Assembly (NCBI GenBank): GCA_964544585.1
Contig: CAZJBV010000007.1
Coordinates: 1-59,215, forward strand
From: an uncultured Gammaproteobacteria bacterium
GTDB lineage: Bacteria; Patescibacteriota; Microgenomatia; 2-02-FULL-39-11
Direction of reading: 5' to 3'
DNA length: 59,215 nt
Part shown: positions 1 to 59,215 of the stretch, piece after piece
Layout of the letters: each line of letters begins with the position of its first letter
How positions within the stretch are numbered: the first letter of the stretch is position 1
Notes under the pieces: model-generated
Database searches by the model: none
What the model was told of the DNA's origin: nothing
Seen by the model: only the letters and a program-made list of their open reading frames with translations
Program-made: the position numbers and the translations under genes

Positions 1-80
1 TTAAATTCAGCTTCAACCACTTTCCCTACCCTAAAATCCAACTTCTGAAAATCAGCAAATGAAACGGGGTCTTTAATCAT
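1..80 (-). CDS. tRNA-binding OB-fold protein (CsaA / MetRS C-terminal-like), N-terminal fragment running off the window edge
   Basis: Manual translation from ATG at 80: MIKDPVSFADFQKLDFRVGKVVEAEF, matching the typical 'F.DF.KLD.RVG.V' start of the tRNA_bind family. Confidence 0.6.
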   Translation of the reverse strand, partial: MIKDPVSFADFQKLDFRVGKVVEAEF

Positions 81-108
81 GAGTCCACATTATAGAGGAA
101 ATTCAAAG

Positions 109-285
109 CTAAAACAATGCCAAAAGTCCGTCTTTTTTTCTCTCTGTATAAACCTCAATAATAATTTGACCATCTTTTAAACTAACAATAAGAGGCGTCT
201 GCGATGTAATCCGAAGTTTATCTCTAAATTTTTTCGGTATGGTGATTTGTCCTCTTATATTAGCTGTCAAAATCATAGAATTCAT
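109..285 (-). CDS. Solo AbrB/MazE/SpoVT-family DNA-binding protein (58 aa, below the ORF-track cutoff)
   Basis: Manual translation MNSMILTANIRGQITIPKKFRDKLRITSQTPLIVSLKDGQIIIEV..., containing the 'GQITIPK..R..L' AbrB motif. Confidence 0.7.
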   Translation of the reverse strand: MNSMILTANIRGQITIPKKFRDKLRITSQTPLIVSLKDGQIIIEVYTERKKDGLLALF

Positions 286-359
286 ATTTTCATATTATCA
301 GAATTTCATACTTTGTCAATCTCAAAAAAGAAGCCAAAACAACGATTAATTGAAAAAAT

Positions 360-878
360 TTAGCGAATCGCTTGATGTGGAAGAGTTGGTTCAGGAGGAG
401 GTCTTAATACTTGCTCTACACTCTGTATTTGAGGTAAAAGTGAGCCCACTCCACTCTTTTCAATAACACCTATAGGGTCATTATCTTTTACTATCCGATG
501 AATTCTAACATCCCCGAAACGACCCTCACTTTGACCGTTTTGAAGGGCCCTTTCTAACTCATTATTTATCTTGGGATCCGACGAAACCGGAACAAAATTA
601 CGAACACCCAAAGTAGATAAATGTCCAAGTATTGTTTCTCGGCTAGGCGTTTCATCCTCAAGCGCCCCCCCCACGAGAACAACATCAGGTACAATATCTT
701 CGCTTGGGTCTGCTGCTTGTAACATTGTCCGGGTTAGACCGCCATATTTATAATGAGATTTTATTTCACGGATTTCCCAACCTCTTCCAGTTAGGGTTTG
801 CACTAATCGTTCGTCCGGTAATTCAGTTATATACCAAGCGGAGATTGGTCTAGTTTGCTGTGCAGTATCCATTGACAA
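360..878 (-). CDS. Hypothetical protein
   Basis: 172-aa ORF, co-oriented downstream of trpS; no recognisable motif. Confidence 0.45.
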   Translation of the reverse strand: MSMDTAQQTRPISAWYITELPDERLVQTLTGRGWEIREIKSHYKYGGLTRTMLQAADPSEDIVPDVVLVGGALEDETPSRETILGHLSTLGVRNFVPVSSDPKINNELERALQNGQSEGRFGDVRIHRIVKDNDPIGVIEKSGVGSLLPQIQSVEQVLRPPPEPTLPHQAIR

Positions 879-936
879 TGTATTCTAACTCGTTTTTCAA
901 AAAAGTCAAATTTAGATTGTGTTGACAATTAAAATT

Positions 937-1977
937 TCAATATTTGAAGAATGAATATTTATTGCTAAGTCCGATTATCTCTCTCACCTCCGTCATCGTC
1001 TCCGCTGCCACTTTTCGAGTTTTTTCTGCACCCTCTTTTAGTATTTCCTTTACCATCACAGGGTTTGATTTAAGTTCATTATATCTTTCTCTTGCCGGTC
1101 CGAAAGTTTTCATTAGAGATTCAAATAAATATTCTTTCACCTCCACATCCCCCACTTTCCCCTCTTTATATCGCTTTTTATATTCCGCAACTTGCCCTTT
1201 TTCTCCAAAAAAATCCAAATAAGAAAACACCATATTTCCCTCAATATGTCCAGGATCTGTCGGATGAATCCGTGTCGGATCTGTATATGTATCCATCACC
1301 TGCTTTTTTATGACCGCTTCATCTTCAAATATACTGATAATATTTCCCAAAGATTTACTCATTTTTCTTTTCCCATCAGTCCCCATTATCACAGCTACTT
1401 CTTCGGGAATATACGGATCTGGCAAAGGAAATATATCGGTTCGGTAGGTCTTATTAAACCTTTCCGCAATATCCCGCGTTATCTCTATATGCTGCTTCTG
1501 ATCCTTCCCCACAGGCACGAGATCTGGCTTATAAAGAAGTATATCCGAGGCCATCAAAATCGGATAATTAAAAAGACCCAAATTAATATCGTCTTCTTTA
1601 GTCTCTTTTGCAAGTTTATCTTTATATGCATGAGCCCGCCTCAAAAGCCCCAATGGCGTCACAGTATTTAAAATCCACGTCAGTTCCGCATGCTCCAAAA
1701 CATCAGACTGTCTGAAAAAAGTAATATTAGCCTGCCCTGAGCCTGTCGAAGGGGTCAGATCTCCCAATAGCGCCAACTCATTTAAAATCAACGTCTCTGT
1801 ATTCTTCTGCAAAGTTTCCTTATTTTGAATAGTCGTCAATGCATGCAGATCAGCCACCATCAAAAAGCAATCAACGGATTTGGCTAGCTCTATAAATTGT
1901 CTTACAGCTCCTAAATAATTTCCTATATGGAGGGTTCCATCTCCACTCGGAGTAATTCCAGCCAGTATTCTTTTCAT
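937..1977 (-). CDS. trpS: Tryptophanyl-tRNA synthetase
   Basis: GITPSG..LHIGNYLG (HIGH), KMSKS, YPILMASDILLY, VPVGKDQKQH; carries an extra TPSTGSGQA segment. Confidence 0.97.
   Translation of the reverse strand: MKRILAGITPSGDGTLHIGNYLGAVRQFIELAKSVDCFLMVADLHALTTIQNKETLQKNTETLILNELALLGDLTPSTGSGQANITFFRQSDVLEHAELTWILNTVTPLGLLRRAHAYKDKLAKETKEDDINLGLFNYPILMASDILLYKPDLVPVGKDQKQHIEITRDIAERFNKTYRTDIFPLPDPYIPEEVAVIMGTDGKRKMSKSLGNIISIFEDEAVIKKQVMDTYTDPTRIHPTDPGHIEGNMVFSYLDFFGEKGQVAEYKKRYKEGKVGDVEVKEYLFESLMKTFGPARERYNELKSNPVMVKEILKEGAEKTRKVAAETMTEVREIIGLSNKYSFFKY
1730..1754. repeat. REP-like element (ccctgagcctgtcgaagg type) inserted in frame in trpS
   Basis: gcctgccctgagcctgtcgaagggg encodes TPSTGSGQA in a loop before the 'F.QSDV' motif. 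Confidence 0.6.
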
Positions 1978-2723
1978 GGTTTTATTGTACCAGCTTTAAG
2001 AAGCCTTATAAATCTTTTTAAACCCTTTATCCCCCTTTTATCATATTCATTAATAATCGCACTTCCTACAATTGCTATTTCTGCATGACCATATAGTAAC
2101 TCAATCTGTTCTCTTTTCGATATCCCAAATCCGATAGCCAAAGGAAGATCTGTTACTTTTCTTACTCTCTCAATATATTCAAATAGACTTTTATTAAATA
2201 CACTCTTTGTTCCAGTCACACCAAAATGACTTACTAAGTAAAGAAATCCTTTCCCTATTTTTGAATTTATCCTTACTCTTTCCTCACTACTCGATGGAGA
2301 AATTACCCTAATAGAATCTACGCTATATTTATTACACAGCGCTATAAACTGCTCATTCTTCTCTTCTTCAGGCGGAATATCAGGAACAATTAATCCCTCC
2401 ACCCCTAAATCTTTTGCTTTTTTTATAAATCGTTCTACCCCATACCGAAAGACTTGATTGTAATAGCACATAATATATTTAGGTACATGATACTTTTTCA
2501 ACGAATCTATAAATTGAAACGCACGATCTGTATTCATTCCATTTTTCAATGCCACCTCCAATGCATGCATAATAGTCTCCCCATCGGCTACAGGATCCGA
2601 AAAAGGAATCTGCAGCTCCAAATAATCAGCTCCGCCATCAACAAGAGTCTTTACAATCTCATAACTCTCACCAACATTCGGATATCCTACCACCACATGA
2701 GTCATAAGTTTTATTTTGTTCAT
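1974..2723 (-). CDS. trpA: Tryptophan synthase alpha chain
   Basis: LELQIPFSDPVADG, GLIVPDIP, GVTG, IGFGIS, IVGSA motifs. Confidence 0.97.
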   Translation of the reverse strand: MNKIKLMTHVVVGYPNVGESYEIVKTLVDGGADYLELQIPFSDPVADGETIMHALEVALKNGMNTDRAFQFIDSLKKYHVPKYIMCYYNQVFRYGVERFIKKAKDLGVEGLIVPDIPPEEEKNEQFIALCNKYSVDSIRVISPSSSEERVRINSKIGKGFLYLVSHFGVTGTKSVFNKSLFEYIERVRKVTDLPLAIGFGISKREQIELLYGHAEIAIVGSAIINEYDKRGIKGLKRFIRLLKAGTIKP

Positions 2724-3961
2724 ACTTTAGTCCTCAAAAATTCAATCCAATTTTTGTCATTAAGTGCTTCCGCAACTATAAATATATCTTTATCTCCCCT
2801 TCCAGAAAGATTTACAACTATTATTTTGTCTTTCGAAAGTTTGGGCGCAAGTTTGATAGCTTCAGCCACCGCATGTGCCGATTCCAACGCGCATATTATC
2901 CCCTCAGACTTTGCCAAAAGTTTATACGCCTCCAAAACTTGCCTGTCAGTTGCATATGTAAACTTTACCCTTCCCACACTCCCGAGATACGCCAATTGCG
3001 GCCCAATCCCAGGATAATCGAGTCCCGCAGACACACTATGCGTTGCCGAAATATTGCCATATTTATCTTGCAAAAAAAGCGATTTATATCCTTCGACAAC
3101 TCCTGTTTCTCCACCAGCAAATCTCGCCGCATGATCACCAATTTTCTTTACTCCTCTACCTCCCGCTTCCACTCCAATAAGTTTGACATTTTCATCATCC
3201 AAAAACCGATAAAATATTCCCATCGCATTACTTCCTCCACCCGTACAGGCGACGATATAATCCGGTAATCTTCCTTCCCTCCTCATTATCTCTTCCTTCA
3301 CCTCAATCCCTACAACTTGTTGAAAATCACGGTTTATAGTAGGAAAAGGATGCGGCCCGACAGTCGATCCCAAAAGATAATGAGTATTTTCTACATTCGT
3401 AATCCAGTCTTTCAAAGCCGCATTCACCGCATCTTTCAAAGTCTTCGTTCCAAAGGAAACAGATATAACTTTAGCTCCCAGCTGCTCCATCCAAAATACA
3501 TTTGGCCGCTGCCGGGCTACATCCACGGCACCCATGTAGACTACACACTCCAATCCAAATTTCGCTGCCACAGTCGCCGCCGCCACCCCATGTTGACCTG
3601 CTCCAGTCTCTGCAATAAGCCTCTTCTTCCCCATTCTCGTGGCCAAAAGTGCCTGGCCTATACAATGCGTTATTTTATGTGCTCCGGATAGATTGAGTCC
3701 CTCATTTTTTAAATAAATTTTTGCTCCTCCCAAACTTTTAGTTAAATTCGAAGCCAAAGTCAAAGGCGTCGGTCTACCCGCGTATGTATACAATAACTCC
3801 ATAAATTCTCTCCCAAAGTTTGTATCTTTTTTCGCTCTATCGTATGCTTGCTCCAATTCCGTAAGTGCCGGAATAAGCATTTCCGGTGCATATCTGCCGC
3901 CAAATTTACCAAAATGACCTTTTGAGTCTCCATCAAACTTTGTCTTAAAATCAAAAATCAT
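2720..3961 (-). CDS. trpB: Tryptophan synthase beta chain
   Basis: GAHK PLP lysine, IAETGAGQHG, GGGSNA, SAGLDYPGIGP, NLSGRGDKD. Confidence 0.98.
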   Translation of the reverse strand: MIFDFKTKFDGDSKGHFGKFGGRYAPEMLIPALTELEQAYDRAKKDTNFGREFMELLYTYAGRPTPLTLASNLTKSLGGAKIYLKNEGLNLSGAHKITHCIGQALLATRMGKKRLIAETGAGQHGVAAATVAAKFGLECVVYMGAVDVARQRPNVFWMEQLGAKVISVSFGTKTLKDAVNAALKDWITNVENTHYLLGSTVGPHPFPTINRDFQQVVGIEVKEEIMRREGRLPDYIVACTGGGSNAMGIFYRFLDDENVKLIGVEAGGRGVKKIGDHAARFAGGETGVVEGYKSLFLQDKYGNISATHSVSAGLDYPGIGPQLAYLGSVGRVKFTYATDRQVLEAYKLLAKSEGIICALESAHAVAEAIKLAPKLSKDKIIVVNLSGRGDKDIFIVAEALNDKNWIEFLRTKV

Positions 3962-6297
3962 AATACTCCTCTCGCATTCTTCACAAATGCAATAATCTTC
4001 TCGCTATCCTTTTTTCCATTAGTCTCCACTCCTCCTGCAACATCCACTGCAAAAGGCGCAACCCCCGCCACAATCCCTCCCACATTCTCCGGATTTAAAC
4101 CCCCGGCCAAAAAAATCGGATACTGCCTTGCCATATTTTTTGCATACTCCAGTGAAACCATCTTACCTTTCCCTTGTTCTTCCCTATCAACGAGAAAATA
4201 TGCCACAGAATATGAATCAGTTTTTCTTGCAGAAATCGTTTTTATCACCTGACAATCAATTTCATCGCAATAGTAAGGGCTCTCCTCTCCATGTAGTTGC
4301 ACAAAATCTAAATGAAGATTTTGCACAACATGATTTATATACGCTTTATTCTGATCTTGAAAAACTCCCACAAATTGTATTTTTCCAGAAAATGACAAAA
4401 TGATGCGTTTGGCCATATCTTCTGAAATACGCCTCTTCGAACTCGGCACAAAATTCAAGCCAATAAAATCTACACCGGCCTCAATACACATTTGTGCCTC
4501 CTCAACCGTTTTTATTCCACAGATTTTGATTTTAGTTTTCATAGTATTTAAGGGTCGGACCCTGAAGGGTCCGACCCTTTCCAAACTTTTCAACTTCTTT
4601 ATAAGTTTTGCCGGGTCGTCCGATTTCATCAATATAGTTCCAACCAAAACCCCTTTTGCCCCAGCTTTTTTATACCTTTCGATATCACGAGCTTCTTTCA
4701 CTCCTGAAAACGCAAGCGCCGTATGCGTTTTGGGAATTTTTCCTAGTATTTCACATGCTTTTTTCCTGTCAATTGAAAAATCGTCCAAATTGCGAGAATT
4801 GACAGCAACAATCTCCACCCCCGTCTTCAATGCACCTATTAACTCCTCCTCTGTATTCACTTCCACCACCGGCTCCATCCCCAATGCTTCTACCAATTTG
4901 ACCAATTGGACTAATTTGTCCAATGATAATATCTTCGCAATCAACAAAACAGCGTCCGCCCCATTCTTTTTTGCCTTATAAATCTGATCTTTACTTACAA
5001 CAAAGTCTTTACAAAGAATAGGTAAAGTAGTTAAATTCCTCACAAAGGAGAGTAACTCATAGCTTCCGCCAAAACGTTTTTTATCAACCACAACCGACAG
5101 ACAATCTGCCTCCCCCTTTTCATATGCAATTACTTTTCCTTTTACATCTCTCTTCTCTCCCAGTTTTCCTTCTGTTGGGGATTTTAGCTTTATCTCAGCA
5201 ATCAGCGAAGTATTACTATTTTTTGGATGCAAAATAGCATTACGAAATTTATTTCTATTTTGTGAAAAAGATATGAATGTCTCCAATACTTTTTTGGCTC
5301 TTCCTGAATCTATAGACTTCTTCGCCATCAAAATGCCCTCGTCAATAGTCTTTGCTTTTCCGGAAACATACAATGCTAGGGCACTATTGAAAATGACAAT
5401 ATCTCTTCTCCCTCCCTGCCTGCCGGCAGGCAGGCCTCTCTCTCCATCTAAAATTGACTTTATTATGGCTGCATTCTCTTTCGCATCCCCACCATGTATA
5501 AAATTATTTTTTTCATATTTAAATCCATATTTTTTAGGATCAAGAATATATTTTTTTGCCTTTTTTCCTTTTACTTCAAAAACATGGGTCTTTGCCAAAA
5601 CACTCACCTCATCGAGCCCATCCTCACTCGTAAGAATCAAAAGGTGCTCATACCTCAAACGAGCTGCAACGCGTGAAAGTTTCTCGGCAATCTCCAAATT
5701 CGGAACCCCTATTATCTGTCTTTTTACCCCTGCCGGATTCACCAATGGACCCAAAAAATTAAATATCGTCCGAATTCCCAATTCTCTACGTACAAGCGAA
5801 ACATGTTTCATCGCCGGATGATAAAGTGGAGCAAAAAGGAAAGTTATTCCTACTTCCTTCAAACACCTCATTACCTGCGCAGCCGTTAGCATTATATTTA
5901 CTCCCATTGCCTCCAAAACATCAGCACTTCCGCTCTTACTGCTGGCGGCTCGATTTCCATGTTTAGCAACCGCAACCCCTGCGCCTGTTACTACAAACGC
6001 CGTCGCCGTCGATATATTAAATGTCCCCTTTCCATCTCCTCCCGTCCCACACACATCTATTGCTCCCGCCCCAATCGGCATCTTCACCATTCTCCTCCTC
6101 ATTGCTTTTATAAAACCTATGATTTCTTCTTCTGTCTCTCCCTTCATTCGTAAACCAGTCAATAAAGAAGCAATCTGTACCCCTGTCAGGTTTCCTTGCA
6201 ATATTTCCCCCATCAACATCTCTGCCTGTCTGATAGTAAGGTTTCTTGTACTAAGTACGGTATTTAAAAATTGTGTAATTGAAAATTGAGATTTCAT
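3958..6297 (-). CDS. trpD/trpC/trpF: Triple fusion: anthranilate phosphoribosyltransferase (TrpD) - indole-3-glycerol-phosphate synthase (TrpC) - phosphoribosylanthranilate isomerase (TrpF)
   Basis: TrpD: DVCGTGGDG, AKHGNR, SGSADVLE; TrpC: IAEIK..SP, KDF, GADAVLLI, N.RNL; TrpF from internal Met at 4542: KIKICGI, QLHGEE, LAGGL, VDVAGGVE; one continuous 779-aa frame. Confidence 0.93.
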   Translation of the reverse strand: MKSQFSITQFLNTVLSTRNLTIRQAEMLMGEILQGNLTGVQIASLLTGLRMKGETEEEIIGFIKAMRRRMVKMPIGAGAIDVCGTGGDGKGTFNISTATAFVVTGAGVAVAKHGNRAASSKSGSADVLEAMGVNIMLTAAQVMRCLKEVGITFLFAPLYHPAMKHVSLVRRELGIRTIFNFLGPLVNPAGVKRQIIGVPNLEIAEKLSRVAARLRYEHLLILTSEDGLDEVSVLAKTHVFEVKGKKAKKYILDPKKYGFKYEKNNFIHGGDAKENAAIIKSILDGERGLPAGRQGGRRDIVIFNSALALYVSGKAKTIDEGILMAKKSIDSGRAKKVLETFISFSQNRNKFRNAILHPKNSNTSLIAEIKLKSPTEGKLGEKRDVKGKVIAYEKGEADCLSVVVDKKRFGGSYELLSFVRNLTTLPILCKDFVVSKDQIYKAKKNGADAVLLIAKILSLDKLVQLVKLVEALGMEPVVEVNTEEELIGALKTGVEIVAVNSRNLDDFSIDRKKACEILGKIPKTHTALAFSGVKEARDIERYKKAGAKGVLVGTILMKSDDPAKLIKKLKSLERVGPFRVRPLNTMKTKIKICGIKTVEEAQMCIEAGVDFIGLNFVPSSKRRISEDMAKRIILSFSGKIQFVGVFQDQNKAYINHVVQNLHLDFVQLHGEESPYYCDEIDCQVIKTISARKTDSYSVAYFLVDREEQGKGKMVSLEYAKNMARQYPIFLAGGLNPENVGGIVAGVAPFAVDVAGGVETNGKKDSEKIIAFVKNARGVL
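4550..4579. repeat. Perfect 14-bp-arm inverted repeat at the trpC/trpF junction
   Basis: aagggtcggaccct-ga-agggtccgaccctt. Confidence 0.9.
5414..5434. repeat. 21-bp 'PAGRQ' palindromic element, in frame in trpD
   Basis: ccctgcctgccggcaggcagg; encodes LPAGRQG. Confidence 0.9.
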
Positions 6298-6312
6298 TGA
6301 AAATTTAAAATT

Positions 6313-6333
6313 CCTGCCTGCCGGACAGGCAGG
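6313..6333. repeat. 21-bp 'PAGRQ' palindromic element, intergenic, inside a TGAAAAT heptamer array
   Basis: cctgcctgccggacaggcagg. Confidence 0.85.
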
Positions 6334-6338
6334 GAAAA

Positions 6339-6917
6339 TTAAAAATTTAGAAAATTCCTCAGAATTTTCCTCCCCTCCTCCGTCCCAATCGATTCCGGAT
6401 GAAACTGTATTCCATATATCGGATACTCAGTATGCCTAACCCCCATAATCTCTCTATCATCCAAAGACTCCGAAGTCACCTCAAGACATTTAGGTATCGA
6501 TGTCTTTTCCCCCACGAGGGAATGATAACGCATGCCCAAAAGCGGATTTTTGACCTTTTGGAAAATACCCTTACTATTATGCTTAATTAAACTTTTCTTC
6601 CCGTGTTTCACCATCCCTGCCCTTACCACTCTCCCGCCAAAAGCATAAATTACTCCTTGATGCCCAAGACATACGCCTAAAATAGGAATGTTTTTCCCAA
6701 TCTTCAAGATCACATCACTACATACGCCAAAATATGCCCTATCGGAAGGATCTCCTGGTCCCGGCGAAATTACAATATGCGTATATTTTCCTCTACCAAC
6801 TTCATCCAAAGTTATTTCATTATTTCTCATAACAACTGGCTTCCCTCCCAATTCCCCAATATACTGGTAAAGGTTATATGTAAACGAATCATAGTTATCA
6901 ATAATGAGTGTTTTCAT
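6339..6917 (-). CDS. trpG: Anthranilate synthase component II (glutamine amidotransferase)
   Basis: Probable start Met at 6917: MKTLIIDNYDSFTYNL, ISPGPG, GVCLGHQ, QFHPES. Confidence 0.96.
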   Translation of the reverse strand: MKTLIIDNYDSFTYNLYQYIGELGGKPVVMRNNEITLDEVGRGKYTHIVISPGPGDPSDRAYFGVCSDVILKIGKNIPILGVCLGHQGVIYAFGGRVVRAGMVKHGKKSLIKHNSKGIFQKVKNPLLGMRYHSLVGEKTSIPKCLEVTSESLDDREIMGVRHTEYPIYGIQFHPESIGTEEGRKILRNFLNF

Positions 6918-6925
6918 ATTAGTGA

Positions 6926-7006
6926 GATAAACGATAAGGGATAAAGGATAAAAGAGTAAATAAATATTACATTGCACTTTTATCTTTTATCTTCATATCT
7001 TTTATC
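6926..7006. repeat. Inverted GATA/TATC heptamer arrays at the trpE-trpG junction
   Basis: GATA at 6926/6933/6940/6947; TATC at 6981/6988/6996/7003. Confidence 0.8.
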
Positions 7007-8370
7007 CCTTTTCCCTGCGCCTCGCGCAGCGCCTCCTCCACCGCTTTCTGTTTATTCACTATCTCTAAAAATTCCGAAGAAGAAGTAGAGTCAGCCACAA
7101 TTCCGCTTCCTGTCTGTGTATAGGCATAGCTGCCCTTTCTAAAAAAGGAGCGGATAATAATAGCCATCATCGCCTCCTGATTAAACGAAAAATACCCTCC
7201 CACACCTCCATATGGCCCCCTCGCCTCCCCTTCTAGATTAGCTATTATTTTTAATGCCTCCACTTTTGGAGCTCCCGACAGCGTCCCGGCCGGAAAACAA
7301 GCCGAAAGTGCCGAAAAAGCATTCTCTCTTTTTTTTAATACTCCATGTATTTCCGAAAAAATATGCTGCACATGACTAAACTTTTTAATACTTGCCAATT
7401 TTTCCACTCTTATACTTCCAAATTCACAAATCCTTCCCACATCGTTTCTGGCCAGATCAACCAGCATCATATGTTCGGCCATCTCTTTCGGATCTCCCAA
7501 AAGCTTCTTTTCAAATTTTTTATCATCTTTTTCTGTCACACCTCTCCCAATCGTTCCTGCCAATGTCCCGAAGTGCTCAATTTTTTCTCCCGCAACCCTT
7601 ATCAATAGTTCAGGACTGGCAGATAAAATTTCTCTCTCTCCAAATTTAAAATACATCATATAGGGAGAAGGATTGATCTGCCGCAAAATAGCATATACTC
7701 GCCTCGTATCTCCCGATACTTTAAAATGTGTTTTTTGAGAAACAACAACCTGAAATATGTTACCTTTTCTTATCTGTTCCAAGGCTTCAAAAGTAATTCT
7801 CTCCTGCCTTTCTTTATTAACCGTTTTTAATTTACTAAAAGAAAATGATCCGATGGATGAAGGAGTATGTATTGCCTTCAAAATTTTACCCACTCTACTC
7901 TTGCCATAACTAAAATAAACGCAACTTTTTTTCTTCTTATCAAATCTGAGGCCATCCAAGAAAAGTCCCATCTCAAAATCAGGAAATTCTGGATTATGAT
8001 GCCCCACAAAAGCCTTCTCAAAATATTTTGTCGCCTCATATGAAAAATAACCTACCAGTCCTCCGCAGTATCCCTCCTTCTTTGCAGCCTTAATCCTCGC
8101 AAATTCACTCATATATTCATAAATATCTTTCACCTTTTCTCGCCTTCCATTAATTAAAAGCTCATATCCCTTCGCTGTAATTAAAAACAGTGGATCAAAG
8201 CCGATATAAGAAAATCTGTTATATTTACCTTCCTCTCCCAAACTCTCTAACAAAAACATATTTTCACACAACCCATAAAGCCGTTTAAAAGCCTCAAATG
8301 CCGAAATAGACAAATCGATTTTCTCTTCTTGATATTTCCCGAGTTTGATATCTTTGAATATGTTATCCAT
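6967..8370 (-). CDS. trpE: Anthranilate synthase component I
   Basis: FLLES, GLVGYFSYE, INPSPYM, SASPELL, EH.MLVDLARND, FPAGTLSGAPK; first gene of the trp cluster. Confidence 0.95.
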   Translation of the reverse strand: MDNIFKDIKLGKYQEEKIDLSISAFEAFKRLYGLCENMFLLESLGEEGKYNRFSYIGFDPLFLITAKGYELLINGRREKVKDIYEYMSEFARIKAAKKEGYCGGLVGYFSYEATKYFEKAFVGHHNPEFPDFEMGLFLDGLRFDKKKKSCVYFSYGKSRVGKILKAIHTPSSIGSFSFSKLKTVNKERQERITFEALEQIRKGNIFQVVVSQKTHFKVSGDTRRVYAILRQINPSPYMMYFKFGEREILSASPELLIRVAGEKIEHFGTLAGTIGRGVTEKDDKKFEKKLLGDPKEMAEHMMLVDLARNDVGRICEFGSIRVEKLASIKKFSHVQHIFSEIHGVLKKRENAFSALSACFPAGTLSGAPKVEALKIIANLEGEARGPYGGVGGYFSFNQEAMMAIIIRSFFRKGSYAYTQTGSGIVADSTSSSEFLEIVNKQKAVEEALREAQGKGIKDMKIKDKSAM

Positions 8371-8494
8371 AGATTCCTTTCCATAATCCCAGTACTATGC
8401 TTACTTGCTCCCGAGGTTTACATCCTCGCGTCGCAAGAGCGCAAGTACGGGATGTGGGAGAGTAAGATTCATTTTATTCATCAACTCTCCCATC

Positions 8495-8540
8495 AAAAAA
8501 ACCCTCTTTCTCCCCGATCCAATGGGGGGTACTCAAGGGT
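8495..8540 (-). terminator. Intrinsic terminator of the T-box leader
   Basis: ACCCU...CCCC...GGGG...AGGGU followed by a U-run; its 5' arm overlaps the antiterminator 3' strand. Confidence 0.8.
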
Positions 8541-8746
8541 GTATTTCTACACGGTGCCACCTTGCTTTTCGCAATCTCAATAAAAAATCCCGACCAAAGT
8601 CGGGACACATCAAGAGATTACTCTCATTCTTGACATGCTCCGTCCGCCAGCTGGCGGATGACACATGTTGCTTGACTTTCTCCGGTTTCGCCTCCGTATC
8701 CGATTTAGGGATCAGCTCCAAGGGTCCAACCATCCCTCATCATCGC
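8495..8746 (-). promoter_or_regulatory. T-box riboswitch, Trp (UGG) specifier, ultra-short stem I
   Basis: Antiterminator AAGG-UGGCACC-GUG...CAC-CCUU (8535-8563); stem I GCGAUGA-UGAGGG[AUGGUUGGA]CCCUUG-GAGC (8715-8746) with UGG at 8726-8728; overlapping terminator. Confidence 0.88.
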
Positions 8747-8875
8747 TTTTCTTAAACTCATAATATCATACCACATCTGTCAAATTTACGTACCGGCAGT
8801 GAAATTTCTGCTTTACTATATATAAACGAACCACTAAGATATATATAATACTTATTATTGCCTTATATTCGATAT

Positions 8876-9571
8876 ATGGCCAAATCGTCTGAACGTATTA
8901 AAGCACGAGAATTGCGTCAACAAGGTATAAGTGTTGGAGAAATTGCAAAAACATTAAATGTTTCAAAAAGCACTGTTAGCCTTTGGGTCAGAGATATTAT
9001 TTTAAGCATTGAACAATTAGAGAAACTGCAGCAGCGAAGTCTTGAAGGTCGTGAAAGAGGTCAATTATTGGGTGCCCTTGCTCAAAAAAGAAAACGCCTA
9101 GAACTCATAGAAAAGGAGCGACAAAATGGATGGCGCCTTCTTTCAATGATCTCTGATAGAGAGTTTTTTGTGGCTGGTTTAGCTTTATATGCGGGTGAAG
9201 GGAACAAAAAAACCCGTGCAGTACGTTTCAGCAATTCCGATCCAATGATTATAAAATTTATGATCAAATGGTTCAAAAAATTCTTTGATGTTAAAAATGA
9301 CGACTTTCATTGCTTTATAGGTATAAACGCAATCCATCGATCAAGAGAAGGAATCGTAAAGAAGTACTGGTCAGAAATAACAGATATTCCACTCAATAGT
9401 TTTTGGAAAACTAGCTTCAAAAAGACAGTTAGTAAGAAAATCTATATAAATTTTAATGAACATTATGGAACTTTAGATGTACGTATATTGCACCCAGCTC
9501 CTATTTTTTATAAAATGTTGGGACTCATCGATGGATTACTTAACTCAACCATCGATGATAAAAAGGTATAA
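8876..9571 (+). CDS. HTH + LAGLIDADG-like protein adjacent to a tRNA
   Basis: N-terminal HTH (ARELRQQGISVGEIAKTLNVSKSTVSLW); AGLALYAGEG helix followed by VRFSNSDP; ends 5 bp before tRNA-Met. Confidence 0.7.
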   Translation: MAKSSERIKARELRQQGISVGEIAKTLNVSKSTVSLWVRDIILSIEQLEKLQQRSLEGRERGQLLGALAQKRKRLELIEKERQNGWRLLSMISDREFFVAGLALYAGEGNKKTRAVRFSNSDPMIIKFMIKWFKKFFDVKNDDFHCFIGINAIHRSREGIVKKYWSEITDIPLNSFWKTSFKKTVSKKIYINFNEHYGTLDVRILHPAPIFYKMLGLIDGLLNSTIDDKKV

Positions 9572-9576
9572 TATCA

Positions 9577-9649
9577 GGCAGGGTAGCTCAGTGGTAGTAG
9601 CGCACGCTTCATAAGCGTGAAGTCAAGGGTTCGATCCCCTTCCCTGCTA
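9577..9649 (+). tRNA. tRNA-Met(CAU), probably elongator; CCA not encoded
   Basis: Acceptor GGCAGGG/CCCUGCU; anticodon arm CACGC-UUCAUAA-GCGUG; T-arm GGUUCGAUCC; lacks initiator hallmarks (C1:A72 mismatch, three G-C pairs). Confidence 0.92.
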
Positions 9650-9730
9650 CAAGCAATCGTCCAAACAGTTCCTCTCCCCTGGCACTAATAAAATCGCAAA
9701 TAGGACCTGGAAGAATCTCAAAAGAATAGT

Positions 9731-10042
9731 CTATTGGCTAGCACGTTCTTGAGGTGGAGAAATATCAACATCAAATATTCTTTGTACTCCTTCTTCGAGT
9801 AACGCACAACTATCACCCCAAAAAATCACACACCTTGTTGATCTACCCCCATTAAGGGGATCTACTTCCATCCCCTTTGTCGTAATATCGGCCGTACACG
9901 GCTACTGATTCAAACCTTTACCACCGCATCTTATTGAAATAGTATCATCGCCAGGCGCTAGTGTCCTCCAAAATCGCTGAGGGTTCTCATCATGTTCTTT
10001 GATGACGGATTGTACCGCATTAGAACATATCTTATTCTCCAT
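9731..10042 (-). pseudogene. Possible hypothetical gene split by one in-frame TAG
   Basis: 46 open codons, TAG at 9902-9904, then 56 more open codons in the same frame. Confidence 0.25.
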
Positions 10043-10117
10043 ATTTAATCCTCTCAATATTAAATTTTGCAGATTTTATCATTCAATCTATTGAATATCA
10101 AGAATAGTCCATGGGGT

Positions 10118-10456
10118 TTATGGCCAAAACACCCCCATCCACTGCTCTAAAGGTGCTAAAACAGGCGTTGGAGTGGGTGAAACTATAGGAGTAATCGGAG
10201 GTAAAATCACTACAACTTCCCCATCGCGACTCAAATTGAGCTTATCCCGAGCCTCCCTTTCCACATATTCATCACTCTCAACTTGGACTAATTTCCTCTC
10301 CAAAGCCTCCTGTCGCTCTTTTTCCTCCAGGAGTCTCCTCTCAACATCAGTCAGTATATTCCCCCTCTCTGATATAGCAAAGAAAGACCGTACCAGATTT
10401 ATGCTCAAAAATATAATAATTAGGATTAGTCCAATTGTGAAAAGTTTCTCTCTCAT
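10118..10456 (-). CDS. Septum formation initiator (FtsB/DivIC family)
   Basis: N-terminal TM helix, coiled coil, 'YVEREARDKLNL.R.GEVVV' motif. Confidence 0.85.
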   Translation of the reverse strand: MREKLFTIGLILIIIFLSINLVRSFFAISERGNILTDVERRLLEEKERQEALERKLVQVESDEYVEREARDKLNLSRDGEVVVILPPITPIVSPTPTPVLAPLEQWMGVFWP

Positions 10457-10458
10457 AA

Positions 10459-10487
10459 TTGACAAACACCCTCTCTAATGATATTAT
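10459..10487 (+). promoter_or_regulatory. Sigma70-type promoter of the tyrosine recombinase
   Basis: TTGACA-17 nt-TATTAT, 7 nt before ATG 10495. Confidence 0.7.
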
Positions 10488-10494
10488 AGGCTCC

Positions 10495-11367
10495 ATGTCA
10501 GCAGTAAATAATGCTTCTTTAGCCTCTGCTCATGAGCTTTTTGTCAAATACCTAAACGACCAAAAACGTGCCCACGCCACCATCTTAGCATACGGCAAGG
10601 ATATCGACCAGCTCAGCAAATTCCTCCAGGATATGGGGAAAAAATCCATTGGTGAAATAGAAAAAGTCGACCTCGAAGCCTTTTTAAAAAAACTCTCCCA
10701 AGATGGCTACACTCCCAAATCGCTTTCTCGAAAAATTAATTCTATAAAAACTTTCTATCGGTTTCTCAAAAATAACACCTACGTTGACCTAAATCCGGCA
10801 GCAGAAATAAGTCACCCTAAATACGATATCAAACCTCCCCGTATTCTTTCCAAACTCGAATATCGGGCATTAAGAGATGCTTGTCGCGGCGACGAAAGAA
10901 CCTATGCCATCGTCGAACTCTTCCTCCAAACTGGTGTCAGAATTGGAGAATTAGCCAATCTCAAGTTAAAAGACATCAAAGAGACAGAACTCTATATCGA
11001 AGCTTTAGAAGGCCACCCCGCCCGCTCCGTTCCCTTAAATAAAGCCGCAATTCAGGCTCTTGATGCCTATATTAAAATCCGTCCCAGCCAAGATGATGGA
11101 GGCGCCCTATTTATTACCAAAACCGGCCGTCCCCTACTCGTCAGAAATATAAGAACCACCATCGATCGCTATTTTAAGCTCGCCGGCATCGAAAATGCTA
11201 AAGTAAACGACCTTCGCCATACATTTATTGCTCATCATCTTGCTTCAGGCACTCCCCTCACCGTCATCTCCAAACTCGTCGGCCACAAACGCTTGTCAAC
11301 CACAGAAAAATATCTCGACCTCGTCAAAGATAAAATGACCGACAACGTCAAACTCGAAGAACTATAA
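10495..11367 (+). CDS. XerC/XerD-like tyrosine recombinase
   Basis: SAM-like N-domain (TILAY..D...L..FL; SRKINSIK.FYRFL); catalytic R in TGVRIGEL, DLRHTF, LVGH, TTEKY. Confidence 0.9.
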   Translation: MSAVNNASLASAHELFVKYLNDQKRAHATILAYGKDIDQLSKFLQDMGKKSIGEIEKVDLEAFLKKLSQDGYTPKSLSRKINSIKTFYRFLKNNTYVDLNPAAEISHPKYDIKPPRILSKLEYRALRDACRGDERTYAIVELFLQTGVRIGELANLKLKDIKETELYIEALEGHPARSVPLNKAAIQALDAYIKIRPSQDDGGALFITKTGRPLLVRNIRTTIDRYFKLAGIENAKVNDLRHTFIAHHLASGTPLTVISKLVGHKRLSTTEKYLDLVKDKMTDNVKLEEL

Positions 11368-11368
11368 T

Positions 11369-11608
11369 ATGAAAAAAGAAAATATAACATGTCCAGCTGG
11401 AGTACCTATTGCCAGTGTAAGTGCACTTATCGCCCCAGAAGCACAAACTGAATTAAATTATCAATGTCAACTCGCGTGTCAAAATGGCGCAAACTGTCAA
11501 GCAAGGGGAGGTAGAGAATTTTTTATGCGGGCAAATGTAGCAGCCACAATGAGAGGTGAATTATTCTCCCCCCCTCAAACATCCCCAGGATCCACTAGCC
11601 AAGCCTAA
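11369..11608 (+). CDS. Small Cys-containing hypothetical protein
   Basis: 79-aa ORF starting 1 nt after the recombinase stop. Confidence 0.4.
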   Translation: MKKENITCPAGVPIASVSALIAPEAQTELNYQCQLACQNGANCQARGGREFFMRANVAATMRGELFSPPQTSPGSTSQA

Positions 11609-11785
11609 TTCTCTTAATATCTCCATATCTTCATATCTTTTCTCTTTTACTTGTGTGTCCGCTTGGACTTAAATCCCCTTATACAACTTCACTCTATCGT
11701 CAGCAATACCTAAGTTGTAACTCCTGAACTAGTACAGCTACTTGATAAGTATATCCATGCTATATAAAATGCAATAACCATAGGA

Positions 11786-12004
11786 ATGTTTAATATCATA
11801 AAAACAAGCGAAAAATGCCCAAAGTGCGGGAGTAAAATAGATGAATGGCAATCGAAGAATTTATCTATTAAAGGCTATCCTATTATGCAAGCTTTAATAA
11901 ATATTACTCTTGTTCCTGATATGGCTGGCGAAATGCACGCAATCTGTGATAAATGCAAAACTTGGACTGAATATAAAATCAAAAATGGGCAACTAGTAAA
12001 ATAA
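11786..12004 (+). CDS. Small zinc-ribbon protein
   Basis: CPKC ... CDKC pair. Confidence 0.6.
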   Translation: MFNIIKTSEKCPKCGSKIDEWQSKNLSIKGYPIMQALINITLVPDMAGEMHAICDKCKTWTEYKIKNGQLVK

Positions 12005-12087
12005 AACTGCGGACTCTTTACGAAAAAAATTTTTCTGAGGCTAAAGAATTGACTTTGTATTGAAATTTTTGTTAACATGAGCCTGTT

Positions 12088-12297
12088 ATGCATAGAGTGA
12101 ATACTTCTACCAAAAATATGAGCAGATATGCCGGAAAATGGGTGGCAATTTTAGGAGATCGCATTGTTGCCATTGGAGAGACGCTGAAAGAAATAGGTCC
12201 ATTTGTGACTCGCGACGTTAAAAACAAGACGCCAGACGAAAAAATTGCCGCGGCTTTCAAGGTTCCCTACAAAGGCGAGGGTCCCTACATATTGTGA
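12088..12297 (+). CDS. DUF5678-like small protein (alternative start 12118)
   Basis: YAGKWVAI.GDRIVA.GETLKE motif. Confidence 0.7.
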   Translation: MHRVNTSTKNMSRYAGKWVAILGDRIVAIGETLKEIGPFVTRDVKNKTPDEKIAAAFKVPYKGEGPYIL

Positions 12298-12692
12298 GTA
12301 AACAGTCCTCATTTGCTACTTTCAAGTACCACTACAACGGCGAAGGATATTTCCCCATAATTCCATTTTACGTATCCGTAAGCGGCAATCAACTTAAACT
12401 TCGAGCACTCATTGATTCTGGGGCAACAATTTCTGTGTTTAAAGACGAGATAGCGGAACAGCTGGAAATCGAGATAGAAAGTGGGAAAGAAATCTATTTG
12501 GGTGGAGTCGGTGGGAGAATTAGGGGATATATCCACGAGTTAAGCCTTGAAATCGTGGGTAAGAAATTTTTATGCCCGGTGGTTTTTTCCCGAGAATATA
12601 CCGTTTCCTTTAATTTACTAGGAAGGGAGGCTTTTTTTAGACAATTCAAGATTATTTTTGAAGAAAAGCAAAGTCTCTTAAAATTAGAATAA
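12294..12692 (+). CDS. Retropepsin-like (clan AA) aspartyl protease
   Basis: ALIDSGATISV catalytic DSG, GVGG flap, LLGR motif; GTG start overlaps the upstream stop. Confidence 0.85.
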   Translation: MSKQSSFATFKYHYNGEGYFPIIPFYVSVSGNQLKLRALIDSGATISVFKDEIAEQLEIEIESGKEIYLGGVGGRIRGYIHELSLEIVGKKFLCPVVFSREYTVSFNLLGREAFFRQFKIIFEEKQSLLKLE

Positions 12693-12721
12693 TTTCCGAC
12701 AATCCTTTTTCTCCAAAACTG

Positions 12722-12793
12722 TGGGCCTGCTTGGGATCGAACCAAGGACATCCAAATTATAAGTTTGGCGCTCTGCCACTGAGCTACAGGCCC
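12722..12793 (-). tRNA. tRNA-Ile(UAU); CCA not encoded
   Basis: 72-nt cloverleaf: GGGCCUG/CAGGCCC, anticodon arm CCAAA-CUUAUAA-UUUGG, T-arm CUUGG-UUCGAUC-CCAAG. Confidence 0.93.
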
Positions 12794-12800
12794 GAAACTT

Positions 12801-12833
12801 GATAGACGATAAGCGATAAAGGATAAAAGTGCA
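12801..12833. repeat. GATA heptamer array downstream of the four-helix-bundle gene
   Basis: GATA at 12801/12808/12815/12822, ending in gataaaagtgca. Confidence 0.8.
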
Positions 12834-12839
12834 GCACAA

Positions 12840-12868
12840 ATTCTAACAAATACTTACCTCCTTGACAA
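12840..12868 (-). promoter_or_regulatory. Probable promoter of tRNA-Ile, overlapping the end of the four-helix-bundle gene
   Basis: TTGTCA-17 nt-TAGAAT on the minus strand. Confidence 0.55.
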
Positions 12869-13225
12869 ATAATTCGTACTGTTTATAAGTCCTTGGAGTA
12901 AAACTCTTACCTTTTCGCTTTGCTGCCAGATTTTCTGAAAATTAGTTTCATTACAAAATTTCAAGTCTTTACTATCTATAATCTGGCTCTGAACTTCTCC
13001 TACTGAACCACGTGCGTCATAATAGAAATTCACTCTATCTTTATAATGGAACCTATAAAAACCCTCAGCTATGCAAGATTCTATAGATACTGAAGCTCTT
13101 CTTATTTGCGAAGTTAAACCATAGATTTCTGTTGAGGGAAAGTTTTTAGTAATGCCGTATATCAAAAGAGTAAGTTTATGTGCTTCTTTCCAAACTTCAA
13201 GATCAGTAAAATGCGCAATCTTCAT
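12854..13225 (-). CDS. Four-helix-bundle protein (23S rRNA IVS protein / bAvd-like fold)
   Basis: F.DL.VW..AH.L...IY..TK.FP..E.YGLTSQIRRA..SI...IAEG signature. Confidence 0.92.
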   Translation of the reverse strand: MKIAHFTDLEVWKEAHKLTLLIYGITKNFPSTEIYGLTSQIRRASVSIESCIAEGFYRFHYKDRVNFYYDARGSVGEVQSQIIDSKDLKFCNETNFQKIWQQSEKVRVLLQGLINSTNYLSRR

Positions 13226-13237
13226 TTCTCTTCTCTC

Positions 13238-13302
13238 TTATCTTTTATCATTTATCTTTTATCTCCATATCTCATATCCCTTATCTTTTATCTTCATATC
13301 TT
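13238..13302. repeat. TATC heptamer array upstream of the four-helix-bundle gene
   Basis: Nine TATC cores at 13239/46/53/60/68/75/82/89/97 (7-8 nt spacing). Confidence 0.85.
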
Positions 13303-13303
13303 C

Positions 13304-15652
13304 TTACAATTTCGCCCTCTGCTGTATCTCTGCTTCTACCAGCTCTCGTGGTCGTCCATATTTCAAACGTGACAATTGCAGTATTGCCTCCGCCACTTTC
13401 GGATTCTCCACCCTCTTCTGTGCACCCATATCTTTCCTAAGATCCACCGAAAAAGGCGGCACCGGCTTATTATTAACGATCGTATTTAAATAAGCATTAT
13501 ACACATCCACATTAATTAGATCACCCTCATTAAATACGGGTTGGTACCAGTGCTGGAGGTAATTTGCATCGGTTACACCTATTCGAAATGATACAAGCGT
13601 ACCCACATTTCCAAATACCGCATTTTTCACCTCTTCTTCCATTTGTCCAATAAATTGATTAGCAACAATCAAATTAAGCCTATATTTCCTTGCCTCCGAA
13701 AGTATCTGCGCAAAATCCGGCGTGGCAAAATTCTGAAACTCATCAACATAAAGGTAAAAATCTCTTCTTTTTTCCTCAACCATATCCTGCCTACTCATCG
13801 CCGCCACCAGAATTTTCGGCACCATTATTAAACCCAAGAAGCTCGAATTTTCCTCCCCCAGTCTTCCCTTGGCCAGGTTAATAAGTAGTATCTTACCTTC
13901 ATCCATAATTTTGCGAAAATCAAACGCAGACTTTGACTGACCAATGATATTTCTCATTAGCTTATTCGTCACAAACCGCCCAAATTTAGACACTATATAA
14001 TCCAATACCTCCGACTTATGAAAATCAGAAGTCTGTGCTATCTGATCAGTCCAGTAGCGCCTCACAATTGGATCTTGCACCTTAGGCAAAAGTTCCTGAA
14101 CATAAGCCGAATCAGTCAATACCCTCACCACCTCCACAAAAGACGTCCCAGGATCACTCATTACAGTCAGCATTGCATTCCTTATCGCATGCTCAAATCG
14201 AGGCCCAATAATACCAGTTTTTTGCGGATCATAAAGCTTATACATAAGTCCTATGATAGATGTACATACAAAGTGTTTTTGTTCCTCAGTATGCGCCTCC
14301 AGCATATTTAATCCCATCGGCCTTTCTATATCTGAAGGATCAAAATAAACCACATCCTCTGCCCTTTCGGGAGGAATAAGAGGCAAAATACCCTCCACCA
14401 AATCTCCATGCGGGTCAATCGCTGCTACCCCCTTGCCATTTTTTATATCCTGTAAAATCATGTCCTTTAATAGAACTGATTTCCCCACGCCCGTTTTTCC
14501 AATAATATATATATGCCGTCTTCTATCGTCATCGCCTATATAAACAGGTTTACTTATACCTCTATAAGTGCTTTTCCCTATATACAAACCACCGCGAGGT
14601 ATATCTGCCGGTGCCGGAGCTCTCTTTGACGTCACCCAAAATATATGCGGCGTCTCAACCGATTTATTTGGAAAATGAAATAAAGTCGCCAATTCCTCTG
14701 CTGATAGGACACTATATGGCTTCTTTACAAAAGTCACAATCGGAAAATATCGGTAAATAAAGTCGATCATAAAAGAACTTTTGAGCCTCGTTTTAACCTT
14801 GGTAAAGTTATTTAAATCAGAGGAAAATTGGGCAAAAACAGTTTCTAGGTTATGAAGATGCATTTGGGCTGATTCTTTAGAATAAGAAGAAACAACCAGC
14901 CGTATAACAGTATCAAAGCCTACTCGAGAAATTTTATTTTCAATAGATTCGAGAGTCTTTGGATCTACTTTATACTGGGCTTTTTCCGGATTTGCTTCCT
15001 GTTTTTTGACATTGGATATATAACTTCTTCCCGCCTTTTTCCACTTTCCCGAAGATGGAGAGATAATTATCTGCACCGCCGCTCCTTCGCCCTGACCCAT
15101 TTTACCAAGTGCTGATGTCAAAGACGACAATGGGTCAACAGGCAGATCCTTAAAAACCCTGATTGGATAATAGTCAGCATGCTTCAGTTTAAGTTGCGCA
15201 AATGCCACTTTCCCCTTCTCGTCAAAAATATTATACTCATCGACTTCCCGAATGTCAGCTCCCGGATACGACCCATATATCTGTTTTTCTACAAGATCAC
15301 GCAGTCTACTCGGCACCGATACATAAAATCGTATATCCCCCGGCCTGCCTACTATCTCAAACGAAATATAATCCTGCTGTGACAAAAAAGAAAACATTCC
15401 TCCACGATGCAAAGATGCAAGGGATGAAAATATCTGCTCTGCAGCATCTATTTTTATCTCATTATCCTTTGGTACTGCCACTTGAAGAAGTACAAAATCC
15501 AAGCTTTTTCTTTCCCGACTCCGGTATTTATACCACAGAAATACAATATATCCCAATATAAAAACCAAAACCCCCAATATAGAAAGTACAACAAAACTCA
15601 AGATAAATGCTTCAGTTTGTGAAATTAAAGTCCCCGAAAATTCCTCATTCAT
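13304..15652 (-). CDS. Membrane-anchored VirD4/TraG/HerA-like (DUF87) ATPase
   Basis: N-terminal TM; Walker A GKTGVGKS; IDPHGD; Walker B YVDEFQNF; EARKYRLNL..ANQ. Confidence 0.88.
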   Translation of the reverse strand: MNEEFSGTLISQTEAFILSFVVLSILGVLVFILGYIVFLWYKYRSRERKSLDFVLLQVAVPKDNEIKIDAAEQIFSSLASLHRGGMFSFLSQQDYISFEIVGRPGDIRFYVSVPSRLRDLVEKQIYGSYPGADIREVDEYNIFDEKGKVAFAQLKLKHADYYPIRVFKDLPVDPLSSLTSALGKMGQGEGAAVQIIISPSSGKWKKAGRSYISNVKKQEANPEKAQYKVDPKTLESIENKISRVGFDTVIRLVVSSYSKESAQMHLHNLETVFAQFSSDLNNFTKVKTRLKSSFMIDFIYRYFPIVTFVKKPYSVLSAEELATLFHFPNKSVETPHIFWVTSKRAPAPADIPRGGLYIGKSTYRGISKPVYIGDDDRRRHIYIIGKTGVGKSVLLKDMILQDIKNGKGVAAIDPHGDLVEGILPLIPPERAEDVVYFDPSDIERPMGLNMLEAHTEEQKHFVCTSIIGLMYKLYDPQKTGIIGPRFEHAIRNAMLTVMSDPGTSFVEVVRVLTDSAYVQELLPKVQDPIVRRYWTDQIAQTSDFHKSEVLDYIVSKFGRFVTNKLMRNIIGQSKSAFDFRKIMDEGKILLINLAKGRLGEENSSFLGLIMVPKILVAAMSRQDMVEEKRRDFYLYVDEFQNFATPDFAQILSEARKYRLNLIVANQFIGQMEEEVKNAVFGNVGTLVSFRIGVTDANYLQHWYQPVFNEGDLINVDVYNAYLNTIVNNKPVPPFSVDLRKDMGAQKRVENPKVAEAILQLSRLKYGRPRELVEAEIQQRAKL

Positions 15653-15692
15653 ATTTTTTGAAGCCTTCCCCTAAAGGCTGAAACCCCGTACC

Positions 15693-15711
15693 GTCCCGAT
15701 TTATTCGGGAC
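15693..15711. repeat. Palindrome of the 'cccga..tcggg' family
   Basis: gtcccga-tttat-tcgggac; relatives at 8588-8605 and 18644-18662. Confidence 0.7.
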
Positions 15712-16153
15712 TGGTACTGGGGGTATATTGCACTCGCATAATTTTTCCGTGAATTACTTTCAAAGTTAAATGTGCCTTTTTAAGCTTTCGTATACACCAT
15801 TCAGCTAACCATCGTAAAGCTGAATATACCTGCGCATGTAGTCCAGAAACAACTTGTTGATCAGAAATAGGCAGAACAATTGCCGCTTGCCCCGTTGTCG
15901 TAACTGGAGTACTTGGTCCAGATGGCGAAACCCCCATCCTTTGTAAATCAGGCGGAACTTTAACAGCTTCCTCATGTGCGTATACCCCTACTCCCTTTAC
16001 CTCTTTTGACGGCTGTAATTCAGGGGAAACTGACTGTAACACCTCTTGAGAAGAGACACCTCCGCCTAACTGCTCTTTCGCCATAGAACCTGACGGAGAA
16101 ATCGCCGCAGGTGTCTGAGATTGTTGACTATTTTGCTGGGCAGAATTATCCAT
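15701..16153 (-). CDS. Hypothetical protein (S/Q/P-rich N-terminus, conserved-looking C-terminal helix)
   Basis: ORF track 156 aa; probable start at Met 16153; C-terminal SALRWLAEWC.RKLK. Confidence 0.65.
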   Translation of the reverse strand: MDNSAQQNSQQSQTPAAISPSGSMAKEQLGGGVSSQEVLQSVSPELQPSKEVKGVGVYAHEEAVKVPPDLQRMGVSPSGPSTPVTTTGQAAIVLPISDQQVVSGLHAQVYSALRWLAEWCIRKLKKAHLTLKVIHGKIMRVQYTPSTSPE

Positions 16154-18539
16154 ACATTTGCTCCCGTACATGTATTATAGATTCAAAAGAGGAGGGAGAC
16201 AAACGGTTAGCCTTCTCATAGGAAAAAATAATTCCATAACTCGGGAATTTTTTTCCTGCCTGCCCATTCGGAAGAACGGTCTGTGGTCTCTTCTGGTTCA
16301 AGCCATTCCTCCTTAATAAAAATTCAACACTCCCTGGCTTTTTCTTCCTTTTTAAGAAATGTTTTTTCGAGAAAGTTTTAGAAACCGACTCAATTTTAAG
16401 TTGCTTAAAAATACTTTTCAGTTTGCTAATAAAATATATAATTTTCTCAAAATCACCATTAAGAGAAATTATCATTCTTCCCTTCTTCAAAAGGCTTTTC
16501 TTCTGAATACTATTTACGTTAGAAGTATAAGTTTCATATTTTCTAAAATATTTCCTCTCCATTGTAAAAATGAATTTCAATACACTCATAGTCATAATTC
16601 TTTCTTTTAGCCAACCTTTTTCTAATCGACGTATATGTTTCCGGACCATTTTTTCTATATAAACTGTAGTTTTTTTAGTAATTCTGCCTTTTTTAAAATC
16701 TCTATATTGCTTGCTTTCTTTTCCATACAAAAGTAAAATCCATCTTCTAAGCTCCCTCTTCCCCTGCAAAATAGAAGATCTATCTTTTGAAACTCGTCTC
16801 CGCATCGTCTCTAAAAATTTCAACAATTTTCGTTGAGTTCGAAGAACTCTCAACACTCTCCTTTCTCGCTTCTTTATTTCTTTTTTAATATAGTTAACAG
16901 TCTTTTCTATAAATTTATATGGATTGGTCACAAATTCCTTAAAACGCCTTTTTTCTCTTCGTATAATTGTCTTTATTAATTCTTTCTTCGGCTGCAAAAA
17001 TTTACCTCTCTCCACCTTTTCCACAGATAATCTTTCTCGTCTCTGATATCTAATTCTCTGCTTCTTTGCTTCAAGCTTGGATACAACTTTTTTACCTTCC
17101 AAAGACCCCGAGGCAAAAGCCGTAGTTATATAATTTTTCAAAAGGCGATCTTTACCTGTAGGAACTTTTCTAGCAGTAGAAATAAATATCGTCTCCTTTC
17201 TCTTCCCCTTTCTTTGACTAAATCCGTCCAAAACTTCCTGAGAGAATATTTTTAATGAAGATTTACTGAAATCTCTTTTCTTCGCTTCCTTGGGCACAAA
17301 TATACTCTGCGAAGAAATACTACCATTTCTATGTAAGGGGCGATGTGCATTATAAATTTTACCCTTTATATCAGCAATTATAGCCAATCCTACTTCTTCG
17401 GCCTTTAATTTCCCTTTTCTTGGAATTATTTCTATCCCCGCAATCTTTTGCTCTGCCAATCTCCTCCAATATCTAAATCCTCTCCCACCAGAATGACCCC
17501 GATGCCGTTTTATTGGCTTGGTCAAATCCCTAAAACCTGAGTGATAAAGCGCTATTGGCTTTTCGGCAACTGCTTTAGATCGTGATTTCACTAAAGCAAT
17601 ATTTTCCCTTTCAGTAATTTTATGTCCAGTTGTTTTTACGGCAGACTGTTCTTTTTCATCCAATTGTCTTGCCCACGTCGCCAAACTCTGTCCGATTGTT
17701 CCTAAAGCATCTTGAGTACTCTTCTCATTAAGCAATTTTTGAACTTCTTTTCTTATATATCGTTCTTGTGCTGCAATATTCCTATCCCGTATCTCCTCTG
17801 GCATTTGAGCTTCATTTATAAGACGATGAATAGTTGGAGCAAATGCCTTTCTTTCTTCAATACTCAAACGATCAACATAAGTCAAAACAACATCCTCAAG
17901 TTTAAGATCGTCCTCCCCTTTTCGGCTATCTCGGACTACGACCACGTCTTTGATATTGCCATTTCGATCATGAGTCTTACCGGAAAATGCATCCAGAAAA
18001 TTCCACATGGAATCCATATCCTTATGTTGCAATTGTAAAGAGTACAGTTCTCCAGAATCTTTACCATCGTGTCTTGCAATATACATTCGATCACTACCAT
18101 CGCCTTCGGGACTAAACCAAATTACATCGCCATTTGTTCTATAAATAGTATCTGCAATCCCACCTATTCTCTTTCGAAGTAGTCCATTTTCTTCCAAAGA
18201 ATTAATAACATCTTCATAAGATCTATTCGCTTCATGTGCAAAATATACCGTATCTTTGAGAATCTTCTCCCCTGTCACTACATCGGTAACAATAGCTTTT
18301 CCTGTCCTAAAAGGCACTTTATCAATTTTTAAACCCTGTCCCTGCTGTCTATAAAATTCATTTACTTCCGTTCTCGCATTAACAGTCAATGAATCAATCG
18401 CCTGACGCCGCGACATTACTTTATTGTTATACAATCCCTCACCAATAGCCCGAGCAGTTCTACCCACATTAAAACCATGTTTGTCCAACTTTCCTGGTAT
18501 TCCTCCTGGCATGCCCCCGGGAGCTTCTGCATTCATCAT
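16146..18539 (-). CDS. Large hypothetical protein with a very Lys/Arg-rich C-terminal half
   Basis: 797-aa open frame directly downstream of the B12 riboswitch terminator. Confidence 0.7.
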   Translation of the reverse strand: MMNAEAPGGMPGGIPGKLDKHGFNVGRTARAIGEGLYNNKVMSRRQAIDSLTVNARTEVNEFYRQQGQGLKIDKVPFRTGKAIVTDVVTGEKILKDTVYFAHEANRSYEDVINSLEENGLLRKRIGGIADTIYRTNGDVIWFSPEGDGSDRMYIARHDGKDSGELYSLQLQHKDMDSMWNFLDAFSGKTHDRNGNIKDVVVVRDSRKGEDDLKLEDVVLTYVDRLSIEERKAFAPTIHRLINEAQMPEEIRDRNIAAQERYIRKEVQKLLNEKSTQDALGTIGQSLATWARQLDEKEQSAVKTTGHKITERENIALVKSRSKAVAEKPIALYHSGFRDLTKPIKRHRGHSGGRGFRYWRRLAEQKIAGIEIIPRKGKLKAEEVGLAIIADIKGKIYNAHRPLHRNGSISSQSIFVPKEAKKRDFSKSSLKIFSQEVLDGFSQRKGKRKETIFISTARKVPTGKDRLLKNYITTAFASGSLEGKKVVSKLEAKKQRIRYQRRERLSVEKVERGKFLQPKKELIKTIIRREKRRFKEFVTNPYKFIEKTVNYIKKEIKKRERRVLRVLRTQRKLLKFLETMRRRVSKDRSSILQGKRELRRWILLLYGKESKQYRDFKKGRITKKTTVYIEKMVRKHIRRLEKGWLKERIMTMSVLKFIFTMERKYFRKYETYTSNVNSIQKKSLLKKGRMIISLNGDFEKIIYFISKLKSIFKQLKIESVSKTFSKKHFLKRKKKPGSVEFLLRRNGLNQKRPQTVLPNGQAGKKFPSYGIIFSYEKANRLSPSSFESIIHVREQMYG

Positions 18540-18546
18540 AATAAAT

Positions 18547-18570
18547 AAAAACCCTCTCTCTCGAGAAGGT
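18547..18570 (-). terminator. Intrinsic terminator of the cobalamin riboswitch expression platform
   Basis: ACCUUCUC-GAGA-GAGAGGGU followed by UUUUAUUU. Confidence 0.75.
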
Positions 18571-18625
18571 TAACCCACAACTTTCTTTCTCCTGCTCGGG
18601 ATAATCCACCTATTTCTGGCGAAAG

Positions 18626-18725
18626 AGGCTAGTTCCCGGCTTCCCCCCGATTTAATCGGGGGATCACGGTTGCGGCACAGTCCTTGATTCCCACAAGGTT
18701 CCTACGTCCTCTTCCAAACTATATC
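18626..18725 (-). promoter_or_regulatory. Cobalamin (B12) riboswitch
   Basis: UAGUU...AGGAA-CCUUG-UGGGAAU-CAAGG-ACUGUGCCGCAACCGUGA-[hairpin]-AGCCGGGAACUA; follows the B12-element order (T-loop hairpin, GCAAC kissing loop, AGCCRG box; UAGUU pairs with AACUA). Confidence 0.8.
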
Positions 18726-19244
18726 CCCCACTCCATGTTTCCAATTCAACCATCGCCCAATTATAAATAAAACATCAGACAATCTATTAAAGTATACCAA
18801 AATATTAGAATCTATATTTTCTTCTTTAGAAAGCTGTACCAACTTCCTTTCTGCCCGCCTGACAACACTTCTAGCAAAATGAGCAGTCGCTGAATCCGCT
18901 CTTCCTCCTGGTAGAATAAAATTCCTAAGTTCCGGCAGATCACCATCCAAACCATCAATAAATTGTTCAAAAGAGTTTACTCTCCTTTTCAAAATAGAAA
19001 TGTCTTCATTGGCACCCGCAAGCACCGCCCCAATCTTAAAAAGATCCTTTTGTACGGAAAGTAAAAACTCTTTTATTACTTTGTCGTCGCAAAAAGCTAT
19101 TACCATTCCCAAAACGCTGTTCAATTCATCCACAGTTCCATACGCCTCAACCCGTAAAGAATCTTTCCCAGTTCTTTTTCCACCATAAAGCGAAGTTTCA
19201 CCGCGATCCCCAGTTCGGGTATAGATTTTGACTCTTGAAGACAT
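18702..19244 (-). CDS. pduO: ATP:cob(I)alamin adenosyltransferase, PduO type
   Basis: KIYTRTGD.GET.L..G.R..K...RVEAYGTVDELNS; FILPGG; RSVVRRAER; YFNRLSD. Confidence 0.95.
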   Translation of the reverse strand: MSSRVKIYTRTGDRGETSLYGGKRTGKDSLRVEAYGTVDELNSVLGMVIAFCDDKVIKEFLLSVQKDLFKIGAVLAGANEDISILKRRVNSFEQFIDGLDGDLPELRNFILPGGRADSATAHFARSVVRRAERKLVQLSKEENIDSNILVYFNRLSDVLFIIGRWLNWKHGVGDIVWKRT

Positions 19245-19251
19245 AGAAAAA

Positions 19252-19340
19252 GATATTAAGTGCAAAAGATACTAAGATAGTAAGTGCAATATTAATTTTA
19301 TCTCTTAATATCTCAATATCCTAATATCTTAATATCTCAT
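19252..19340. repeat. Inverted GATA/TATC arrays (8-nt period) between nrdJ and pduO
   Basis: GATA at 19252/19268/19276 with taagtgca twice; TATC at 19299/19309/19317/19325/19333. Confidence 0.7.
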
Positions 19341-21734
19341 CTAACATTCCGAGTATCCACAGGCGTAGCATTTTTTGCATCCTTCCTCATAGGCTAAAGA
19401 GGCTTCCCCACACGAAGGACACAAATCAAAATCAGAAGCTGCAGCCGGCAATAACTGCTGCGTCATTACCGATACCGGTTTTACTTCCTGTTTCAGCTCT
19501 ATTTTTACCTCAGAGGAAATCTGAGAACCATTCCCATTTTTAAGGGCAAAATTAAGATGCATCGCCAAAGCCTTGGCTACAGCATCGGGCAAAGAACGCA
19601 CTCTCTTTTCCCCAAATCCCAAAGACTTCGACCCTCCAATCCCTATCAGCTGATTAAATACCTGTTTTGCCCGCTCTTTGGGCGAAAGAGGCGACGCCAC
19701 CCTCAGCATCGCTGAAATTACTCTTCCCAATGCCTCAGCCATCGCCGCCACATCAGACCCTGCCTTCCCTACATTGATAAAAACTTCCAAAGGCTCATTA
19801 TTACCATTGGTATTTATAGTCACAAATGCAGTCCCGACAGGCGTATCAATCTGGTATGTTGCCCCTGAAACCATCATTGGTCTTGGCTTAATTTCAGGTA
19901 CGACAACCGTTTCCCCGTTTGGTTTTGCCATCTGCTTTTCCTCCCTGCTTGCCCGTCCGGCAGGCGGGCCTGCCGGCAAGGCAGGCTTTTTAGCATCAGT
20001 TCTCTCCAAAACTCCAGGACGCGACCCTTCTCTCATGTAAGTCACACCCTTACAACCCAATTCATACGCCAACGTATACAATTTCTTTACATCTTCTACC
20101 GTATGATTATTAGGAGCATTAACTGTTTTTGAAATCGAGGCATCAACATGACTTTGAATCGCCGCCTGCACCTTCACATGATCCTCCGGCGTCAGATCAT
20201 TAGCCGACACAAAATATTCAGGTACTGGATCGCGAGGATTTGCCTTTTTCCATTCGTCAAACAGAGGATGATAAAGAATATGCTCTCCCAGTCGATCGCG
20301 TCTTATAAACGAAAATTCATAAACAGGTTCAATCCCCGACGTAGTCCCGGAAAGTAATGAAGTCGATCCCGTCGGTGCCTGCTGTGTCAAAATCGAGTTT
20401 CTTATCCCCCACTTCAACATTTTCTTTCTCAAAGACTCAGGCAGTTTTTTGATAAAGTAGCCTTGTAGATATTTTTTCTTATCAAACTTGGGAAAAACAC
20501 CTTTTTCTTTGGCAATTTCGATAGATGCTTCATACACCGAATCGCGAATTAGCTTATAAATTTTATCTATTACCCTAATTGACTCATCAGAACCATATCT
20601 CAATTTCATCTTAATAAGCGCATCCCCAAGTCCCATCGTTCCCACTCCAATTCTTCTTTCCCCCTCCAATTGCACTTTACGAATTTCGTCAAAAACATAT
20701 ACGTCAGCATCAACTACATTATCTTGAAATCTCACCGCCACTTTTGCCGTTTCAGATAGACCCTTGTAATCCATTTTCCCATCCTTCACAAACTGAGAAA
20801 GATTAATAGATCCCAAATTACAAACCCCCCAAGGTGGAAGTCCCTCTTCACCGCACGGATTTACACAATTTACTTTCTCCCAATACCAATTGTTAAACCA
20901 TTTATTGTATCTCTCCATAAATACCACTCCCGGTTCAGCAGATCCCCATGCCGCATCACAAATCAAATCCCACATTTTTCTTGCCGAAACTCTTTTTGTT
21001 ACCTTTACCTTTCCTCCCTTTTTCACCCATTCATCTAAATCTCCATCCCACTCGCTATCATACTTAGGATCTGAAATATCAGGAAACTTCAATTCCCATT
21101 CCGCATCTTTTTTGACTGCCGCCATAAACTTGTCAGATACACACACAGAAAGATTGGCACCAGTAATTCTAGTCAAATCCCTCTTTACCGTTATAAATTC
21201 TTCCACATCTGGATGCCAATCCCAAAGCATAAGCATTAAAGCGCCTCTCCGACTCCCCCCTTGCTGAATAATATCTTTTGTCGCAACACTAAAAAGTTCT
21301 GCCCAATTACATGGTCCCGAAGAATGTCCATTTACTTTTCGCACATATGCTCCTCTTGGTCTCAAAGATGAAAGATTTATTCCTACCCCACCACCCCTTG
21401 CCATAATCTCCACCATCTGTGAAAGCGTTTTCAATATTCCTTCCCGAGAATCATGCGGTGAAGGAATGACAAAGCAATTATAAAAAGTCACTTTTGTTCT
21501 TGTTCCCGCCCCAGCCAAAATCCGACCCCCAGGAACATACTTAAAATCTTCCATCGCTTTGTAAAACCTTTTCTCCCAAGTGTTCCTCTCACCCTTCGTC
21601 GTCTCCACTTCAGAAACTGCAGCAGCCACTCTCCTCCACATTTCTTCCGGAGTCTTTTCCACAGGCTGTCCTTTATCGTTTTTGAGTGCATAGCGGTCAA
21701 GAAAAACTTGTTCCCGTATTCCAGTAAGTTTCAT
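19341..21734 (-). CDS. nrdJ: Class II (AdoCbl-dependent) ribonucleotide reductase with C-terminal TSCPD/Zn-ribbon region
   Basis: PGGRILAG, YNCFV, GGGVG.NLS.LRP, NPCGE, CNLGSINL, APTGS, ISKTVN, terminal CPSC...C..CGYSEC. Confidence 0.95.
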   Translation of the reverse strand: MKLTGIREQVFLDRYALKNDKGQPVEKTPEEMWRRVAAAVSEVETTKGERNTWEKRFYKAMEDFKYVPGGRILAGAGTRTKVTFYNCFVIPSPHDSREGILKTLSQMVEIMARGGGVGINLSSLRPRGAYVRKVNGHSSGPCNWAELFSVATKDIIQQGGSRRGALMLMLWDWHPDVEEFITVKRDLTRITGANLSVCVSDKFMAAVKKDAEWELKFPDISDPKYDSEWDGDLDEWVKKGGKVKVTKRVSARKMWDLICDAAWGSAEPGVVFMERYNKWFNNWYWEKVNCVNPCGEEGLPPWGVCNLGSINLSQFVKDGKMDYKGLSETAKVAVRFQDNVVDADVYVFDEIRKVQLEGERRIGVGTMGLGDALIKMKLRYGSDESIRVIDKIYKLIRDSVYEASIEIAKEKGVFPKFDKKKYLQGYFIKKLPESLRKKMLKWGIRNSILTQQAPTGSTSLLSGTTSGIEPVYEFSFIRRDRLGEHILYHPLFDEWKKANPRDPVPEYFVSANDLTPEDHVKVQAAIQSHVDASISKTVNAPNNHTVEDVKKLYTLAYELGCKGVTYMREGSRPGVLERTDAKKPALPAGPPAGRASREEKQMAKPNGETVVVPEIKPRPMMVSGATYQIDTPVGTAFVTINTNGNNEPLEVFINVGKAGSDVAAMAEALGRVISAMLRVASPLSPKERAKQVFNQLIGIGGSKSLGFGEKRVRSLPDAVAKALAMHLNFALKNGNGSQISSEVKIELKQEVKPVSVMTQQLLPAAASDFDLCPSCGEASLAYEEGCKKCYACGYSEC
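19944..19985. repeat. 42-bp nested 'PAGRQ' element, in frame in nrdJ
   Basis: cctgcttgcccgtccggcaggcgggcctgccggcaaggcagg; removing it gives KKEEK. Confidence 0.88.
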
Positions 21735-21750
21735 AAAGTTTATCCCTCAA

Positions 21751-22197
21751 TTAAATTAATTTATAAAGTTCCTTCTTAAAATCCTCCACATCCAAAAACC
21801 TTCGAAACACAGACGCAAATCGTATATATGCAATCTTGTCAATTTTTTTAAGTTTTGTCGCCGTAATCTGCCCGATTTTTTTACTATCCACCTCCACACT
21901 ATCCATTCCCCGTAACTCCCTCTCTACCTCATCAACTATTTTCTCTATCTCCTCAATCCCAACTGTCGTCTTCTCGCAAGCCTTCAATATTCCATTTTTA
22001 AGTTTATCCCTGGAAAACTGTTCCTTCCTCCCATCTTTCTTCATCACAATTATCGGTACCGTCTCTATCCTTTCATATGTCGTAAACCTCTTCCCGCATT
22101 TTATACACTCTCTTCTTCGCCGCGTTGTAGACAGGTCCTCATTATCCCTTGTTTCTACGACCTCTGTATCAAGATTCTCGCAATATGGACACTTCAT
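21751..22197 (-). CDS. nrdR: Transcriptional repressor NrdR
   Basis: MKCPYC, RRRRECIKCGKRFTTYER, ATP-cone, AYIRFASV. Confidence 0.97.
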   Translation of the reverse strand: MKCPYCENLDTEVVETRDNEDLSTTRRRRECIKCGKRFTTYERIETVPIIVMKKDGRKEQFSRDKLKNGILKACEKTTVGIEEIEKIVDEVERELRGMDSVEVDSKKIGQITATKLKKIDKIAYIRFASVFRRFLDVEDFKKELYKLI

Positions 22198-22272
22198 AAA
22201 ATTCTTGGCAAATAATCCCAAAAATCATCGATTTAGCGCATAAAAAACACGCTTTTTGCGTGAACTCATTAT

Positions 22273-22324
22273 ACCCCATCTATAGTGTCAAAAAAATCGT
22301 AAGACACTATATAGATACTGTCAA
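22273..22324 (-). promoter_or_regulatory. nrdR-nrdJ promoter with tandem NrdR boxes
   Basis: TTGACA(22319-24)-17 nt-TACGAT(22296-301); box-like 16-mers accccatctatagtgt (22273) and acactatatagatact (22304), 31 bp apart. Confidence 0.75.
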
Positions 22325-22489
22325 GAGTCCAAACAACATCAAAGTATACCACTTTATTTTTTAGCTTCAAAGTCCTCCCCAACCTTAAATATTTTAACTA
22401 CAAAATTATCACCCCAAAACCACCGAACACACCTCTAGTTCAAACAAAAACAAATGGGGTTTTATATACTGCTAAAAAATTTCAAAAGT

Positions 22490-22990
22490 TTAGCGTAGAT
22501 TTTGTTCAATTTGCATAAGAAGTTGGTCTATATCTTTCCACTTTCCCCCAACCACCTCCTCATGCTTTTTATAAGCAGTTCTTAGCCTTTCCCGAAGTCT
22601 ATCTCCGCTTTCTAGATTTCGTTTTCGCAGTAAAACAAGCTCTTCTGTTGCTCGCAAAAAATACTTTTCTCCCTTAGATATGGTTGATCTGGCAAGTTCC
22701 TCATTTTCCTTCTCCATAAGTAATCTTCCCATCACAAGCCGTTTATCTGCCATCAAAAGTAGAAACTCCACCCTTTTTTCCGGATTGCTGGTAAATAAAT
22801 CTACAATTTTGTCTCTTATAGTTTTCAAAAAATATAAAGGATGATCAGGCAATATCCCAGGATAAGGAAGATCATAGGCAACAGGAGTAGGCGCTGGCTT
22901 GGAGACAGAAGCAGTCGGCGTCTTCGCAAATATCCCAATTGGAAAAATGAGAGACAAAACCAAAAACATCAAAACTCCTCTTTTCCTCAT
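22490..22990 (-). CDS. DUF5667-like exported protein
   Basis: Signal/TM then 'YDLPYPGILPDHPLYFLK.IRD.I...ADKR'. Confidence 0.8.
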   Translation of the reverse strand: MRKRGVLMFLVLSLIFPIGIFAKTPTASVSKPAPTPVAYDLPYPGILPDHPLYFLKTIRDKIVDLFTSNPEKRVEFLLLMADKRLVMGRLLMEKENEELARSTISKGEKYFLRATEELVLLRKRNLESGDRLRERLRTAYKKHEEVVGGKWKDIDQLLMQIEQNLR

Positions 22991-22997
22991 AACAATA

Positions 22998-23558
22998 TTA
23001 TATACCTCCTTTTCTATATCCGACCTTCTCAAGTACAATCTCAAGCGTTTCCCCAGGCCCATATTTATAGGTATCAATTACCAAATCATAGAGCTTTGGG
23101 TTCCAGAAATCATGAGTCCCATATAACTTCTCCCATTTCTCCATATTCTCTCTCTCCCTCACTCGTAGGTGCTCCTTTGCTTCCTCAACAGTTATTCCAT
23201 CACGATTGACAATCCGGTCAATCCTCAAACTATCCTCACACACTAAAAGAATCTTTAATACTCCCGAAATCCCCCGTGCATTAAACCCGGCCAAATCCGA
23301 CTCTACAACCAAATTATTCTCATTCATCAAACGCTCTCTGATCATCGAATCAACTTTTTTATCAAATTCATCACTATAGTCAGTTGCTTTATGATGATAT
23401 TTATTTTCCTTGGAAAATAACTTTTGTTTCACCGCATATTCCCTCATATATTCCCCTCCGGAAAAAAATGTCCAGTCCAAAAGTTTGTGTTTCAGGTTAT
23501 TAAAAAGAGTCGTCGATCCCGCTCCAGCTTTTCCCGAAATTGTAATATTTCGCCACAT
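22998..23558 (-). CDS. cmk: Cytidylate kinase (archaeal-type NMP kinase)
   Basis: ITISGKAGAGSTT P-loop, SGG..R, VVESDL, YDLVIDT. Confidence 0.8.
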   Translation of the reverse strand: MWRNITISGKAGAGSTTLFNNLKHKLLDWTFFSGGEYMREYAVKQKLFSKENKYHHKATDYSDEFDKKVDSMIRERLMNENNLVVESDLAGFNARGISGVLKILLVCEDSLRIDRIVNRDGITVEEAKEHLRVRERENMEKWEKLYGTHDFWNPKLYDLVIDTYKYGPGETLEIVLEKVGYRKGGI

Positions 23559-23578
23559 ACTCTTATACTATAAACTAA

Positions 23579-25165
23579 ATGCTACCTAAAAAAAATCTTA
23601 TCTTCATATTTCTCATTCTCATTCTCTCATTTCTTTTAAGAATTTATAAATTGGACCAAATTCCCAATAGTATCTCGGCTGATGAAGCGAGCTTCGGGTA
23701 CAATGCCTACTCGATATTAAAAACAGGTAAAGATGAATTTGGTATTACTTTCCCGCTCCTTTTCCGTTCATTCGATGATTACAAAAACCCCCTCTTCGTC
23801 TACACACTGGTCCCTTTTATACTTATGTTTGGCTTGACTGAATGGGCTATTAGATTTCCTTCTGTCATCCTCGGAATACTCGTTGTCATCACCAGTTTTT
23901 TTATTACACGTCTACTTATAAAAAACAATAAACTTTCCCTTCTTACAGCATTTTTTGCCGCGACATCCCCATGGCTTATACAGTATAGTCGTGTCTCAAT
24001 CGATACAATCATTGCTCTAAACTTTCTCATCCTCGGAGTACTCTTCTATCTTCTCAGAAAAAAACACGGATTCTGGCTATTACTCTCTTCTCTGGCACTT
24101 GCCCTATCGTTTTGGTCATACCACTCGTCACGAATCTGGGCTGTCGGTTTTGTCATATTAACATCCCTTTATTCATTGTTTTTAGAAAAGGAAAGAAGAA
24201 AAATTGTACTCGTAAGTGTGATAATTTTTATCCTTCTCTGTCTACCATATATATATATTTCTCAAAAAACCAATACCTATACGAGATTATCAGGAATAAG
24301 CGTCTTTGCGGACAAGGAAGATTTGTACCAAGAAGCATACTTCTTAAAAGAAGACCTAGAAAAAGGCAATCTCTTAGGAAAGCTTATCCATAATCGGCGA
24401 CTTGTTCCTCTAAACCAGGCAATAAATGGCTACCTTAATATCTTAAATCCCCAAATCCTCTTTTCTCAAAACAAGCACAATCAAATCGCCCAAACCCGCC
24501 TCCTCTTTCTCTGGCAGGCTCCACTTATAGTTATAGGACTCATTTATCTTGGCAAAACAAGGGTCAAACTCCTCTTTTTCCTTCTCTTTTGGATTGGACT
24601 AGGGCTTCTTCCAGGTGCCATAACTATTTATCCCCCTTTTGACCGTAGGATCTTAACCATAAGTTATCCCCTTATTCTTCTTACTATACTTGGACTGCGC
24701 AAAACTATTTTCTACCCTCTCTTTTTTCTTGTATTTCTCATTTCTTTTACTTTTTATACCCATCACTACTTCATTCACGGACAAAACACAGTCGTCGAAC
24801 TCTGGGGAAATGGCATGAGGCAAGTAATAGAAGAAACAAAAAAAGAAAAAACAAATTATGACAAAGTCATCGTCTCACTAAAACTCAACCAACCCCTCAT
24901 CTTTTTCCTCTTCTACGAAAAATACCCTCCCCAAAAATATTTACAAGAAGGCGGCACTGTAAGCGGCGGATATCTCGACGAAAGAGGAAAATTTGAAAAA
25001 TATCAGTTCAGAAATATCACTCCCCAAACTTATGCCCTTAATACCCTCTACGTCTGGAACACTGGAGAAAACCTTCCCTGCCTCAAACCCCTTAAAACCA
25101 TAAACCAATCTGACGGCAAACCCCTTGCCCGTATAGGTCATTATGATCCATTAGGATGCAAATAG
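23579..25165 (+). CDS. GT-C membrane glycosyltransferase (GT39/ArnT-like)
   Basis: Multi-TM; 'ADEASFGYNAYSILKTGKDE.G', IRFPS, SPW.IQYSR. Confidence 0.85.
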   Translation: MLPKKNLIFIFLILILSFLLRIYKLDQIPNSISADEASFGYNAYSILKTGKDEFGITFPLLFRSFDDYKNPLFVYTLVPFILMFGLTEWAIRFPSVILGILVVITSFFITRLLIKNNKLSLLTAFFAATSPWLIQYSRVSIDTIIALNFLILGVLFYLLRKKHGFWLLLSSLALALSFWSYHSSRIWAVGFVILTSLYSLFLEKERRKIVLVSVIIFILLCLPYIYISQKTNTYTRLSGISVFADKEDLYQEAYFLKEDLEKGNLLGKLIHNRRLVPLNQAINGYLNILNPQILFSQNKHNQIAQTRLLFLWQAPLIVIGLIYLGKTRVKLLFFLLFWIGLGLLPGAITIYPPFDRRILTISYPLILLTILGLRKTIFYPLFFLVFLISFTFYTHHYFIHGQNTVVELWGNGMRQVIEETKKEKTNYDKVIVSLKLNQPLIFFLFYEKYPPQKYLQEGGTVSGGYLDERGKFEKYQFRNITPQTYALNTLYVWNTGENLPCLKPLKTINQSDGKPLARIGHYDPLGCK

Positions 25166-26269
25166 ATTTTCTATTTTTCTCAACGTCTCATTTTTCTCTC
25201 TTAAAAATAAATTGCTTTTCCTTACCGCAGTCTCTAAAACAGTTAATGTTTTATCATATGTTTCCCGATCCACAGAATACGGCGTCCCATCCTTACCACC
25301 AAACGAAAAACTATACCGCGCCGGATCTTCATAAGATGGTTTGGCTCCATAAATAACCTCCGAAACCAAAGATAGAGCCCGGATCGTTTTTCCTCCTACT
25401 CCAGGAGTCATCAAAAGCCTCTCAAAATTACTGGGTTGAGAAATAATTATCCTCTCAATTGTCTTTTGCAGTTGTGGATGCAAAAATTCCTTTTCTACTG
25501 GATGGTGATGAAATTCAATTCCTGGTAAATCCAAAATTTTAAGTTGCATGTTTTTTGCAGGTTTCGCCAAAATCTTTAAACTTCTATAAAGGCTTCTCTC
25601 ATCTTTTATAATTTCAAGTGTTATTTCTTTATTGCCTTCACTCTTACTACTCGTCAAATCCAAAACACTTGCCATCCTCCCCTGACTTGCAATCCCTGTA
25701 TGTGGTTCTTCTATAAGATTTGTCACCCCACTTCCCAACCAATGATATCTTCTGGCCCGACCAATCATTGTATTCATCCCCTGCTGCACCACCGCCCATT
25801 CTCCCTTTTTATTAAATACAAATGTGTGATGATAAAGCGTAAATCCATCCTGAACTAAAGCCGAGTCTACCTTTGCCGCCGCCCTGCTTGTATACACTAG
25901 CCTGTTAGCCCTCTCCTGTGCCAATCCCAACCTCCATGACCAGTCAACGATTTGATCAGGCGTCTTTCTACTCGTCTTTCCCTTTCCTCCGGTTATAAAT
26001 ACATCAGCATCTCTCTCCAATCCTCTCAAAGCTTCTTTTAATGCCGCCGTTGTCGTAATCGTCAATCCCGACGCATTCCAGTCAAACGCCATCAGAGTTC
26101 CTAAGGATTGAAACCATACCGGATCCGCCAGCCTCTTTATAAATTCCTCACTCCCAAATTCCGAAATGATGGCAGTAGCAATCACCCTCCCCAATCGCGT
26201 CATCCGCTCAAATAGCCACGGCGGACACCGTCCATAATCCAACGTCATCGTCGCCACACCCGTTCTCAT
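25151..26269 (-). CDS. DUF763-family protein
   Basis: L.YGRCPPWLF.RM, RLADP.WFQSLG..M.FDW.ASG.T, VVQQGMN, ARRYHW, DPARYSF.FGGKDG. Confidence 0.88.
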   Translation of the reverse strand: MRTGVATMTLDYGRCPPWLFERMTRLGRVIATAIISEFGSEEFIKRLADPVWFQSLGTLMAFDWNASGLTITTTAALKEALRGLERDADVFITGGKGKTSRKTPDQIVDWSWRLGLAQERANRLVYTSRAAAKVDSALVQDGFTLYHHTFVFNKKGEWAVVQQGMNTMIGRARRYHWLGSGVTNLIEEPHTGIASQGRMASVLDLTSSKSEGNKEITLEIIKDERSLYRSLKILAKPAKNMQLKILDLPGIEFHHHPVEKEFLHPQLQKTIERIIISQPSNFERLLMTPGVGGKTIRALSLVSEVIYGAKPSYEDPARYSFSFGGKDGTPYSVDRETYDKTLTVLETAVRKSNLFLREKNETLRKIENLFAS

Positions 26270-26328
26270 AGGATTTTCATTATACTCTCCCAATTGTTGA
26301 TTACAACCAAAAACTATAAAATAAGATT

Positions 26329-27003
26329 ATGCTTCAAAGAAGAACTAAATACCTCCAAATTGCCCTCAATAGTACGCTCAATGAAGCCTATCAAATCATC
26401 TCTACCCTTCCCTCCAGTCCCCGTATTATTATTGAGGCCGGCACACCTCTCATCAAAAGATACGGTACTGAAGCCATTTCCAGTCTTTATGCATGGTGGC
26501 AACAAAGACTTAATGGCACAAACACCCTTCCCTACGTCGCTGCCGACCTAAAAACCATGGATCGCGGCGAAACAGAAGTTGTCATAGCCAAAGAAGGAGG
26601 AGCTTCTGCAGCCATCGCATTAGGTCAAGCTCCCATCGAAACAATCAACGCCTTTATCGATTCCTGTAAAAAAACCTCTCTTGACTCCATGCTCGATATG
26701 ATGAATATAGACCAACCAGTAAAAGTCCTTCGCAGACTTAAAAAATTACCAGACGTCGTCCTCCTCCATCGCGGCGTCGACGAGGAGTCTTACAATAAAG
26801 ACAAACCCATCCCCTATCATCAGATAAATAAACTTAGGGCAAGTTACAACGTCAAAATATCAATAGCAGGAGGAGATACAATCAGAGAAGTCCAAAGAGC
26901 AGTCTTTAACGATGCCGATATAGTCGTCGTCTGGAAAGAATTCTACCAATCGTCAGAAGACACAGGCACCCTCGCCGAGGAATTTTTAAAAGTAATAAAG
27001 TGA
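26329..27003 (+). CDS. OMPDC/HUMPS-fold protein (3-hexulose-6-phosphate synthase-like)
   Basis: LQIAL, IIEAGTPLIKRYG, ADLKTMD (DxKxxD), LHRGVDEE, IAGG. Confidence 0.8.
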   Translation: MLQRRTKYLQIALNSTLNEAYQIISTLPSSPRIIIEAGTPLIKRYGTEAISSLYAWWQQRLNGTNTLPYVAADLKTMDRGETEVVIAKEGGASAAIALGQAPIETINAFIDSCKKTSLDSMLDMMNIDQPVKVLRRLKKLPDVVLLHRGVDEESYNKDKPIPYHQINKLRASYNVKISIAGGDTIREVQRAVFNDADIVVVWKEFYQSSEDTGTLAEEFLKVIK

Positions 27004-27004
27004 T

Positions 27005-28387
27005 TTAGTTGCAAAGGTTAGGATTCTCCTCACAAAATTTCTTTTGACTTTCCTCAACTTTTTTCTGCATTTCTTCATTTTTCTTACCCATCTCTTCCCA
27101 CCTCTTCCAGAAATCTTCTTCCCATTCGCGGCTCCCTGGCGCCCCCGGCGCAATCGAAGGCAAATTATATTGCAAAGTCGATCCGCTATTTGGTTGAGAT
27201 TGATTCAAATTTTGCGGCACTTGCGGAATTGCTGGTTTCTCTCCCGGCGAGAGACCCCCTCCCAAAATCACTCCCAATATCGGTAATAATTCTTTTGTAG
27301 CCGCTGCTGACACCTCCTCAAATCCCACAATCTCCGTAGGCTTAGAGATAGAAGAAGCATTATTGTAAGAAGATAGCCTCAATGTACCTATATCTACCAG
27401 CTCTCTCTCGGCTTTTCCCTCCAACAAATCCTCAATTTGCCCCGTAAAATTTCTTAAATATGAAAGTTCCTCCTGCTCGCGACTCCCTTCAGAAATTAGC
27501 TCATCCAAAGTTTTCCCCGGCACCTTTGGCATCCTAAACATCACTTCTTTTACATATTTATCGTCAGATATAAGTACATCTATTAAATCACCGTCCCAAC
27601 TATCAACTGACTCTACAAATTTCACCACAGTATTAATCTGAGAAACTTTTATATCCAAATCCGTATCTTTAAGACTATTAATTGCACTGATTAGTTTTTG
27701 TTTATCAAAACCCAAGGCAATCCTCGTATATGACTCATTATCCTTTTTAAATCCCCTCTCAAATCTATGAATAATCAAAGCCTCCTCAAATTTCTTATAG
27801 ACAGCCTCATATTCTTTATTTGCCAAAGATGTAGTCGGAGTTATTGTCCCTGTCCCACCCTCCTCCGGAAGTGAAATAAATAGCCATTTACTCCCAGTCA
27901 GGATAGGATAAACCAACTTATATGTCTCCAACGTTTCTAAATTGGCAATTACAGACTTTAAAGTTAGAATGATTTCATCGAGCTTCGAATACGTCCCCTG
28001 AATATATATCTCCTTACTATTTAAAACCATTGTCCCACTAAATTTATTCCCAACTTGACCTTCTATTTTATCCCATGACAACGAAATTTTTGAGAATGGA
28101 GAATCACCATCATGAAAAATTCCATCCACACTAAAACTCTTATCATTAGAAGAAAATGACAATACGACCGATTTCGCTTCAAGAGATTTTTTAACTGCCT
28201 CAGAAAGGAAATCTTCAGGCTTAGTAGCGAAAAAAGTATATCCCAAAACAGCCAAACTCGACAGAATAAGAAAACCTATTACTCCAAAAAATCCGATAAA
28301 AAGCTTAGTATGCGTCTTTGGGACAGGTGGTGTAGGAATTGAAGGTGGAGGCGTCGCTGATAATGGGGGATTTGCTGAAACTTGCAT
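27005..28387 (-). CDS. Membrane-anchored hypothetical protein
   Basis: Pro-rich N-terminus, single TM, large soluble domain. Confidence 0.7.
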   Translation of the reverse strand: MQVSANPPLSATPPPSIPTPPVPKTHTKLFIGFFGVIGFLILSSLAVLGYTFFATKPEDFLSEAVKKSLEAKSVVLSFSSNDKSFSVDGIFHDGDSPFSKISLSWDKIEGQVGNKFSGTMVLNSKEIYIQGTYSKLDEIILTLKSVIANLETLETYKLVYPILTGSKWLFISLPEEGGTGTITPTTSLANKEYEAVYKKFEEALIIHRFERGFKKDNESYTRIALGFDKQKLISAINSLKDTDLDIKVSQINTVVKFVESVDSWDGDLIDVLISDDKYVKEVMFRMPKVPGKTLDELISEGSREQEELSYLRNFTGQIEDLLEGKAERELVDIGTLRLSSYNNASSISKPTEIVGFEEVSAAATKELLPILGVILGGGLSPGEKPAIPQVPQNLNQSQPNSGSTLQYNLPSIAPGAPGSREWEEDFWKRWEEMGKKNEEMQKKVEESQKKFCEENPNLCN

Positions 28388-28390
28388 ACA

Positions 28391-29149
28391 CTATTTCTTT
28401 CCCGTCAAAGCCCTCAATCCCTCAATCACCTCAATCGGAAGCGCAAAAACTACTGTATTAGCAGGATTGGCAGTTGTTGCTTCTATTGTCTGTAGAGTCC
28501 GCAAAGATATTGCCCCAGATACAGCCATCTGTTCCATCGCTTTTTTGAGATTCTCAGACGCAGACAGTTCTCCCTGTGAACGGATTATTGTTGCCCTTCT
28601 TTCTCTCTCCGCCTCAGCCTGCTTTGCCATCGCCCTCTTCATATCGGCAGGCAGTTCTATGTCTTGTATCTTAATTGCCGTCACATCTACTCCCCATTCC
28701 GTAGTTTCCTGATCAACCAGTTTTTTTATCTCATCCGCAATCTTTTGCCTATCAATAAGTAAACTATCCAGCTCAACTCCCCCAATTACATCCCTCAAAG
28801 CAGTTTGCGCATACTGAGTCACCGCATATGTATAATCTTGAATTTTCAAAACCGCATCCTCAGGTTTTGTTACTTGAAAATAAACAACCGCATTAATTCC
28901 TACCGGCACATTATCCTTTGTAATCACTTCTTGCTGCGGAATGTCAGATGTAGTAATCCTTATATCCACCCGAATAAGCCTTTGAAATATGGGCACAATC
29001 ACCTTTAGTCCCGGCTCCAAAGTGTACGAATAAGATCCCAATGTCAAAACTATTCCCCTCTCGTACTGATTAATCACCTTCAACCCTGAAAGAGCCAAAA
29101 TTATGGCAAAAATTATAAAAAAAATAAAAAACCCGCTAAATATTTCCAT
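28391..29149 (-). CDS. SPFH/Band 7 (slipin/stomatin-like) protein
   Basis: INQYERG, VITKDNV, AQTALRDVIG, MAKQAEAERERRA. Confidence 0.93.
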   Translation of the reverse strand: MEIFSGFFIFFIIFAIILALSGLKVINQYERGIVLTLGSYSYTLEPGLKVIVPIFQRLIRVDIRITTSDIPQQEVITKDNVPVGINAVVYFQVTKPEDAVLKIQDYTYAVTQYAQTALRDVIGGVELDSLLIDRQKIADEIKKLVDQETTEWGVDVTAIKIQDIELPADMKRAMAKQAEAERERRATIIRSQGELSASENLKKAMEQMAVSGAISLRTLQTIEATTANPANTVVFALPIEVIEGLRALTGKK

Positions 29150-29192
29150 ACAATATTATAATGACTCATTAGCATTAAAAACACAATAGTTT

Positions 29193-29302
29193 TTGACAAA
29201 AGAGCCTAATTGTGGTACCATTTAATATGGTTGCCAAAAGTAACCAGCTAAATATTAAAACAAACAATTCACGACCAACTCGGCAAAATGCCGAGTTTTT
29301 TT
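29193..29302 (+). promoter_or_regulatory. Promoter and early terminator-like hairpin of the purine salvage operon
   Basis: TTGACA(29193)-17 nt-TACCAT(29216); hairpin tggttgc/gtaacca; aactcggc-aaaat-gccgagtt plus T-run (29277-29302). Confidence 0.6.
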
Positions 29303-29736
29303 ATACTAAAAATATAAAAACCATCGTCTTCTGCGGCTCATTCAAGTTTTATAAAGATATGGAAAAGGCGGCCAATCCTCTTAGAGAAAAGGGCTTCACC
29401 GTCATCGTCCCCCAACCATCTCACATCAGACACGCCCATCTTCCCCAAAGCCTCAAAATAGGCAAATTTAGTAAAAAAACTTTAACCCGCTGGGAGGGTG
29501 AAGGCGCGTTCCAACACTTAGAAAACATACGAAAAGCAGATCTTGTCTACATTTTCAATAAAGGTTCCTACTTAGGCCCGGCAGTCACCGTAGAAATAGG
29601 ATTTTCCCTGGCCCTAAAAATTCCCATTTTCTCCAAAGCACCCATCAAAGACATCACCGTTACCAATTTTATAACCGGCGTAGTCTCACCCCAAAAATTA
29701 CTTGCATTATTAACCAAAAAAGATACGATTAAATAA
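29227..29736 (+). CDS. Nucleoside 2-deoxyribosyltransferase-like / Rossmann-fold nucleotide hydrolase
   Basis: IVFCGS..F, IRKADLVYIFN..SYLG..VTVEIGFSLAL..PI; start uncertain. Confidence 0.65.
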   Translation: MVAKSNQLNIKTNNSRPTRQNAEFFYTKNIKTIVFCGSFKFYKDMEKAANPLREKGFTVIVPQPSHIRHAHLPQSLKIGKFSKKTLTRWEGEGAFQHLENIRKADLVYIFNKGSYLGPAVTVEIGFSLALKIPIFSKAPIKDITVTNFITGVVSPQKLLALLTKKDTIK

Positions 29737-29740
29737 AGCT

Positions 29741-30727
29741 ATGACTAACCTAAAATTTGGCGAACTTACAGAATTACATGCACATGTAGGCTCTTCAGTC
29801 TCCCCACCCATCATGTGGGAAATAGCCCATGACCAGGGCATAAAACTTCCTACCAAAGACTACTGGGAATTTGAGCGCCTCATTACCGTCCAGGATGTTA
29901 CCACATACGATAAATATTTAAGCCTCTTTCACTGGACCGAACTCATTCAATCGTCCCCAGAAGCAATCGAAAGAAGTGTTTATGCCATAGCCTCCGGAGC
30001 TTACCGAAAAACAAATATTACCACCCTCGAAATTCGCCTCAATCCCATGAAAAGAAATAGAGGCGGCGAAAGAGATCTCGACCATATCATTTTGGCAAGC
30101 ATTAGAGGCATGGAAAAAGCCATGCTCGCCTACCCGCTTCGCGTCGGTCTTATCTTTTGCCTCGATCGCACCTTTAGTCCAGAATTAAATATAATTATTG
30201 CCCAAAAAGCCATCAAATATCATAAAAGAGGCGTCATCGGCCTCGATCTCGCCGGACACATCAACGACTCATTTGATCTTTCCAAAATTGCCGAGGTCAT
30301 TGACAAGAGTAAAAAGGCTGGACTCGGCATCACCATCCACACAGGCGAGGCAACCGGTGCAGACGAGGTCAAAAAAGTAGTTGATCTTTTATCCCCCCAA
30401 CGCATTGGCCATGGCGTGAGATCGACAGAAGACGAAAATGTACTTTCACTTCTTTCTCAAAAAGGCATAGTTTTAGAGGTCTGCCCCTCTTCAAATATTC
30501 ACACAGGAGTTGTCAAAAATCTCTCCGACTTCAAAAACATTTTCGCTTTACTAAAAAAACACAATGTTCCTTTTACCATAAACACCGATGGTCCAGAAAT
30601 GCTGCAAACAGATTTAATCAAAGAATATCATCTTCTACTTAACAACAATATTCTCGGAAAAGTTGATTTAAAAAAGTCTACAGAAACAGCCAAAAAGGCA
30701 AGCTTTATCAAATATGAATACTTATAG
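29741..30727 (+). CDS. add: Adenosine/adenine deaminase
   Basis: ELHAHVG, TIHTGE, RIGHG, EVCPSSN, INTD. Confidence 0.9.
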   Translation: MTNLKFGELTELHAHVGSSVSPPIMWEIAHDQGIKLPTKDYWEFERLITVQDVTTYDKYLSLFHWTELIQSSPEAIERSVYAIASGAYRKTNITTLEIRLNPMKRNRGGERDLDHIILASIRGMEKAMLAYPLRVGLIFCLDRTFSPELNIIIAQKAIKYHKRGVIGLDLAGHINDSFDLSKIAEVIDKSKKAGLGITIHTGEATGADEVKKVVDLLSPQRIGHGVRSTEDENVLSLLSQKGIVLEVCPSSNIHTGVVKNLSDFKNIFALLKKHNVPFTINTDGPEMLQTDLIKEYHLLLNNNILGKVDLKKSTETAKKASFIKYEYL

Positions 30728-31838
30728 CTCTAAAATTGTAACTTCAGAAGGCTTGACGTTTGACGACGTCCTTATTTTGCCGGACTATACAGATACCAAA
30801 CGCCAGGACATTTCTCTCAAAACCCGCCTTACCCCAAAAATTTCCCTCGAGATTCCTATCCTCTCCTCTCCCATGGATACAGTCACAACTGCACCTATGG
30901 CATTAAGTCTCGCCAAACTTGGCGGTATAGGCTTTATCCATCGAAACCTAACAATAGACCAACAAGTAGAAGAAATAAAAGTCGTCAAAACAGGTAATCA
31001 TATGGTCGGCGCAGCAGTCGGCGTCGGCCGCGACCTCGAAGAACGCGTCGCCAAAATAGTTGCCGTCGATGTCGACATAATTTTAGTCGATTCCGCCCAT
31101 GGCTTTTCTAAATGGGTCATCGAAGCCATAGAATTCATTTCGGGAAAATATCCAAATATAGAAATTATCGGAGGAAATATCTCCACAAAAGAAGCCGCCG
31201 AAAAACTCATCGAGGCAGGCGCCAAAGCCCTCCGGGTCGGTATGGGCCCGGGATCAATCTGTACCACCAGAGTCATCTCCGGCATGGGTGTCCCCCAAAT
31301 TACCGCCATCATGGAAGTCTACGCTGTGGCCAGAAAACATGATATTCCCATTATCGCCGACGGCGGTATTAAAAGTTCTGGGGACATTACCAAGGCATTA
31401 GCCGCTGGTTCAGATACGGTCATGCTCGGCTCTCTTCTAGCCGGCGCCGACGAAGCTCCCGGCGAAAAAGTAACCCTGCCTGCCCGTCCGGCAGGCGGGC
31501 CTGCCGGCAGGCAGGGCATAAAAGGCAAAGAATTTAAAAGATATAGAGGCATGGGCTCGGTTGCCGCCATGAAAGAAGGCGGCGCCGCCCGCTACGGCCA
31601 AGAATACGTCAAAGGCAAAGAAAAAACATTAATAGAAGAAGGCGTCGAGGGTCTCGTTCCCTACAAAGGCAGCCTCAAAGACGTCATCATCCAGCTAACA
31701 GGCGGCCTTCGCACCGGTATGTATTACGCCGGAGTAAAAAATATCGAAGAACTCAAAACCAAAACCAAATTCCTAAAAATCACCCAAAGCTCTTTAATCG
31801 AAAACTACCCCCAAGATATCATCATTCAGCAAAAATAA
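30714..31838 (+). CDS. guaB: IMP dehydrogenase (no CBS subdomain)
   Basis: [48 protein letters not shown]. Confidence 0.93.
31475..31516. repeat. 42-bp nested 'PAGRQ' element, in frame in guaB
   Basis: cctgcctgcccgtccggcaggcgggcctgccggcaggcaggg; removing it gives KVTIKGK. Confidence 0.9.
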
Positions 31839-31839
31839 T

Positions 31840-33357
31840 ATGATCTTAATTGTTGATTTTGGCTCTCAAACAACCCATCTTATTAGTCGCCGTGTCAAAG
31901 ACTTAGGCGTCAAAACCCAAATCGTCTTACCCAGTGAAGCGCTTTCCGCCATAAAACAATACAGCCCCAAAGGAGTTATCCTCTCCGGTGGTCCATCATC
32001 AGTCTACGGAAAAGATGGACTGTTGGTAGACAAAAAAATCTTTGACTTGGGCCTCCCGATTTTAGGAATTTGCTATGGTCACGAAGTCATGGCGCACCTT
32101 CTAGGCGGAAAAGTCGAGCCCGGTGTAAGGAAAGAATACGGACCAGAGCAACTGACAGTCACCAAAGATAATTCTCTTTTCAAAGGCTTAAACAAAAAAG
32201 AGTTCGTCTGGAACAGCCATTTTGATCGAGTCATAGCCCCACCCCAAGGATCTCAAATCACTGGCACTACTCCTTCCGTTTCCGTCGCCTCTTTTGCCGA
32301 TGAAGAAAAAAGGTTATATGGCACCATGTTTCACCCCGAGTCACACCACACAAAAAGTGGCAACAAAATTCTCGGGAATTTTCTCTTTAACATCTGCGGC
32401 GAAATCGCCTCCGACCAAAAAATCCAATTAGACCAATTAGTTAAGGGAGTCAAATCTCAAATCGGTGATAATAAAGCTGTCTGTGCTCTCTCCGGAGGTA
32501 TTGATTCGGCAGTTGCCGCAGTCCTCACCCACAAAGCAATCGGAGACAAACTTACTTGTTTGTATGTCGACACCGGCATGATGCGTAAAGGAGAAACAGA
32601 ACAAATAGTCAATACATTCGAAACCCACTTTGAGTTAAAACTCAAAGTCATCTACGCCGATGACATATTTTTGAAAGCTCTAATAGGCATCATAGACCCC
32701 GAGGATAAAAGAAAAACCATAGGTAGAGTCTTTATAGAGATATTCGAAAAAGAAGCTAAAAAACTTGGCGCCAAATATCTCATTCAGGGAACTATTTATC
32801 CTGACGTTATCGAAAGCAAAGGCACCCAACATGCCCAAGTCATCAAATCCCATCACAACGTTGGCGGTCTACCAGAAAAGCACGGCTTCAAAATTGTCGA
32901 ACCTTTAAGAAATCTCTACAAAGATGAGGTTAGGGAAATTGCCAAACAGCTAGGATTTCCAGAAAGTCTCATCTGGCGGCACGTCTTCCCTGGTCCCGGC
33001 CTTGCGGTACGTATTATAGGAGAGGTTACAAAGGAGAAACTTTTTATACTTAGACATGCAGACGCCATTGTTGTAGATGAACTCAAAAAGGCAGGTCTCT
33101 ACGACCAAATCTGGATGGGTTTTGCCATTTTCGCCGGAATAAAAACAACAGGTGTTGCCGGTGACGAAAGAAAATATGGCGAAACAATTGCCCTCAGAAT
33201 AATTGAGTCCAAAGACACCATGTCGGCAGACTGGGTTAGGCTTCCTTACGATCTTCTTGCCAAAATATCCCACCGCATCGTCACCGAAGTCTTCGAGGTC
33301 AACCGCGTCGTCTATGATGTCACCACCAAACCCCCCGCCACCATGGAGTGGGAGTAG
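31840..33357 (+). CDS. guaA: GMP synthase (glutamine-hydrolysing)
   Basis: DFGSQ, LSGGPSSVY, GICYG, FHPE, SGGIDS, QGTIYPDVIES, KSHHNVGGLP, KPPATMEWE. Confidence 0.97.
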   Translation: MILIVDFGSQTTHLISRRVKDLGVKTQIVLPSEALSAIKQYSPKGVILSGGPSSVYGKDGLLVDKKIFDLGLPILGICYGHEVMAHLLGGKVEPGVRKEYGPEQLTVTKDNSLFKGLNKKEFVWNSHFDRVIAPPQGSQITGTTPSVSVASFADEEKRLYGTMFHPESHHTKSGNKILGNFLFNICGEIASDQKIQLDQLVKGVKSQIGDNKAVCALSGGIDSAVAAVLTHKAIGDKLTCLYVDTGMMRKGETEQIVNTFETHFELKLKVIYADDIFLKALIGIIDPEDKRKTIGRVFIEIFEKEAKKLGAKYLIQGTIYPDVIESKGTQHAQVIKSHHNVGGLPEKHGFKIVEPLRNLYKDEVREIAKQLGFPESLIWRHVFPGPGLAVRIIGEVTKEKLFILRHADAIVVDELKKAGLYDQIWMGFAIFAGIKTTGVAGDERKYGETIALRIIESKDTMSADWVRLPYDLLAKISHRIVTEVFEVNRVVYDVTTKPPATMEWE

Positions 33358-33360
33358 CCT

Positions 33361-33831
33361 ATGACTATTAGAAACTGTACTCCAGCAGATATCGATCAGG
33401 TCAGACAACTTGTAAATATTTGCAAACCATTAGGACTTCATCGAAAAGGTACGTATTGGGTACTTTTTACATATTTCAACGATTCCTGCTTTGTTCTTGA
33501 AAAAGATAAAAAAATAGTTGGATTTATATCCGGTTTAAAGAGTACTTCTCAAAAAGGTGTCTTTCATATCTGGCAAATAGGAGTTCTCCAATTGCATCGA
33601 GGTCAAGGACATGCTTATAGATTACTTACCAAGATTCTCGCAAGAGCAAAAGAGCTTAAATGCGACAAAATTCAATTCACAATTGAAGTAGATAACGACA
33701 AAAGCCTAGGATTATTTACTAAATTTGCCCAAAAAAATCACCTTTCCATAAAGAAACTCTATCATATTAGCTATTATGACAGCCTGTCAGGAGAGAGGGA
33801 AAACGAAGATGCTTACGAATATACAATATAA
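33361..33831 (+). CDS. GNAT-family acetyltransferase (EctA-like)
   Basis: IVGFISG, WQIGV...HRGQG.A, N..SLGLF.KFA. Confidence 0.75.
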   Translation: MTIRNCTPADIDQVRQLVNICKPLGLHRKGTYWVLFTYFNDSCFVLEKDKKIVGFISGLKSTSQKGVFHIWQIGVLQLHRGQGHAYRLLTKILARAKELKCDKIQFTIEVDNDKSLGLFTKFAQKNHLSIKKLYHISYYDSLSGERENEDAYEYTI

Positions 33832-33855
33832 ACAACTTTCCAGCATTTTCCTTAC

Positions 33856-33895
33856 TTGACAAAAACTCCTAAGTATTGTACTATTTAGTACAATA
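33856..33895 (+). promoter_or_regulatory. TA operon promoter with palindromic operator
   Basis: TTGACA-17 nt-TACTAT, overlapped by tattgtacta-tt-tagtacaata (33874-33895). Confidence 0.75.
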
Positions 33896-34170
33896 TGGTA
33901 CAAAAGATCGATGTCTCCAAGGCTAGAACTGAATTACCCAAGATTATGGAAGAGGCTTATTTTGAAGATCAACAGTTCATTCTTCTAAGAAGGGGTATTC
34001 CTATGGCAGCCATTGTCGGAATCAACAAAATCATGAATAACAAATTAGCTAAAACTTCCAAGAAAAAAGAAATAACCAGATTATTTGGTATCTGGAAAAA
34101 GAAAAGAGAATCCACTATCGAGATTGCCAATAATCTTAGAGAGAAGGCGTGGAAATATCATGCTAGTTGA
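33895..34170 (+). CDS. Phd/YefM-family antitoxin
   Basis: IDVSKARTELP.I......F.L.RRG.PMAAIV. Confidence 0.8.
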   Translation: MVQKIDVSKARTELPKIMEEAYFEDQQFILLRRGIPMAAIVGINKIMNNKLAKTSKKKEITRLFGIWKKKRESTIEIANNLREKAWKYHAS

Positions 34171-34531
34171 TTCTACAGTCTTCATCGATTATCTTCGAGG
34201 AAATAATAAAGCTAAAGAATTCTTGTTTCAGAATAAACATCTTATAACCAGTGTTGTCGTCGTCATGGAAATAATTGTTGGCTTTTCTAGTAAAAAAGAT
34301 ACTTTTGATTTCCTTCACTTGCTCGAAGAGCTAGATATAGAAATTATTCACATTTCCTCATCCATTTCTTATAAAGCCTTTGAGTTATTTCAACAATATT
34401 TCCGTTCGGGACTAGGCATAGCAGATAGTTTCATTGCTGCAACTGCCCAGGAAGAAAAACAGGCAATAGCCACACACAATACGAGACATTTCTCCCAACT
34501 GGAACATTTTGACATTTTACAACCTTATTAG
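34160..34531 (+). CDS. VapC/PIN-domain toxin
   Basis: MLVDSTVFIDYLR, VVMEI, GIADSFIAATA, THNTRHF. Confidence 0.9.
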   Translation: MLVDSTVFIDYLRGNNKAKEFLFQNKHLITSVVVVMEIIVGFSSKKDTFDFLHLLEELDIEIIHISSSISYKAFELFQQYFRSGLGIADSFIAATAQEEKQAIATHNTRHFSQLEHFDILQPY

Positions 34532-34538
34532 AAGATCA

Positions 34539-36020
34539 TTAATGAGGTTTATTGAGAACTATCGGTTTCGGCCTCGTCATTGCCTCCAAAGTGTATCGTA
34601 TCCCTTGTACCCCCACCCCGCTTCCTTTTATCCCTAAAAATGGAAAGTGATCAGGTCCTCTTTGAGGCTTGCTATTGACTTGTACCGATCCCACATCCAG
34701 TTTTTGTCCCAATTTTATACCCGCTCCCTCATCATTGGTAAATATCGACGCCTGAAGTCCATACATCGATTGGTTAACAATCGAAACAATCTCCTCCATT
34801 GACTTAAATCGGAAAAAGGACACCACCGGCCCAAAGGTCTCCACTCTCACTACCTCCATACTCGGCTTAACCTGATCCAATATTGTCGGCTCAATATATA
34901 GCCCTACTCTTTTACCTCCCAAAACTACTTTTGCCCCATTTACTTTCGCCATAATAATCCTTTTTTCTATTTCCTCAGCAGCCAAATCAGAAATTACCGG
35001 TCCCAAATTATTTTTCTCTATCCTCGGATCCCCCATCTTAAAATGTTCTTTTGTTTTTTTAACTACCATAGGAATAAGTTTACCAATCGTATCAGGAAAT
35101 CCTAAAACATACTTTATCGCCGTACATCTTTGTCCCGAATATGAAAACGCGCCTTTAACAATCTCTGTAGCAGTCGCCTCCATATCGCAATCCGGAAGAA
35201 CAATCGCCGGATTATTTCCCCCGCACTCAAAAAGTAATGGAATCATCCCCACTTTTTCCGATATCCTCTCGCCTATCTGCGACGATCCCGTAAAGGTCAC
35301 CATATCTACACCCTTGTGAGTCACAATATAGTCTCCAATCGTACTTCCCTCTCCAGTTACAGTATTCAAAACCCCAGCCGGAACCCCGGCTTTTTGAAAA
35401 ATATACGAAAGATGCAAAGAGGAAATCGCTCCCGATGTAGGCGGCTTAAAAAGTACTGCATTCCCAGTTGCTAAAGCCGGCGCAATCTTTGCCACAGACA
35501 AATTGACAGGATAGTTAAATGGCGCAATAGCCACAATCACTCCCAAAGGCACCCTTTCTATAATCGCCATCTTTGTTTGATCATATCCAGGAAACGCTTC
35601 TCCCGAGAGTTCCTCCCCTTTAAGATTCAATGCTTCATTGGCAAAATAGTCTATCATATCAGCTGATCTCAATATCTCATCTTTGGCCTCAGCATGGGAT
35701 TTACCAATTTCTCTTATAAGAAGTGTCGTCAAGTAGTGCTCGTGCTCTCTTATCCAATCAGCAGCAAGATGTAATACTTTTACCCTCTTAATCATTGGTA
35801 CTTTCTGCCATTCTTTTTGGGCCACATGAGCATCCCGTATACAATCATCAATTTCCGAAAAAGACACGGCCGGCACTCTCCCCATCACTTTTTCGTCAAT
35901 TGGTGAAATAATATCTATCCACTTGCCGGAAATCGGCTCCATCCATTTACCATTACAAAGATATTTATAATTAGGAGGAGTTTTATTGTCGTGAATATGC
36001 GAAAAATTGTCCTTAGGCAT
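34539..36020 (-). CDS. gapN: NADP-dependent non-phosphorylating glyceraldehyde-3-phosphate dehydrogenase (ALDH family)
   Basis: IAPFNYPVNL, FKPPT.G, FTGSS, ECGG, FSYSGQRCTA, ETFGPV, PQRGPDHFPFLG.KGSG.GVQGIRY. Confidence 0.85.
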   Translation of the reverse strand: MPKDNFSHIHDNKTPPNYKYLCNGKWMEPISGKWIDIISPIDEKVMGRVPAVSFSEIDDCIRDAHVAQKEWQKVPMIKRVKVLHLAADWIREHEHYLTTLLIREIGKSHAEAKDEILRSADMIDYFANEALNLKGEELSGEAFPGYDQTKMAIIERVPLGVIVAIAPFNYPVNLSVAKIAPALATGNAVLFKPPTSGAISSLHLSYIFQKAGVPAGVLNTVTGEGSTIGDYIVTHKGVDMVTFTGSSQIGERISEKVGMIPLLFECGGNNPAIVLPDCDMEATATEIVKGAFSYSGQRCTAIKYVLGFPDTIGKLIPMVVKKTKEHFKMGDPRIEKNNLGPVISDLAAEEIEKRIIMAKVNGAKVVLGGKRVGLYIEPTILDQVKPSMEVVRVETFGPVVSFFRFKSMEEIVSIVNQSMYGLQASIFTNDEGAGIKLGQKLDVGSVQVNSKPQRGPDHFPFLGIKGSGVGVQGIRYTLEAMTRPKPIVLNKPH

Positions 36021-36096
36021 TAGGTATATAATACAGCGTTGAGCTAGTAAACGTCTAGTAAAAATATTTGAATTCAATTCGGGTCTTTGTTATGCT

Positions 36097-36327
36097 ATGC
36101 ACTATGAGAGTAGAAAGTCCAGAACATGGTGTCACAGAAATGGTGTCACAGAAATGGTAAAGAAAGTAGTAAATAATATAGTAGTTTTCATCGACGATCG
36201 AATTGCGGGAGATGGTGGGGCGCAAACCCCATTAACTCCAGAACAACTTCAGAGAATGGGACGAGACCTAGATACAATGAAAGGTTCAGGAAACCAAAAC
36301 AGCTCTGGAGATTTTCACCAATTTTAA
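36097..36327 (+). CDS. Small hypothetical protein (start uncertain)
   Basis: 76-aa ORF with a 14-bp tandem duplication (atggtgtcacagaa x2) near its 5' end. Confidence 0.3.
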   Translation: MHYESRKSRTWCHRNGVTEMVKKVVNNIVVFIDDRIAGDGGAQTPLTPEQLQRMGRDLDTMKGSGNQNSSGDFHQF

Positions 36328-36364
36328 TAACTCCCCTGCCAGTTTTTAGTAGTCTTCCTAAAAT

Positions 36365-37675
36365 ATGCCAGTAGAAATGTATCCTAGACAACAAGTCAAG
36401 CCATTTCTTGCAGATACTCATTGGTACAGTTTAACACAGCGTTTAAGTAAGACAGAGCTTGTTAAATTAGCATCCCTAAGACAAAAACAAGGTTTCAATG
36501 CAATCCAGCTTGCAGTATGTATACCTCCAGAAGTCGGGCCATTAAATCCAAACGCACAAAGTGAAGTTGGTTTCCCCTGGTTAATAAAAAAACCTTTAGG
36601 AAAAGAGGTTATAGAAATTAACACAAATCCTGCGTATTTAAATTTAGCGAGAGAAAAAATTAAAATGATCAATGAACAAGGGTTAGGTGTAATAGTCTAT
36701 GGAGCGTGGGGACATCAAATCGAATGGACAGGGACAGAAAACATGAAACGTTGGTGGGGAGAACTTACAGATACATTAAATGATTTAGAAGTCATGTACT
36801 CTCTTACTGGAGAAAGCAATATATCTATTGGTTCAGAAAGAAAGCTTTTCCCAGATAAGGCACTGGGAAATTTCGCATCTACAACAGCAAGAAAACAAAT
36901 TCCTGATCCTATAAGATACTTTTTATCTAGATACATAAGACCTCAGGTCTTTGACAAACTCGTAAGAAGAAATGCCCTACACGCAAGAATAGAAGAATGG
37001 AGTGAAGTCCTAGACTTTCTAGCTCAACAAACAGACAAACCATTACTTCTCCACCCTGCAGCTGGATATAATAGTCACAACTCAGTTACAAATCCGGAGC
37101 AACTCTCAGCAGTTACTGCCTACACAGGACATTTTGAGTCTGCAAAAAATAGCTTATGGAAAACTCCTAAAAAATTAAGAAAAGCTCATCCGAAAGTTCC
37201 ATATATAAATCTCGAACCATGGTATGAAGGTATTAAAAATAAGTTTTGGACAGAAGATCAACTATTTGGATTTTGGACATCGATGCTTTCAGGAGCGGCT
37301 GCCCACTGTTATGGAGCGCAAGGTGTGTGGAATGTAGGAAGAACAAATGATAATTTCCTAAATTACTGGGGAACCCAAACATATGAAGAAGCCCTAGCAA
37401 GTAAAACACCTCAGCTACTTGGGAGATCTTTTGCTGAGTTACAAGCATTCCTGTCTGGGGAAAAAGGTCAAGAATTTAATGTAAAAACGACAGGAAATGA
37501 ATTGACCGAAATTGGAATGAGAACCAAAAGTAGGAAACAAGTTATTTATTATCCTCATACACAAGTCATTCAAGAGATCCAACAAGGTGATGGCTATTGG
37601 AATCCATTAGAAGCCGAATATATCAATCCAGCAGCCTCATCCATACCAAACCAATTAGTTATTTTTAGAAATTAA
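36365..37675 (+). CDS. DUF4038 / apiosidase-like (GH140-related) glycoside hydrolase domain protein
   Basis: FLADT.WY, RQKQGFNAIQ, ..GE.N, LEPWYEG, G..AHCYG..G.W. Confidence 0.7.
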   Translation: MPVEMYPRQQVKPFLADTHWYSLTQRLSKTELVKLASLRQKQGFNAIQLAVCIPPEVGPLNPNAQSEVGFPWLIKKPLGKEVIEINTNPAYLNLAREKIKMINEQGLGVIVYGAWGHQIEWTGTENMKRWWGELTDTLNDLEVMYSLTGESNISIGSERKLFPDKALGNFASTTARKQIPDPIRYFLSRYIRPQVFDKLVRRNALHARIEEWSEVLDFLAQQTDKPLLLHPAAGYNSHNSVTNPEQLSAVTAYTGHFESAKNSLWKTPKKLRKAHPKVPYINLEPWYEGIKNKFWTEDQLFGFWTSMLSGAAAHCYGAQGVWNVGRTNDNFLNYWGTQTYEEALASKTPQLLGRSFAELQAFLSGEKGQEFNVKTTGNELTEIGMRTKSRKQVIYYPHTQVIQEIQQGDGYWNPLEAEYINPAASSIPNQLVIFRN

Positions 37676-37686
37676 TATAACCCGCA

Positions 37687-38139
37687 TTACATCAATTCAC
37701 TACTATCCAAAAGTATCGTCACCGGCCCGTCATTTACTATATCCACACTCATATAAGCCCCAAATTCCCCAGTCTGAACATTCTTCACTCCTAAAGTCTT
37801 AAGTTTGTTTACAAAATATTGATAAAGCTTATTGGCAACTTCAGGCTTTGCCGCTTGTATAAATGAAGGTCTTCTCCCTCCACTTAAATCCGCATAAAGC
37901 GTAAATTGAGAAACGACCAAAACACTTCCTTCGGAATCTTTAATCGACTTATTCATCTTATTATTCTCATCACTCATTACTCTTAGATTCACAATCTTTT
38001 CCGCAAGTAAATCTGCTTCTTTTTCAGTATCCCCCTCTTTCACCCCCAACAAAATCACATACCCATTCCTAATTTGTCCGATAACTTTATTATCGATGGT
38101 AACTTTTCCGGCAGTCACCCGTTGAAGTAAGATTCTCAC
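37687..38139 (-). CDS. dtd: D-aminoacyl-tRNA deacylase
   Basis: MRILLQRV, LVVSQFTLYAD, GRRPSF, FGAYM.V.IVNDGPVT. Confidence 0.96.
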   Translation of the reverse strand: MRILLQRVTAGKVTIDNKVIGQIRNGYVILLGVKEGDTEKEADLLAEKIVNLRVMSDENNKMNKSIKDSEGSVLVVSQFTLYADLSGGRRPSFIQAAKPEVANKLYQYFVNKLKTLGVKNVQTGEFGAYMSVDIVNDGPVTILLDSSELM

Positions 38140-38190
38140 TAGTACATTTTATGTTAAATCAATATATTAAAACAATGTATAATTCTACCC

Positions 38191-39324
38191 ATGGATAAGT
38201 TTGACGTTGCAGTTATAGGCGCTGGGGTTGTAGGGCTTGCTATCGCGAGAGAATTTGCTATCAATGGAAAAAAAGTAATAGTTTTTGAAAGAAATCCATC
38301 ATACGGGGCTGAAACATCCTCACGAGGATCAGGGGTAATACATAGCGGCATATATTACGACAAAAAAACACAGCCTCTAAAAGCGAGTCTCTGTGTTCAA
38401 GGAAACCCTCTCCTCTATGAATATGCTAAAGCCAAAAAAATACTTCATAAAAAACTTGGAAAAATTATTGTAGCAACTGACAACGAAGAAGCCGAAAAGA
38501 TTGATAAATTAAGAAAAAATGGAATAAACAATGGAGTAAACGATCTTGAAGAGCTCTCAGAAGAACAAGTACGCACAAAAGAACCACATGTAAAATGTAT
38601 AAAAGGATTATATTCTCCCTCCACCGGTATCGTCGATCCATTAGGGTTAATGAATGGATTAAAAATGGATTTTGAGGATAAAGAAGGCGTATTAAGGGAA
38701 AACTCACCAGTTGCTTATGGAGAAGTTACAAATGAAGGGATAGTTCTTGATATCGAGGGAACAAAACCAGAAAGAATTATCTTCAGTACAGTAATAAACA
38801 GCGCCGGATTAAATGCAATAGAAGTAGCCAGAAATATCCAAGGGTTAGATAAAAAACATATTCCCGAAAATAATTATTCCAAAGGATATTACTACCGCCT
38901 AAAAGGGCAATCCCCATTTCACCATCTCATCTATCCGCTCCCAGTTCAAAGAGGTCTAGGCATCCATGCAACTCTAGACATAGAAAATAATACTCGGTTT
39001 GGACCGAACAACGAACAGGTTAAAAATGTGGATTATGCATTTATAGATGATCAAGACGAATCTCGAAAAGAGTTATTCGTAAAAGCAATCAAAAGATATT
39101 ACCCTTCTATAATGTATGATTTATTAAAACCAGATCATACTGGAATTAGACCACAGATTAGTTTTGGAGGATTTTTATTCCCAGATTTTGTAATCCAAGG
39201 GAAAAACGTACACAACATTCCTAGACTTATAAACCTCTTCGGTATTGAATCGCCTGCTTTGACTTCCTCATTGGCTATAGCAAACTATGTATATGCCATG
39301 GCGGAGAATAAAATCACTAACTAA
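38191..39324 (+). CDS. FAD-dependent oxidoreductase (L-2-hydroxyglutarate oxidase LhgO-like)
   Basis: IGAGVVGLA, ETSSR.SGVIHSGIYY, KG.YY, LIYP.P, GIH.T.D, GIRP, NLFGIESP.LTSSLAIA. Confidence 0.85.
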   Translation: MDKFDVAVIGAGVVGLAIAREFAINGKKVIVFERNPSYGAETSSRGSGVIHSGIYYDKKTQPLKASLCVQGNPLLYEYAKAKKILHKKLGKIIVATDNEEAEKIDKLRKNGINNGVNDLEELSEEQVRTKEPHVKCIKGLYSPSTGIVDPLGLMNGLKMDFEDKEGVLRENSPVAYGEVTNEGIVLDIEGTKPERIIFSTVINSAGLNAIEVARNIQGLDKKHIPENNYSKGYYYRLKGQSPFHHLIYPLPVQRGLGIHATLDIENNTRFGPNNEQVKNVDYAFIDDQDESRKELFVKAIKRYYPSIMYDLLKPDHTGIRPQISFGGFLFPDFVIQGKNVHNIPRLINLFGIESPALTSSLAIANYVYAMAENKITN

Positions 39325-39628
39325 GCCGGTTATTTAGCCTTTGCAAATCGTTCTTTAGAACAAAAACTCTTTCTACTTTTCCTTGAACAATTTTAGCCCC
39401 AAAATCAAAAAATTCACCGCATTTTGGACAATCGCCTATGAAATCATCTATTCTTCCATCAAGAAGAACATCTACTCCTTTCAATTCTTCTACCTCTTCT
39501 CCCAATTTATAGTGGTTTACACAACTACCAAAATCACCCATAAAATGAGTTTGTAATTCCCAAGTAGTCTTTTTATTACATTTGGGACAAACGATAGTAG
39601 TATGTAAATTCCAATATTGAGAACACAT
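39317..39628 (-). CDS. Small Zn-finger hypothetical protein
   Basis: CPKC ... CPKC. Confidence 0.6.
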   Translation of the reverse strand: MCSQYWNLHTTIVCPKCNKKTTWELQTHFMGDFGSCVNHYKLGEEVEELKGVDVLLDGRIDDFIGDCPKCGEFFDFGAKIVQGKVERVFVLKNDLQRLNNRLS

Positions 39629-39636
39629 ATTTATTT

Positions 39637-40068
39637 TTACTTCTTTTTTTTAACCATCCATTCCAACAGTGTTCCAGGCGCAACTATTTTTAAAGGTAGA
39701 AATTTTTTGCCTATCTCCTCTCGTAATAGATGCTTTTTATCAAGGCTTGCAAGATAATCACATTTGGTAAGTATCGCTCCGGCAATAAGATGAGCATCCT
39801 CTATATCAACTAAATCTTTATAAACTTCAATTTCCTCTGTTGTAATGCTTTTTCGTATCATCAATCCACTCATAGAAATAAAATCTTCCGTTTCTTTCCG
39901 CGTCTTTTTTATCTTTTTTTCTTTCTCCAAAACTTCCTCTATGGCAGTCTGCGACGAAATACCAATTATTTTTCCTTTCTTTATATATTCAATTAATAAA
40001 GCTGAACCGCCGGTCGAAGAAAGTATGGAAGCGATGATAACCGAAGCGTCAAAAAATACTCTCATCAA
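39637..40068 (-). CDS. PIN-domain toxin (putative TA, TIGR00305-like)
   Basis: RVFFDASVIIAS, D.EDAHLIAGA...KCDYL.SLD.KHLL. Confidence 0.85.
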   Translation of the reverse strand: MMRVFFDASVIIASILSSTGGSALLIEYIKKGKIIGISSQTAIEEVLEKEKKIKKTRKETEDFISMSGLMIRKSITTEEIEVYKDLVDIEDAHLIAGAILTKCDYLASLDKKHLLREEIGKKFLPLKIVAPGTLLEWMVKKKK

Positions 40069-40349
40069 TTTGTGGATTCAGACAAATCCTCTTCTACTTT
40101 TTTTAACAAAGATTTAGGTATCTTATCCTCTTTTAAGAATTCATCAATCTCACGATCACTATACACTCTATATGGAGCAGGTCTACTTATTTTTTGTGCC
40201 TCAATCACTACTTTGTTGCCCTCTTTCTTGGCTTTAACAATATCGCCACTATCTATACCCATCTCATCTCTCCATCTTTTTGGCAGTGTCACCATACCCT
40301 TACCAAGTACCTTTAACCATTCTTCCTGATCATTTAGTACTGACCGCAT
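40065..40349 (-). CDS. AbrB/MazE-family antitoxin
   Basis: KGMVTLPKRWRDEMGI..GD.V; promoter TTGACA-17 nt-TAAAAT upstream. Confidence 0.85.
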   Translation of the reverse strand: MRSVLNDQEEWLKVLGKGMVTLPKRWRDEMGIDSGDIVKAKKEGNKVVIEAQKISRPAPYRVYSDREIDEFLKEDKIPKSLLKKVEEDLSESTN

Positions 40350-40436
40350 ATATCTCCTTAGTTTTACTTTCTAACTTCTTACATTTTAAACTTACAAACT
40401 GTCTTTGTCAAATAGAAATTGTTATAATCCACTTGT

Positions 40437-41177
40437 ATGAACCTTCCTCAAAATCCTTGGGACATTCTTGCCAAAAAAACCTTTAACACAAATTGGGATA
40501 CAGCCTCAATTGATCCACGTGCCGCAGATAACATAATCATCGCCTGGCCTGCAATCTTAAATGTAATCTCAAAGGAATTTCCCGAAACACAAGGCATAAA
40601 AGTATTAGATTTTGGCTGTGGCACCGGAGGATTTTGCACTAAATTATCTAGTTTGGGATTTGCTGTAACTGGTATTGACCCCTCAGTCGAGATGATTAAT
40701 ACGGCCAAACACCATTCTCCCCCATCTATCAAATATATTGTTAGCGATCAGAAAATTATTCCTTCTCTAGGCACATTTCATATCATAACCTCAATCATGA
40801 CTCTACCTTTTATTGAAAATATTGAAGAAACTTTCGCTTTTATTTCCAAGGCGCTAAATCCAGGTGGACTATTCTTGTCAGCGGTTTTCAATCCAGATTG
40901 GGTGAAAGCATGTCTTAAATTGAAAGTAGCCTTTACTGACTTTGATTCCATAGAAAATCCAAAAAATGGTTGGAAAACATTTAGTGACGGAATTAAAATA
41001 CCGGTCTATATAAGAAACGCAGGAGAATATGATGCTTTAGCAAAAAAGAATGGATTAAAAAAGATATTGGAAGAATATCCTCCATACAGCGAAAAATTTA
41101 AAAAATATATCAAAGGTTCTCACTACGATCGCCCAACCACAATCTCTCAATATCTTATATTAGGATATAAAAAATAA
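40437..41177 (+). CDS. Class I SAM-dependent methyltransferase
   Basis: VLDFGCGTG, GIDPS.EMI, L.PGG.F. Confidence 0.88.
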   Translation: MNLPQNPWDILAKKTFNTNWDTASIDPRAADNIIIAWPAILNVISKEFPETQGIKVLDFGCGTGGFCTKLSSLGFAVTGIDPSVEMINTAKHHSPPSIKYIVSDQKIIPSLGTFHIITSIMTLPFIENIEETFAFISKALNPGGLFLSAVFNPDWVKACLKLKVAFTDFDSIENPKNGWKTFSDGIKIPVYIRNAGEYDALAKKNGLKKILEEYPPYSEKFKKYIKGSHYDRPTTISQYLILGYKK

Positions 41178-41202
41178 GCATAACTTCTTATTTAGTCTTA
41201 CT

Positions 41203-41250
41203 AAACTTCTCCTCTACCTTCCCCCAATTCACCACATTCCACCATGCCTT
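41203..41250 (-). repeat. Diverged copy of the sodA 3' end (copy 4)
   Basis: 39/48 nt identical to 44956-45003; reads [23 protein letters not shown]. Confidence 0.9.
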
Positions 41251-41268
41251 TATATAATAAGATCCAAT

Positions 41269-41649
41269 CTAATCAAACAATTTTAATTCGGCAATACCTT
41301 CAAAATCTTTTTTATTAAGTGTTGCCAATTCGGCACCATTTACCATCGCCGTTGCCGCAATTGCCGCATCGGGAAATTCTATCGCTTTTACAGCTCTTGC
41401 CAACTCTCCTGCCTTTTTCGCTACATCGAAGGAATAAGGAAAGATTGCAATTTTCTCAATTGTAGAAAGCATTATTTGTTCCTTCTCCGTATCCATCATG
41501 CTTTTCCCTTCATATAATTCTTGAATACTAAGAATTGAAATCGCTACATTATCTGATCCCAACTTTTTAATAAGTGTATTTAAAGGAGAATTATCCGGAG
41601 ATTTTTGGCGTAGATGATCAATAATAATATTGGTATCCACTACTACCAT
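41269..41649 (-). CDS. VapC/PIN-domain toxin
   Basis: VVDTNIIIDHLR, SIQEL, FPDAAIAATA, TLNKKDF. Confidence 0.9.
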   Translation of the reverse strand: MVVVDTNIIIDHLRQKSPDNSPLNTLIKKLGSDNVAISILSIQELYEGKSMMDTEKEQIMLSTIEKIAIFPYSFDVAKKAGELARAVKAIEFPDAAIAATAMVNGAELATLNKKDFEGIAELKLFD

Positions 41650-41948
41650 TCATTTTTCCTTCTCTTCGAAGCTGCAAGCTCCAATTTTCTTCTCTTTTTT
41701 TCCAACTTTTTTTCCTCGGGAGTCTCCGGACCCCACGCTCCCCGAGTTTTTTTCAGAACTTCCAAATACAAACTATCATCATGTTCAATAGTTTTCGGTA
41801 TCACTTTCATTGGCACCACGTAAATACCTTCCCCTATAACAGAGAATTTGAGCGGCACCTCAGGAGTAATTCCCAACTGTTTCCTAATTTTGCTTGGAAT
41901 TACCACTTGCCCCTTATTATTGGGTATGACAAGATCTCCTACATTCAT
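41643..41948 (-). CDS. AbrB/MazE-family antitoxin
   Basis: NNKGQVVIPSKIRKQLGI. Confidence 0.88.
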   Translation of the reverse strand: MNVGDLVIPNNKGQVVIPSKIRKQLGITPEVPLKFSVIGEGIYVVPMKVIPKTIEHDDSLYLEVLKKTRGAWGPETPEEKKLEKKRRKLELAASKRRKNEW

Positions 41949-42026
41949 ACTAGTATGATTTTACTACTTTTGTGAGATTTGTCAACTGCCAACTTGACAA
42001 ATAAAGTAGAGAGAGAGAATAAAAAC

Positions 42027-42278
42027 ATGGATATAGAGACTAATGTAAGAATATTGCCATTGGGAATACCAGAAGGAGCCGCTTCTGTAGATGGACTAGC
42101 GCCTGATGGAACAAGAATAGAAGTATTATTTCAATATCATGCGAGACGCCTTGGCCAACATTTTGAGCCTATAAGGAGTGATCAAAATACGAATTTAATG
42201 ATTAGATCAAGATTATCTTATGGAAACGGAGATGATCGCGGGTCTACCCATCCTCACAAACCTATTGACGAGTGCTAA
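42027..42278 (+). CDS. Small hypothetical protein
   Basis: 83-aa ORF after a shared TTGACA...GA-rich leader, converging on sodA-end copy 3. Confidence 0.45.
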   Translation: MDIETNVRILPLGIPEGAASVDGLAPDGTRIEVLFQYHARRLGQHFEPIRSDQNTNLMIRSRLSYGNGDDRGSTHPHKPIDEC

Positions 42279-42279
42279 T

Positions 42280-42321
42280 AAATCTCTTTTCCACCTCTTC
42301 CCAATTCACCACATTCCACCA
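42280..42321 (-). repeat. Diverged copy of the sodA 3' end (copy 3)
   Basis: 36/42 nt identical to 44956-44997; reads WWNVVNWEEVEKRFISTRQ*. Confidence 0.9.
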
Positions 42322-42446
42322 GACTAGCTTTCTTTTTTCCCTTCCCATCAACCTCTTAATCTATAATCCTACGAAATAAACAAATTTAGAAGGATACTTA
42401 TCCCATAAAACTTGACAATTTTATAGGAATCATCTATACTTAATCA

Positions 42447-43577
42447 ATGATCAAAAGGGTCTATGATCTGGCCAAGAAAATTAAGCCCAATAAGGCCGTA
42501 ATTATCCTGGGGCCCAGACGTACAGGAAAAACTACCCTCCTCAACCAATTTCTTGCCAATACCAAACTTAAATACAAGCTGGCTTTAGGCGATGAAATTA
42601 CTGTACAACAAGCCCTGTCTACCCAAGATCTTTACCAACTCAAAAACTTTATTGGTCCCAACGAAATGTTGATTATAGACGAAGCCCAAAAAATCCCCAA
42701 CATTGGCCTAAACCTTAAAATCATTATTGACAATATACCCGGTATCTACGTTGTCGCCACTGGCTCCTCTTCATTTGATCTCGCCGGGCAAATTGGTGAG
42801 CCGCTCGTAGGCCGAAAAATAAGCCTTTTTCTCTACCCTATCTCCCAACTGGAACTTACTCCGACTCTATCCCCCTTTGATCTAACGCAAAAACTTCCAG
42901 AGTGGCTCGTCTTTGGAAGCTACCCCCAAGTCATAGAAAGCACTTACCGGGATGAAAAAATTGAAATTTTAAATGAAATTGTCAATTCCTACCTCCTCAA
43001 AGACATTTTAGAGCTCGAAAGAGTTAAGGGAGCCAAAGCTCTTCTTGATTTGTTGCGCCTGATAGCGTTTCAAATAGGCAACGAAGTTTCTCTCTCTGAA
43101 CTCAGTCGCGAAGCCGGTTTAGACTTTAAAACAGTATCCCGCTATTTGGATTTGTTCGAAAAAACTTTCATCCTCTATAATTTGCGGGGATATTCTCGAA
43201 ACCTTCGCTCTGAACTCAATCGAAAAAGCAAATACTACTTTCTCGACAACGGCATTCGTAATGCCGTAATCAGCCAATACAACGACTTGGTACAAAGAAA
43301 CGACATTGGCGTCTTATGGGAAAATTTCCTCGTCAGCGAACGCTTAAAGACCCAAGCTTACCTTCCAATCTACTCAGGAAATTATTTTTGGCGCACCTGG
43401 GAAGGCAAAGAGATAGACTGGGTCGAGGAAAGAGAGGGTGGACTGTTCGCCTGGGAATTTAAATGGTCTCCCCAGAAAAAATCTAAAAACCAGAAAACTT
43501 TCTTAGCCGTCTACCCCAACGCCATCCTAAAGATCATTACTTCCGAAAACTATCTCTCATTCGTCACCGAAAAATAA
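42447..43577 (+). CDS. AAA+ ATPase with DUF4143 domain
   Basis: GPRRTGKT, IIDEAQK, ATGSSS, GSYP, KYYFLDNGIRN, WENF, YFWRT..GKEID. Confidence 0.92.
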   Translation: MIKRVYDLAKKIKPNKAVIILGPRRTGKTTLLNQFLANTKLKYKLALGDEITVQQALSTQDLYQLKNFIGPNEMLIIDEAQKIPNIGLNLKIIIDNIPGIYVVATGSSSFDLAGQIGEPLVGRKISLFLYPISQLELTPTLSPFDLTQKLPEWLVFGSYPQVIESTYRDEKIEILNEIVNSYLLKDILELERVKGAKALLDLLRLIAFQIGNEVSLSELSREAGLDFKTVSRYLDLFEKTFILYNLRGYSRNLRSELNRKSKYYFLDNGIRNAVISQYNDLVQRNDIGVLWENFLVSERLKTQAYLPIYSGNYFWRTWEGKEIDWVEEREGGLFAWEFKWSPQKKSKNQKTFLAVYPNAILKIITSENYLSFVTEK

Positions 43578-43730
43578 TTTCCGCCTCCAAAACCACTCTT
43601 AGCTTAGCCATACTTGACAAACAAAGCAGAAAGAGAATTACTCGGGGGGTGATTAAGATGTCAATAAATTATGAAATATATTTTCGATATGATGTTACTA
43701 AAAGTACGCCTTAGAGGTGTCTCAGATCGT

Positions 43731-43778
43731 AAACCTCTTCTCTACCTCTCCCCAATTCACCGCATTCCACCAAGCCTT
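43731..43778 (-). repeat. Diverged copy of the sodA 3' end (copy 2)
   Basis: 43/48 nt identical to 44956-45003; reads KAWWNAVNWGEVEKRFTI*; followed by a 19-bp match (43709-27 = 44901-19). Confidence 0.92.
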
Positions 43779-43803
43779 GATAAATTAGCTTGTGGTCTGA
43801 TCT

Positions 43804-44214
43804 TTAGGGTTCTTTCCTCTGGATACCCTTAATGTGGTCAAAATCTTTATCGAAACTTAATATTGTCCTTGTCTTCAATCTCTCCATATGAGCTATATTC
43901 AAAGCATCAACAAAATCAACTGAAAGCAAAGAGAATAATTCTAAAGCTCGAAAAAATGCTTTTTTATGAGTTAATTTTAACCCTGGCAAGGCTATAATCG
44001 CCGTTAAATATGTTTTGATAGACTCTCTTGAAAGATGATAAAGCTTTTTTGAGGAAAGTACCTGCACCGCCTCAATTATTGTTGCCTCCGAAGTCACTAC
44101 TTTATAAGATCCTTCCTCCAATCTTTTAAAAATCTTTCTACTCCTTTCGGATTGCTCGGGATTATCTCTGGTTAAATGACGTATAATGAGGTTTGTATCA
44201 AGAAAATCAAGCAT
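43804..44214 (-). CDS. VapC/PIN-domain toxin
   Basis: FLDTNLIIRHL, TIIEA, DFVDAL, ILSFDKDFD. Confidence 0.9.
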   Translation of the reverse strand: MLDFLDTNLIIRHLTRDNPEQSERSRKIFKRLEEGSYKVVTSEATIIEAVQVLSSKKLYHLSRESIKTYLTAIIALPGLKLTHKKAFFRALELFSLLSVDFVDALNIAHMERLKTRTILSFDKDFDHIKGIQRKEP

Positions 44215-44220
44215 ATATCC

Positions 44221-44487
44221 TTATAAACCTTCTTTGGCTACTTCTTCGCTATGTTCTTCAGCGGCAATCATAGACATATCCCTAAAAGAGACTGGTTTTG
44301 GCAGAGCTGGCACCACCTGATAGGTCGCATCCACCAATGAGCCGGCTGGAACAATTTTCACCGAGCGCCGCTCTACCTTAAAAGCTATTTTATCTCTCGG
44401 CTTGACCCCAAGTAGTTTTCTCAAACTCTTTGGTATCGTAATTTGACCCTTTGGACTGACACTGCCAATATATGTATAAGTTTGCAT
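44221..44487 (-). CDS. AbrB/MazE-family antitoxin
   Basis: VSPKGQITIPKSLRKLLGV...DKI.F. Confidence 0.9.
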   Translation of the reverse strand: MQTYTYIGSVSPKGQITIPKSLRKLLGVKPRDKIAFKVERRSVKIVPAGSLVDATYQVVPALPKPVSFRDMSMIAAEEHSEEVAKEGL

Positions 44488-44601
44488 GGTTTTACTTGTA
44501 AATAATGGTACAACCTATTATAACTATTCTTACCATATATTATAATCTTTGTCAATCCATCAACTTGACAAACAAAGCAGAGAGAGAGAGAGAATAAGAA
44601 C

Positions 44602-44874
44602 ATGGAAGAGGAACCAAAAGACAGCACAGAGATTATTGTTAACCAGCCACCTGAAAAACCTGCAGACCTTGCTCGAATTATTGCTCCAGATAGCTCCAGT
44701 GGTGATTTGACTGCTGAATCGTTGACAGGAGAAATGAAATCATTTTGGGAAAGCCATTCTGATGTTGCACAGGGAAGAGCTCAAAAACCTCAAACTGTTG
44801 CTGGAAGACCAGTCAATGCTTCTCTAGCTACAACAATGCAAGTAACAGAAACAAACAAGGCACTTAAGAAATGA
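44602..44874 (+). CDS. Small hypothetical protein
   Basis: 90-aa ORF after a shared TTGACA...GA-rich leader, converging on sodA. Confidence 0.45.
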   Translation: MEEEPKDSTEIIVNQPPEKPADLARIIAPDSSSGDLTAESLTGEMKSFWESHSDVAQGRAQKPQTVAGRPVNASLATTMQVTETNKALKK

Positions 44875-44940
44875 AAACACTAAGCACACCTTTAAACACA
44901 CCTTAGAGGTGTCTCAGATAAGACACCTTTGGTATATCGT

Positions 44941-45567
44941 TTATTTTAACTGAGTAAACCTCCTCTCCACCTCTCTCCAATTCACTACATTCCACCAAGC
45001 CTTAATATAATCAGCCCTCCTGTTTTGATATTTAAGATAATACGCATGTTCCCAAACATCTACACCTAAAATCGGAGATTTACCCTGCCTGCCGGCAGGC
45101 ACGGCTTCCATCCAAGGATTATCCTGATTAGGTGTGTCAGTAATCGACAGTTTCCCAACATCTGAAATAAGCCACGCCCATCCGCTTCCAAATCGTCCAA
45201 TACCAGCTTTAGAAAAAGCCTCTTGAAACTTGGCAAAATCTCCAAACGTACTTTTTATCGCCTCTGCAACCCTTCCGCTAGGTTCTCCCCCTTTTTTCGG
45301 CCCCATTATCTGCCAAAAAAAGCTATGGTTTATATGCCCTCCCCCATTATTTCTGACTTTCGTTCTCACCTCGGCAGACACCTGATCCAAATTCTTCATC
45401 AATTCCTCCGGTGACATATTCAGAAATTTGTCTTGCCCCTTCAAAAACTCATTTAAGTTTGTCACATAGGCCCCGTGATGCTTGTCATGATGAATTTTCA
45501 TCGTCTGCTCATCAATATAAGGCTCCAAAGCGTTATACGCATAAGGCAATTCAGGTAATGTAAACAT
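44941..45567 (-). CDS. sodA: Fe/Mn superoxide dismutase
   Basis: [47 protein letters not shown]. Confidence 0.96.
45084..45104. repeat. 21-bp 'PAGRQ' element, in frame in sodA
   Basis: cctgcctgccggcaggcacgg; removing it restores MEGK. Confidence 0.9.
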
Positions 45568-45608
45568 AACTATCCTCCTTCGCTCTTATTATAATACTAT
45601 TCTCCAAA

Positions 45609-46523
45609 TTAAAAATACCTTATCTCCTCTTCCAGCATTATCCCAAACCTGTCATCTACTTTCTTTTTCAAAATGGCAGCCAGCTCTTTTACATCTTTTG
45701 CCGTCCCCTTACCTTTATTAATAAATAGATTGCCGTGATAGGCAGCAATTTCAATCCCACCCACTCTCATCCCCTTCGCCCCTACTTCAGCCAAAAGGTA
45801 TCCCGCCGGAATTTTTCCTTCAATCACCACATCCTGATCAATCAATTCCAATGATTTTTTTGAAATATCGGCAACTAGTACATTTTTAAAAAAACTCCCC
45901 GGACATTTTATCCCCGGATGATATTTTGCTTCTCTTTTAATAATAATCTCTTTGGAAGTTTTTTGTAATTCTCCTTTATTCCCACTCTCAAACTTCAAAA
46001 ATACTCTCAGCACAATAAAAGGTTTTTTTTTAAATATACTTTCGCGATACTCAAACTGACATTCATTGCGATTTAACCACCTTTTTATTTTCCCATCCCA
46101 AATCTCTATTCCCTCCACCACTTCTGAAATCGAATGTCCATAAGCTCCTGCATTCCCAACCACCGCTCCTCCTATAGTCCCAGGAATTCCCGAAAGAGCT
46201 TCTAATCCTTCTAATCCCCTTACTATACTAAGGTTTATCACATCAGAAAGACCCATTCCTGCTTCCACTATCAATTCCCGCACTTTCCCCGCATAATTCC
46301 CGCCCTTTATCTGAATGACGACTCCCGATAGTCCCTCATCCGGAAAAACCACATTACTCCCTCCGGCAAAAAGATGATACTTCCTTCCTGTTTCTTTTAC
46401 CCATTTCAAAACCTCTATAATTTCCGCTGGTGTTGAAACCTGCACAAATTCCTCCGCCTTCCCCCCTATCCCAAATGTACTAAGTGAAGAAAGATCGACA
46501 TTTTTTTTAATAGAAAAATTCAT
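45609..46523 (-). CDS. murB: UDP-N-acetylmuramate dehydrogenase
   Basis: STFGIGG.A, GGSNV, LSGIPGTIGGAV.GNAGAYG, F.YRESIF, GSFFKN, LEEEI. Confidence 0.94.
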   Translation of the reverse strand: MNFSIKKNVDLSSLSTFGIGGKAEEFVQVSTPAEIIEVLKWVKETGRKYHLFAGGSNVVFPDEGLSGVVIQIKGGNYAGKVRELIVEAGMGLSDVINLSIVRGLEGLEALSGIPGTIGGAVVGNAGAYGHSISEVVEGIEIWDGKIKRWLNRNECQFEYRESIFKKKPFIVLRVFLKFESGNKGELQKTSKEIIIKREAKYHPGIKCPGSFFKNVLVADISKKSLELIDQDVVIEGKIPAGYLLAEVGAKGMRVGGIEIAAYHGNLFINKGKGTAKDVKELAAILKKKVDDRFGIMLEEEIRYF

Positions 46524-46540
46524 AAATATCTTCTAAAAGA

Positions 46541-46595
46541 TTTTAGCTTTAAGATGTGAATTTGAGCTTTGACATTTGAGTTTTGAGTTTTAATT
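46541..46595. repeat. Degenerate TTTGAGN heptamer array
   Basis: tttgagc tttgaca tttgagt tttgagt tttaatt. Confidence 0.65.
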
Positions 46596-47606
46596 CGTGA
46601 ACTCCTGCACAAACATCTCACCATATATTCCCCCATCAATTACCCCTATCCCTACCTTCCCAAATTCTGGCGACAAAATATTTGCCCTGTGTCCTGGGGA
46701 ATTCATTAGACCTTGATGTGATAGTTGAACGTTTGGAGCAAGTGCCAGATTCTCCCCTGCTGCAATAAAAGAAATATTATATCTCTTCATCCTGTCAAAA
46801 GGTGACTCTCCCTCTGGGTTATAATGCGAAAAATATCCTCTGGCAAACATATCGCGAGCATAATCACGAGCCAAAGTCCGCAATGCCGCATCCAGTAAAA
46901 GCCGTGACAGTCCTTGCTTTATCCTTTCCTCATTCACCAAATTTAACATCGTTTCTTCCGCATTCTCATCAATCTTTACTTCTTTCTGTGTAAATCTTAA
47001 ATCAACCTTTTCCTGTACCGCCGGATTAGGATTGACAGTAATAAAAGTTAAGGATTCATTGACGGCCTGTCCAAAAATATTATTTAATTCCCTCTCAATC
47101 CCCTGCGTCTTGGCTACCAACGGTCCACCCAGTTTGGATGAAACAATATCTTTTTTTATCCCTCCTTGTATGGGAAGAGCTACCAATAGAGTCAGAATAA
47201 AAGCCGTAAATACCACAGCCTCTCCCATCGCCGGAATAATGCTCAAAATTTTATTGGCAACAGATACCGTCCTTCCCAACTTTCTTTTTTCTATATTTTC
47301 CGCTATTTTTGGATACCAACGCTCATAAGAAAAAGAAATTAGCTTGGAAAACAAAACTTCCGCCACAAATCCCACCAGTAAAAATCCGGAAGCATTGGCA
47401 ATACCCGGTGGTAAAGAAAAATTATCAACCAAAAGTGTTCCCACCCATTTATAAAGTTTCAAGGCCGAAAGAAATGATAAAAGAAATCCTCCCACATCCA
47501 AAAGCCCCAACAAAAATCCCCGGGAAAGTCCCTGATAAAAGTAATACCCGAATACTAAAAGAATCAAAAGGTCAATCCAATTACCTTTAAGTGATGGAAA
47601 TATCAT
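46590..47606 (-). CDS. CvpA-family membrane domain + CAP/SCP domain protein
   Basis: N-terminal WIDLLIL...G..RGF TMs; C-terminal LVN.ER...GL, YFSH, GENLA, MNSPGHRANIL, GIG. Confidence 0.88.
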   Translation of the reverse strand: MIFPSLKGNWIDLLILLVFGYYFYQGLSRGFLLGLLDVGGFLLSFLSALKLYKWVGTLLVDNFSLPPGIANASGFLLVGFVAEVLFSKLISFSYERWYPKIAENIEKRKLGRTVSVANKILSIIPAMGEAVVFTAFILTLLVALPIQGGIKKDIVSSKLGGPLVAKTQGIERELNNIFGQAVNESLTFITVNPNPAVQEKVDLRFTQKEVKIDENAEETMLNLVNEERIKQGLSRLLLDAALRTLARDYARDMFARGYFSHYNPEGESPFDRMKRYNISFIAAGENLALAPNVQLSHQGLMNSPGHRANILSPEFGKVGIGVIDGGIYGEMFVQEFTN

Positions 47607-47679
47607 AAGCCGAATCTATATATTTTAGCATAGGATAGGTCTTTCTATCATATTGCTCAAATCTGCTACAATTACGTCT

Positions 47680-49902
47680 ATGCAATTTCGCTTTACTAGG
47701 TTCAAAAAAAAATACTTAATTATATTTACCTTCTTTTTATTGCTGGTGGTACTCTACTATATTTTTATCCTCAAAGACCTACCCTCCCCCGAAAAACTTG
47801 GCCGCTACGAAGTGCCCCAAACCACCCTCATTCTCGATCGAAATGGAAAACTTCTCTATGAACTTTTTACCGGTGAAAATAGAAAGCTCGTCAAACTCAA
47901 AAATATTCCAAAATCAGTTCAAGAGACTACTATCGCCATAGAAGACAAAGATTTCTATCGTCATCAAGGCATAAACCCAGTCGGCGGAATTTTAAGGGCC
48001 ACCTCCCAAATCGTCCTCAAGCGTCAACTCCAAGGCGGTTCAACTATAACCCAGCAGTTAATTAAAAGTGCCCTTTTAACACCAGAAAGGACAGTGGTTA
48101 GAAAAATAAAAGAGATAATCTTAGCTTTCTGGGCAGAAAGGTTATATACCAAAGATGAAATTTTGGAAATGTATCTAAATCAAGTTCCCTATGGCGGTAC
48201 AGCCTGGGGAATAGAAGCTGCCTCAGAAACCTACTTTGCTAAAAACGTCAAAGATTTAAGTTTGGCTGAAGCAAGTTTATTAGCCGGTCTTCCCGCAGCC
48301 CCCACTCTATACTCACCTTTTGGTGCTCATCCAGAGTTGGCTAAACAAAGACAAAAAGAAGTCTTAACTAGAATGGTCGAAGATGGCTATATCTCAAAAA
48401 AGGAAGCAGATCAAGCTTTCAAACAAGAACTACAATACGCTCCTCAAACCACCAATATCAAAGCTCCTCATTTTGTCATGTATGTAAAGCAAGCTTTAGT
48501 CGACAAATACGGCGATAAACTTGTGGAGCAAGGAGGCCTAAAAGTCACCACTACTCTCGATCTATCCTTTCAGGAAGAAGCTCAAAAAATCGTCCGCGAC
48601 GAAATAGAAGACCTCGCCCGCTACGACGTGGGTAACGGCGCAGCTCTAGTCACCAGACCCCCAACCGGTGAAATCCTTGTTATGGTTGGCTCCAAAGACT
48701 ACTTTGCCTCCGATTCTGGCAATTTCAATGTCACTACTTCCCTTCGCCAACCTGGGAGCGCTTTCAAACCGATAAATTATGCCATAGCATTAGAAAATAA
48801 AAAAATTACCCCCGCCACCCTTTTTCTTGATACACCTACATGCTTTCTCGTCGCCGGCCAAAAACCCTATTGTCCTGTCAATTATGATGGCAATTTCCAC
48901 GGTCCAGTCCAGACCCGCTTTGCCCTCGGCAACTCATACAATATCCCCGCCGTCAAAACCATGGCCATAAATGGCGTCAAAGACGTCATTGCTTCATCCT
49001 CAGCCATGGGAATAACCTCATTCAAAGATCCATCTCGTTATGGCCTCTCTCTCACTCTCGGTGGCGGCGAAGTTTCCATGCTCGACATGGCCACGGCCTT
49101 CGGCGTCTTTGCCAATACCGGTATTAGAAAAGATCTAGTTGCCATCCTCAAAGTAGAAGACAGAAATGAAAAAGTCCTTGACCAGTTCCAGGATCCCAAT
49201 TTTATCAAAGATATCACTACCCTTCTTTCCGCTCCTTCCTCTATCCTTATCAATGGTCCCAGAGTCCTCTCTCCCGAAACCTCATTTCTCATTTCCCATA
49301 TTCTTCTGGATAATAATGCCAGGTCTTCTGCCTTTGGTACATCCAATCAACTCGTTATCCCAAATAAAGCCGTCTCTGTCAAAACAGGCACTACAGACGA
49401 TAAAAGGGATAATTGGACTATTGGTTTTACGCCTAATTTCTTAACAGTTGTTTGGGTGGGAAATAATGACAATTCACCCATGAATCCCTATCTTGCCTCC
49501 GGTATAACTGGTGCTGCCCCCATCTGGAATGGAATCATGCGTCAAACCGTTAAAAACCAACCCGACCTCTGGCCTAAACAACCGTCAGGCATCGTCGGCG
49601 CCCAAGTCTGTTCACTCACAGGCCAATCTACCCCCAATCCGCCCATTTCCGGCGGAGATCCCAACGCTCCCGATCAAGGCTGTCAAACCCGTTTTGAATA
49701 CTTCATCAAAGGCACAGTTCCCCAAAACCCCGAAGTACTTCGCCAACACATACTCATAGACAAAGCAACAGGTCAACCAGCCTCCCCTAGTCAAACCGAA
49801 AATACCGAAATGCAAGAACACCAAGTCATAAAAGACATGTTTGGCATCCTTTGCCTCGACTGTCCCGGAGGCAATCCTCCTCCTACCAATGTCCGCCTCT
49901 AA
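47680..49902 (+). CDS. Class A penicillin-binding protein (PBP1A family), copy 1
   Basis: EDKDFYRH, QGGSTITQQL, RKIKE, MYLNQ; RQPGSAFKP (SxxK), SYN, KTGT. Confidence 0.94.
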   Translation: MQFRFTRFKKKYLIIFTFFLLLVVLYYIFILKDLPSPEKLGRYEVPQTTLILDRNGKLLYELFTGENRKLVKLKNIPKSVQETTIAIEDKDFYRHQGINPVGGILRATSQIVLKRQLQGGSTITQQLIKSALLTPERTVVRKIKEIILAFWAERLYTKDEILEMYLNQVPYGGTAWGIEAASETYFAKNVKDLSLAEASLLAGLPAAPTLYSPFGAHPELAKQRQKEVLTRMVEDGYISKKEADQAFKQELQYAPQTTNIKAPHFVMYVKQALVDKYGDKLVEQGGLKVTTTLDLSFQEEAQKIVRDEIEDLARYDVGNGAALVTRPPTGEILVMVGSKDYFASDSGNFNVTTSLRQPGSAFKPINYAIALENKKITPATLFLDTPTCFLVAGQKPYCPVNYDGNFHGPVQTRFALGNSYNIPAVKTMAINGVKDVIASSSAMGITSFKDPSRYGLSLTLGGGEVSMLDMATAFGVFANTGIRKDLVAILKVEDRNEKVLDQFQDPNFIKDITTLLSAPSSILINGPRVLSPETSFLISHILLDNNARSSAFGTSNQLVIPNKAVSVKTGTTDDKRDNWTIGFTPNFLTVVWVGNNDNSPMNPYLASGITGAAPIWNGIMRQTVKNQPDLWPKQPSGIVGAQVCSLTGQSTPNPPISGGDPNAPDQGCQTRFEYFIKGTVPQNPEVLRQHILIDKATGQPASPSQTENTEMQEHQVIKDMFGILCLDCPGGNPPPTNVRL
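48026..48485 (+). repeat. 460-bp segment identical to 50511-50970 (the two PBP1A paralogues)
   Basis: Compared by eye; no mismatch found at offset 2485. Confidence 0.9.
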
Positions 49903-49948
49903 ATTTCTGCTTGAAAGAGCCTATAACATATGATATAGTTCGACCTCA

Positions 49949-52126
49949 ATGGTCGATCTCATCCTCACTATCCTTATCCTTCCGCCGTATTTATTAAAAA
50001 AAATCGGCGACGGCGTAATTCTCATCTTTCAAAATATCATCAAAAAAGCCAAAATTCCCCCCACTAAGGTTGTCTTTGCCCCCAAAAAACCTCTAACTCT
50101 GCCCAAAATTTCTCTACCATCAATTAGCCTCCCTCACATTCGTATCACACTCCCCGAGATAAAAACTCCCCCCATCTCTCTTAAAATTAAATACTTCGCC
50201 ATCGGAGCTCTTTTTACTATAATTTTTGTATTCATTCCTTACAATTTTTATATCCTCATTTCATCCCTTCCCAATCCGCAAACATTGACCATAAGAAATA
50301 TTCCCGTCACCACCAAAATCTTTGATCGCCACGGTAGCCTCCTTTATGAAATCTACGCCGACCAAAATAGGACTCCCATCGCCCTTAGCCAAATTCCTGA
50401 TACCATCAAAAAGGCTACTATTTCGATAGAAGACCAAGATTTTTATCGCCATTATGGGTTTTCCGCCAGAGCCATAACCAGGGCCCTGCTTGTCGATCTT
50501 CAAGGCGATAAACTCCAAGGCGGTTCAACTATAACCCAGCAGTTAATTAAAAGTGCCCTTTTAACACCAGAAAGGACAGTGGTTAGAAAAATAAAAGAGA
50601 TAATCTTAGCTTTCTGGGCAGAAAGGTTATATACCAAAGATGAAATTTTGGAAATGTATCTAAATCAAGTTCCCTATGGCGGTACAGCCTGGGGAATAGA
50701 AGCTGCCTCAGAAACCTACTTTGCTAAAAACGTCAAAGATTTAAGTTTGGCTGAAGCAAGTTTATTAGCCGGTCTTCCCGCAGCCCCCACTCTATACTCA
50801 CCTTTTGGTGCTCATCCAGAGTTGGCTAAACAAAGACAAAAAGAAGTCTTAACTAGAATGGTCGAAGATGGCTATATCTCAAAAAAGGAAGCAGATCAAG
50901 CTTTCAAACAAGAACTACAATACGCTCCTCAAACCACCAATATCAAAGCTCCTCATTTTGTCATGTATGTCAAGGAGCTACTTGAGAAAAAATATGGCAC
51001 CCGGTTAGTAGAACAAGGTGGACTACGTGTCACCTCTAGCCTAGATCTTCCCCTGCAAACAAAGGCAGAAGAAATAGTTAACAAGCAAATAGTACAACTA
51101 CAAGGATTAAGAGTCGGAAACGGCGCCATCCTGGGCACCAATCCCAAAACGGGTGAAATTCTCGCCATGGTTGGCAGCAAAGACTATTTTGACCTTGAAC
51201 ATGATGGCAACGTCAACGTCACTACCTCTCTTCGTCAACCAGGATCCGCCATTAAAGTCGTAAATTATGCCGCCGCCCTAGAACGAGGCTATACTGCCGC
51301 CTCCATCCTCGATGATTCTCCAGTCTCCTACGCCTTACCCGGACAACCTCCCTATTCTCCCGTCAATTATGACGGCAGATTCCATGGCAGAATTCCCCTG
51401 CGTCTTGCACTAGCCAATTCTTACAATGTCCCCGCCGTTAAAGTTTTAGCCTCTCTTGGCGTTACCACTATGATTGATAAAGGTAAATCAATGGGTATCA
51501 CATCTTGGGAAGGACAAGAAAATCGCTTTGGCCTCTCCCTTACATTAGGCGGCGGAGAGGTCACCATGCTCGAAATGGCCAAAGTCTACGGAACACTTGC
51601 CAATAAAGGTCTCACCACAGAACTCCATCCCATACTCGAAGTCACAGACTATCGAGGATCCGTCCTCGAAAATAATGCCAGTGGACAATCTTCTCAAATT
51701 ATCTCTCCAGAAGTTGCCTTTATTCTTTCCGATATTCTCTCTGACAATCATGCACGCTCACAAGCATTCGGCACCAACTCCGCCCTCAATATATCTGACA
51801 AAGCAGTCGCCGTCAAAACGGGCACCACCAATGACAAAAAAGATAATTGGACCATCGGTTTTACTCCCTCCTATGTCGTCGTAACTTGGGTAGGCAACAA
51901 CGACGGCACCCCCATGCATCCACAACTCACTTCAGGCATAACCGGCGCCGCCCCTATCTGGAGAGAAATGATGCTCACTATTTTAAAAAACCGTCCCAAT
52001 GAGTCATTTCTCAAACCAAACAATATTGTCTCAATCCCTTGTTATGGAAAAATTGAACATTTTGTAAAAGGTACCGAACCAAAAAGAGGCTGCGCCCCAC
52101 TCCCAACACTCTCCCCCACTCCATAA
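49949..52126 (+). CDS. Class A penicillin-binding protein (PBP1A family), copy 2
   Basis: EDQDFYRH, QGGSTITQQL; RQPGSAIKV (SxxK), SYN, KTGT. Confidence 0.94.
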   Translation: MVDLILTILILPPYLLKKIGDGVILIFQNIIKKAKIPPTKVVFAPKKPLTLPKISLPSISLPHIRITLPEIKTPPISLKIKYFAIGALFTIIFVFIPYNFYILISSLPNPQTLTIRNIPVTTKIFDRHGSLLYEIYADQNRTPIALSQIPDTIKKATISIEDQDFYRHYGFSARAITRALLVDLQGDKLQGGSTITQQLIKSALLTPERTVVRKIKEIILAFWAERLYTKDEILEMYLNQVPYGGTAWGIEAASETYFAKNVKDLSLAEASLLAGLPAAPTLYSPFGAHPELAKQRQKEVLTRMVEDGYISKKEADQAFKQELQYAPQTTNIKAPHFVMYVKELLEKKYGTRLVEQGGLRVTSSLDLPLQTKAEEIVNKQIVQLQGLRVGNGAILGTNPKTGEILAMVGSKDYFDLEHDGNVNVTTSLRQPGSAIKVVNYAAALERGYTAASILDDSPVSYALPGQPPYSPVNYDGRFHGRIPLRLALANSYNVPAVKVLASLGVTTMIDKGKSMGITSWEGQENRFGLSLTLGGGEVTMLEMAKVYGTLANKGLTTELHPILEVTDYRGSVLENNASGQSSQIISPEVAFILSDILSDNHARSQAFGTNSALNISDKAVAVKTGTTNDKKDNWTIGFTPSYVVVTWVGNNDGTPMHPQLTSGITGAAPIWREMMLTILKNRPNESFLKPNNIVSIPCYGKIEHFVKGTEPKRGCAPLPTLSPTP

Positions 52127-52151
52127 AATTTTCAACAATTTTGCATTTTGC

Positions 52152-52172
52152 CTGCCCTGCCGGCAGGCGGGC
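52152..52172. repeat. 21-bp 'PAGRQ' element inside an ATTTTGC heptamer array (52138-52193)
   Basis: attttgc attttgc [ctgccctgccggcaggcgggc] attttaa attttgc attttcc. Confidence 0.85.
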
Positions 52173-52193
52173 ATTTTAAATTTTGCATTTTCC

Positions 52194-52679
52194 TCACGTG
52201 TGCCTATCCGCCACTTTCGACGCCGCATAAGAATCAGGCTTAGTCTTAACCGGAAATCCAGAACCCCTTATCATTCCTACAATCTCTGTAATCAAAGTCC
52301 GCGTCTCTCCGGTGTGGCCAATATCAACGTGGATCTCCACATCAAACCTCCCAATTCCATCATTTTTAAATAGATGCAATAGCTCATCAGCCAAAGTCAA
52401 AGATAACGTTGCCTCCTGATACATCCTGGTCCTTAAAACATACTTTTTTTTATCATGATTTCTCCTCCAGAAATAAATACCCCCACTCCCCACTCTATGT
52501 ACAACTATGGCGCTTATAAACTCAGTTCCCTGACCATTTTTTGGCTCCGAATCAGTTCCCACAATTAAGCGGTACTGCCTATTTGGCTCTTTTTTCAAAA
52601 ACAATAAAACTTTTGCTCTTACCCCATCCAAATCCAAAACCCCATATGTAGCACTATTAAAATGTCCATTTCCTTTCAT
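52194..52679 (-). CDS. RNase H-like YkuK family protein
   Basis: LIVGTDS, SAIVVHRVG.GGIYF, EIHVDIG..G.T, KP.SYAAS..ADRHT. Confidence 0.88.
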   Translation of the reverse strand: MKGNGHFNSATYGVLDLDGVRAKVLLFLKKEPNRQYRLIVGTDSEPKNGQGTEFISAIVVHRVGSGGIYFWRRNHDKKKYVLRTRMYQEATLSLTLADELLHLFKNDGIGRFDVEIHVDIGHTGETRTLITEIVGMIRGSGFPVKTKPDSYAASKVADRHT

Positions 52680-52741
52680 AGTTTCGCAGACATGAATTTT
52701 ACCATACAATAGAACTTGTTTCATAATCTGCTTTCGTAACG

Positions 52742-52887
52742 AAAGTCCAGAGATTCGGCAAACTGGTAAGAAGCGAGCTAAGGGGAGTATATGGTAAATA
52801 TACTTCTAGGAGATTCGAACCCTGCCTGCCTTGCCTGCCGGCAGGCTGGCCGGCAGGCAGGCAGTTGCAGCAGAATATATGGACTTG
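52742..52887 (+). ncRNA. Probable 6S RNA carrying a 42-nt palindromic insertion
   Basis: Closing stem AAGUCC/GGACUU; inner GCAA/UUGC pairing; terminal hairpin GGAGUAUA/UAUACUUC; 3' 'uucgaacc...uugcagcag...gga' resembles 6S 3' conserved blocks; -10 CATAAT at 52722. Confidence 0.55.
52821..52862. repeat. 42-bp nested 'PAGRQ' element in the putative 6S RNA
   Basis: cctgcctgccttgcctgccggcaggctggccggcaggcaggc. Confidence 0.85.
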
Positions 52888-52926
52888 CAGTAGAAAGAAA
52901 GGTTTTGAAATAAGTTCTAAAACTAA

Positions 52927-53457
52927 ATGGTAAAAATTATCTTTCTTTTTTTATTTTTATTGATCTTTCCTATCTCCATTAAGGCTCAAGCGCCTCAAAA
53001 CCTTCCCATTCTCTCTATTGCCTCTCCCAAACAAGACTCCATCATCTTCGGTACTTCGGCTACCCTCTCCTTTGTCGTCGGAAATTTCAAATTTGATGCT
53101 GGCAGAGTTCTCCTTTGGTTAGATGAGTCAAATCCAGAAAACGCCAACGGGGAAATACTCACCTCTCAATCTAATATTGCTCTCACCTCTCTCCCAGAGG
53201 GAAAACATACCATCCTTCTTGAAGTGGTCAAAAAAGATAACACTTCTTATAAGCCCAAAATCACCAAAAAAGTAGACTTTTTTGTTAAACACCCTCCACC
53301 AACCCAATTTCCCTCACCAACCCCCAGTTCCCTACTTGAAAATTTAAAACAAAACATCCGTCTGGAGGCAGTATTATTTATAATTGGGGGAATCCTTGTA
53401 ATTCTAGGTTTTGTTGTCTTTATGCTCTCCCAGCTTGACAAAAATCCCAGAGTTTGA
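52927..53457 (+). CDS. Exported/membrane hypothetical protein
   Basis: Signal peptide, Ig-like 'L.EGKHTI.LEVV' segment, C-terminal TM. Confidence 0.7.
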   Translation: MVKIIFLFLFLLIFPISIKAQAPQNLPILSIASPKQDSIIFGTSATLSFVVGNFKFDAGRVLLWLDESNPENANGEILTSQSNIALTSLPEGKHTILLEVVKKDNTSYKPKITKKVDFFVKHPPPTQFPSPTPSSLLENLKQNIRLEAVLFIIGGILVILGFVVFMLSQLDKNPRV

Positions 53458-53473
53458 TATTATAGGATCTTCT

Positions 53474-53827
53474 ATGTCAACCAGAGTCATCGTTGCCCTA
53501 TTGGCAATTATTATTATCATCATTCTTCTTCTCACCAGCCAACGTTTCACTGCTGGCCTCAGAAGTCGCTTTTCTGGCCTCTTCCCAGGCATCCGACCAA
53601 TTACTACCACAACTCCCAGCCCAACTAAGCTCGCAGGCCTACTTACTCCCACACGCACCCCCACTCCTACCAAATCAAGCTTTGGACAAGTATCGGGTGA
53701 TTCACAAACCACAACCAAAGGCGGAAAGCCTGTCTCTCAAACACCTGCCACAGGGGGAAGTGAATTGGCTCTTCTAATTATTTCTTCCGGAGCTGGAATT
53801 GGCTACGCCTTAAGAAAACTTACTTAG
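53474..53827 (+). CDS. T/P-rich surface protein with an LPxTG-like C-terminal signal
   Basis: N-terminal TM, PT repeats, TPATG + hydrophobic helix + RK tail. Confidence 0.65.
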   Translation: MSTRVIVALLAIIIIIILLLTSQRFTAGLRSRFSGLFPGIRPITTTTPSPTKLAGLLTPTRTPTPTKSSFGQVSGDSQTTTKGGKPVSQTPATGGSELALLIISSGAGIGYALRKLT

Positions 53828-54542
53828 CTTCCTTCTTCTCTTCTTTCGGGGTTTCGACAACATGAGGTGCAATAGGTGCTTCTTCGCTAACTTTACCCTC
53901 CTCCACAGGAGCTGCTTCAGTAGCCGCGAGAGCTGCTGCTTCAACCTTTGCCGCTTCTTCCTCGGCAGCCTGTCTCTCCGCTTCCTTGGATACAAGAGGA
54001 GCAACTTGAACAATCGTCGTTTCGGCAGGTGTCAATATTTTTACCGCCGCCGCTATTTTAATATCAGCTACTTTTATCAATTGATCTATTTCTGTTAGTT
54101 TATTTACATCAATATCTATCCTCTCAGGCAAATCTCCAGGCAATGCCTCCACTTCTACTTCCGAAATTTGCTTTAACAATACCCCAATTTTATTTACCAC
54201 CGCGGGCGCCTCTCCCACAAACTCAATTGGTACATGAGTCGTCACTTTTTCCTTCAAGGAAACTTGTAAAAAATCTACATGAATTGGTTTAGAGTAAACG
54301 GGATCATAGGCAATGTTGTGAATAAGAACCGGCCGCACTTCACCATCCACCCCCACTTCTACCAGCCCAGTTTCCCCAGCCTTTGAAAATATATTCAAAA
54401 AATCAGCTGCCGCCACTTCAATTGCTATAGATTTCACTTTTTTTCCGTAGATATTTGCAGGTAAAATTCCCTGTTTTCTCAGGTTTTTGACTTTTCTACC
54501 CGTCACAGTCCTCTTTTTTGCCTTTAAAGAATATTTTTCCAT
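53820..54542 (-). CDS. rplY: 50S ribosomal protein L25/CTC
   Basis: LRKQGILPANIYG, IHVDF, VPIEFVGEAP, EVEALP.DLPE.I.IDV; promoter TTGACT-17 nt-TAAAAT (54559-54587). Confidence 0.95.
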   Translation of the reverse strand: MEKYSLKAKKRTVTGRKVKNLRKQGILPANIYGKKVKSIAIEVAAADFLNIFSKAGETGLVEVGVDGEVRPVLIHNIAYDPVYSKPIHVDFLQVSLKEKVTTHVPIEFVGEAPAVVNKIGVLLKQISEVEVEALPGDLPERIDIDVNKLTEIDQLIKVADIKIAAAVKILTPAETTIVQVAPLVSKEAERQAAEEEAAKVEAAALAATEAAPVEEGKVSEEAPIAPHVVETPKEEKKEAK

Positions 54543-54585
54543 ATCTTTAGAACATCACATTTTATCGACAAGAATAGCAAAAGTC

Positions 54586-54695
54586 AATTGGCGAGATCCC
54601 TTTTTTTGCGCGCACAGCGGCGGGCCCGGCCGTGCCGGGCAGTCGAGCCTGCCTGCCGGCAGGCAGGCACGGAAAAAAACGGGGTCGAGCCAATT
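54586..54695. mobile_element. 110-bp GC-rich MITE-like / structured element with terminal inverted repeats
   Basis: aattggc...gccaatt ends, gatccc-T7...A7-ggggtc stem, internal gcccggc-cgt-gccgggc hairpin and a 22-bp PAGRQ palindrome (54647-54668). Confidence 0.55.
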
Positions 54696-54697
54696 AG

Positions 54698-56953
54698 TTA
54701 TCTACTTTTAATATCAAACACAAATATCCTATCTACCGCCGAATCAGTAATAAGCGAATAAATTCCGCCATCATTATTAGGTTTAAAATTGCTTGGACTC
54801 ACATTAATCGTCACAGGAAATTTAAATGTCAAATCCACACTCCCTTCTCTTTCCCCCGGCTGCTTTGCCAAAAAAAATTGATATGCTGACAAAGTCTTAG
54901 GATAAATACTTTCATAATTGATCACAATCTCTCGTGACGATTGAGATGGTACCTCCACAAAAAAGCCTAATTCTCTTTTATCACTACCATAAGACGCCAA
55001 AGAAACTTCTCCAATAATTGATTGACCATCGATAGTTACGTCCGTTACCGTCACCATCGCCGGCATAAATATCCTGATATAGTTTTTATAAGCCCCCGCC
55101 GGAAATACATCTGCCGGACTTTCATTGACATAGGCCAAATTTACCCTCGTCACCATCTTTCCGCTTTCATCAAATAACTTCTCAATTGTGGTCCTCTTTG
55201 ACACATAGAGATTTGCCTTATTGACGCCCAAATTTGCATCGATAGCCAAAAAATAATCGGCAAAACAATTATCCCTCACGCACGAAACATCAACCACTCT
55301 TCCTCCCCACCCCGCCCCTTCAATCATTTTCTGTAAATTATTATCGGAAGAATTCAACAAAATATCTTTTCTTTCTAAAGATTCCCTCAAACTCAAAATT
55401 ATGGACATATAATCTACTTGTTTACTCTCCAAAACCTCATAGACAATCGCATTTCCCACACTTCTTAAATAATCCCTCTTTGCCGTCGATCCAGGAAAAA
55501 ATCCTTCTTGAGCATATGTCGTCGCCTTTAGTAAAAAATTGTCGGCATTTACTTCTTCACGGTAATCAGGTACATATACTCCATCCAAATCATCCAAAAG
55601 TCTCGTCACTAAATTAAGATTAATTGCTGCCACTCCATCGACTTTCTCCCCAGTCTCTCTTTCCAAAAACCACATCGCCTGTTGCGCTGAAATTGAAAAA
55701 TCAGGATCAAAATTGCTATCCCTCAAAAACCAGTTTGGTTGTTGCAAATAATTTCGAATAGGAGTTGGCGGATCGACATGAGCCTTCAACTGTCCATCAG
55801 CTTCATAGACATCGTAAAAGGTATAATTTAAAATCTTCCCCTGATTTCCCCTCACCAATGCATATGATCCAATAAATCCTCCAGTAGGCCGCAGTTCCGT
55901 ATTATTTTGAAAAAGTACAAGATATGTCAATTTTTCTTTACCAAAAAGGGCTTTCTCAATCATAGGCATTGCTTTTTGGCCAAAGTCAACCGCTTCTAAA
56001 ATATCGTCAATTTTTTTCTCATATACATTTTTATCTAAAAAGGGGACAGGAATAGACTCAAATTCCTTCCTAAATTTATTTAAATTCTTTTTTAAAACAA
56101 TAGTACCATCATTTACCTTTTTAAATCTATTTTTTATTTCCAATAAATCTCCTGATTCAAGCACATCTCGCCATATTAATAAATCTTTCCTCACCCCCAT
56201 CACATCATTTACCACCAGCCTCCCTCCTTCAAAAAAATTTACATAATCTTGATACAAAGGTATAGGAATCATCATTTTTTTCTCCAGTTTAACCAAATTT
56301 TCATAAGCAGAAAAATTTTTCTCCAACCCCTCAAAATCTCCCCTCGATAGAAAAAAGAATGCAGCCCTCATTTGCATCATAGACAAAACAAATAATGCCA
56401 CAATGATCAAAACAGGCGAAATAAAAATAAAAAACAGCAATCCAATCTTTGTAAGCCTTCCCAAGTTAAGCGACAGTCGCATTGGATATTTTATCTTCTT
56501 CGCGGCCGGTTGAATAATGGGTTCTTTGCTAATATCAACCACCTTTCCCAAATCACTATTAAACATCGCCCAAAGACAACTCTCCGCAAGACTGTCTACA
56601 TTCCACGAACTCATCTCTCCAATTTTTAATAATTTTATATTTTCAGATTTTGTTACCAACTTCTCCAACCTATCCAAAATTTTTTTCGGATGTCTTTCTA
56701 ACACAATCAAAACTTTTGTCTCTTTGAAAGATTTCTTTGTAAAAAGTGAAGACGCATTCTCAAAATCACTAAAAACAAAAAGATATGTTAATTTTGGCGA
56801 AATAGATAAAAGGCTAGGGGAAACAAAAACTTCACTACCTTGCTTTTCCAACTTCTTCTTAAGATTCTCTACATACTCTCCCTCTCCCACTATTCCGCAA
56901 GTTTCAGCTTGTCCTACAACTTCAGTTTTCCACCAAGATTTAATTCTCATCAT
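54698..56953 (-). CDS. DUF4012-domain protein
   Basis: YLVLFQNNTELRPTGGFIGSY, W.LRDSNFDPDF, DGV.AI, DANLGVNKAN, Y.NYIR. Confidence 0.9.
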   Translation of the reverse strand: MMRIKSWWKTEVVGQAETCGIVGEGEYVENLKKKLEKQGSEVFVSPSLLSISPKLTYLFVFSDFENASSLFTKKSFKETKVLIVLERHPKKILDRLEKLVTKSENIKLLKIGEMSSWNVDSLAESCLWAMFNSDLGKVVDISKEPIIQPAAKKIKYPMRLSLNLGRLTKIGLLFFIFISPVLIIVALFVLSMMQMRAAFFFLSRGDFEGLEKNFSAYENLVKLEKKMMIPIPLYQDYVNFFEGGRLVVNDVMGVRKDLLIWRDVLESGDLLEIKNRFKKVNDGTIVLKKNLNKFRKEFESIPVPFLDKNVYEKKIDDILEAVDFGQKAMPMIEKALFGKEKLTYLVLFQNNTELRPTGGFIGSYALVRGNQGKILNYTFYDVYEADGQLKAHVDPPTPIRNYLQQPNWFLRDSNFDPDFSISAQQAMWFLERETGEKVDGVAAINLNLVTRLLDDLDGVYVPDYREEVNADNFLLKATTYAQEGFFPGSTAKRDYLRSVGNAIVYEVLESKQVDYMSIILSLRESLERKDILLNSSDNNLQKMIEGAGWGGRVVDVSCVRDNCFADYFLAIDANLGVNKANLYVSKRTTIEKLFDESGKMVTRVNLAYVNESPADVFPAGAYKNYIRIFMPAMVTVTDVTIDGQSIIGEVSLASYGSDKRELGFFVEVPSQSSREIVINYESIYPKTLSAYQFFLAKQPGEREGSVDLTFKFPVTINVSPSNFKPNNDGGIYSLITDSAVDRIFVFDIKSR

Positions 56954-57179
56954 ATATAAATTATTCTACAAGATTTAAAAGAAAATCGCTGCGGGAATTA
57001 CCAAATTTGAATCAAATTTAGGGTGAAATTCGGCGTGTGAAAATTTTTTCGGGCATAACCCACGTCATGGAAATAATGGTAGAACAAACAAAGCAAAATA
57101 AAATAGGCTACAGTAGCTTCAAAATTTATTTTGAAATTTCTAATTCAAAGCAAAAATAGAAATGATCTAACCAATAGCT

Positions 57180-57599
57180 TCAGCTATCTAAAGCACGATT
57201 GACCAACCGATCGGCTTCCCAATTTTTTTCTCTTGGTATAAAAGTATAAGAAACATTTCCACCTACTTCCTGTTCCAGCTCCCTTATCTTTACCAATAGT
57301 TCCCGCAGCTTTGCCTCCTTCACTTTAAATAGTCCATTCAATTGATTAACTACCAAATTTGAATCAAGAAAAAAATTCTTTTTTGTCTCATTGGAAAATT
57401 GGAAAATTGGAAAATTGCTTTTTATCCACTTTAAAGCTTCTCTCACCGCCGTATATTCGGCCACATTATTAGTCGTCTCCCCAATTCTTTTCCCAATCTC
57501 TTTTATCTTGTATCCTTTATCATCCTTCACTACCACCCCAATTGCCCCCGGCCCCGGATTCCCCCTCGCCCCTCCATCAGTAAAAACTAAAAGTTGCAT
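57180..57599 (-). CDS. rnhA: Ribonuclease HI family protein
   Basis: FTDGGARGNPGPG, TNNVAEY.A, LDSNLVVNQL.G.FKVK, IPRE.NWEADRL.N.ALD. Confidence 0.92.
   Translation of the reverse strand: MQLLVFTDGGARGNPGPGAIGVVVKDDKGYKIKEIGKRIGETTNNVAEYTAVREALKWIKSNFPIFQFSNETKKNFFLDSNLVVNQLNGLFKVKEAKLRELLVKIRELEQEVGGNVSYTFIPREKNWEADRLVNRALDS
57390..57417. repeat. 8-bp tandem repeat (attggaaa x3.5) inside rnhA
   Basis: attggaaa attggaaa attggaaa attg; encodes SNFPIFQFSN. Confidence 0.85.
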
Positions 57600-57634
57600 A
57601 GCTCTACTATAGCAAATATGGTAAAATCAAGTAC

Positions 57635-57898
57635 ATGCTAAATTGGAATGTCGATGAAAAGCGAACAAAAAAAGAAGATCCCGAGGGATACAAACTATGG
57701 AGATTGGAACAACTTCTCAATTATGGCTTCGAAAAAGGCGAAATAGATATAAATGAACTTAAAAAAAGTTGGCCTAAAATAAAACATAATATCGATCCCT
57801 ACATAGCCAGGTTTACTGAATTTCTCTTATGGGGAAAACTATACTCACTTCCAGACAATTTAAATTCCTGGAACTGGCCGCCAAGGAAAAAGAAATAA
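57635..57898 (+). CDS. Small partner protein of the AbiEii-like toxin (putative antitoxin)
   Basis: 87 aa, 'WRLEQLLNYG' motif; overlaps the downstream gene. Confidence 0.65.
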   Translation: MLNWNVDEKRTKKEDPEGYKLWRLEQLLNYGFEKGEIDINELKKSWPKIKHNIDPYIARFTEFLLWGKLYSLPDNLNSWNWPPRKKK

Positions 57899-58491
57899 TA
57901 CGCTGGTATTATCTCACAGGCGGCACAGCCTTGGCAGAATTTTTCTTAAAACATCGTCTATCCGATGATATTGACCTATTCACCACCTCAGATGTAAATG
58001 ATCTCGAGACGGATAAAATTATAAAAAAAGCACTGGAAGTCCTCAATGCAAAAAAGTTTACCAAAAGGAAAATTTCAGGCCTCTATACCTACCAACTCAT
58101 CTTTGCCGACGGATCGATTCTTAAAATAGACTTCAACAATTACCCATTCAAACAGATTGAACGTGGCCTAAAGTGGAGAGGTCTCAACATTGACAGCTAT
58201 TATGATATCGCAGTCAACAAAGTCAATACCATTCTTGGAAGACTTCAAATCAGAGATTTTATCGATCTTTATTTTATGTTGAGAGAAGAATATTTTTCTT
58301 TAGAACAACTGATTACTAGGACAGAAGACAAATTCAATATCAAAGTTGATCAATATTATCTTGCCAGCCAATTCTTTAAAATAATCGATTTTCCTAGGGT
58401 TTATCCCAAAATGCTCAAACCCTTCTCCTTTGAAAAAATTCAGGAGTTTTTCAAAAAGGAAGCCAAACGTTTAGGTAAAAGCTCTTTATAA
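57829..58491 (+). CDS. AbiEii-like nucleotidyltransferase (type IV TA toxin family)
   Basis: YLTGGTALAEFFL.HRLS.DIDLF, IAVNK...I.GR...RDFIDLY. Confidence 0.88.
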   Translation: MGKTILTSRQFKFLELAAKEKEIIRWYYLTGGTALAEFFLKHRLSDDIDLFTTSDVNDLETDKIIKKALEVLNAKKFTKRKISGLYTYQLIFADGSILKIDFNNYPFKQIERGLKWRGLNIDSYYDIAVNKVNTILGRLQIRDFIDLYFMLREEYFSLEQLITRTEDKFNIKVDQYYLASQFFKIIDFPRVYPKMLKPFSFEKIQEFFKKEAKRLGKSSL

Positions 58492-58493
58492 GG

Positions 58494-58967
58494 TTATTTC
58501 TGCACCGAGGATTGTTTTTTGGCAGATGAATGCATCGAGTCAACAATCTTCAGAAGTCTTCCTACTTCATTCCAGTTATCAGCCTCTGCGTCCTTGTATA
58601 TCTGTTCCCAAGCAGCTAGTCCCTCATTTGATTTTGATTTTTTATACTCCTCAAGTTTATTTTTATATACAGAGAGAAGAAATCTCTTTTTAAATTCCAA
58701 AGCCAAAAGAACGACTTTTGCCTCAAAGTGGGGGATACGGTCTTTATAAAATTGATCAACTTTTTCAGGAGTTACATCCGGTGAGGCTAATAATTTTTTC
58801 ATCGCTTCATCATCTTCAGGTTTAAGTTCAGTACTCAATGCCTCTCCCAAAATCTGGGCATAAGTCTGCATATACGTCGACAGCATCTTTTCCTTAAACT
58901 CATCATTAAAATGATGAGCCAGGACGGCATCTAGTAAATCTAAATTGTATAAATCTATCAGTGCCAT
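58494..58967 (-). CDS. Hypothetical helical protein
   Basis: 157-aa ORF. Confidence 0.6.
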   Translation of the reverse strand: MALIDLYNLDLLDAVLAHHFNDEFKEKMLSTYMQTYAQILGEALSTELKPEDDEAMKKLLASPDVTPEKVDQFYKDRIPHFEAKVVLLALEFKKRFLLSVYKNKLEEYKKSKSNEGLAAWEQIYKDAEADNWNEVGRLLKIVDSMHSSAKKQSSVQK

Positions 58968-58976
58968 AATATTTAT

Positions 58977-59213
58977 TTATTTAAATTGTGGCCCAACAGG
59001 ATATGAAATAGGGCCACCTGGACCTGGAATAGTTGTAAAACCCGGTCCCTTTGGAGGAAGTGCACCTACCGCTCCACCCCCACCAAATATACTATTCCAC
59101 AAACCCTGCGCAGGAGTCACAATTGTATCTTTTAACCAAGTAGCCACTCCGCTTAAATTGAGACTATTTAACCAGGCAGGTATATTGGATGAAATCGCAG
59201 CTACACCGGCTCC
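58977..59213 (-). CDS. C-terminal part of a Gly/Pro-rich hypothetical protein (starts beyond the window)
   Basis: Open frame GAGVAAISSNIPAWLN...PGPGGPISYPVGPQFK*. Confidence 0.55.
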   Translation of the reverse strand, partial: GAGVAAISSNIPAWLNSLNLSGVATWLKDTIVTPAQGLWNSIFGGGGAVGALPPKGPGFTTIPGPGGPISYPVGPQFK

Positions 59214-59215
59214 AA

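Follow-up and report, generated by a model that had tools for sequence, protein, structure and literature searches.

Intervening sequences (IVSs) without an open reading frame (ORF) occur in the 23S rRNA of Salmonella, Yersinia and Campylobacter, and in the early mRNA of phage T7 intercistronic hairpins are cut by RNase III to give individual, stabilised mRNAs. Tandem heptamers, termed STRRs, are known from the intergenic DNA of heterocyst-forming cyanobacteria; these cyanobacterial repeats were reportedly described by Mazel and colleagues in 1990. Closest to the locus considered here are rRNA IVSs that carry an S23p/IVP ORF, as in Coxiella burnetii and Leptospira. In the 23S IVS of Coxiella, three to four tandem heptamers (GACAGAT x3) lie directly before the S23p ORF, the stem measures 28 bp, RNase III cleavage has been mapped to the first repeat, the heptamer copy number differs between strains, and the ORF is apparently unexpressed and decaying (PMC4990558). 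23S_rRNA_IVP is also encoded by CPR insertions in both 16S and 23S rRNA (PMC11270868). In diversity-generating retroelements (DGRs), the related protein Avd binds an RNA stem-loop; also required is a duplex that closes the DGR template and is formed from sequences on both sides of it (bioRxiv 10.1101/2023.10.23.563531). Two further groups of repeats resemble parts of the locus. TAACTGA-type intergenic direct repeats are patchily distributed across phyla with "no mechanism evident" (MacGregor 2015, PMC4679880), and heptamer arrays without a known protein partner have been recorded in cyanobacteria, Beggiatoaceae, Bacteroidetes and Xanthomonas (PMC4679880, PMC4692102). The STRR and TAACTGA literature that we searched contains no link to a protein gene and no mention of S23 or a four-helix bundle. 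In REPIN-RAYT systems, REPs, which are palindromes of ~20 nt, are accompanied by RAYT, an HUH/Y1 transposase (Bertels & Rainey 2011, PMC3116915).

We analysed a stretch of DNA of 59,215 nt (the window), in which a four-helix-bundle gene is enclosed by two arrays of a short tandem repeat in inverted orientation. This element (12801-13303), its two host genes and further arrays of the same repeat are arranged as follows.

6926-7006, no strand assigned: gene-less hairpin of 4 GATA units, a 24-nt loop and 4 TATC units, with the same 7-nt unit as the cassette
11612-11640, no strand assigned: solo (half) array, TATC x3 with an 8-nt period
12721-12793, minus strand: tRNA-Ile gene, anticodon TAT, the downstream host gene of the cassette
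12801-12830, minus strand: 3′ arm of the cassette, four units reading TTTTATC CTTTATC GCTTATC GTCTATC on the gene strand
12831-12853, minus strand: spacer between stop codon and 3′ arm, with the inner motif TGCAC at its end, adjoining the first unit
12854-13225, minus strand: four-helix-bundle gene, 123 aa, matching the PF05635 and TIGR02436 profiles
13226-13303, minus strand: 5′ arm of the cassette, made up of nine units of 7-8 nt with a GATA core (GATATGAA, GATAAAA, GATAAGG and similar)
13304-15652, minus strand: gene for a VirD4/TraD-like ATPase of 782 aa, the upstream host gene of the cassette
19252-19340, no strand assigned: gene-less inverted arrays of the same repeat, between the cistrons for RNR and an adenosyltransferase

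On the plus strand, 12801-12830 reads GATAGAC GATAAGC GATAAAG GATAAAAG, with four GATA cores at a 7-nt period, nine TATC cores spaced by 7-8 nt lie at 13239-13300, and TRF reports 13227-13306 as a repeat of period 7 with 11 copies. The nine and four cores that a sequence-only reading of this DNA had placed around the gene were therefore counted correctly. The 5′ arm starts right behind the ATPase stop codon (13304-13306) and stops ~10 nt short of the ATG, and the end of the 3′ arm is 7 nt from the tRNA-Ile gene. Since the Rfam scan returned two tRNAs only, the 59-kb window is without rRNA, and no reverse transcriptase lies near the four-helix-bundle gene, whose neighbours are the ATPase, the tRNA-Ile, a DUF5678 protein, an aspartyl protease and an integrase; profile searches and Rfam thus agree with the setting first proposed, between an ATPase gene and a tRNA with neither rRNA nor reverse transcriptase. 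The sole RVT_3/RNase H-like ORF of the window is 44 kb away, and an RNase III (rnc) signature was not found within the 59 kb. The cassette has the orientation of both host genes and leaves no space for a promoter of its own except within an arm; read-through transcription into it probably comes from the ATPase gene. A promoter-like site (TTGTCA-17-TAGAAT, 12868-12840) overlaps the spacer with a match that is not above chance; it could give tRNA transcripts carrying the 3′ arm only, which would count against processing by RNase III. The cassette is found with identical arms on six contigs, one from an NCBI assembly (L124) and five from as many sequencing runs (L125-L129), and arm copy number does not vary among these six, which encode an identical protein.

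Residues 8-111 of the 123-residue protein match PF05635 (E=2e-33, 115.2 bits, cut-off 33.8), its only Pfam match, and the protein also matches TIGR02436 (E=1e-29, 102.6 bits, cut-off 24); it has no catalytic domain. The AF2 model (pLDDT 93.4) consists of helices 8-26, 37-57, 61-87 and 93-122, and Foldseek aligned it with 2GSC (TM 0.87, rmsd 0.7), 2RLD (TM 0.83) and Avd (4DWL/8UB7, ~0.8). These profile and fold matches bear out the original assignment as an IVS/bAvd-like four-helix bundle. Sequence identity to Avd is ~9%, and five chains are listed in each of the solved relatives 2GSC, 2RLD and 4DWL. Comparison with homologues gave non-synonymous differences (pN) of 0.19-0.26 and synonymous differences (pS) of 0.67-0.89, values indicating that the ORF is under purifying selection, and the GATA core of the repeat is kept despite saturated synonymous sites. 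The PF05635 family amounts to ~16,000 clusters at 50% identity.

Like an rRNA IVS with an S23p/IVP ORF, the cassette holds a PF05635 gene in the loop of an inverted-repeat stem, has a sporadic, horizontally transferred distribution and is presumably part of a host transcript whose orientation it shares, and like the Coxiella IVS it has tandem heptamers in the 5′ arm just before the ORF. The two differ in that the host unit here is an mRNA/tRNA and not an rRNA helix, and in that the arms are longer (9 + 4 units). Furthermore, the cassette ORF is under purifying selection, whereas that of Coxiella is apparently decaying, and RNase III cleavage, which has been demonstrated for the Coxiella IVS, would extend to the cassette by analogy. 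The likeness to IVSs that the sequence-only reading had invoked is stronger than it was put there, in view of the Coxiella heptamers and the RNase III cut at the first of them (PMC4990558).

We then turned to homologues from genomes and metagenomes, scoring flank complementarity and using neighbouring ORFs of the same loci as controls. With a score of at least 26 as threshold, complementary tandem-repeat arms enclosed 62 of 76 homologues (82%) versus 6 of 157 control ORFs (3.8%), which amounts to a ~20-fold enrichment at PF05635 genes, and the scores of the two sets differed strongly (Mann-Whitney p=4e-25). It is therefore false that homologous genes lack the arrays, with ~18% of them being without clean inverted arms. 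The layout of gene plus arms was found in Patescibacteria, Omnitrophota, Nitrospirota, Elusimicrobia, Cyanobacteria and Bacteroidota. Of six loci examined on finished plasmids, four have it, in cyanobacteria (Nostoc punctiforme, Trichormus variabilis and Picosynechococcus) and in Riemerella; the loci of Nostoc 7120 gamma and Gemmatirosa are without clean inverted arms. The cassette of N. punctiforme is on pNPUN01 (1617-1982 of the record), and that of Picosynechococcus PCC 7003 separates cas10 from cmr3. Family arms comprise ~3.5-4 units, so that stems reach ~24-30 bp (28 bp in the Coxiella IVS), and typically lie ~14 nt before the ATG and ~12 nt behind the stop codon. Of 59 5′ arms, 57 are rich in purines (p=6e-15), a bias that holds across unrelated unit sequences. 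In 62 of 68 cases the gene has the same direction as the ORF upstream of it, at a median gap of 52 nt, and flank duplexes are more stable on the sense than on the antisense strand (-50.6 vs -43.8 kcal/mol, p=0.003). Among arm mismatches there is no excess of G-U over A-C (148 vs 130), hence no signal of selection on RNA pairing specifically, and the arm complementarity could be a simple consequence of one unit arrayed in opposite orientations. An rRNA-like, ORF-free context was encountered at none of the homologue loci L001-L129. Genes outside PF05635 that seemed to be enclosed by arms were mostly ordinary genes between two adjacent cassettes, and one such "other gene" turned out to be a third, divergent PF05635 paralogue. 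Short-period arrays built from unrelated units were likewise numerous in the homologue loci.

At the locus itself the arms are complementary over 22 nt at 86%, and their best RNA duplex is predicted at -26.1 kcal/mol, compared with -16.6 ± 2.7 kcal/mol when the 3′ arm was shuffled. Both the MFE and the centroid prediction for the 517-nt element close the arms together, consistent with the pairing around the ORF that had been suggested from the letters, and distal and proximal registers of pairing are nearly isoenergetic. The fold of the whole 517-nt element is not more stable than shuffles (z=-0.58). The arm stems are AU-rich and of modest energy.

The explanation that we favour, and regard as reasonably probable, is that the element is an IVS-type cassette outside rRNA, with RNase III excising the gene-in-hairpin from read-through transcripts. 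Transcription of the upstream gene would read through into the cassette, and the purine-rich 5′ arm and pyrimidine-rich 3′ arm would pair in the transcript to a duplex of ~24-30 bp, in any of several registers because the arms are repetitive. RNase III would cut this duplex, as it does in 23S rRNA IVSs that encode the same protein family, and the cut would free a small mRNA and part the flanking RNAs; as these would be separated, the insertion is proposed to be harmless. We infer both the co-transcription and the cleavage for the host of the window. The T7 sites offer a parallel as hairpins between cistrons that are cut from a polycistronic transcript, but they are local structures with no gene inside and no tandem-repeat arrays. 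RNase III processing alone leaves the retention of the protein unexplained, because its ORF, unlike that of Coxiella, is under purifying selection. Most likely, the conserved protein would bind its own repeat arms, given that family members are pentamers (Avd, 2GSC and 2RLD) and that Avd binds RNA stem-loops.

Comparison of orthologous sites suggested that the cassette moves. The five closest relatives of the ATPase (87-91% identity) have an ATPase/tRNA-Ile site without cassette, with a spacer of ~50 nt where the cassette sits here, and the same site is filled in at least 25 genomes that are more distant. Five relative loci (L130 and L132-L135) do not have the hairpin of 19252-19340 at the orthologous junction, and in L131 a hairpin built from another unit is found there; relative to those five loci, the hairpin at 19252-19340 is likewise an insertion. 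Filled and empty states, for which the sequence-only reading had proposed to search, were thus found both for the cassette and for a gene-less hairpin, which supports its idea of a mobile family with autonomous and non-autonomous members. Inspection by eye revealed no target-site duplication when filled and empty junctions of either element were compared, and only weak, noisy congruence between ATPase and four-helix-bundle identities, which had been compared to tell vertical inheritance from replacement. A XerC/D-like integrase (tyrosine recombinase) encoded at 10459-11367 was considered as the recombinase of the cassette and rejected: since the same integrase also adjoins empty sites (L119-L123), it is unlinked to the cassette.

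The repeat unit tracks the clade of the protein and not the host. Units of GATA type were found in Patescibacteria, those of GGTTRA type in at least five named phyla; the proteins within the GGTTRA class share 63-100% identity and those within the GATA class 52-100%, compared with 35-53% for cross-class pairs. Moreover, three PF05635 paralogues of one operon, within 3 kb of one genome, have three different units. The arms of the Nostoc and Trichormus cassettes consist of NNNCTGA / TCAGNNN heptamers, which are of the STRR/TAACTGA type. Gene and arms therefore appear to be gained, lost and transferred as a single unit.

Mobility and co-segregation would also be expected of a DNA-level mobile element, in which the arrays serve as multi-site terminal repeats (compare En/Spm with its subterminal repeats, or Tn7 and Mu with their multi-site ends), an oligomeric protein joins the DNA ends, a host recombinase or homologous recombination moves the element, gene-less hairpins are landing pads and RNA pairing is incidental. 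The filled and empty sites of both kinds of element and the co-segregation of unit and protein clade, across phyla and among the paralogues of one operon, fit this reading. So do the missing G-U excess and the conservation of the core motif past synonymous saturation, which pairing alone would not need, as well as the unit and inner GCAC motif that the gene-less hairpins have in common with the filled element; the GCACTTTTATC junction of the cassette spacer recurs in the hairpin at 6926-7006. Many homologues were recovered on ~1-kb contigs, as with repeated elements that break assemblies. We nevertheless consider this reading unlikely, as the 123-aa helical bundle has no catalytic domain, target-site duplications were not recognised, the tyrosine recombinase encoded near the cassette is unlinked to it and viral contigs yielded no close relative, and because the purine-rich 5′ arm (57/59) and the co-oriented upstream ORF (62/68) are unexpected for an element that acts purely as double-stranded DNA.

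Excision from RNA also has to be weighed against the remaining arrays of the window. Defining an array as at least three GATA or TATC cores at 7-8-nt spacing, we counted seven, where 0.055 were expected from 200 first-order Markov simulations (maximum 2). Together with TRF this count establishes as real the gene-less arrays at 6926-7006 and 19252-19340 and the half copy that had been noticed earlier; one of the seven (57504-57521), inside an RNase H ORF, may be a chance occurrence. Both gene-less hairpins lie between functionally coupled cistrons (trpE/trpG and RNR/adenosyltransferase), and one arm of the hairpin at 6926-7006 encodes the last 14 codons of TrpE, and the solo array lies in variable DNA that separates tRNA-Ile from the integrase gene. 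ORF-less IVSs resemble these hairpins in being short, extended, gene-less and sporadically inserted, but sit in rRNA helices, while the hairpins are between cistrons of the trp and nrd operons, one overlapping the end of trpE. On the favoured model of RNase III excision, they would be ORF-less counterparts of the cassette, comparable to the ORF-less IVSs of Salmonella.

Alternatively, the arrays could represent a general class of intergenic repeats, STRR- or REP-like hairpins with a stabilising or punctuating role in operon mRNAs and functionally unrelated to the gene, with four-helix-bundle genes merely landing or persisting there. Most arrays of the window are not beside the four-helix-bundle gene, arrays of unrelated units abound in homologue loci, and partnerless heptamer arrays are on record from cyanobacteria, Beggiatoaceae, Bacteroidetes and Xanthomonas (PMC4679880, PMC4692102). 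STRR and TAACTGA repeats, like the cassette arms, are head-to-tail 7-nt units in intergenic DNA, often just before start codons, and form hairpins if inverted. The cassette, however, has an inverted pair around a PF05635 gene with a unit that tracks the protein clade. STRRs agree with the cassette arms in sequence form, and PF05635 genes of cyanobacteria have arms of this kind; STRRs are defined by taxon and specific heptamers, and the host here is of Patescibacteria/Microgenomates type. What makes a general repeat class quite improbable in our view is the ~20-fold enrichment at the gene over neighbouring ORFs, the fixed polarity of the arms relative to the ORF, the association of GGTTRA arms with a single protein clade across at least five named phyla, and the three units of three paralogues in 3 kb; the lack of GATA arrays in ~29 kb from four distinct loci of close cassette-free relatives points the same way as weak evidence. 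Independence of arrays and gene thus holds in so far as gene-less hairpins and solo arrays exist, but not in so far as the unit follows the protein clade and the arms hug the ORF. Chance resemblance or an assembly artefact, conceivable for a metagenome-type assembly with repeats prone to misassembly, is effectively refuted by the seven arrays, the identical cassette and arms on six contigs and the same architecture in finished plasmids of cultured strains.

Several known types of element were compared with the cassette. The protein shares its fold with Avd of Bordetella phage BPP-1, a pentameric barrel (TM ~0.8), but a DGR was rejected, as there is no reverse transcriptase among the neighbours and neither a template/variable repeat pair nor a target gene nearby. 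A CRISPR array was also rejected, the units being 7-8 nt long and head to tail without spacers, compared with repeats of 23-50 nt and spacers of similar length. Inverted ends are present as in a MITE or insertion sequence; there is no transposase, and a target-site duplication was not recognisable by eye at the junctions. REPIN-RAYT systems likewise have one gene flanked by cognate repeats and dispersed gene-less inverted copies, but the cassette has no HUH/Y1 (IS200-like) transposase and its repeats are tandem units of 6-8 nt and not palindromes.

The same design around relatives in many phyla suggests that the element belongs to a widespread, barely described type of insertion cassette, in which excision by RNase III remains our preferred explanation. 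rRNA IVSs with a PF05635 ORF are known; a general rule of gene plus inverted arrays outside rRNA is apparently undescribed. Our literature search found no report of such a general association, and an earlier description is possible in subscription journals, which were outside the search. We put forward, tentatively and with more doubt than confidence, the broader proposal that all PF05635 proteins are cargo of phylum-spanning cassettes without promoter or transposase, whose inverted-array ends are recognised by the pentamer with about one subunit per repeat. Under this proposal, rRNA IVSs, Avd and the heptamer repeats (STRR, TAACTGA and GGGAATC; cyanobacteria, Beggiatoaceae, Bacteroidetes and Xanthomonas) would be special cases, domestications or orphaned arms. 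For genome analysis, some PF05635 cassettes lie inside operons, one of them a type III-B CRISPR operon, so that guilt-by-association and array-finding pipelines can be misled, and the cassette repeats probably fragment metagenome assemblies. For the biology of the family, three puzzles would connect: the role of the abundant 23S rRNA IVS/S23/four-helix-bundle proteins outside DGRs, the origin of rRNA IVSs, and the abundance of heptamer-type repeats in some bacteria. With Nostoc, Picosynechococcus and Riemerella as cultivable carriers, these questions are testable.

The sequence-only reading had placed a cassette at 12801-13302, a four-helix-bundle (4HB) gene between inverted GATA/TATC arrays, and sequence reading, TRF and a core-spacing scan concordantly recovered this layout:

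13225 to 12854, minus strand: 4HB ORF of 123 codons with a PF05635 / TIGR02436 match
13303 to 13226, minus strand: 5' arm of nine GATA-core units, spaced 7-8 nt, preceding the 4HB ORF
12830 to 12801, minus strand: 3' arm of four units (TTTTATC CTTTATC GCTTATC GTCTATC) after a 23-nt spacer following the ORF

The proposed four-helix-bundle identity of the product holds both by this domain match and by an AlphaFold model (pLDDT 93), which superposes on 2GSC, 2RLD and Avd, the accessory protein of diversity-generating retroelements (DGRs). Both gene-less inverted arrays (6926-7006, 19252-19340) and the half array (11612-11640) proved to be real, and the window contains seven arrays in which three or more GATA or TATC cores stand at the cassette spacing, when compared to 0.055 expected and a maximum of two in 200 Markov simulations. 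The genes described as flanking the cassette are a VirD4/TraD-like ATPase gene and a tRNA-Ile(TAT), all on the minus strand; as had also been noted, there is no rRNA in the window and no reverse transcriptase near the cassette. The 4HB protein is under purifying selection (pN 0.19-0.26, pS 0.67-0.89), and the GATA core is kept in the non-coding arms despite saturated synonymous sites, which suggests that the unit sequence itself is constrained, beyond pairing.

Our homologue sample comprised 32 loci from species-representative genomes and 80 loci from metagenomes, recruited via two conserved peptides of one subfamily, with other PF05635 subfamilies represented by six plasmid loci only. Among 76 distinct 4HB genes with at least 100 nt on each side, 82% had a flank-to-flank complementarity score of at least 26, compared to 3.8% of 157 further ORFs from those loci (Mann-Whitney p=4e-25), many of the sampled loci being related and the counts thus not those of independent events. 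The few high-scoring control ORFs lie between two adjacent cassettes or are a further divergent paralogue; chance is excluded, and the arm-bracketed design is the rule for this protein family. A typical arm holds 3.5-4 units, the 5' arm stopping about 14 nt short of the start codon and the 3' arm starting about 12 nt past the stop. Units differ by lineage (GATATTAA, GATACTAA, GATAAAG, GCGCAAAA, GAGAAAA, GAGACTAA, GGTTAA/GGTTGA, TAGAATT, GCGTTAATA, AATTAAC and others), and throughout the homologue set both arms of any one gene carry the same unit in opposite orientations. An assembly artefact is ruled out because finished plasmids of cultured strains share the design, with TCAGGAG/TCAGAAT versus CTCCTGA arms in Nostoc punctiforme and Trichormus variabilis, GGAGATAA versus TCTCCTTA in Picosynechococcus PCC 7003 and GGTTTAA/GGTTCAA versus AACCTTG in Riemerella; of the six plasmid loci, two (Nostoc 7120 gamma and Gemmatirosa) have arrays without a clean inversion. 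The Picosynechococcus sp. PCC 7003 cassette (locus L115, record 126543-126899) lies within a type III-B CRISPR operon, between cas10/cmr2 and cmr3, and such insertions with their repeat arms may be the source of the CRISPR association listed for '23S rRNA IVP' (PMC10910872). A considerable proportion of the nearest 4HB homologues lies on contigs of only about 0.9-1.1 kb, consistent with repeat arms breaking short-read assemblies.

Proteins with GGTTRA arms are 63-100% identical among themselves (median 74%) and come from MAGs labelled, as deposited, Omnitrophota, Nitrospirota, Elusimicrobia, Deltaproteobacteria and Proteobacteria, the GATA-arm proteins, from Patescibacteria, share 52-100% identity (median 65.5%), and identity between the two sets is 35-53%. 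A 175-kb contig contains an operon (locus L079, 1663-4480) of three host genes and three PF05635 paralogue cassettes in alternation, all in the same direction; the arm unit is AATTAAC in one cassette, GGTTAAGG in another and GTCACAC-like in another. From the cross-phylum identities and the three units in one operon, we conclude that the unit tracks the protein clade, not the host. Arms can be nested: locus L111, which has three 4HB genes, carries outer GTTCAA/GTTCGA-type arrays around an inner GCGTTAATA-type pair around a 4HB gene (1210-2227).

Comparison of junctions among relatives revealed both filled and empty sites. In the five relatives whose ATPase is closest (87-91% identical over the C-terminal 382 aa), tRNA-Ile follows about 50 nt past the ATPase gene, with neither a 4HB gene nor GATA arrays, while no fewer than 25 Microgenomates genomes at a greater distance (72-83% identity) are filled at the exact site, with various units; as judged by eye, 4HB and ATPase identities are only loosely coupled. 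The junction of hairpin 19252-19340 measures only 2-30 nt in five relative loci, and in a sixth (L131, 3829-3949) the RNR/adenosyltransferase junction holds a different 120-nt hairpin of AATTAACCT-type units, another repeat family having inserted independently between the same two cistrons. Hairpin 6926-7006 lies between trpE and trpG: the last 14 residues of anthranilate synthase component I/TrpE (6970-7011, minus strand; …GKGIKDMKIKDKSAM, then stop) come from its GATA arm, and the trpG start codon is 6 nt past the other arm, the insertion appearing to have replaced the original trpE end. On these empty/filled comparisons, the cassette and the gene-less hairpins alike therefore have the behaviour of elements inserted between cistrons. 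The compared junctions showed no recognisable target-site duplication; the neighbouring XerC/D-like integrase was rejected as an associated recombinase, being also present beside empty sites, and no recombinase is linked to the cassette.

The surroundings of these sites show further features. The TAT (UAU) anticodon of the tRNA-Ile is an unusual one for bacteria; the tRNA gene is kept downstream of the VirD4-like ATPase gene in all Microgenomates loci inspected, including L119, L120, L122 and L123 (window 12721-12793). The stretch between tRNA-Ile and integrase is variable, holding in the window (11369-12692) a DUF5678 gene with a retropepsin-like aspartyl protease gene immediately after it, a 72-aa ORF that contains CxxC pairs, and the solo array; in L122 and L123 the integrase comes after the tRNA at a distance of no more than about 40 nt. 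Upstream of the ATPase gene are ORFs of 797 aa (16146-18539) and 156 aa (15701-16171), neither with a Pfam match, and the order large ORF, ~150-aa ORF, ATPase is kept in L119-L122, with two extra genes between the first two in L123. A promoter-like TTGTCA-17-TAGAAT with extended TG (12840-12868, minus strand), a match not above chance in a scan, is located where the 4HB ORF ends, with the 3' arm and tRNA-Ile downstream of it; the short ATPase-tRNA spacer of empty-site relatives also holds promoter-like sequence, and in that of L119 (4847-4878) and L123 (4855-4886) a solo tandem ATTTTCA x4 array overlaps a TATAAT-like box. The class II ribonucleotide reductase at 19341-21734 (797 aa) has no intein domains, and some close homologues (P0398, P0460, P0465) are about 1140-1160 aa with intein domains PF14528 and PF14890. 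A perfect ATTGGAAA x3.5 repeat (57388-57419) and a weak TATC x3 array (57499-57521) lie inside an RNase H/RVT_3-like ORF (57180-57599) adjoining an AbiEii-type nucleotidyltransferase toxin gene (57829-58491).

The cassettes have a strand polarity. The nearest upstream ORF is co-oriented with the 4HB gene in 62 of 68 cases, at a median stop-to-start distance of 52 nt, a space that is essentially the arm alone, and the 5' arm is purine-rich in 57/59 (p=6e-15), a bias shared by unrelated units. Mean stability of flank duplexes is higher for the sense than for the antisense strand; a direct count of G-U versus A-C mismatches between arms (148 vs 130) gave no asymmetry, and the RNA-specific signal is therefore only suggestive. 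Folding of the 517-nt element closed the arms in MFE and centroid structures alike. With nine units in the 5' arm against four in the 3' arm, pairing is possible in a distal and a proximal register of nearly equal energy (-23.3 and -21.3 kcal/mol); the ribosome-binding region would stay accessible in one of them and be masked in the other. A DNA-level element, with arms that serve as multi-site ends to which the 4HB protein binds, accounts for the unit-clade link and the insertion polymorphism as well as a cassette of the rRNA intervening sequence (IVS) type does, but leaves strand polarity and co-orientation unexplained. That the arrays are generic intergenic repeats without a link to the 4HB gene is contradicted by clade-specific units and by three units inside one operon.

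The closest experimentally studied system is the 23S rRNA IVS. That of Coxiella burnetii encodes a PF05635-family protein, has a 28-bp closing stem and is cleaved by RNase III; the 5' arm of this IVS, immediately before the ORF, is made of three tandem heptamers and one degenerate copy, strain-variable in copy number, and RNase III cuts at the first of these repeats (PMC4990558). CPR rRNA genes also hold insertions encoding a PF05635 domain (PMC11270868). Because of the shared protein family and, in Coxiella, the tandem-heptamer arm, the cassette, with its observed architecture, conservation, polarity and presence/absence behaviour, is by analogy most likely of the same kind as an IVS, but in an mRNA/tRNA transcription unit. 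The IVS-type cassette would be transcribed by read-through, its arms would pair and RNase III would remove it from the transcript, making the insertion tolerable; gene-less hairpins would correspond to ORF-less IVSs. Avd is a pentamer that binds an RNA stem-loop; the DGR RNA containing this stem-loop is closed by a duplex of flanking sequences (bioRxiv 10.1101/2023.10.23.563531), and 2GSC and 2RLD each list five chains. Since unit and protein clade are co-inherited and arms typically have four to five units, the most economical hypothesis for conservation of the 4HB protein is that it binds its own arms.

IVS elements, the PF05635 family and cyanobacterial STRR heptamers are already known. So are TAACTGA-type direct repeats, with a horizontal-looking spread over Beggiatoaceae, Cyanobacteria and Bacteroidetes by no evident mechanism, in a paper that makes no mention of the PF05635 protein family (PMC4679880). 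In the literature available in full text, a scope outside which most subscription journals fall, we found no statement of a general association of non-rRNA PF05635 genes with inverted tandem-repeat arms, nor of a unit type tied to the protein clade. The finding is of interest because it brings IVSs, orphan four-helix-bundle genes and short tandem intergenic repeats into a single testable framework.

Follow-up and report, generated by a model that had tools for sequence, protein, structure and literature searches.

A predicted operon-internal cobalamin riboswitch whose 5′ strands coincide with the last codons of pduO

Genes and features of the locus

The 59,215-nucleotide stretch of DNA analysed here, to which we refer as the window, contains a locus whose genes all lie on the minus strand: nrdR, nrdJ, pduO, a gene that we call X, an ORF of 156 amino acids, and a gene for a VirD4/TraD-like ATPase. 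A gap of 162 nt separates pduO from X. Within this gap, and reaching back into the end of pduO, we confirmed by sequence analysis a complete predicted cobalamin riboswitch with a class-II-like aptamer (Rfam clan CL00101), which occupies positions 18540–18715 of the minus strand. The initial annotation had placed a cobalamin riboswitch at 18547–18725, a range that covers the element well, and had described it as lying downstream of nrdJ-pduO and directed toward the next gene. Our analysis agrees: the element follows nrdR-nrdJ-pduO, its P13/L13 hairpin and its terminator/Shine-Dalgarno hairpin abut the AUG of X, and the synteny of related loci matches. Two B12-related genes, nrdJ and pduO, are thus found directly upstream of the riboswitch. 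The genes and the parts of the element are the following.

21751–22221, minus strand: nrdR (profile match)
19341–21734, minus strand: nrdJ, class II B12-dependent ribonucleotide reductase (profile match)
18702–19265, minus strand: pduO, PduO-type ATP:cob(I)alamin adenosyltransferase gene (PF01923, 6.6e-55; stop UAG at 18704–18702)
18540–18715, minus strand: whole predicted riboswitch (aptamer, J1/13 linker, P13/L13, terminator/Shine-Dalgarno hairpin and U-run)
18702–18715, minus strand: double-role stretch, codons W184-K185-R186-T187-stop, which are also the P1 5′ strand, J1/3 and the P3 5′ strand
18708–18715, minus strand: P1 5′ strand GGAAGAGG, within UGG AAG AGG; pairs with 18621–18628
18705–18707, minus strand: J1/3, ACG, 3 nt, codon T187
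18702–18704, minus strand: P3 5′ strand, UAG, the pduO stop codon; P3 pairs covary across the class
18682–18698, minus strand: P4 hairpin, CCUUG-UGGGAAU-CAAGG; all four variable pairs covary over 103 distinct cores
18671–18679, minus strand: P5, with loop L5 UGCCG at 18677–18673; complementarity to L13 read from sequence
18636–18669, minus strand: P6, CCG at 18669–18667 with CGG at 18638–18636, enclosing loop 6
18644–18662, minus strand: P6-extension hairpin (palindrome), 8-bp stem, −14.7 kcal/mol
18630–18632, minus strand: P3 3′ strand, CUA (covariance-model alignment and fold)
18621–18628, minus strand: P1 3′ strand CCUCUUUC; helix recovered in the minimum-energy fold of the isolated aptamer
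18602–18620, minus strand: J1/13 linker, 19 nt
18590–18601, minus strand: P13/L13 hairpin, UCC-CGAGCA-GGA; YCCCGAGCAGGR motif kept downstream of nearly all relatives
18540–18571, minus strand: terminator-like hairpin (18571–18550) and U-run (18549–18540); 3′ arm GAGAGGG is Shine-Dalgarno-like
16146–18539, minus strand: gene X, 797 aa, with a C-terminal half rich in lysine and arginine

The window sequence was found in groundwater metagenome runs (DNA runs only), and the named relatives of its PduO belong to Levybacteria and Gottesmanbacteria of the candidate phyla radiation (CPR). A scan of species genomes with PduO gave one distant locus only, and a metagenome scan with the core pattern of the aptamer gave 120 further loci, which we denote below by locus numbers. 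The nrdJ-pduO-riboswitch layout is present in 28 of 129 pattern-bearing sequences (128 loci and the window), and is thus a common operon-internal layout, widespread in CPR-like contigs. A literature search of limited reach returned no paper on cobalamin riboswitches in CPR/Patescibacteria.

Identity of the element

At Rfam gathering thresholds, the whole window yielded only two tRNAs and no riboswitch family. The best-scoring family for the window was RF00174, which matched positions 18610–18743 of the minus strand with 29.9 bits (gathering 31.5; E = 1e-5 for a 701-nt stretch and E = 8.6e-4 for the whole window). The scores on RF01482 and RF01689 were below this value. An Infernal search with RF00174 and the AdoCbl-variant model had been proposed as a check on the riboswitch assignment, and it came out in part: RF00174 recognised the element, but its score, like that of RF01689, stayed below gathering.

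We built a covariance model, R1, from an alignment (A1) of 19 short-form relatives. Across the whole window, R1 gave a single match, at 18610–18728 of the minus strand, with a score of 51.4 bits (E ~1e-11) that is partly circular, since the seeds had been collected with a core pattern from the window. The independent anchor for R1 is that the seeds are themselves Rfam-certified. Seventeen of the 19 were re-scanned at Rfam gathering and 16 of these passed RF01689; L029 passed RF00174 at 49.8 bits, and the other two seeds (L006 and L009) had already passed RF01689, at 37.8 and 50.1 bits, respectively. The only large departure of the window from R1 is a 25-nt insertion in loop 6, which explains why the window falls below the gathering thresholds of both Rfam models. 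Among the other syntenic relatives, in which the element also follows pduO, L005 passes RF00174 (35.0 bits); L003 scores 42.3 bits on RF01482, and L002 scores 28.5 bits on RF00174. The assignment as a cobalamin riboswitch is thus borne out by the RF00174 and R1 scores and by the same element in syntenic relatives. It follows that standard Rfam thresholds probably miss real B12 riboswitches in CPR genomes.

The sequence and helices of the core point in the same direction. The window has every one of the 30 invariant A1 columns, including GGAA, GUG..AAUC in L4, CUGUGCCGCAAC, and the AAGYCSG..AAC “B12 box” region. Over 104 class hits, 93% of the cells in the four core helices are paired, compared with 68% in shuffles, and the covariation score is 0.615, whereas shuffles give 0.153 and slid controls do not exceed 0.161. 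At the class level, changes on both sides were seen in 10 of 15 core pairs. Four P4 positions each take every type of Watson-Crick pair (103 distinct cores), and the middle P6 pair covaries between GC and CG. The window itself forms P3, P4, P5 and P6, with three pairs in P3 versus five in the model, and its isolated aptamer folds with P1, P3 and the P6 extension.

The tertiary contact expected of this family can also be read from the sequence. L5 (UGCCG) is complementary to L13, CG(A)GCA, with one bulged A. Cobalamin kissing loops always contain unpaired nucleotides, and L13 must sit on a stem-loop (PMC5028336); the bulged A and the position of L13 on the P13 stem-loop therefore fit this published rule. 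Covariation is seen in the P13 stem of the relatives (UCC/GGA, UCU/AGA, CCC/GGG and CGA/UCG), the bulged A is replaced by U in some of them (CGUGCA), and the last L13 base varies between A and G, preserving the pairing with the first L5 base, U. Covariation between L5 and L13 was absent from this set, because the search pattern held L5 constant and the few extra hits show no change in it.

Like class II riboswitches (RF01689, AdoCbl-II or “AdoCbl-variant”; env8, 4FRN), the window element has no P2 arm, contains the P3–P6 four-way junction core with the same conserved nucleotides and J1/3 between P1 and P3, and has a predicted L5–L13 kissing loop with one or more unpaired nucleotides and a P13 that holds GGAG. 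Unlike class II, whose P6 is short with a small loop and whose J1/3 makes a T-loop-like turn, it carries a 19-nt hairpin in loop 6, against about 7 nt in the consensus; its J1/3, a loop treated as important in class II (PMC6158498), is 3 nt long, and its J1/13 linker is 19 nt; its output is a separate terminator/Shine-Dalgarno hairpin ~20 nt further on rather than a ribosome-binding site in L13; its 5′ strands belong to a coding sequence; and it scores under the RF01689 gathering. With class I (RF00174) it shares a B12-box-like AAGCCGGGAACUAGCC and a P6 with an extension; unlike class I, it is devoid of the P2 arm and of the long P7–P11 extension, which in class I buttresses the adenosyl pocket (PMC7367189), and it has one hairpin only. 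Read from sequence, the architecture thus appears to be intermediate between class II and class I, and the preference for AdoCbl versus MeCbl/HyCbl is therefore not callable (PMC6158498, PMC7367189). The “atypical” cobalamin riboswitch of Bacillus subtilis yvrC likewise shows that peripheral elements mix and that ligand selectivity is unreadable from class (PMC7367189), although yvrC has a large P2 arm and an ordinary 5′ leader, both of which the window element is without. The core sequence and helices of the window aptamer place it in the known cobalamin clan, though it scores below the formal Rfam threshold. Its unusual aspects are the coding 5′ strands, with a stop codon as a helix strand, and the operon-internal site after nrdJ-pduO.

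The initial annotation further took the peripheral hairpin to be one of the genome’s CCCGA/TCGGG palindromes and suggested repeat exaptation. The hairpin is real: CCCCCGAUUUAAUCGGGGG, at 18644–18662, is among the stronger loop-6 hairpins of the class. The window indeed holds three CCCGA-N-TCGGG palindromes where 0.16 are expected, and the one at 15695–15709 differs from that of the aptamer by a single loop base, but three copies make a very small “family”, and the dominant GC-rich palindromes of the window, its real repeat family, are of the GCCTGCCGGCAGGC type. We consider it very unlikely that a dispersed palindrome was recruited as the P6 extension, even though L002, the closest relative, has a very different, long and AU-rich extension at this position. 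In most class members (dozens), loop 6 carries a hairpin between URA and AAGY whose stem varies freely in sequence with compensating changes, so a variable hairpin here is the rule of the class. The GAUCCCCCGAUUAAAUCGGGGGGAAG of the window corresponds to GAAUCUACCAAUUUGGUGGAAAG in L003, as fits descent by substitution, and the palindrome occurs six times in 130 related loci and never within an aptamer. In addition, the window contains 141 six-bp hairpins, among which one near-identical pair is, by a rough estimate, not far from chance. The exaptation proposal is thus not supported.

Overlap of the aptamer with pduO

PduO is clearly identified, with 186 bits on PF01923 (cut-off 24) and 191 bits on TIGR00636 (1.2e-56, cut-off 108), whose model positions 1–171 of 171 align over residues 15–185. 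The longest ORF begins at TTG, and the database version of the protein (P0001, 180 aa, 100% identical) begins at M8. On the minus strand, the 3′ end of the gene reads GAU AUA GUU UGG AAG AGG ACG UAG, encoding D-I-V-W-K-R-T-stop. It had been proposed that the aptamer 5′ strand is encoded by these last codons, and this proved correct: the 5′ strands of P1 and P3, with J1/3 between them, are W-K-R-T-stop, the stop lying at 18704–18702. The P1 5′ strand lies in codons W184-K185-R186, and G18702 is both the last base of the pduO UAG and the first G of the invariant GGAA. From this geometry it follows that ribosomes finishing pduO would cross the aptamer. One stretch of RNA would thus be doubly constrained, encoding a conserved enzyme end and its stop codon and also forming two closing helices of an aptamer.

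Comparison with relatives suggests how this arrangement may have arisen. The L009 PduO ends in IWKRT*, as in the window, and its stop is located 26 nt before the core; since, in addition, the TIGR00636 model extends to K185 and ends there, this C-terminus is ancestral, and it is the aptamer that moved in. In L003, the gene ends in UGG AAG AAA UAA, and a further 24 nt, made up of a spacer, CUAUAGAGGG, and UAUA, lead to the core GGAAC. Relative to L003, the window looks like the product of a 22-nt loss between two AGA triplets, after which P1 may have been re-paired, with CCUCUAUAG changing to CCUCUUUC. In this scenario, the roughly 22 nt that separated the aptamer from the ancestral stop would have been lost, coding sequence would have become the 5′ strand, and the 3′ strand would have adapted to it. 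L002, whose PduO is 79% identical, shares the fusion and has a perfect P1, GGAAGAGG/CCUCUUCC. As its P1 3′ strand changed in step with the fusion, the arrangement has persisted through divergence to this level of identity. The aptamer 3′ strand has thus evidently been retuned to the codons, which bears on the limits of riboswitch compression and on interference between ribosomes and aptamers.

The overlap is graded across relatives. The distances from the pduO stop to the core GGAAY are 30, 26, 26, 25, 25, 24, 24, 23, 16, 12, 10, 8, 3, 1, −1 and −14 nt, where −1 represents the window and L002, and −14 represents L116, in which the stop UAA lies inside loop 4. At the mode of 24–26 nt there is no overlap and the aptamer begins right behind the stop; below ~12 nt the helices are coding. 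Coding sequence and aptamer overlap in several distinct lineages (L079, L060, L042, L116 and L063/L114). For L002, L075 and L113, the automatic assignment of P1 and P3 from duplex folds proved unreliable, and we read the sequences directly instead. Since the distances are continuous from +30 to −14 nt, we favor tolerated compaction over designed coupling: the overlap is recurrent and graded, and most likely reflects genome compaction.

Our literature search, again of limited reach, found nothing specific on an aptamer overlapping an upstream coding sequence. The closest published parallel is the metE B12 aptamer of Mycobacterium tuberculosis, which contains a short ORF whose translation alters expression (PMC11260477). 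There, as predicted for the window, ribosomes cross part of a B12 aptamer, and translation and folding compete on one RNA. The metE ORF is a short upstream ORF beginning in the leader, whereas the coding sequence in the window is the 3′ end of a full-length enzyme gene; as read from the sequence, the window ORF also differs in that it includes conserved domain residues and in that its stop codon is a helix strand.

Expression platform, alternative readings and downstream genes

The AUG of X, at 18539, immediately follows the U-run, and in all X-linked relatives a hairpin and a U-run with a GGAGG-like 3′ arm are found right before the AUG. By its sequence, the hairpin 18571–18550 could terminate transcription and also hide the Shine-Dalgarno. 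We estimated how well P13/L13 can pair with this hairpin in the 54 class members that have it. The mean energy of P13/L13 with the 5′ arm and loop of the terminator was −10.4 kcal/mol, compared with −6.6 kcal/mol for a shuffled arm and −5.6 kcal/mol for the 3′ arm. CUCG, the complement of the L13 CGAG, was found in the 5′ arm or loop of 17 of the 54 members and in the 3′ arm of none (0/54). The window follows the same trend (−10.0 for the 5′ arm and loop versus −5.3), and the complementarity is weaker in L003 and L009. This pairing is present in the minimum-energy folds of L005, L006 and L010. In the window, the terminator persists in the minimum-energy fold with the P1 3′ strand either free or blocked, so that the antiterminator is weak at equilibrium and would have to act during transcription.

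These observations suggest the following mechanism. In the absence of B12, the P13/L13 strand CCCGAGCAGG would pair with CCUUCUCGAG, the 5′ arm plus loop of the hairpin downstream, and form an antiterminator; the terminator would be absent, the Shine-Dalgarno-like 3′ arm would be exposed, and transcription and translation would continue into X. When B12 is bound, the four-way junction would fold, closed by P1 and P3, and L13 would be held over the corrin by a kissing loop with L5. Closure of the hairpin 18571–18550 would then lead to termination at the U-run and to a hidden Shine-Dalgarno, i.e., an OFF switch. A crude consensus scan of the minus strand between 19288 and 18565 predicted no sigma-70-like site; given this and the start of the aptamer inside pduO, the element is most likely transcribed within the nrdR-nrdJ-pduO message. 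If the switch is operon-internal, nrdJ and pduO would be made regardless, and B12 would gate read-through into X.

With a probability of about 0.75, we consider the element to be a functional short class-II-like cobalamin riboswitch with a P6 hairpin extension, acting as an operon-internal OFF switch between pduO and X. This assessment draws on its sequence, its helices, its family membership as judged by covariance model, its synteny, and the class-level covariation and complementarity statistics. From these we infer that the element binds cobalamin, as well as its direction of regulation, its antiterminator pairing and its transcript structure.

Two other candidates for the expression platform were considered and dropped. 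One is a leader peptide of 14 codons, which starts at a UUG 8 nt past the P13 GGAG and ends in a UGA overlapping the AUG of X (AUGA). It was ruled out, as L003, L005, L006 and L009 have no equivalent short ORF, and its amino-acid likeness to L003 reflects the conserved terminator hairpin only. The other is an antiterminator formed by the P1 3′ strand and the terminator 3′ arm, seen at −25.6 kcal/mol when the platform alone was folded. This structure was lost once a few more bases were included in the fold and is absent in L009; we therefore replaced it with the pairing of P13/L13 and the 5′ arm, which is supported class-wide.

Several other readings of the locus bear on this OFF switch. The geometry of the overlap is certain, with the stop codon as the P3 5′ strand and codons 184–186 as the P1 5′ strand, and it raises the idea that ribosomes gate the riboswitch: ribosomes terminating on pduO would melt P1 and P3 and cover P4, and read-through into X would respond to B12 as well as to pduO translation or ribosome traffic. 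The recurrence of the overlap in the lineages listed above and the effect of in-aptamer short-ORF translation in M. tuberculosis metE (PMC11260477) speak for such gating, but the spread of stop-to-core distances looks more like drift under compaction than like a selected register, and we regard the idea as unlikely. We give little credence to an extended form of it, in which terminating ribosomes reset the aptamer, B12 and PduO synthesis are integrated, and the CPR-specific targets constitute an apparatus for taking up corrinoids from a host; the putative target set would then comprise X, modelled as a new fold, the 156-aa protein and the VirD4/TraD-like ATPase.

The regulated transcript might instead start at a promoter of its own inside pduO and never be translated across the aptamer, in which case the overlap would exist at the DNA level only. 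In all relatives the aptamer starts ~0–30 nt from the pduO stop, so that a dedicated promoter would have to sit in the coding sequence clade-wide, which is possible; the consensus scan is crude, and little is known of CPR promoters. Nevertheless, that scan predicted no site, and the tight nrdR-nrdJ-pduO-riboswitch synteny over many lineages fits a single transcription unit, which makes a separate promoter doubtful. A decaying relic, having lost B12 binding through the deletion into pduO and an abnormal J1/3, could account for the sub-gathering Rfam score, the 3-nt J1/3, and a P6 extension sharply unlike that of L002. Such decay is highly improbable: the invariant core positions of the class are all intact, P1, P3, P4, P5, P6, P13 and the terminator can all form, and L002, with the same fusion, has a co-changed P1 3′ strand (CCUCUUCC). 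A functional OFF switch between pduO and X thus remains our preferred reading.

The gene that this switch would control, X, has no known link to B12. Pfam and NCBIfam gave no family for X, a word-indexed protein search gave no match, and an exhaustive HMMER search of 1.84 billion clusters yielded only 12 representatives. Searching PDB sequences with the X profile gave no match. A single-sequence AlphaFold model of X reached a pLDDT of only 39.5; the N-terminal domain, modelled with an alignment, reached a pLDDT of 78 and a pTM of 0.76, and comparing the model of X with solved PDB folds produced no match (best E 0.02, TM ~0.1). With the X profile, X was detected behind the riboswitch in the window, in L003 to L009, in L093 and in L042, and the other downstream families went undetected.

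These other families differ among lineages. Some lineages carry, downstream of the riboswitch, proteins of 280–400 aa that combine a W-x-S-P motif with a zinc ribbon at the C-terminus. The riboswitch flags X and these W-x-S-P/zinc-ribbon proteins as predicted B12-responsive families, which may offer a lead on how cofactor-auxotrophic, host-dependent bacteria obtain or economise B12. By eye, X contains a W-x-S-P-like motif, with no profile link to the zinc-ribbon proteins. In L010, genes with DUF4430 and DUF6580 come after X, and in L116 they directly follow the riboswitch. Transcobalamin-type binders have DUF4430 as their C-terminal domain (PMC4350170), and a role in B12 uptake is therefore plausible, by analogy, for the DUF4430/DUF6580 genes of these relatives. 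L029 and L112 encode, at this place, products that, judged by appearance, look similar.

Proteins encoded downstream of the riboswitch

The gene directly 3' of the window's riboswitch encodes protein X (797 aa, 16146-18539, minus strand). X and its counterparts in the related loci L003-L009, L093 and L042 share an N-terminal domain, which was confidently modelled and for which we found no match in the PDB. This domain is followed by a long middle section rich in lysine and arginine, and by a conserved motif at the extreme C-terminus, FPSYGIIFSY in the window version. The ends GVIFAFAS (L026) and AVIFAYGS (L079) were observed in proteins that look unrelated to X.

In other lineages, the riboswitch-controlled position is occupied by proteins of 280-400 aa, encoded by the first gene 3' of the riboswitch (L052, L063, L075, L113, L122, L060 and L043). 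These matched no Pfam family; a W-[IV/Y]-S-P motif is present in their sequences, and a zinc ribbon of the form CxxC...CxxC lies at their C-terminus. The next gene in L075 is ThyX-like.

Riboswitch variants in related loci

The orthologous aptamer of L010 (4540-4720) contains three additional hairpins: loop 4 holds one, and the other two separate P4 from P5. Both P13 and the core are intact. Rfam missed this aptamer entirely (E>1), and the covariance model we built from 19 relatives scored it at 42.4 bits, with an alignment limited to the 3' part. In some contigs, cobalamin riboswitches of this class occur in pairs, approximately 0.5-1 kb apart; in L030 and L058, the second copy has CGAGCG as its L13 and an A-U pair in P5.

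Paired riboswitches, in the coordinates of each locus
L030: 502-603 and 1076-1173
L058: 1210-1307 and 1773-1874
L047: 1565-1686 and 2683-2781

Hairpins and palindromes in the window and its relatives

A family of GC-rich palindromes with the unit GCCTGCCGGCAGGC, frequently in tandem or nested copies, is conspicuous against the window's background of 40% GC, and its members are found within genes as well as in non-coding sequence. In L006 and L047, the riboswitch linker contains similar hairpins, CCGCC(A/G)GC(C/U)GGCGG.

GCCTGCCGGCAGGC-type palindromes in the window
5415-5435
6314-6333
19957-19986, within nrdJ
31478-31515
45084-45101
52150-52168
52836-52855
54647-54669

Another palindrome, GTCCCGATTTATTCGGGAC (15693-15711), spans the point where the 156-aa ORF that follows X ends, with the stop codon inside it. 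Over loop and stem, one base distinguishes it from the hairpin that extends P6 in the aptamer. A U-run is lacking, and the palindrome therefore represents no obvious terminator.

Close relatives carry long AU-rich hairpins of UAG/CUA-rich repeats (UUAGAUAUUAGA..., GUAGUGAGUAG...CUACUAACUAC). These hairpins extend P6 in some places and lie in the stretch from P13 to the terminator in others, and may constitute an expanding hairpin element.

UAG/CUA-rich hairpins in close relatives
L002: 3592-3680
L005: 853-905
Linkers of L003, L005 and L006

The same hairpin pair, TTAAAAGTGCCCTTTTAA and CTTTCTGGGCAGAAAG, recurs in identical copies approximately 2.5 kb apart in two neighbouring ORFs of the window, which suggests that these ORFs are tandem paralogues.

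ORFs with the hairpin pair
47653-49902: 749 aa, pair at 48062-48140
49949-52126: 725 aa, pair at 50547-50625

A sub-threshold match to RF04354 (Plastid-ycf2 5'UTR; 49.9 bits, gathering threshold 65.7) at 12721-12793 sits on the strand opposite a tRNA (12722-12793, minus strand); tRNA-like sequence almost certainly accounts for this match, which we regard as an artefact.

Follow-up and report, generated by a model that had tools for sequence, protein, structure and literature searches.

Organization of the sodA locus

The locus lies within a 59,215-nt stretch of DNA, referred to here as the window, from an uncultured groundwater bacterium of the CPR. An intact sodA gene is followed by an array of self-promoted units of 1.0-1.5 kb, designated D, C, B and A with increasing distance from the gene, which are delimited by further copies of the sodA 3' end (Table 1). 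The final 16-25 codons of sodA occur four times, all in direct orientation, and a repeat search of the window assigns them to a single family (D1) of four 74-nt direct copies. The three displaced ends are designated f1, f2 and f3.

The cargo comprises three AbrB/PIN toxin-antitoxin (TA) pairs, one DUF4143 ATPase (PDC-S01) and one methyltransferase, which makes the array a small addiction/defence islet. Pfam upheld the identities proposed in a first-pass annotation (SodA, three MazE/AbrB and PIN pairs, and AAA_14+DUF4143), and its view that each unit has its own promoter was borne out by a promoter scan. It described modules of similar layout with a convergent small ORF, but at 39637-41200 the convergent gene encodes a 246-aa SAM methyltransferase. 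The small ORF of unit D is an orphan: it matches no Pfam or NCBIfam model, and a search of 1.84 billion representatives turned up no relative. The promoter block of this unit includes the small ORF start, a palindrome (TTGTCAA-N9-TTGACAA) and a (GA)7 tract at 44580-44593. In unit C, the ATPase matches the PADLOC candidate defence gene PDC-S01 (E = 3e-141) and has its own predicted promoter (11/12).

The distal flank of the insertion site is dtd, and sodA-dtd-aldh synteny is kept in relatives. Between the array and dtd lies more lineage-specific material (38191-39628), which is absent between sodA and dtd in four relatives (L084, L180, L184 and L185) and for which nhmmer found no bounding sodA fragment. 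As the first-pass annotation had stated, no integrase is present in cis: a recombinase is absent from all of the ~8 units found in four genomes. No integrase or dedicated recombinase was found in the units, the related loci or the window, apart from an Xer-like gene beside divIC, 30 kb from the array, which is the window's sole tyrosine recombinase.

Table 1. Features of the sodA locus, with positions in the window
Feature	Position	Strand	Basis
sodA, Fe/Mn superoxide dismutase, 208 aa, intact	44941-45567	-	Pfam Sod_Fe_N + Sod_Fe_C
D1 copy, genuine sodA end	44941-45014		Repeat search
Proximal repeat copy (last sodA codons)	core 44977-44997	-	D1 + core match
Hairpin terminator between sodA and convergent small ORF	44903-44932		Terminator scan
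Terminator copies (part of repeat D9)	44898-44928; remnant 43706-43736		Repeat search, local alignment
Unit D small ORF, 90 aa, convergent with sodA	44602-44874	+	
Unit D divergent promoter block	44526-44606		Repeats D3/D7, alignments
Promoter-block copies	44557-44606; 41978-42031; remnant 43608-43636		
Unit D predicted promoter	44555-44526	-	Promoter scan
Unit D AbrB/MazE-fold antitoxin	44221-44487	-	Pfam MazE_antitoxin
Unit D PIN toxin	43804-44214	-	Pfam PIN
Displaced end f1	43722-43806, core 43752-43772	-	
D1 copy 2	43716-43789		Repeat search
Unit C cargo, DUF4143/AAA_14 ATPase	42359-43577, ORF 42447-43577	+	Pfam
Unit C predicted promoter	42412-42440		Promoter scan
Displaced end f2	42262-42321, core 42301-42321	-	
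D1 copy 3	42265-42338		Repeat search
Unit B overall	41269-42278		Pfam
Unit B convergent small ORF	42027-42278	+	
Unit B divergent promoter block	41958-42031		
Unit B AbrB antitoxin	41643-41948	-	
Unit B PIN toxin	41269-41649	-	
Displaced end f3	41188-41261, core 41224-41244	-	
D1 copy 4	41188-41261		Repeat search
Unit A overall	39637-41177		Pfam, promoter scan
Unit A SAM methyltransferase, 246 aa, convergent	40437-41177	+	
Unit A promoter	40411-40383	-	
Unit A AbrB antitoxin	40065-40349	-	
Unit A PIN toxin	39637-40068	-	
Zn-ribbon ORF	39317-39628	-	Pfam
FAD oxidoreductase	38191-39324	+	Pfam
dtd, D-Tyr-tRNA deacylase (conserved distal flank)	37687-38139	-	Pfam

The repeated sodA ends

The array is 100% identical in independent assemblies from at least eight sequencing runs and in an NCBI MAG. 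Assemblies of single runs from different samples cross the entire array, again at 100% identity (L164, 32902-44927; L171, 34539-44591; L165, 37930-44927), which argues against an assembly chimera. Short-read contigs do end in or beside the repeats (41219/41248, 42300, 44591 in three contigs, and 44905/44927), as a collapsed or chimeric assembly of strain variants might produce. However, separate samples reproduce the array, and the perfect identity between repeats, 22 nt at most, is too little to mislead a k=31 assembly; such an artefact is thus extremely improbable. No circular or alternative junction was seen, and every same-strain contig carries the identical array.

A 21-nt core, CCAATTCACNNCATTCCACCA, matches only these four sites in the window when up to two mismatches are allowed, with 0 matches expected by chance (100 shuffles). 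Similarly, an nhmmer profile of sodA ends picks out only these four sites in the window, at E values between 1e-17 and 9e-12, and its fifth-best match has E = 7. The core (TGGTGGAATGNNGTGAATTGG) encodes the invariant WWNVVNW of SodA and is more conserved than the adjacent tail, with differences among copies at 4/63 versus 18/72 positions (p = 0.004). Neither dyad symmetry nor a single-stranded fold was found in it. Copies share perfectly identical stretches of no more than 21-22 nt, a short length for RecA-dependent recombination.

On recomputation, the copy identities reported earlier (43/48, 36/42 and 39/48) proved exact, and the three copies translate as described, each with its own stop codon. 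For instance, f1 reads, after a stop codon, as FIKAWWNAVNWGEVEKRFTI and a stop, and f2 as WWNVVNWEEVEKRFISTRQ and a stop. The description of the changes as mostly synonymous did not hold, with 6 synonymous versus 9 non-synonymous changed codons; of the latter, however, 8 affect positions that are variable among 107 real SodAs (P = 3e-4). Since the substitutions follow SodA protein constraints, the comparison supports the original view that the displaced copies are formerly functional sodA ends rather than decayed in-place duplicates. A protein-database search returned no SodA with an exact match to any of the three displaced tails.

On the 5' side of the core, every copy is either degenerate or lacks sodA sequence, whereas the reading frame is kept from the core to the stop codon, a pattern that would place the crossover at the core. 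In f1, homology reaches ~50 nt upstream of the core, where a stop codon and an indel (a 3-nt gap) occur, and the core-to-stop part conforms to SodA; in f2, sodA homology begins exactly at the core. By copy, the left homology boundaries lie at -50, -17, 0, +3 and +5 nt relative to the core. The repeated material exceeds the sodA end, as a promoter block and a terminator recur alongside it.

Variation among relatives and arrays behind other genes

As the first-pass annotation had anticipated, the sodA-dtd gap is variably filled in related Candidatus Gottesmanbacteria, being empty, occupied by one TA unit or holding different cargo. Three relatives (L084, L184 and L185) have the empty site sodA-dtd-aldh, and L180-183 carry a single unit behind sodA. 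The locus is a real accretion site, and within one clade of these bacteria insertions have recurred at the sodA 3' end.

Unit B is orthologous to the lone sodA-downstream unit of L180, another species, with 72% identity for AbrB, 56% for PIN and 70.5% for DNA over 756 nt, while the flanking core genes are 74-76% identical. Because its divergence resembles that of the flanks and L180 has no displaced sodA fragment, vertical inheritance fits better than mobility, and unit B appears to have been passed down together with its flanks and not to have moved recently. Taken together, f2 and unit B reproduce the order in which L180 natively has its sodA end and unit, so f2 was once the working end.

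Two further relatives have displaced sodA ends of their own. In L001, a perfect 39-nt sodA-end repeat flanks 2 kb of other cargo; in L179, the displaced end differs in codon usage from the resident end. The same conserved non-sodA motif adjoins the displaced copy in both. No second sodA-end copy was found at ~155 other SodA loci.

The proposal of a site tied specifically to sodA was not supported, and the process is not confined to this gene. A DUF4143 cassette 76% identical to that of unit C, with DNA homology covering exactly 42359-43573, occurs on another contig (L190) in an array of the same kind that follows an Rce1-like gene; there, 7 of 9 changed codons are synonymous. Fragments of two different target genes therefore border the same cassette, a finding that a single-site integrase does not readily explain. 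On unrelated viral contigs (L201/L202), three different DUF4143 ATPases each have behind them a partial or complete copy of a flanking phosphoesterase gene, and these contigs also hold a 97-nt copy of the other flank.

Origin of the array

Tandem accretion through Campbell-type insertion at the sodA 3' end is our best reading, held tentatively and at somewhat less than an even chance. Small circular DNAs would recombine reciprocally with sodA at the short core. Each incoming molecule would supply a stop-terminated replacement for the SodA tail, located 3' of the core that it carries, in most cases a terminator, and in addition a convergent gene and self-promoted cargo, so that SodA would stay intact and the previous tail would be displaced downstream. 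The tandem array would grow by repeated insertions, with the TA pairs counteracting the loss of units. Since the units encode no recombinase, the enzyme must act in trans; we favour a site-specific recombinase that the host or a helper element provides, as happens with cis-mobilizable elements (CIMEs). Against this reading stand the missing recombinase, core dyad and circular junction, the varying left boundaries, the flank-like divergence of unit B, the two target genes of the DUF4143 cassette and the failure to find a SodA with any of the displaced tails, and the position of unit A distal to unit B means that a strict order of insertion at sodA needs an extra event.

A live though unlikely rival is homology-driven stacking, in which allelic DNA of related strains (a sodA 3' end plus downstream unit) is taken up by presumably competent bacteria. 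Integration would occur through a RecA-dependent single crossover, once a fragment had circularised, or through homology-facilitated illegitimate recombination with its anchor in sodA or dtd, dispensing with both a dedicated recombinase and an attachment site. The events that persist would be those leaving short, diverged duplications, since longer repeats would allow the insert to be lost again by recombination. In favour of this rival, units D, C and B each have the look of the DNA that naturally follows sodA in a relative such as L180, namely tail, terminator, small ORF, promoter block and TA. The recombinase-free units, the variable left boundaries, the position of f3 and unit A next to dtd, as expected of a dtd-anchored event, and the same geometry on the viral contigs also agree with it. 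However, all five fragments begin in the last 93 nt of the 627-nt gene, three of five junctions lie within 6 nt of the core start, and perfect identity between copies is as short as noted above. Likewise, the f1 stretch 5' of the core is not SodA-constrained, although this model has it coding until displacement, and a shared non-sodA motif adjoins the copies in L001 and L179.

Another possible origin is that the sodA 3' end and its downstream unit were tandemly duplicated in place, after which the copies diverged and their cargo was replaced; the repeats themselves would then require no horizontal input. In their right-hand parts, units C and D are indeed close paralogues: 24/25 positions of the promoter block and 21/22 of the terminator are identical, both elements run collinear with the sodA-end copy, and the small ORF has been deleted from unit C. 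We nevertheless judge this origin improbable, as divergence is uneven (2/47 in the promoter/terminator remnants versus 16/78 in the adjacent sodA-like part, p = 0.016) and the tails diverged under SodA constraint. Moreover, the TA pairs are only ~35% identical over short stretches, the displaced and resident ends of L179 differ in codons, the changes in L190 are nearly all synonymous, and f2 plus unit B is orthologous to the native arrangement of L180.

The locus had also been called integron-like. As in integrons, small single-gene or TA cassettes of integron size, without their own recombinase, stand in tandem at one site with a conserved short separator, and the cargo includes defence-type genes and TA pairs, as in sedentary chromosomal integrons. 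A true platform, with a dedicated recombinase, promoterless cassettes, structured sites and a fixed sodA attachment site, is nonetheless highly improbable. IntI is absent, as the sole tyrosine recombinase reaches 67 bits with the integron-integrase model, for which the cut-off is 265; attC hairpins and attI/Pc are also lacking. The core neither folds as a single strand nor has a dyad, the unit boundaries lack inverted repeats, and, in place of co-oriented cassettes without promoters, the units each have a strong promoter of their own and mixed orientations. What separates them is the target's own coding end, that of a housekeeping gene. Integron membership was rejected for want of IntI, an attC-like fold and a shared promoter.

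Displacement of an old gene end by a newly inserted one has precedents among mobile islands, but the present array stands out by its very small units and by their lack of any recombinase. In Streptococcus thermophilus, ICESt1/ICESt3 and CIMEs accrete tandemly at the 3' end of the protein gene fda (PMC5704250). The sodA array shares with them tandem addition, an intact target, direct repeats of the target's 3' end bounding the units and, with CIMEs, the persistence of integrase-less units dependent on an enzyme in trans. It differs in that units in four genomes lack any integrase, relaxase or transfer gene, in unit size (1.0-1.5 kb versus several to tens of kb) and in its CPR host. In Dehalococcoides, islands target the tmRNA gene ssrA with a 20-bp repeat and a conserved 15-bp motif beside each repeat; 16 of 31 carry a serine-recombinase module, and the roughly half without an integration module were interpreted as CIME-like (PMC3146451). 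There too, multiple tandem units bounded by 3'-end repeats stand behind one conserved gene, and a conserved non-gene motif adjoins the repeats (here in L001 and L179), whereas the present target is protein-coding, its tails must stay translatable and a recombinase is wholly absent.

Xer-dependent elements, such as IMEX at dif and the pdif modules of Acinetobacter plasmids, are recombinase-less, often TA-bearing and moved by the host recombinase. The units here are likewise recombinase-less TA modules, and an Xer-like gene is the window's only tyrosine recombinase; yet the core lacks the dif-like arrangement of two inverted arms flanking a spacer, and the sodA locus does not lie at a GC-skew switch. 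In the orphan C-terminal modules of polymorphic toxin genes (CdiA-CT/CdiI, Rhs), displaced 3' ends and companion genes stack downstream after tip replacement at a conserved motif. The sodA array similarly stacks displaced gene ends with small companion genes, presumably after exchange at a conserved motif, but its SodA tails are 9-12 residues without a variable functional domain, and the companion genes are unrelated to SodA function.

The repeated sodA end

Three further copies of the sodA 3' end lie within the 6.8 kb that separate this gene from dtd in the window, and together with the resident end they form a single family of direct repeats. The core common to all of them, CCAATTCACNNCATTCCACCA, matches exactly four places in the window at up to two mismatches and nowhere else, versus none expected in shuffles, and a sodA-end profile search of the 59-kb window recovers only these four copies (E 1e-17 to 9e-12; next best E=7); chance is ruled far out as the source of the repeat. 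The identities that the first-pass annotation had given for the displaced copies (43/48, 36/42 and 39/48) were reproduced exactly, as were the three translations, each closed by its own stop, and Pfam agrees with its SodA, its three AbrB-PIN pairs (MazE/AbrB-fold and PIN) and its DUF4143 ATPase (AAA_14 and DUF4143). It had placed a small convergent ORF in the modules; in unit A this gene is a 246-aa methyltransferase; units D, C, B and A are the cargo modules in order from sodA toward dtd.

Repeats, promoters, displaced gene ends and compared loci
Feature	Locus	Positions	Strand	Remark
Direct 74-nt repeat, true sodA end	window	44941-45014		one family of four copies, repeat search
Direct 74-nt repeat, other copies	window	43716-43789; 42265-42338; 41188-41261		same family
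Displaced sodA ends f1; f2; f3	window	43722-43806; 42262-42321; 41188-41261	minus
Promoter block copies	window	44557-44606; 41978-42031		remnant at 43608-43636
sodA terminator	window	44898-44928		remnant at 43706-43736
Promoters, one in each unit	window	42412-42440; 41985-41958; 40411-40383; 44555-44526		10-11 of 12 positions matched
Perfect 39-nt direct repeat of sodA end	L001	10573-10611; 12583-12621		SodA 80%
Displaced end NVVNWEEVA*	L179			SodA 83%; ~50 nt past stop codon
Motif abutting the displaced end	L001; L179	12560-12582; 4336-4372
Motif	L199; L200	479-496; 199-216	minus
Motif inside sodA	L091; L017	5142-5158; 6800-6816	minus
One unit between sodA and dtd	L180-183			SodA 78%; Gottesmanbacteria RIFCSPHIGHO2_01_FULL_39_10
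Empty site	L084			SodA 79%; dtd 224 nt after sodA
Empty site	L184			SodA 79%; dtd 183 nt after sodA
Empty site	L185			SodA 74%; dtd 9 nt after sodA
Rce1-like CPBP protease gene	L190	3787-4461	minus	3' end repeated at 2525-2573 and 1209-1257

The displaced ends f1, f2 and f3 are all in frame from the core to the stop codon and retain the family pattern WWNxVNW..VE..F. Their codon changes relative to the resident end, previously described as mostly synonymous, proved to be 6 synonymous and 9 non-synonymous; 8 of the 9 lie where 107 real SodAs themselves vary, at four positions (P=3e-4), and the replacements at variable positions are residues found there in real SodAs. The core is better conserved than the adjacent tail (4/63 versus 18/72 differences, p=0.004). 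On its 5' side, the sodA sequence is absent in f2, carries a change at an invariant Asp in f3, and in f1 is broken by a stop codon and an indel and altered at invariant residues; this passage from a constrained core-to-stop segment to a degenerate 5' side places the crossover at the core. In addition, f2 and unit B are collinear with the working sodA end and unit of L180, a Gottesmanbacteria locus (f2 is 88% identical to that end), a sequence match that offers independent support for the tails as former working ends. With their frame kept, their changes following SodA constraint and this match to L180, the displaced copies bear out the proposal that they are ends of once-functional sodA genes. 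A genome in which such a tail is the functional SodA end was also sought: none carries f1, f2 or f3 exactly among the 120 closest SodAs or with a tail-specific query, the best matches covering 6-7 of 9-12 residues.

The repeated block extends beyond the sodA end, since the promoter block and the terminator also recur. The promoter block comprises the palindrome TTGTCAA-N9-TTGACAA and a (GA)n run, and the convergent small ORF has its start codon there. It was rejected as an element-specific signature: its ACTTGACAA box also heads the DUF4143 promoters of the window and of L190, a Logan contig from another project, so part of the repeated block is merely a local promoter consensus. In unit D (44580-44593) the block has a (GA)7 run and 21 nt from TTGACA to the GAATAA box, and in unit B (42009-42018) and L180 (~10885-10916) it has (GA)5 and 17 nt. 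Three independent per-run contigs stop at 44591, within the (GA)7 run; tract length may differ among members of the population, and the small-ORF promoter may then be phase-variable. ARAGORN detected no RNA genes in or near the array, nor did Rfam, run at its gathering threshold for the window and in E-value mode for five related loci.

The array is carried by independent assemblies. Its SodA, DUF4143, PIN and methyltransferase proteins were found on Logan per-run assemblies of at least eight sequencing runs and on the NCBI MAG GCA_016186845.1; same-strain contigs are 99.96-100% identical to the window, and three of them (32902-44927, 34539-44591 and 37930-44927) span the whole array in the same order. 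The longest perfect identity between sodA-end copies is at most 22 nt, and thus too short to mislead assemblers. A collapsed or chimeric assembly, an outcome by which the first-pass annotation itself would fall, consequently has a negligible probability when independent per-run contigs cross the array in one order at near-full identity. Turnover inside this population was not seen among the same-strain contigs, each of which has the identical array. Short-read contigs from several runs end at 41219-41248, 42300 and 44905-44927: at the f3 core, two contigs of one run overlap by exactly 30 nt (41219/41248), and at the f2 core one contig begins at the first base of the core, 42300. This pattern is at most suggestive of excision: the ends at 41219/41248 mismatch the junctions that recombinants of the four copies would have, and runs of high coverage pass straight across. 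The contig ends in the array could stem from assembly-graph branching by minor variants or from plain low coverage.

Occupancy in relatives and a second target gene

The closest SodA loci belong to Candidatus Gottesmanbacteria (CPR/Microgenomates), in which the gene order PBP-PBP-cvpA-murB-sodA-dtd-aldh is conserved. The module variability anticipated downstream of sodA in relatives was indeed found, with sites that are empty, hold one unit, or hold other cargo with its own repeat. The unit of L180-183 comprises a convergent 81-aa ORF, the promoter block of the window, and AbrB and PIN proteins 72% and 56% identical to those of unit B; no second sodA fragment was found in these loci. The L001 repeat encloses a TrmB-HTH/PLD-like gene and a 381-aa ORF, and the displaced end of L179 differs in its codons from the resident end. 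L001 and L179 hold the only convincing second sodA-end copies among 161 SodA loci of other strains, which makes the sodA site a lineage-specific hot spot whose occupancy differs among species. In both, the motif (C)TTGTCCTGAG-N3..21-GTCGAAGGAT lies directly 5' of the displaced end. It also occurs upstream of a DUF4143 cassette in another genome, and its reverse complement is found in frame within sodA of two more species, with the encoded PST(N/S)SG falling in two different loops. The motif has no Rfam match, and the window lacks it.

sodA is not the only target of the process. The closest DUF4143 ATPase homologue outside this strain (P0123, 76% identity) is encoded in L190, where the repeated end is that of an Rce1-like protease gene. 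Each copy keeps the frame and has a stop of its own (FWNMTVALYL* and FWNMTVTLYP*), and 7 of 9 changed codons are synonymous. Both targets, sodA and this gene, carry TGGAAY at the left edge of a possible common core. One L190 unit is the DUF4143 cassette, convergent as in the window; the other carries a TrmB-HTH/PLD-like gene homologous to the sodA neighbour of L001 (30% identity, E 4e-35). DNA homology between the window and L190 is limited to the promoter and ORF (42359-43573), so the cargo is common and the flanking gene-end fragments differ. A generic scan for displaced 3' ends in all compared loci, noisy in GC-rich genomes with dispersed repeats, gave 25 downstream versus 23 control matches, with in-frame gene-end copies only in the window, L001 and L190.

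In the GC-rich IMG/VR contig L201 (4100-9530; the same in L202), three different AAA_14+DUF4143 ATPase genes stand in tandem, each with a metallophosphoesterase gene after it, either complete or as a 5' fragment, and 97 nt of the left flank recur at 96% identity before the second ATPase; the stacked-cassette geometry is similar, in an unrelated lineage. A DUF4143 single-protein search of viral contigs returned none, and an alignment-based search returned four distant loci. In the compared locus L193, the 3' end of a tRNA-Ala(ggc) gene recurs ~55 nt after the gene (CCTCGGGTCCACAA; 6585-6730), which looks like a tiny att-type duplication, and a 66-nt repeat (3878-3943 and 4823-4888, 77% identical) surrounds a polysaccharide-deacetylase unit directly upstream of a DUF4143 gene.

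Further variation lies around sodA itself. The murB-sodA gap of L001 (7513-9847) contains a 125-aa ORF, a TA-like arrangement (87-aa ORF, then PIN gene) and a DHODH-like gene, versus 41 nt in the window, so both sodA flanks are variable in this clade. In the window, guaA and aldh are separated by a GNAT acetyltransferase and another PIN gene (34085-34531), together at 33361-34531; the same-strain contig L164 has a called 91-aa gene adjoining the PIN gene upstream, and guaA and aldh are neighbours in L185. Similarly, an apiosidase-like gene (36365-37675) separates dtd from aldh, which are adjacent in L084 and L180. Both segments are additional insertions specific to the lineage, around which no duplicated gene ends were detected. 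In another sodA locus (L096, WNFM01307535.1, AT-rich), the last 47 nt of the ORF upstream of sodA recur near-perfectly 27 nt downstream (~2053-2173), a simple tandem duplication of a gene end.

Possible routes of accretion

Integrative elements that target gene 3' ends, and their tandem accretion with integrase-less CIMEs, represent an established pattern (PMC5704250), and the array has the geometry of this known process. The original observation is confirmed and its interpretation partly supported; what is notable is the miniature size of units without a recombinase, the CPR host, and the recurrence behind a second target gene with common cargo. A circle bearing a copy of the gene end would insert reciprocally (Campbell-type) at the gene, which would yield the order intact gene, unit, displaced end. 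As in ICE/IME/CIME arrays, direct repeats of the target 3' end bound the units, the target is intact, and relatives show empty or different occupancy; those arrays have a tyrosine or serine integrase in at least one unit or autonomous relative, and here none was found in about eight units of the window, L001, L179 and L190. In Dehalococcoides, 15 of 31 tandem ssrA islands lack an integration module, and a conserved motif that does not derive from the gene abuts every repeat (PMC3146451), analogous to the motif of L001 and L179.

We tentatively favour a site-specific recombinase acting in trans, with a probability approaching even, because in all copies constraint gives way to degeneration at the core, three of five junctions lie no more than 6 nt apart, and perfect identity between copies spans only 21-22 nt. 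Several findings count against such a model. None of about eight units in four genomes (window, L001, L179 and L190) contains a recombinase or integrase, an outcome with a chance of 0.4% if half of such units had one. The core has neither dyad symmetry nor a single-strand fold, no GC-skew switch occurs at the locus (skew is negative across the whole window), and the divergence of unit B from L180 is close to that of the flanking genes (70.5% versus 75.7% and 73.7%). Unit A lies distal to unit B, an order that strict insertion always at sodA does not give. Homology-driven stacking, in which allelic versions of the locus from related strains pile up, accounts for the missing recombinase, for varying left boundaries, and for the resemblance of units D, C and B to the native sodA-downstream region of a relative; it fits poorly with the clustering of junctions at the core, the common abutting motif and the very short perfect identity, and we consider it possible but unlikely. 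In-place tandem duplication is attractive for units C and D only, given the 95-96% identity of their promoter and terminator blocks; divergence of 20% in the sodA-like part beside these blocks (p=0.016) and the SodA constraint under which the tails evolved make this origin improbable.

The integron-like identity originally proposed is very improbable, every defining feature that was tested having failed. The Xer-like gene scores 67 bits on the integron-integrase model versus a cut-off of 265, so IntI is absent; the core and its flanks, taken as single-stranded DNA, have a folding energy of 0 kcal/mol, with no advantage over shuffled sequences, and thus provide no attC; unit boundaries lack inverted repeats; and the cassettes are self-promoted, with genes on both strands and no common Pc promoter. 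The accompanying claim that no integrase acts in cis does stand. With all window ORFs of at least 110 aa scanned with Pfam, the sole tyrosine recombinase is this Xer-like gene (10459-11367), 30 kb from the array beside divIC; its best matches are XerC, XerD and XerA, and the Xer-divIC arrangement is kept in L199, a compared locus. A dif-like site consists of two inverted ~11-bp arms around a 6-8-bp spacer, and chromosomal dif lies at the GC-skew switch. A dif/Xer site at the core was rejected on its asymmetry, the lack of a skew switch, and its sub-repeats (ATTCACCAC / ATTCCACCA, as read from the sequence), which are direct and not inverted. Also rejected as a recombinase was the TrmB-HTH/PLD-like protein encoded beside the target gene in L001 and L190: its HxK...D motif is degenerate in both (E-A-R and H-L-L, respectively), and from its sequence it is more likely a regulator. 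Viral contigs scanned with the degenerate core as an attP-like copy matched only in full-length sod genes of large viruses.

A broader and rather doubtful reading holds that in CPR, and perhaps others, a recombinase in trans stockpiles cassettes at the coding ends of conserved genes, the cassettes supplying substitute ends. This would be a functional integron analogue for TA and defence genes without IntI or attC, and the enzyme could be the single Xer-like recombinase of the host or an unrecognised one. In a variant, DUF4143 ATPase cassettes, which occur in stacks bounded by flank fragments in three unrelated contexts (window, L190 and L201/L202), may promote their own insertion.

CPR/Patescibacteria have very small genomes with few recognisable mobile elements, and to our knowledge their gain and loss of accessory genes is poorly understood. 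The footprint that gene gain has left at the locus, a displaced gene end of short length beside a self-contained unit, is concrete, repeatable and searchable across MAGs. If an enzyme acts in trans and proves to be a host or unrecognised recombinase, such arrays would represent a new stockpiling route for TA and defence genes, and also good markers of strain-level variation. Short in-frame gene-end fragments can, in turn, be miscalled as small genes or pseudogenes and can break short-read contigs.

Cargo and other variable content

The units carry three VapBC-like AbrB/PIN pairs, a DUF4143 ATPase, a SAM methyltransferase and orphan small ORFs. All three pairs match PIN and MazE_antitoxin in Pfam above cut-off, their toxins being predicted; the small antitoxin gene lies directly before its toxin gene, the two overlap by 4 or 7 nt or are separated by 6 nt, and promoters bearing the TTGTCAA...TTGACAA palindrome occur among them. 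The ATPase matches the PADLOC profile PDC-S01 over its full length (E 3e-141; residues 1-373 of the 375-position profile) and is a candidate defence gene. Judged by these matches, the array is best described as a small, putative addiction/defence islet, in which the TA pairs would stabilise the units. The small ORFs were rejected as a conserved element gene, their three versions showing no detectable similarity, and a search of 1.84 billion representatives gave no homologue of the one in unit D.

More TA/defence-type content is present near the window end, with an AbiEii-type nucleotidyltransferase toxin (57829-58491) and an RNase H of the RVT_3-like type (57180-57599). The segment at 8858-18539 contains an HTH protein, tRNA-Met (9577-9650), divIC, the Xer-like recombinase, an aspartyl-protease-like ORF, tRNA-Ile(tat), a 23S-rRNA-intervening-sequence protein and a pair of ~790-aa ORFs, of which the first shows ATPase motifs of the VirD4/TraG-like and HerA-like kinds; the segment may represent either another variable region or an apparatus for transfer or uptake. 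The equivalent Xer-divIC neighbourhood of L199 holds a DUF4143 cassette and a TA pair.
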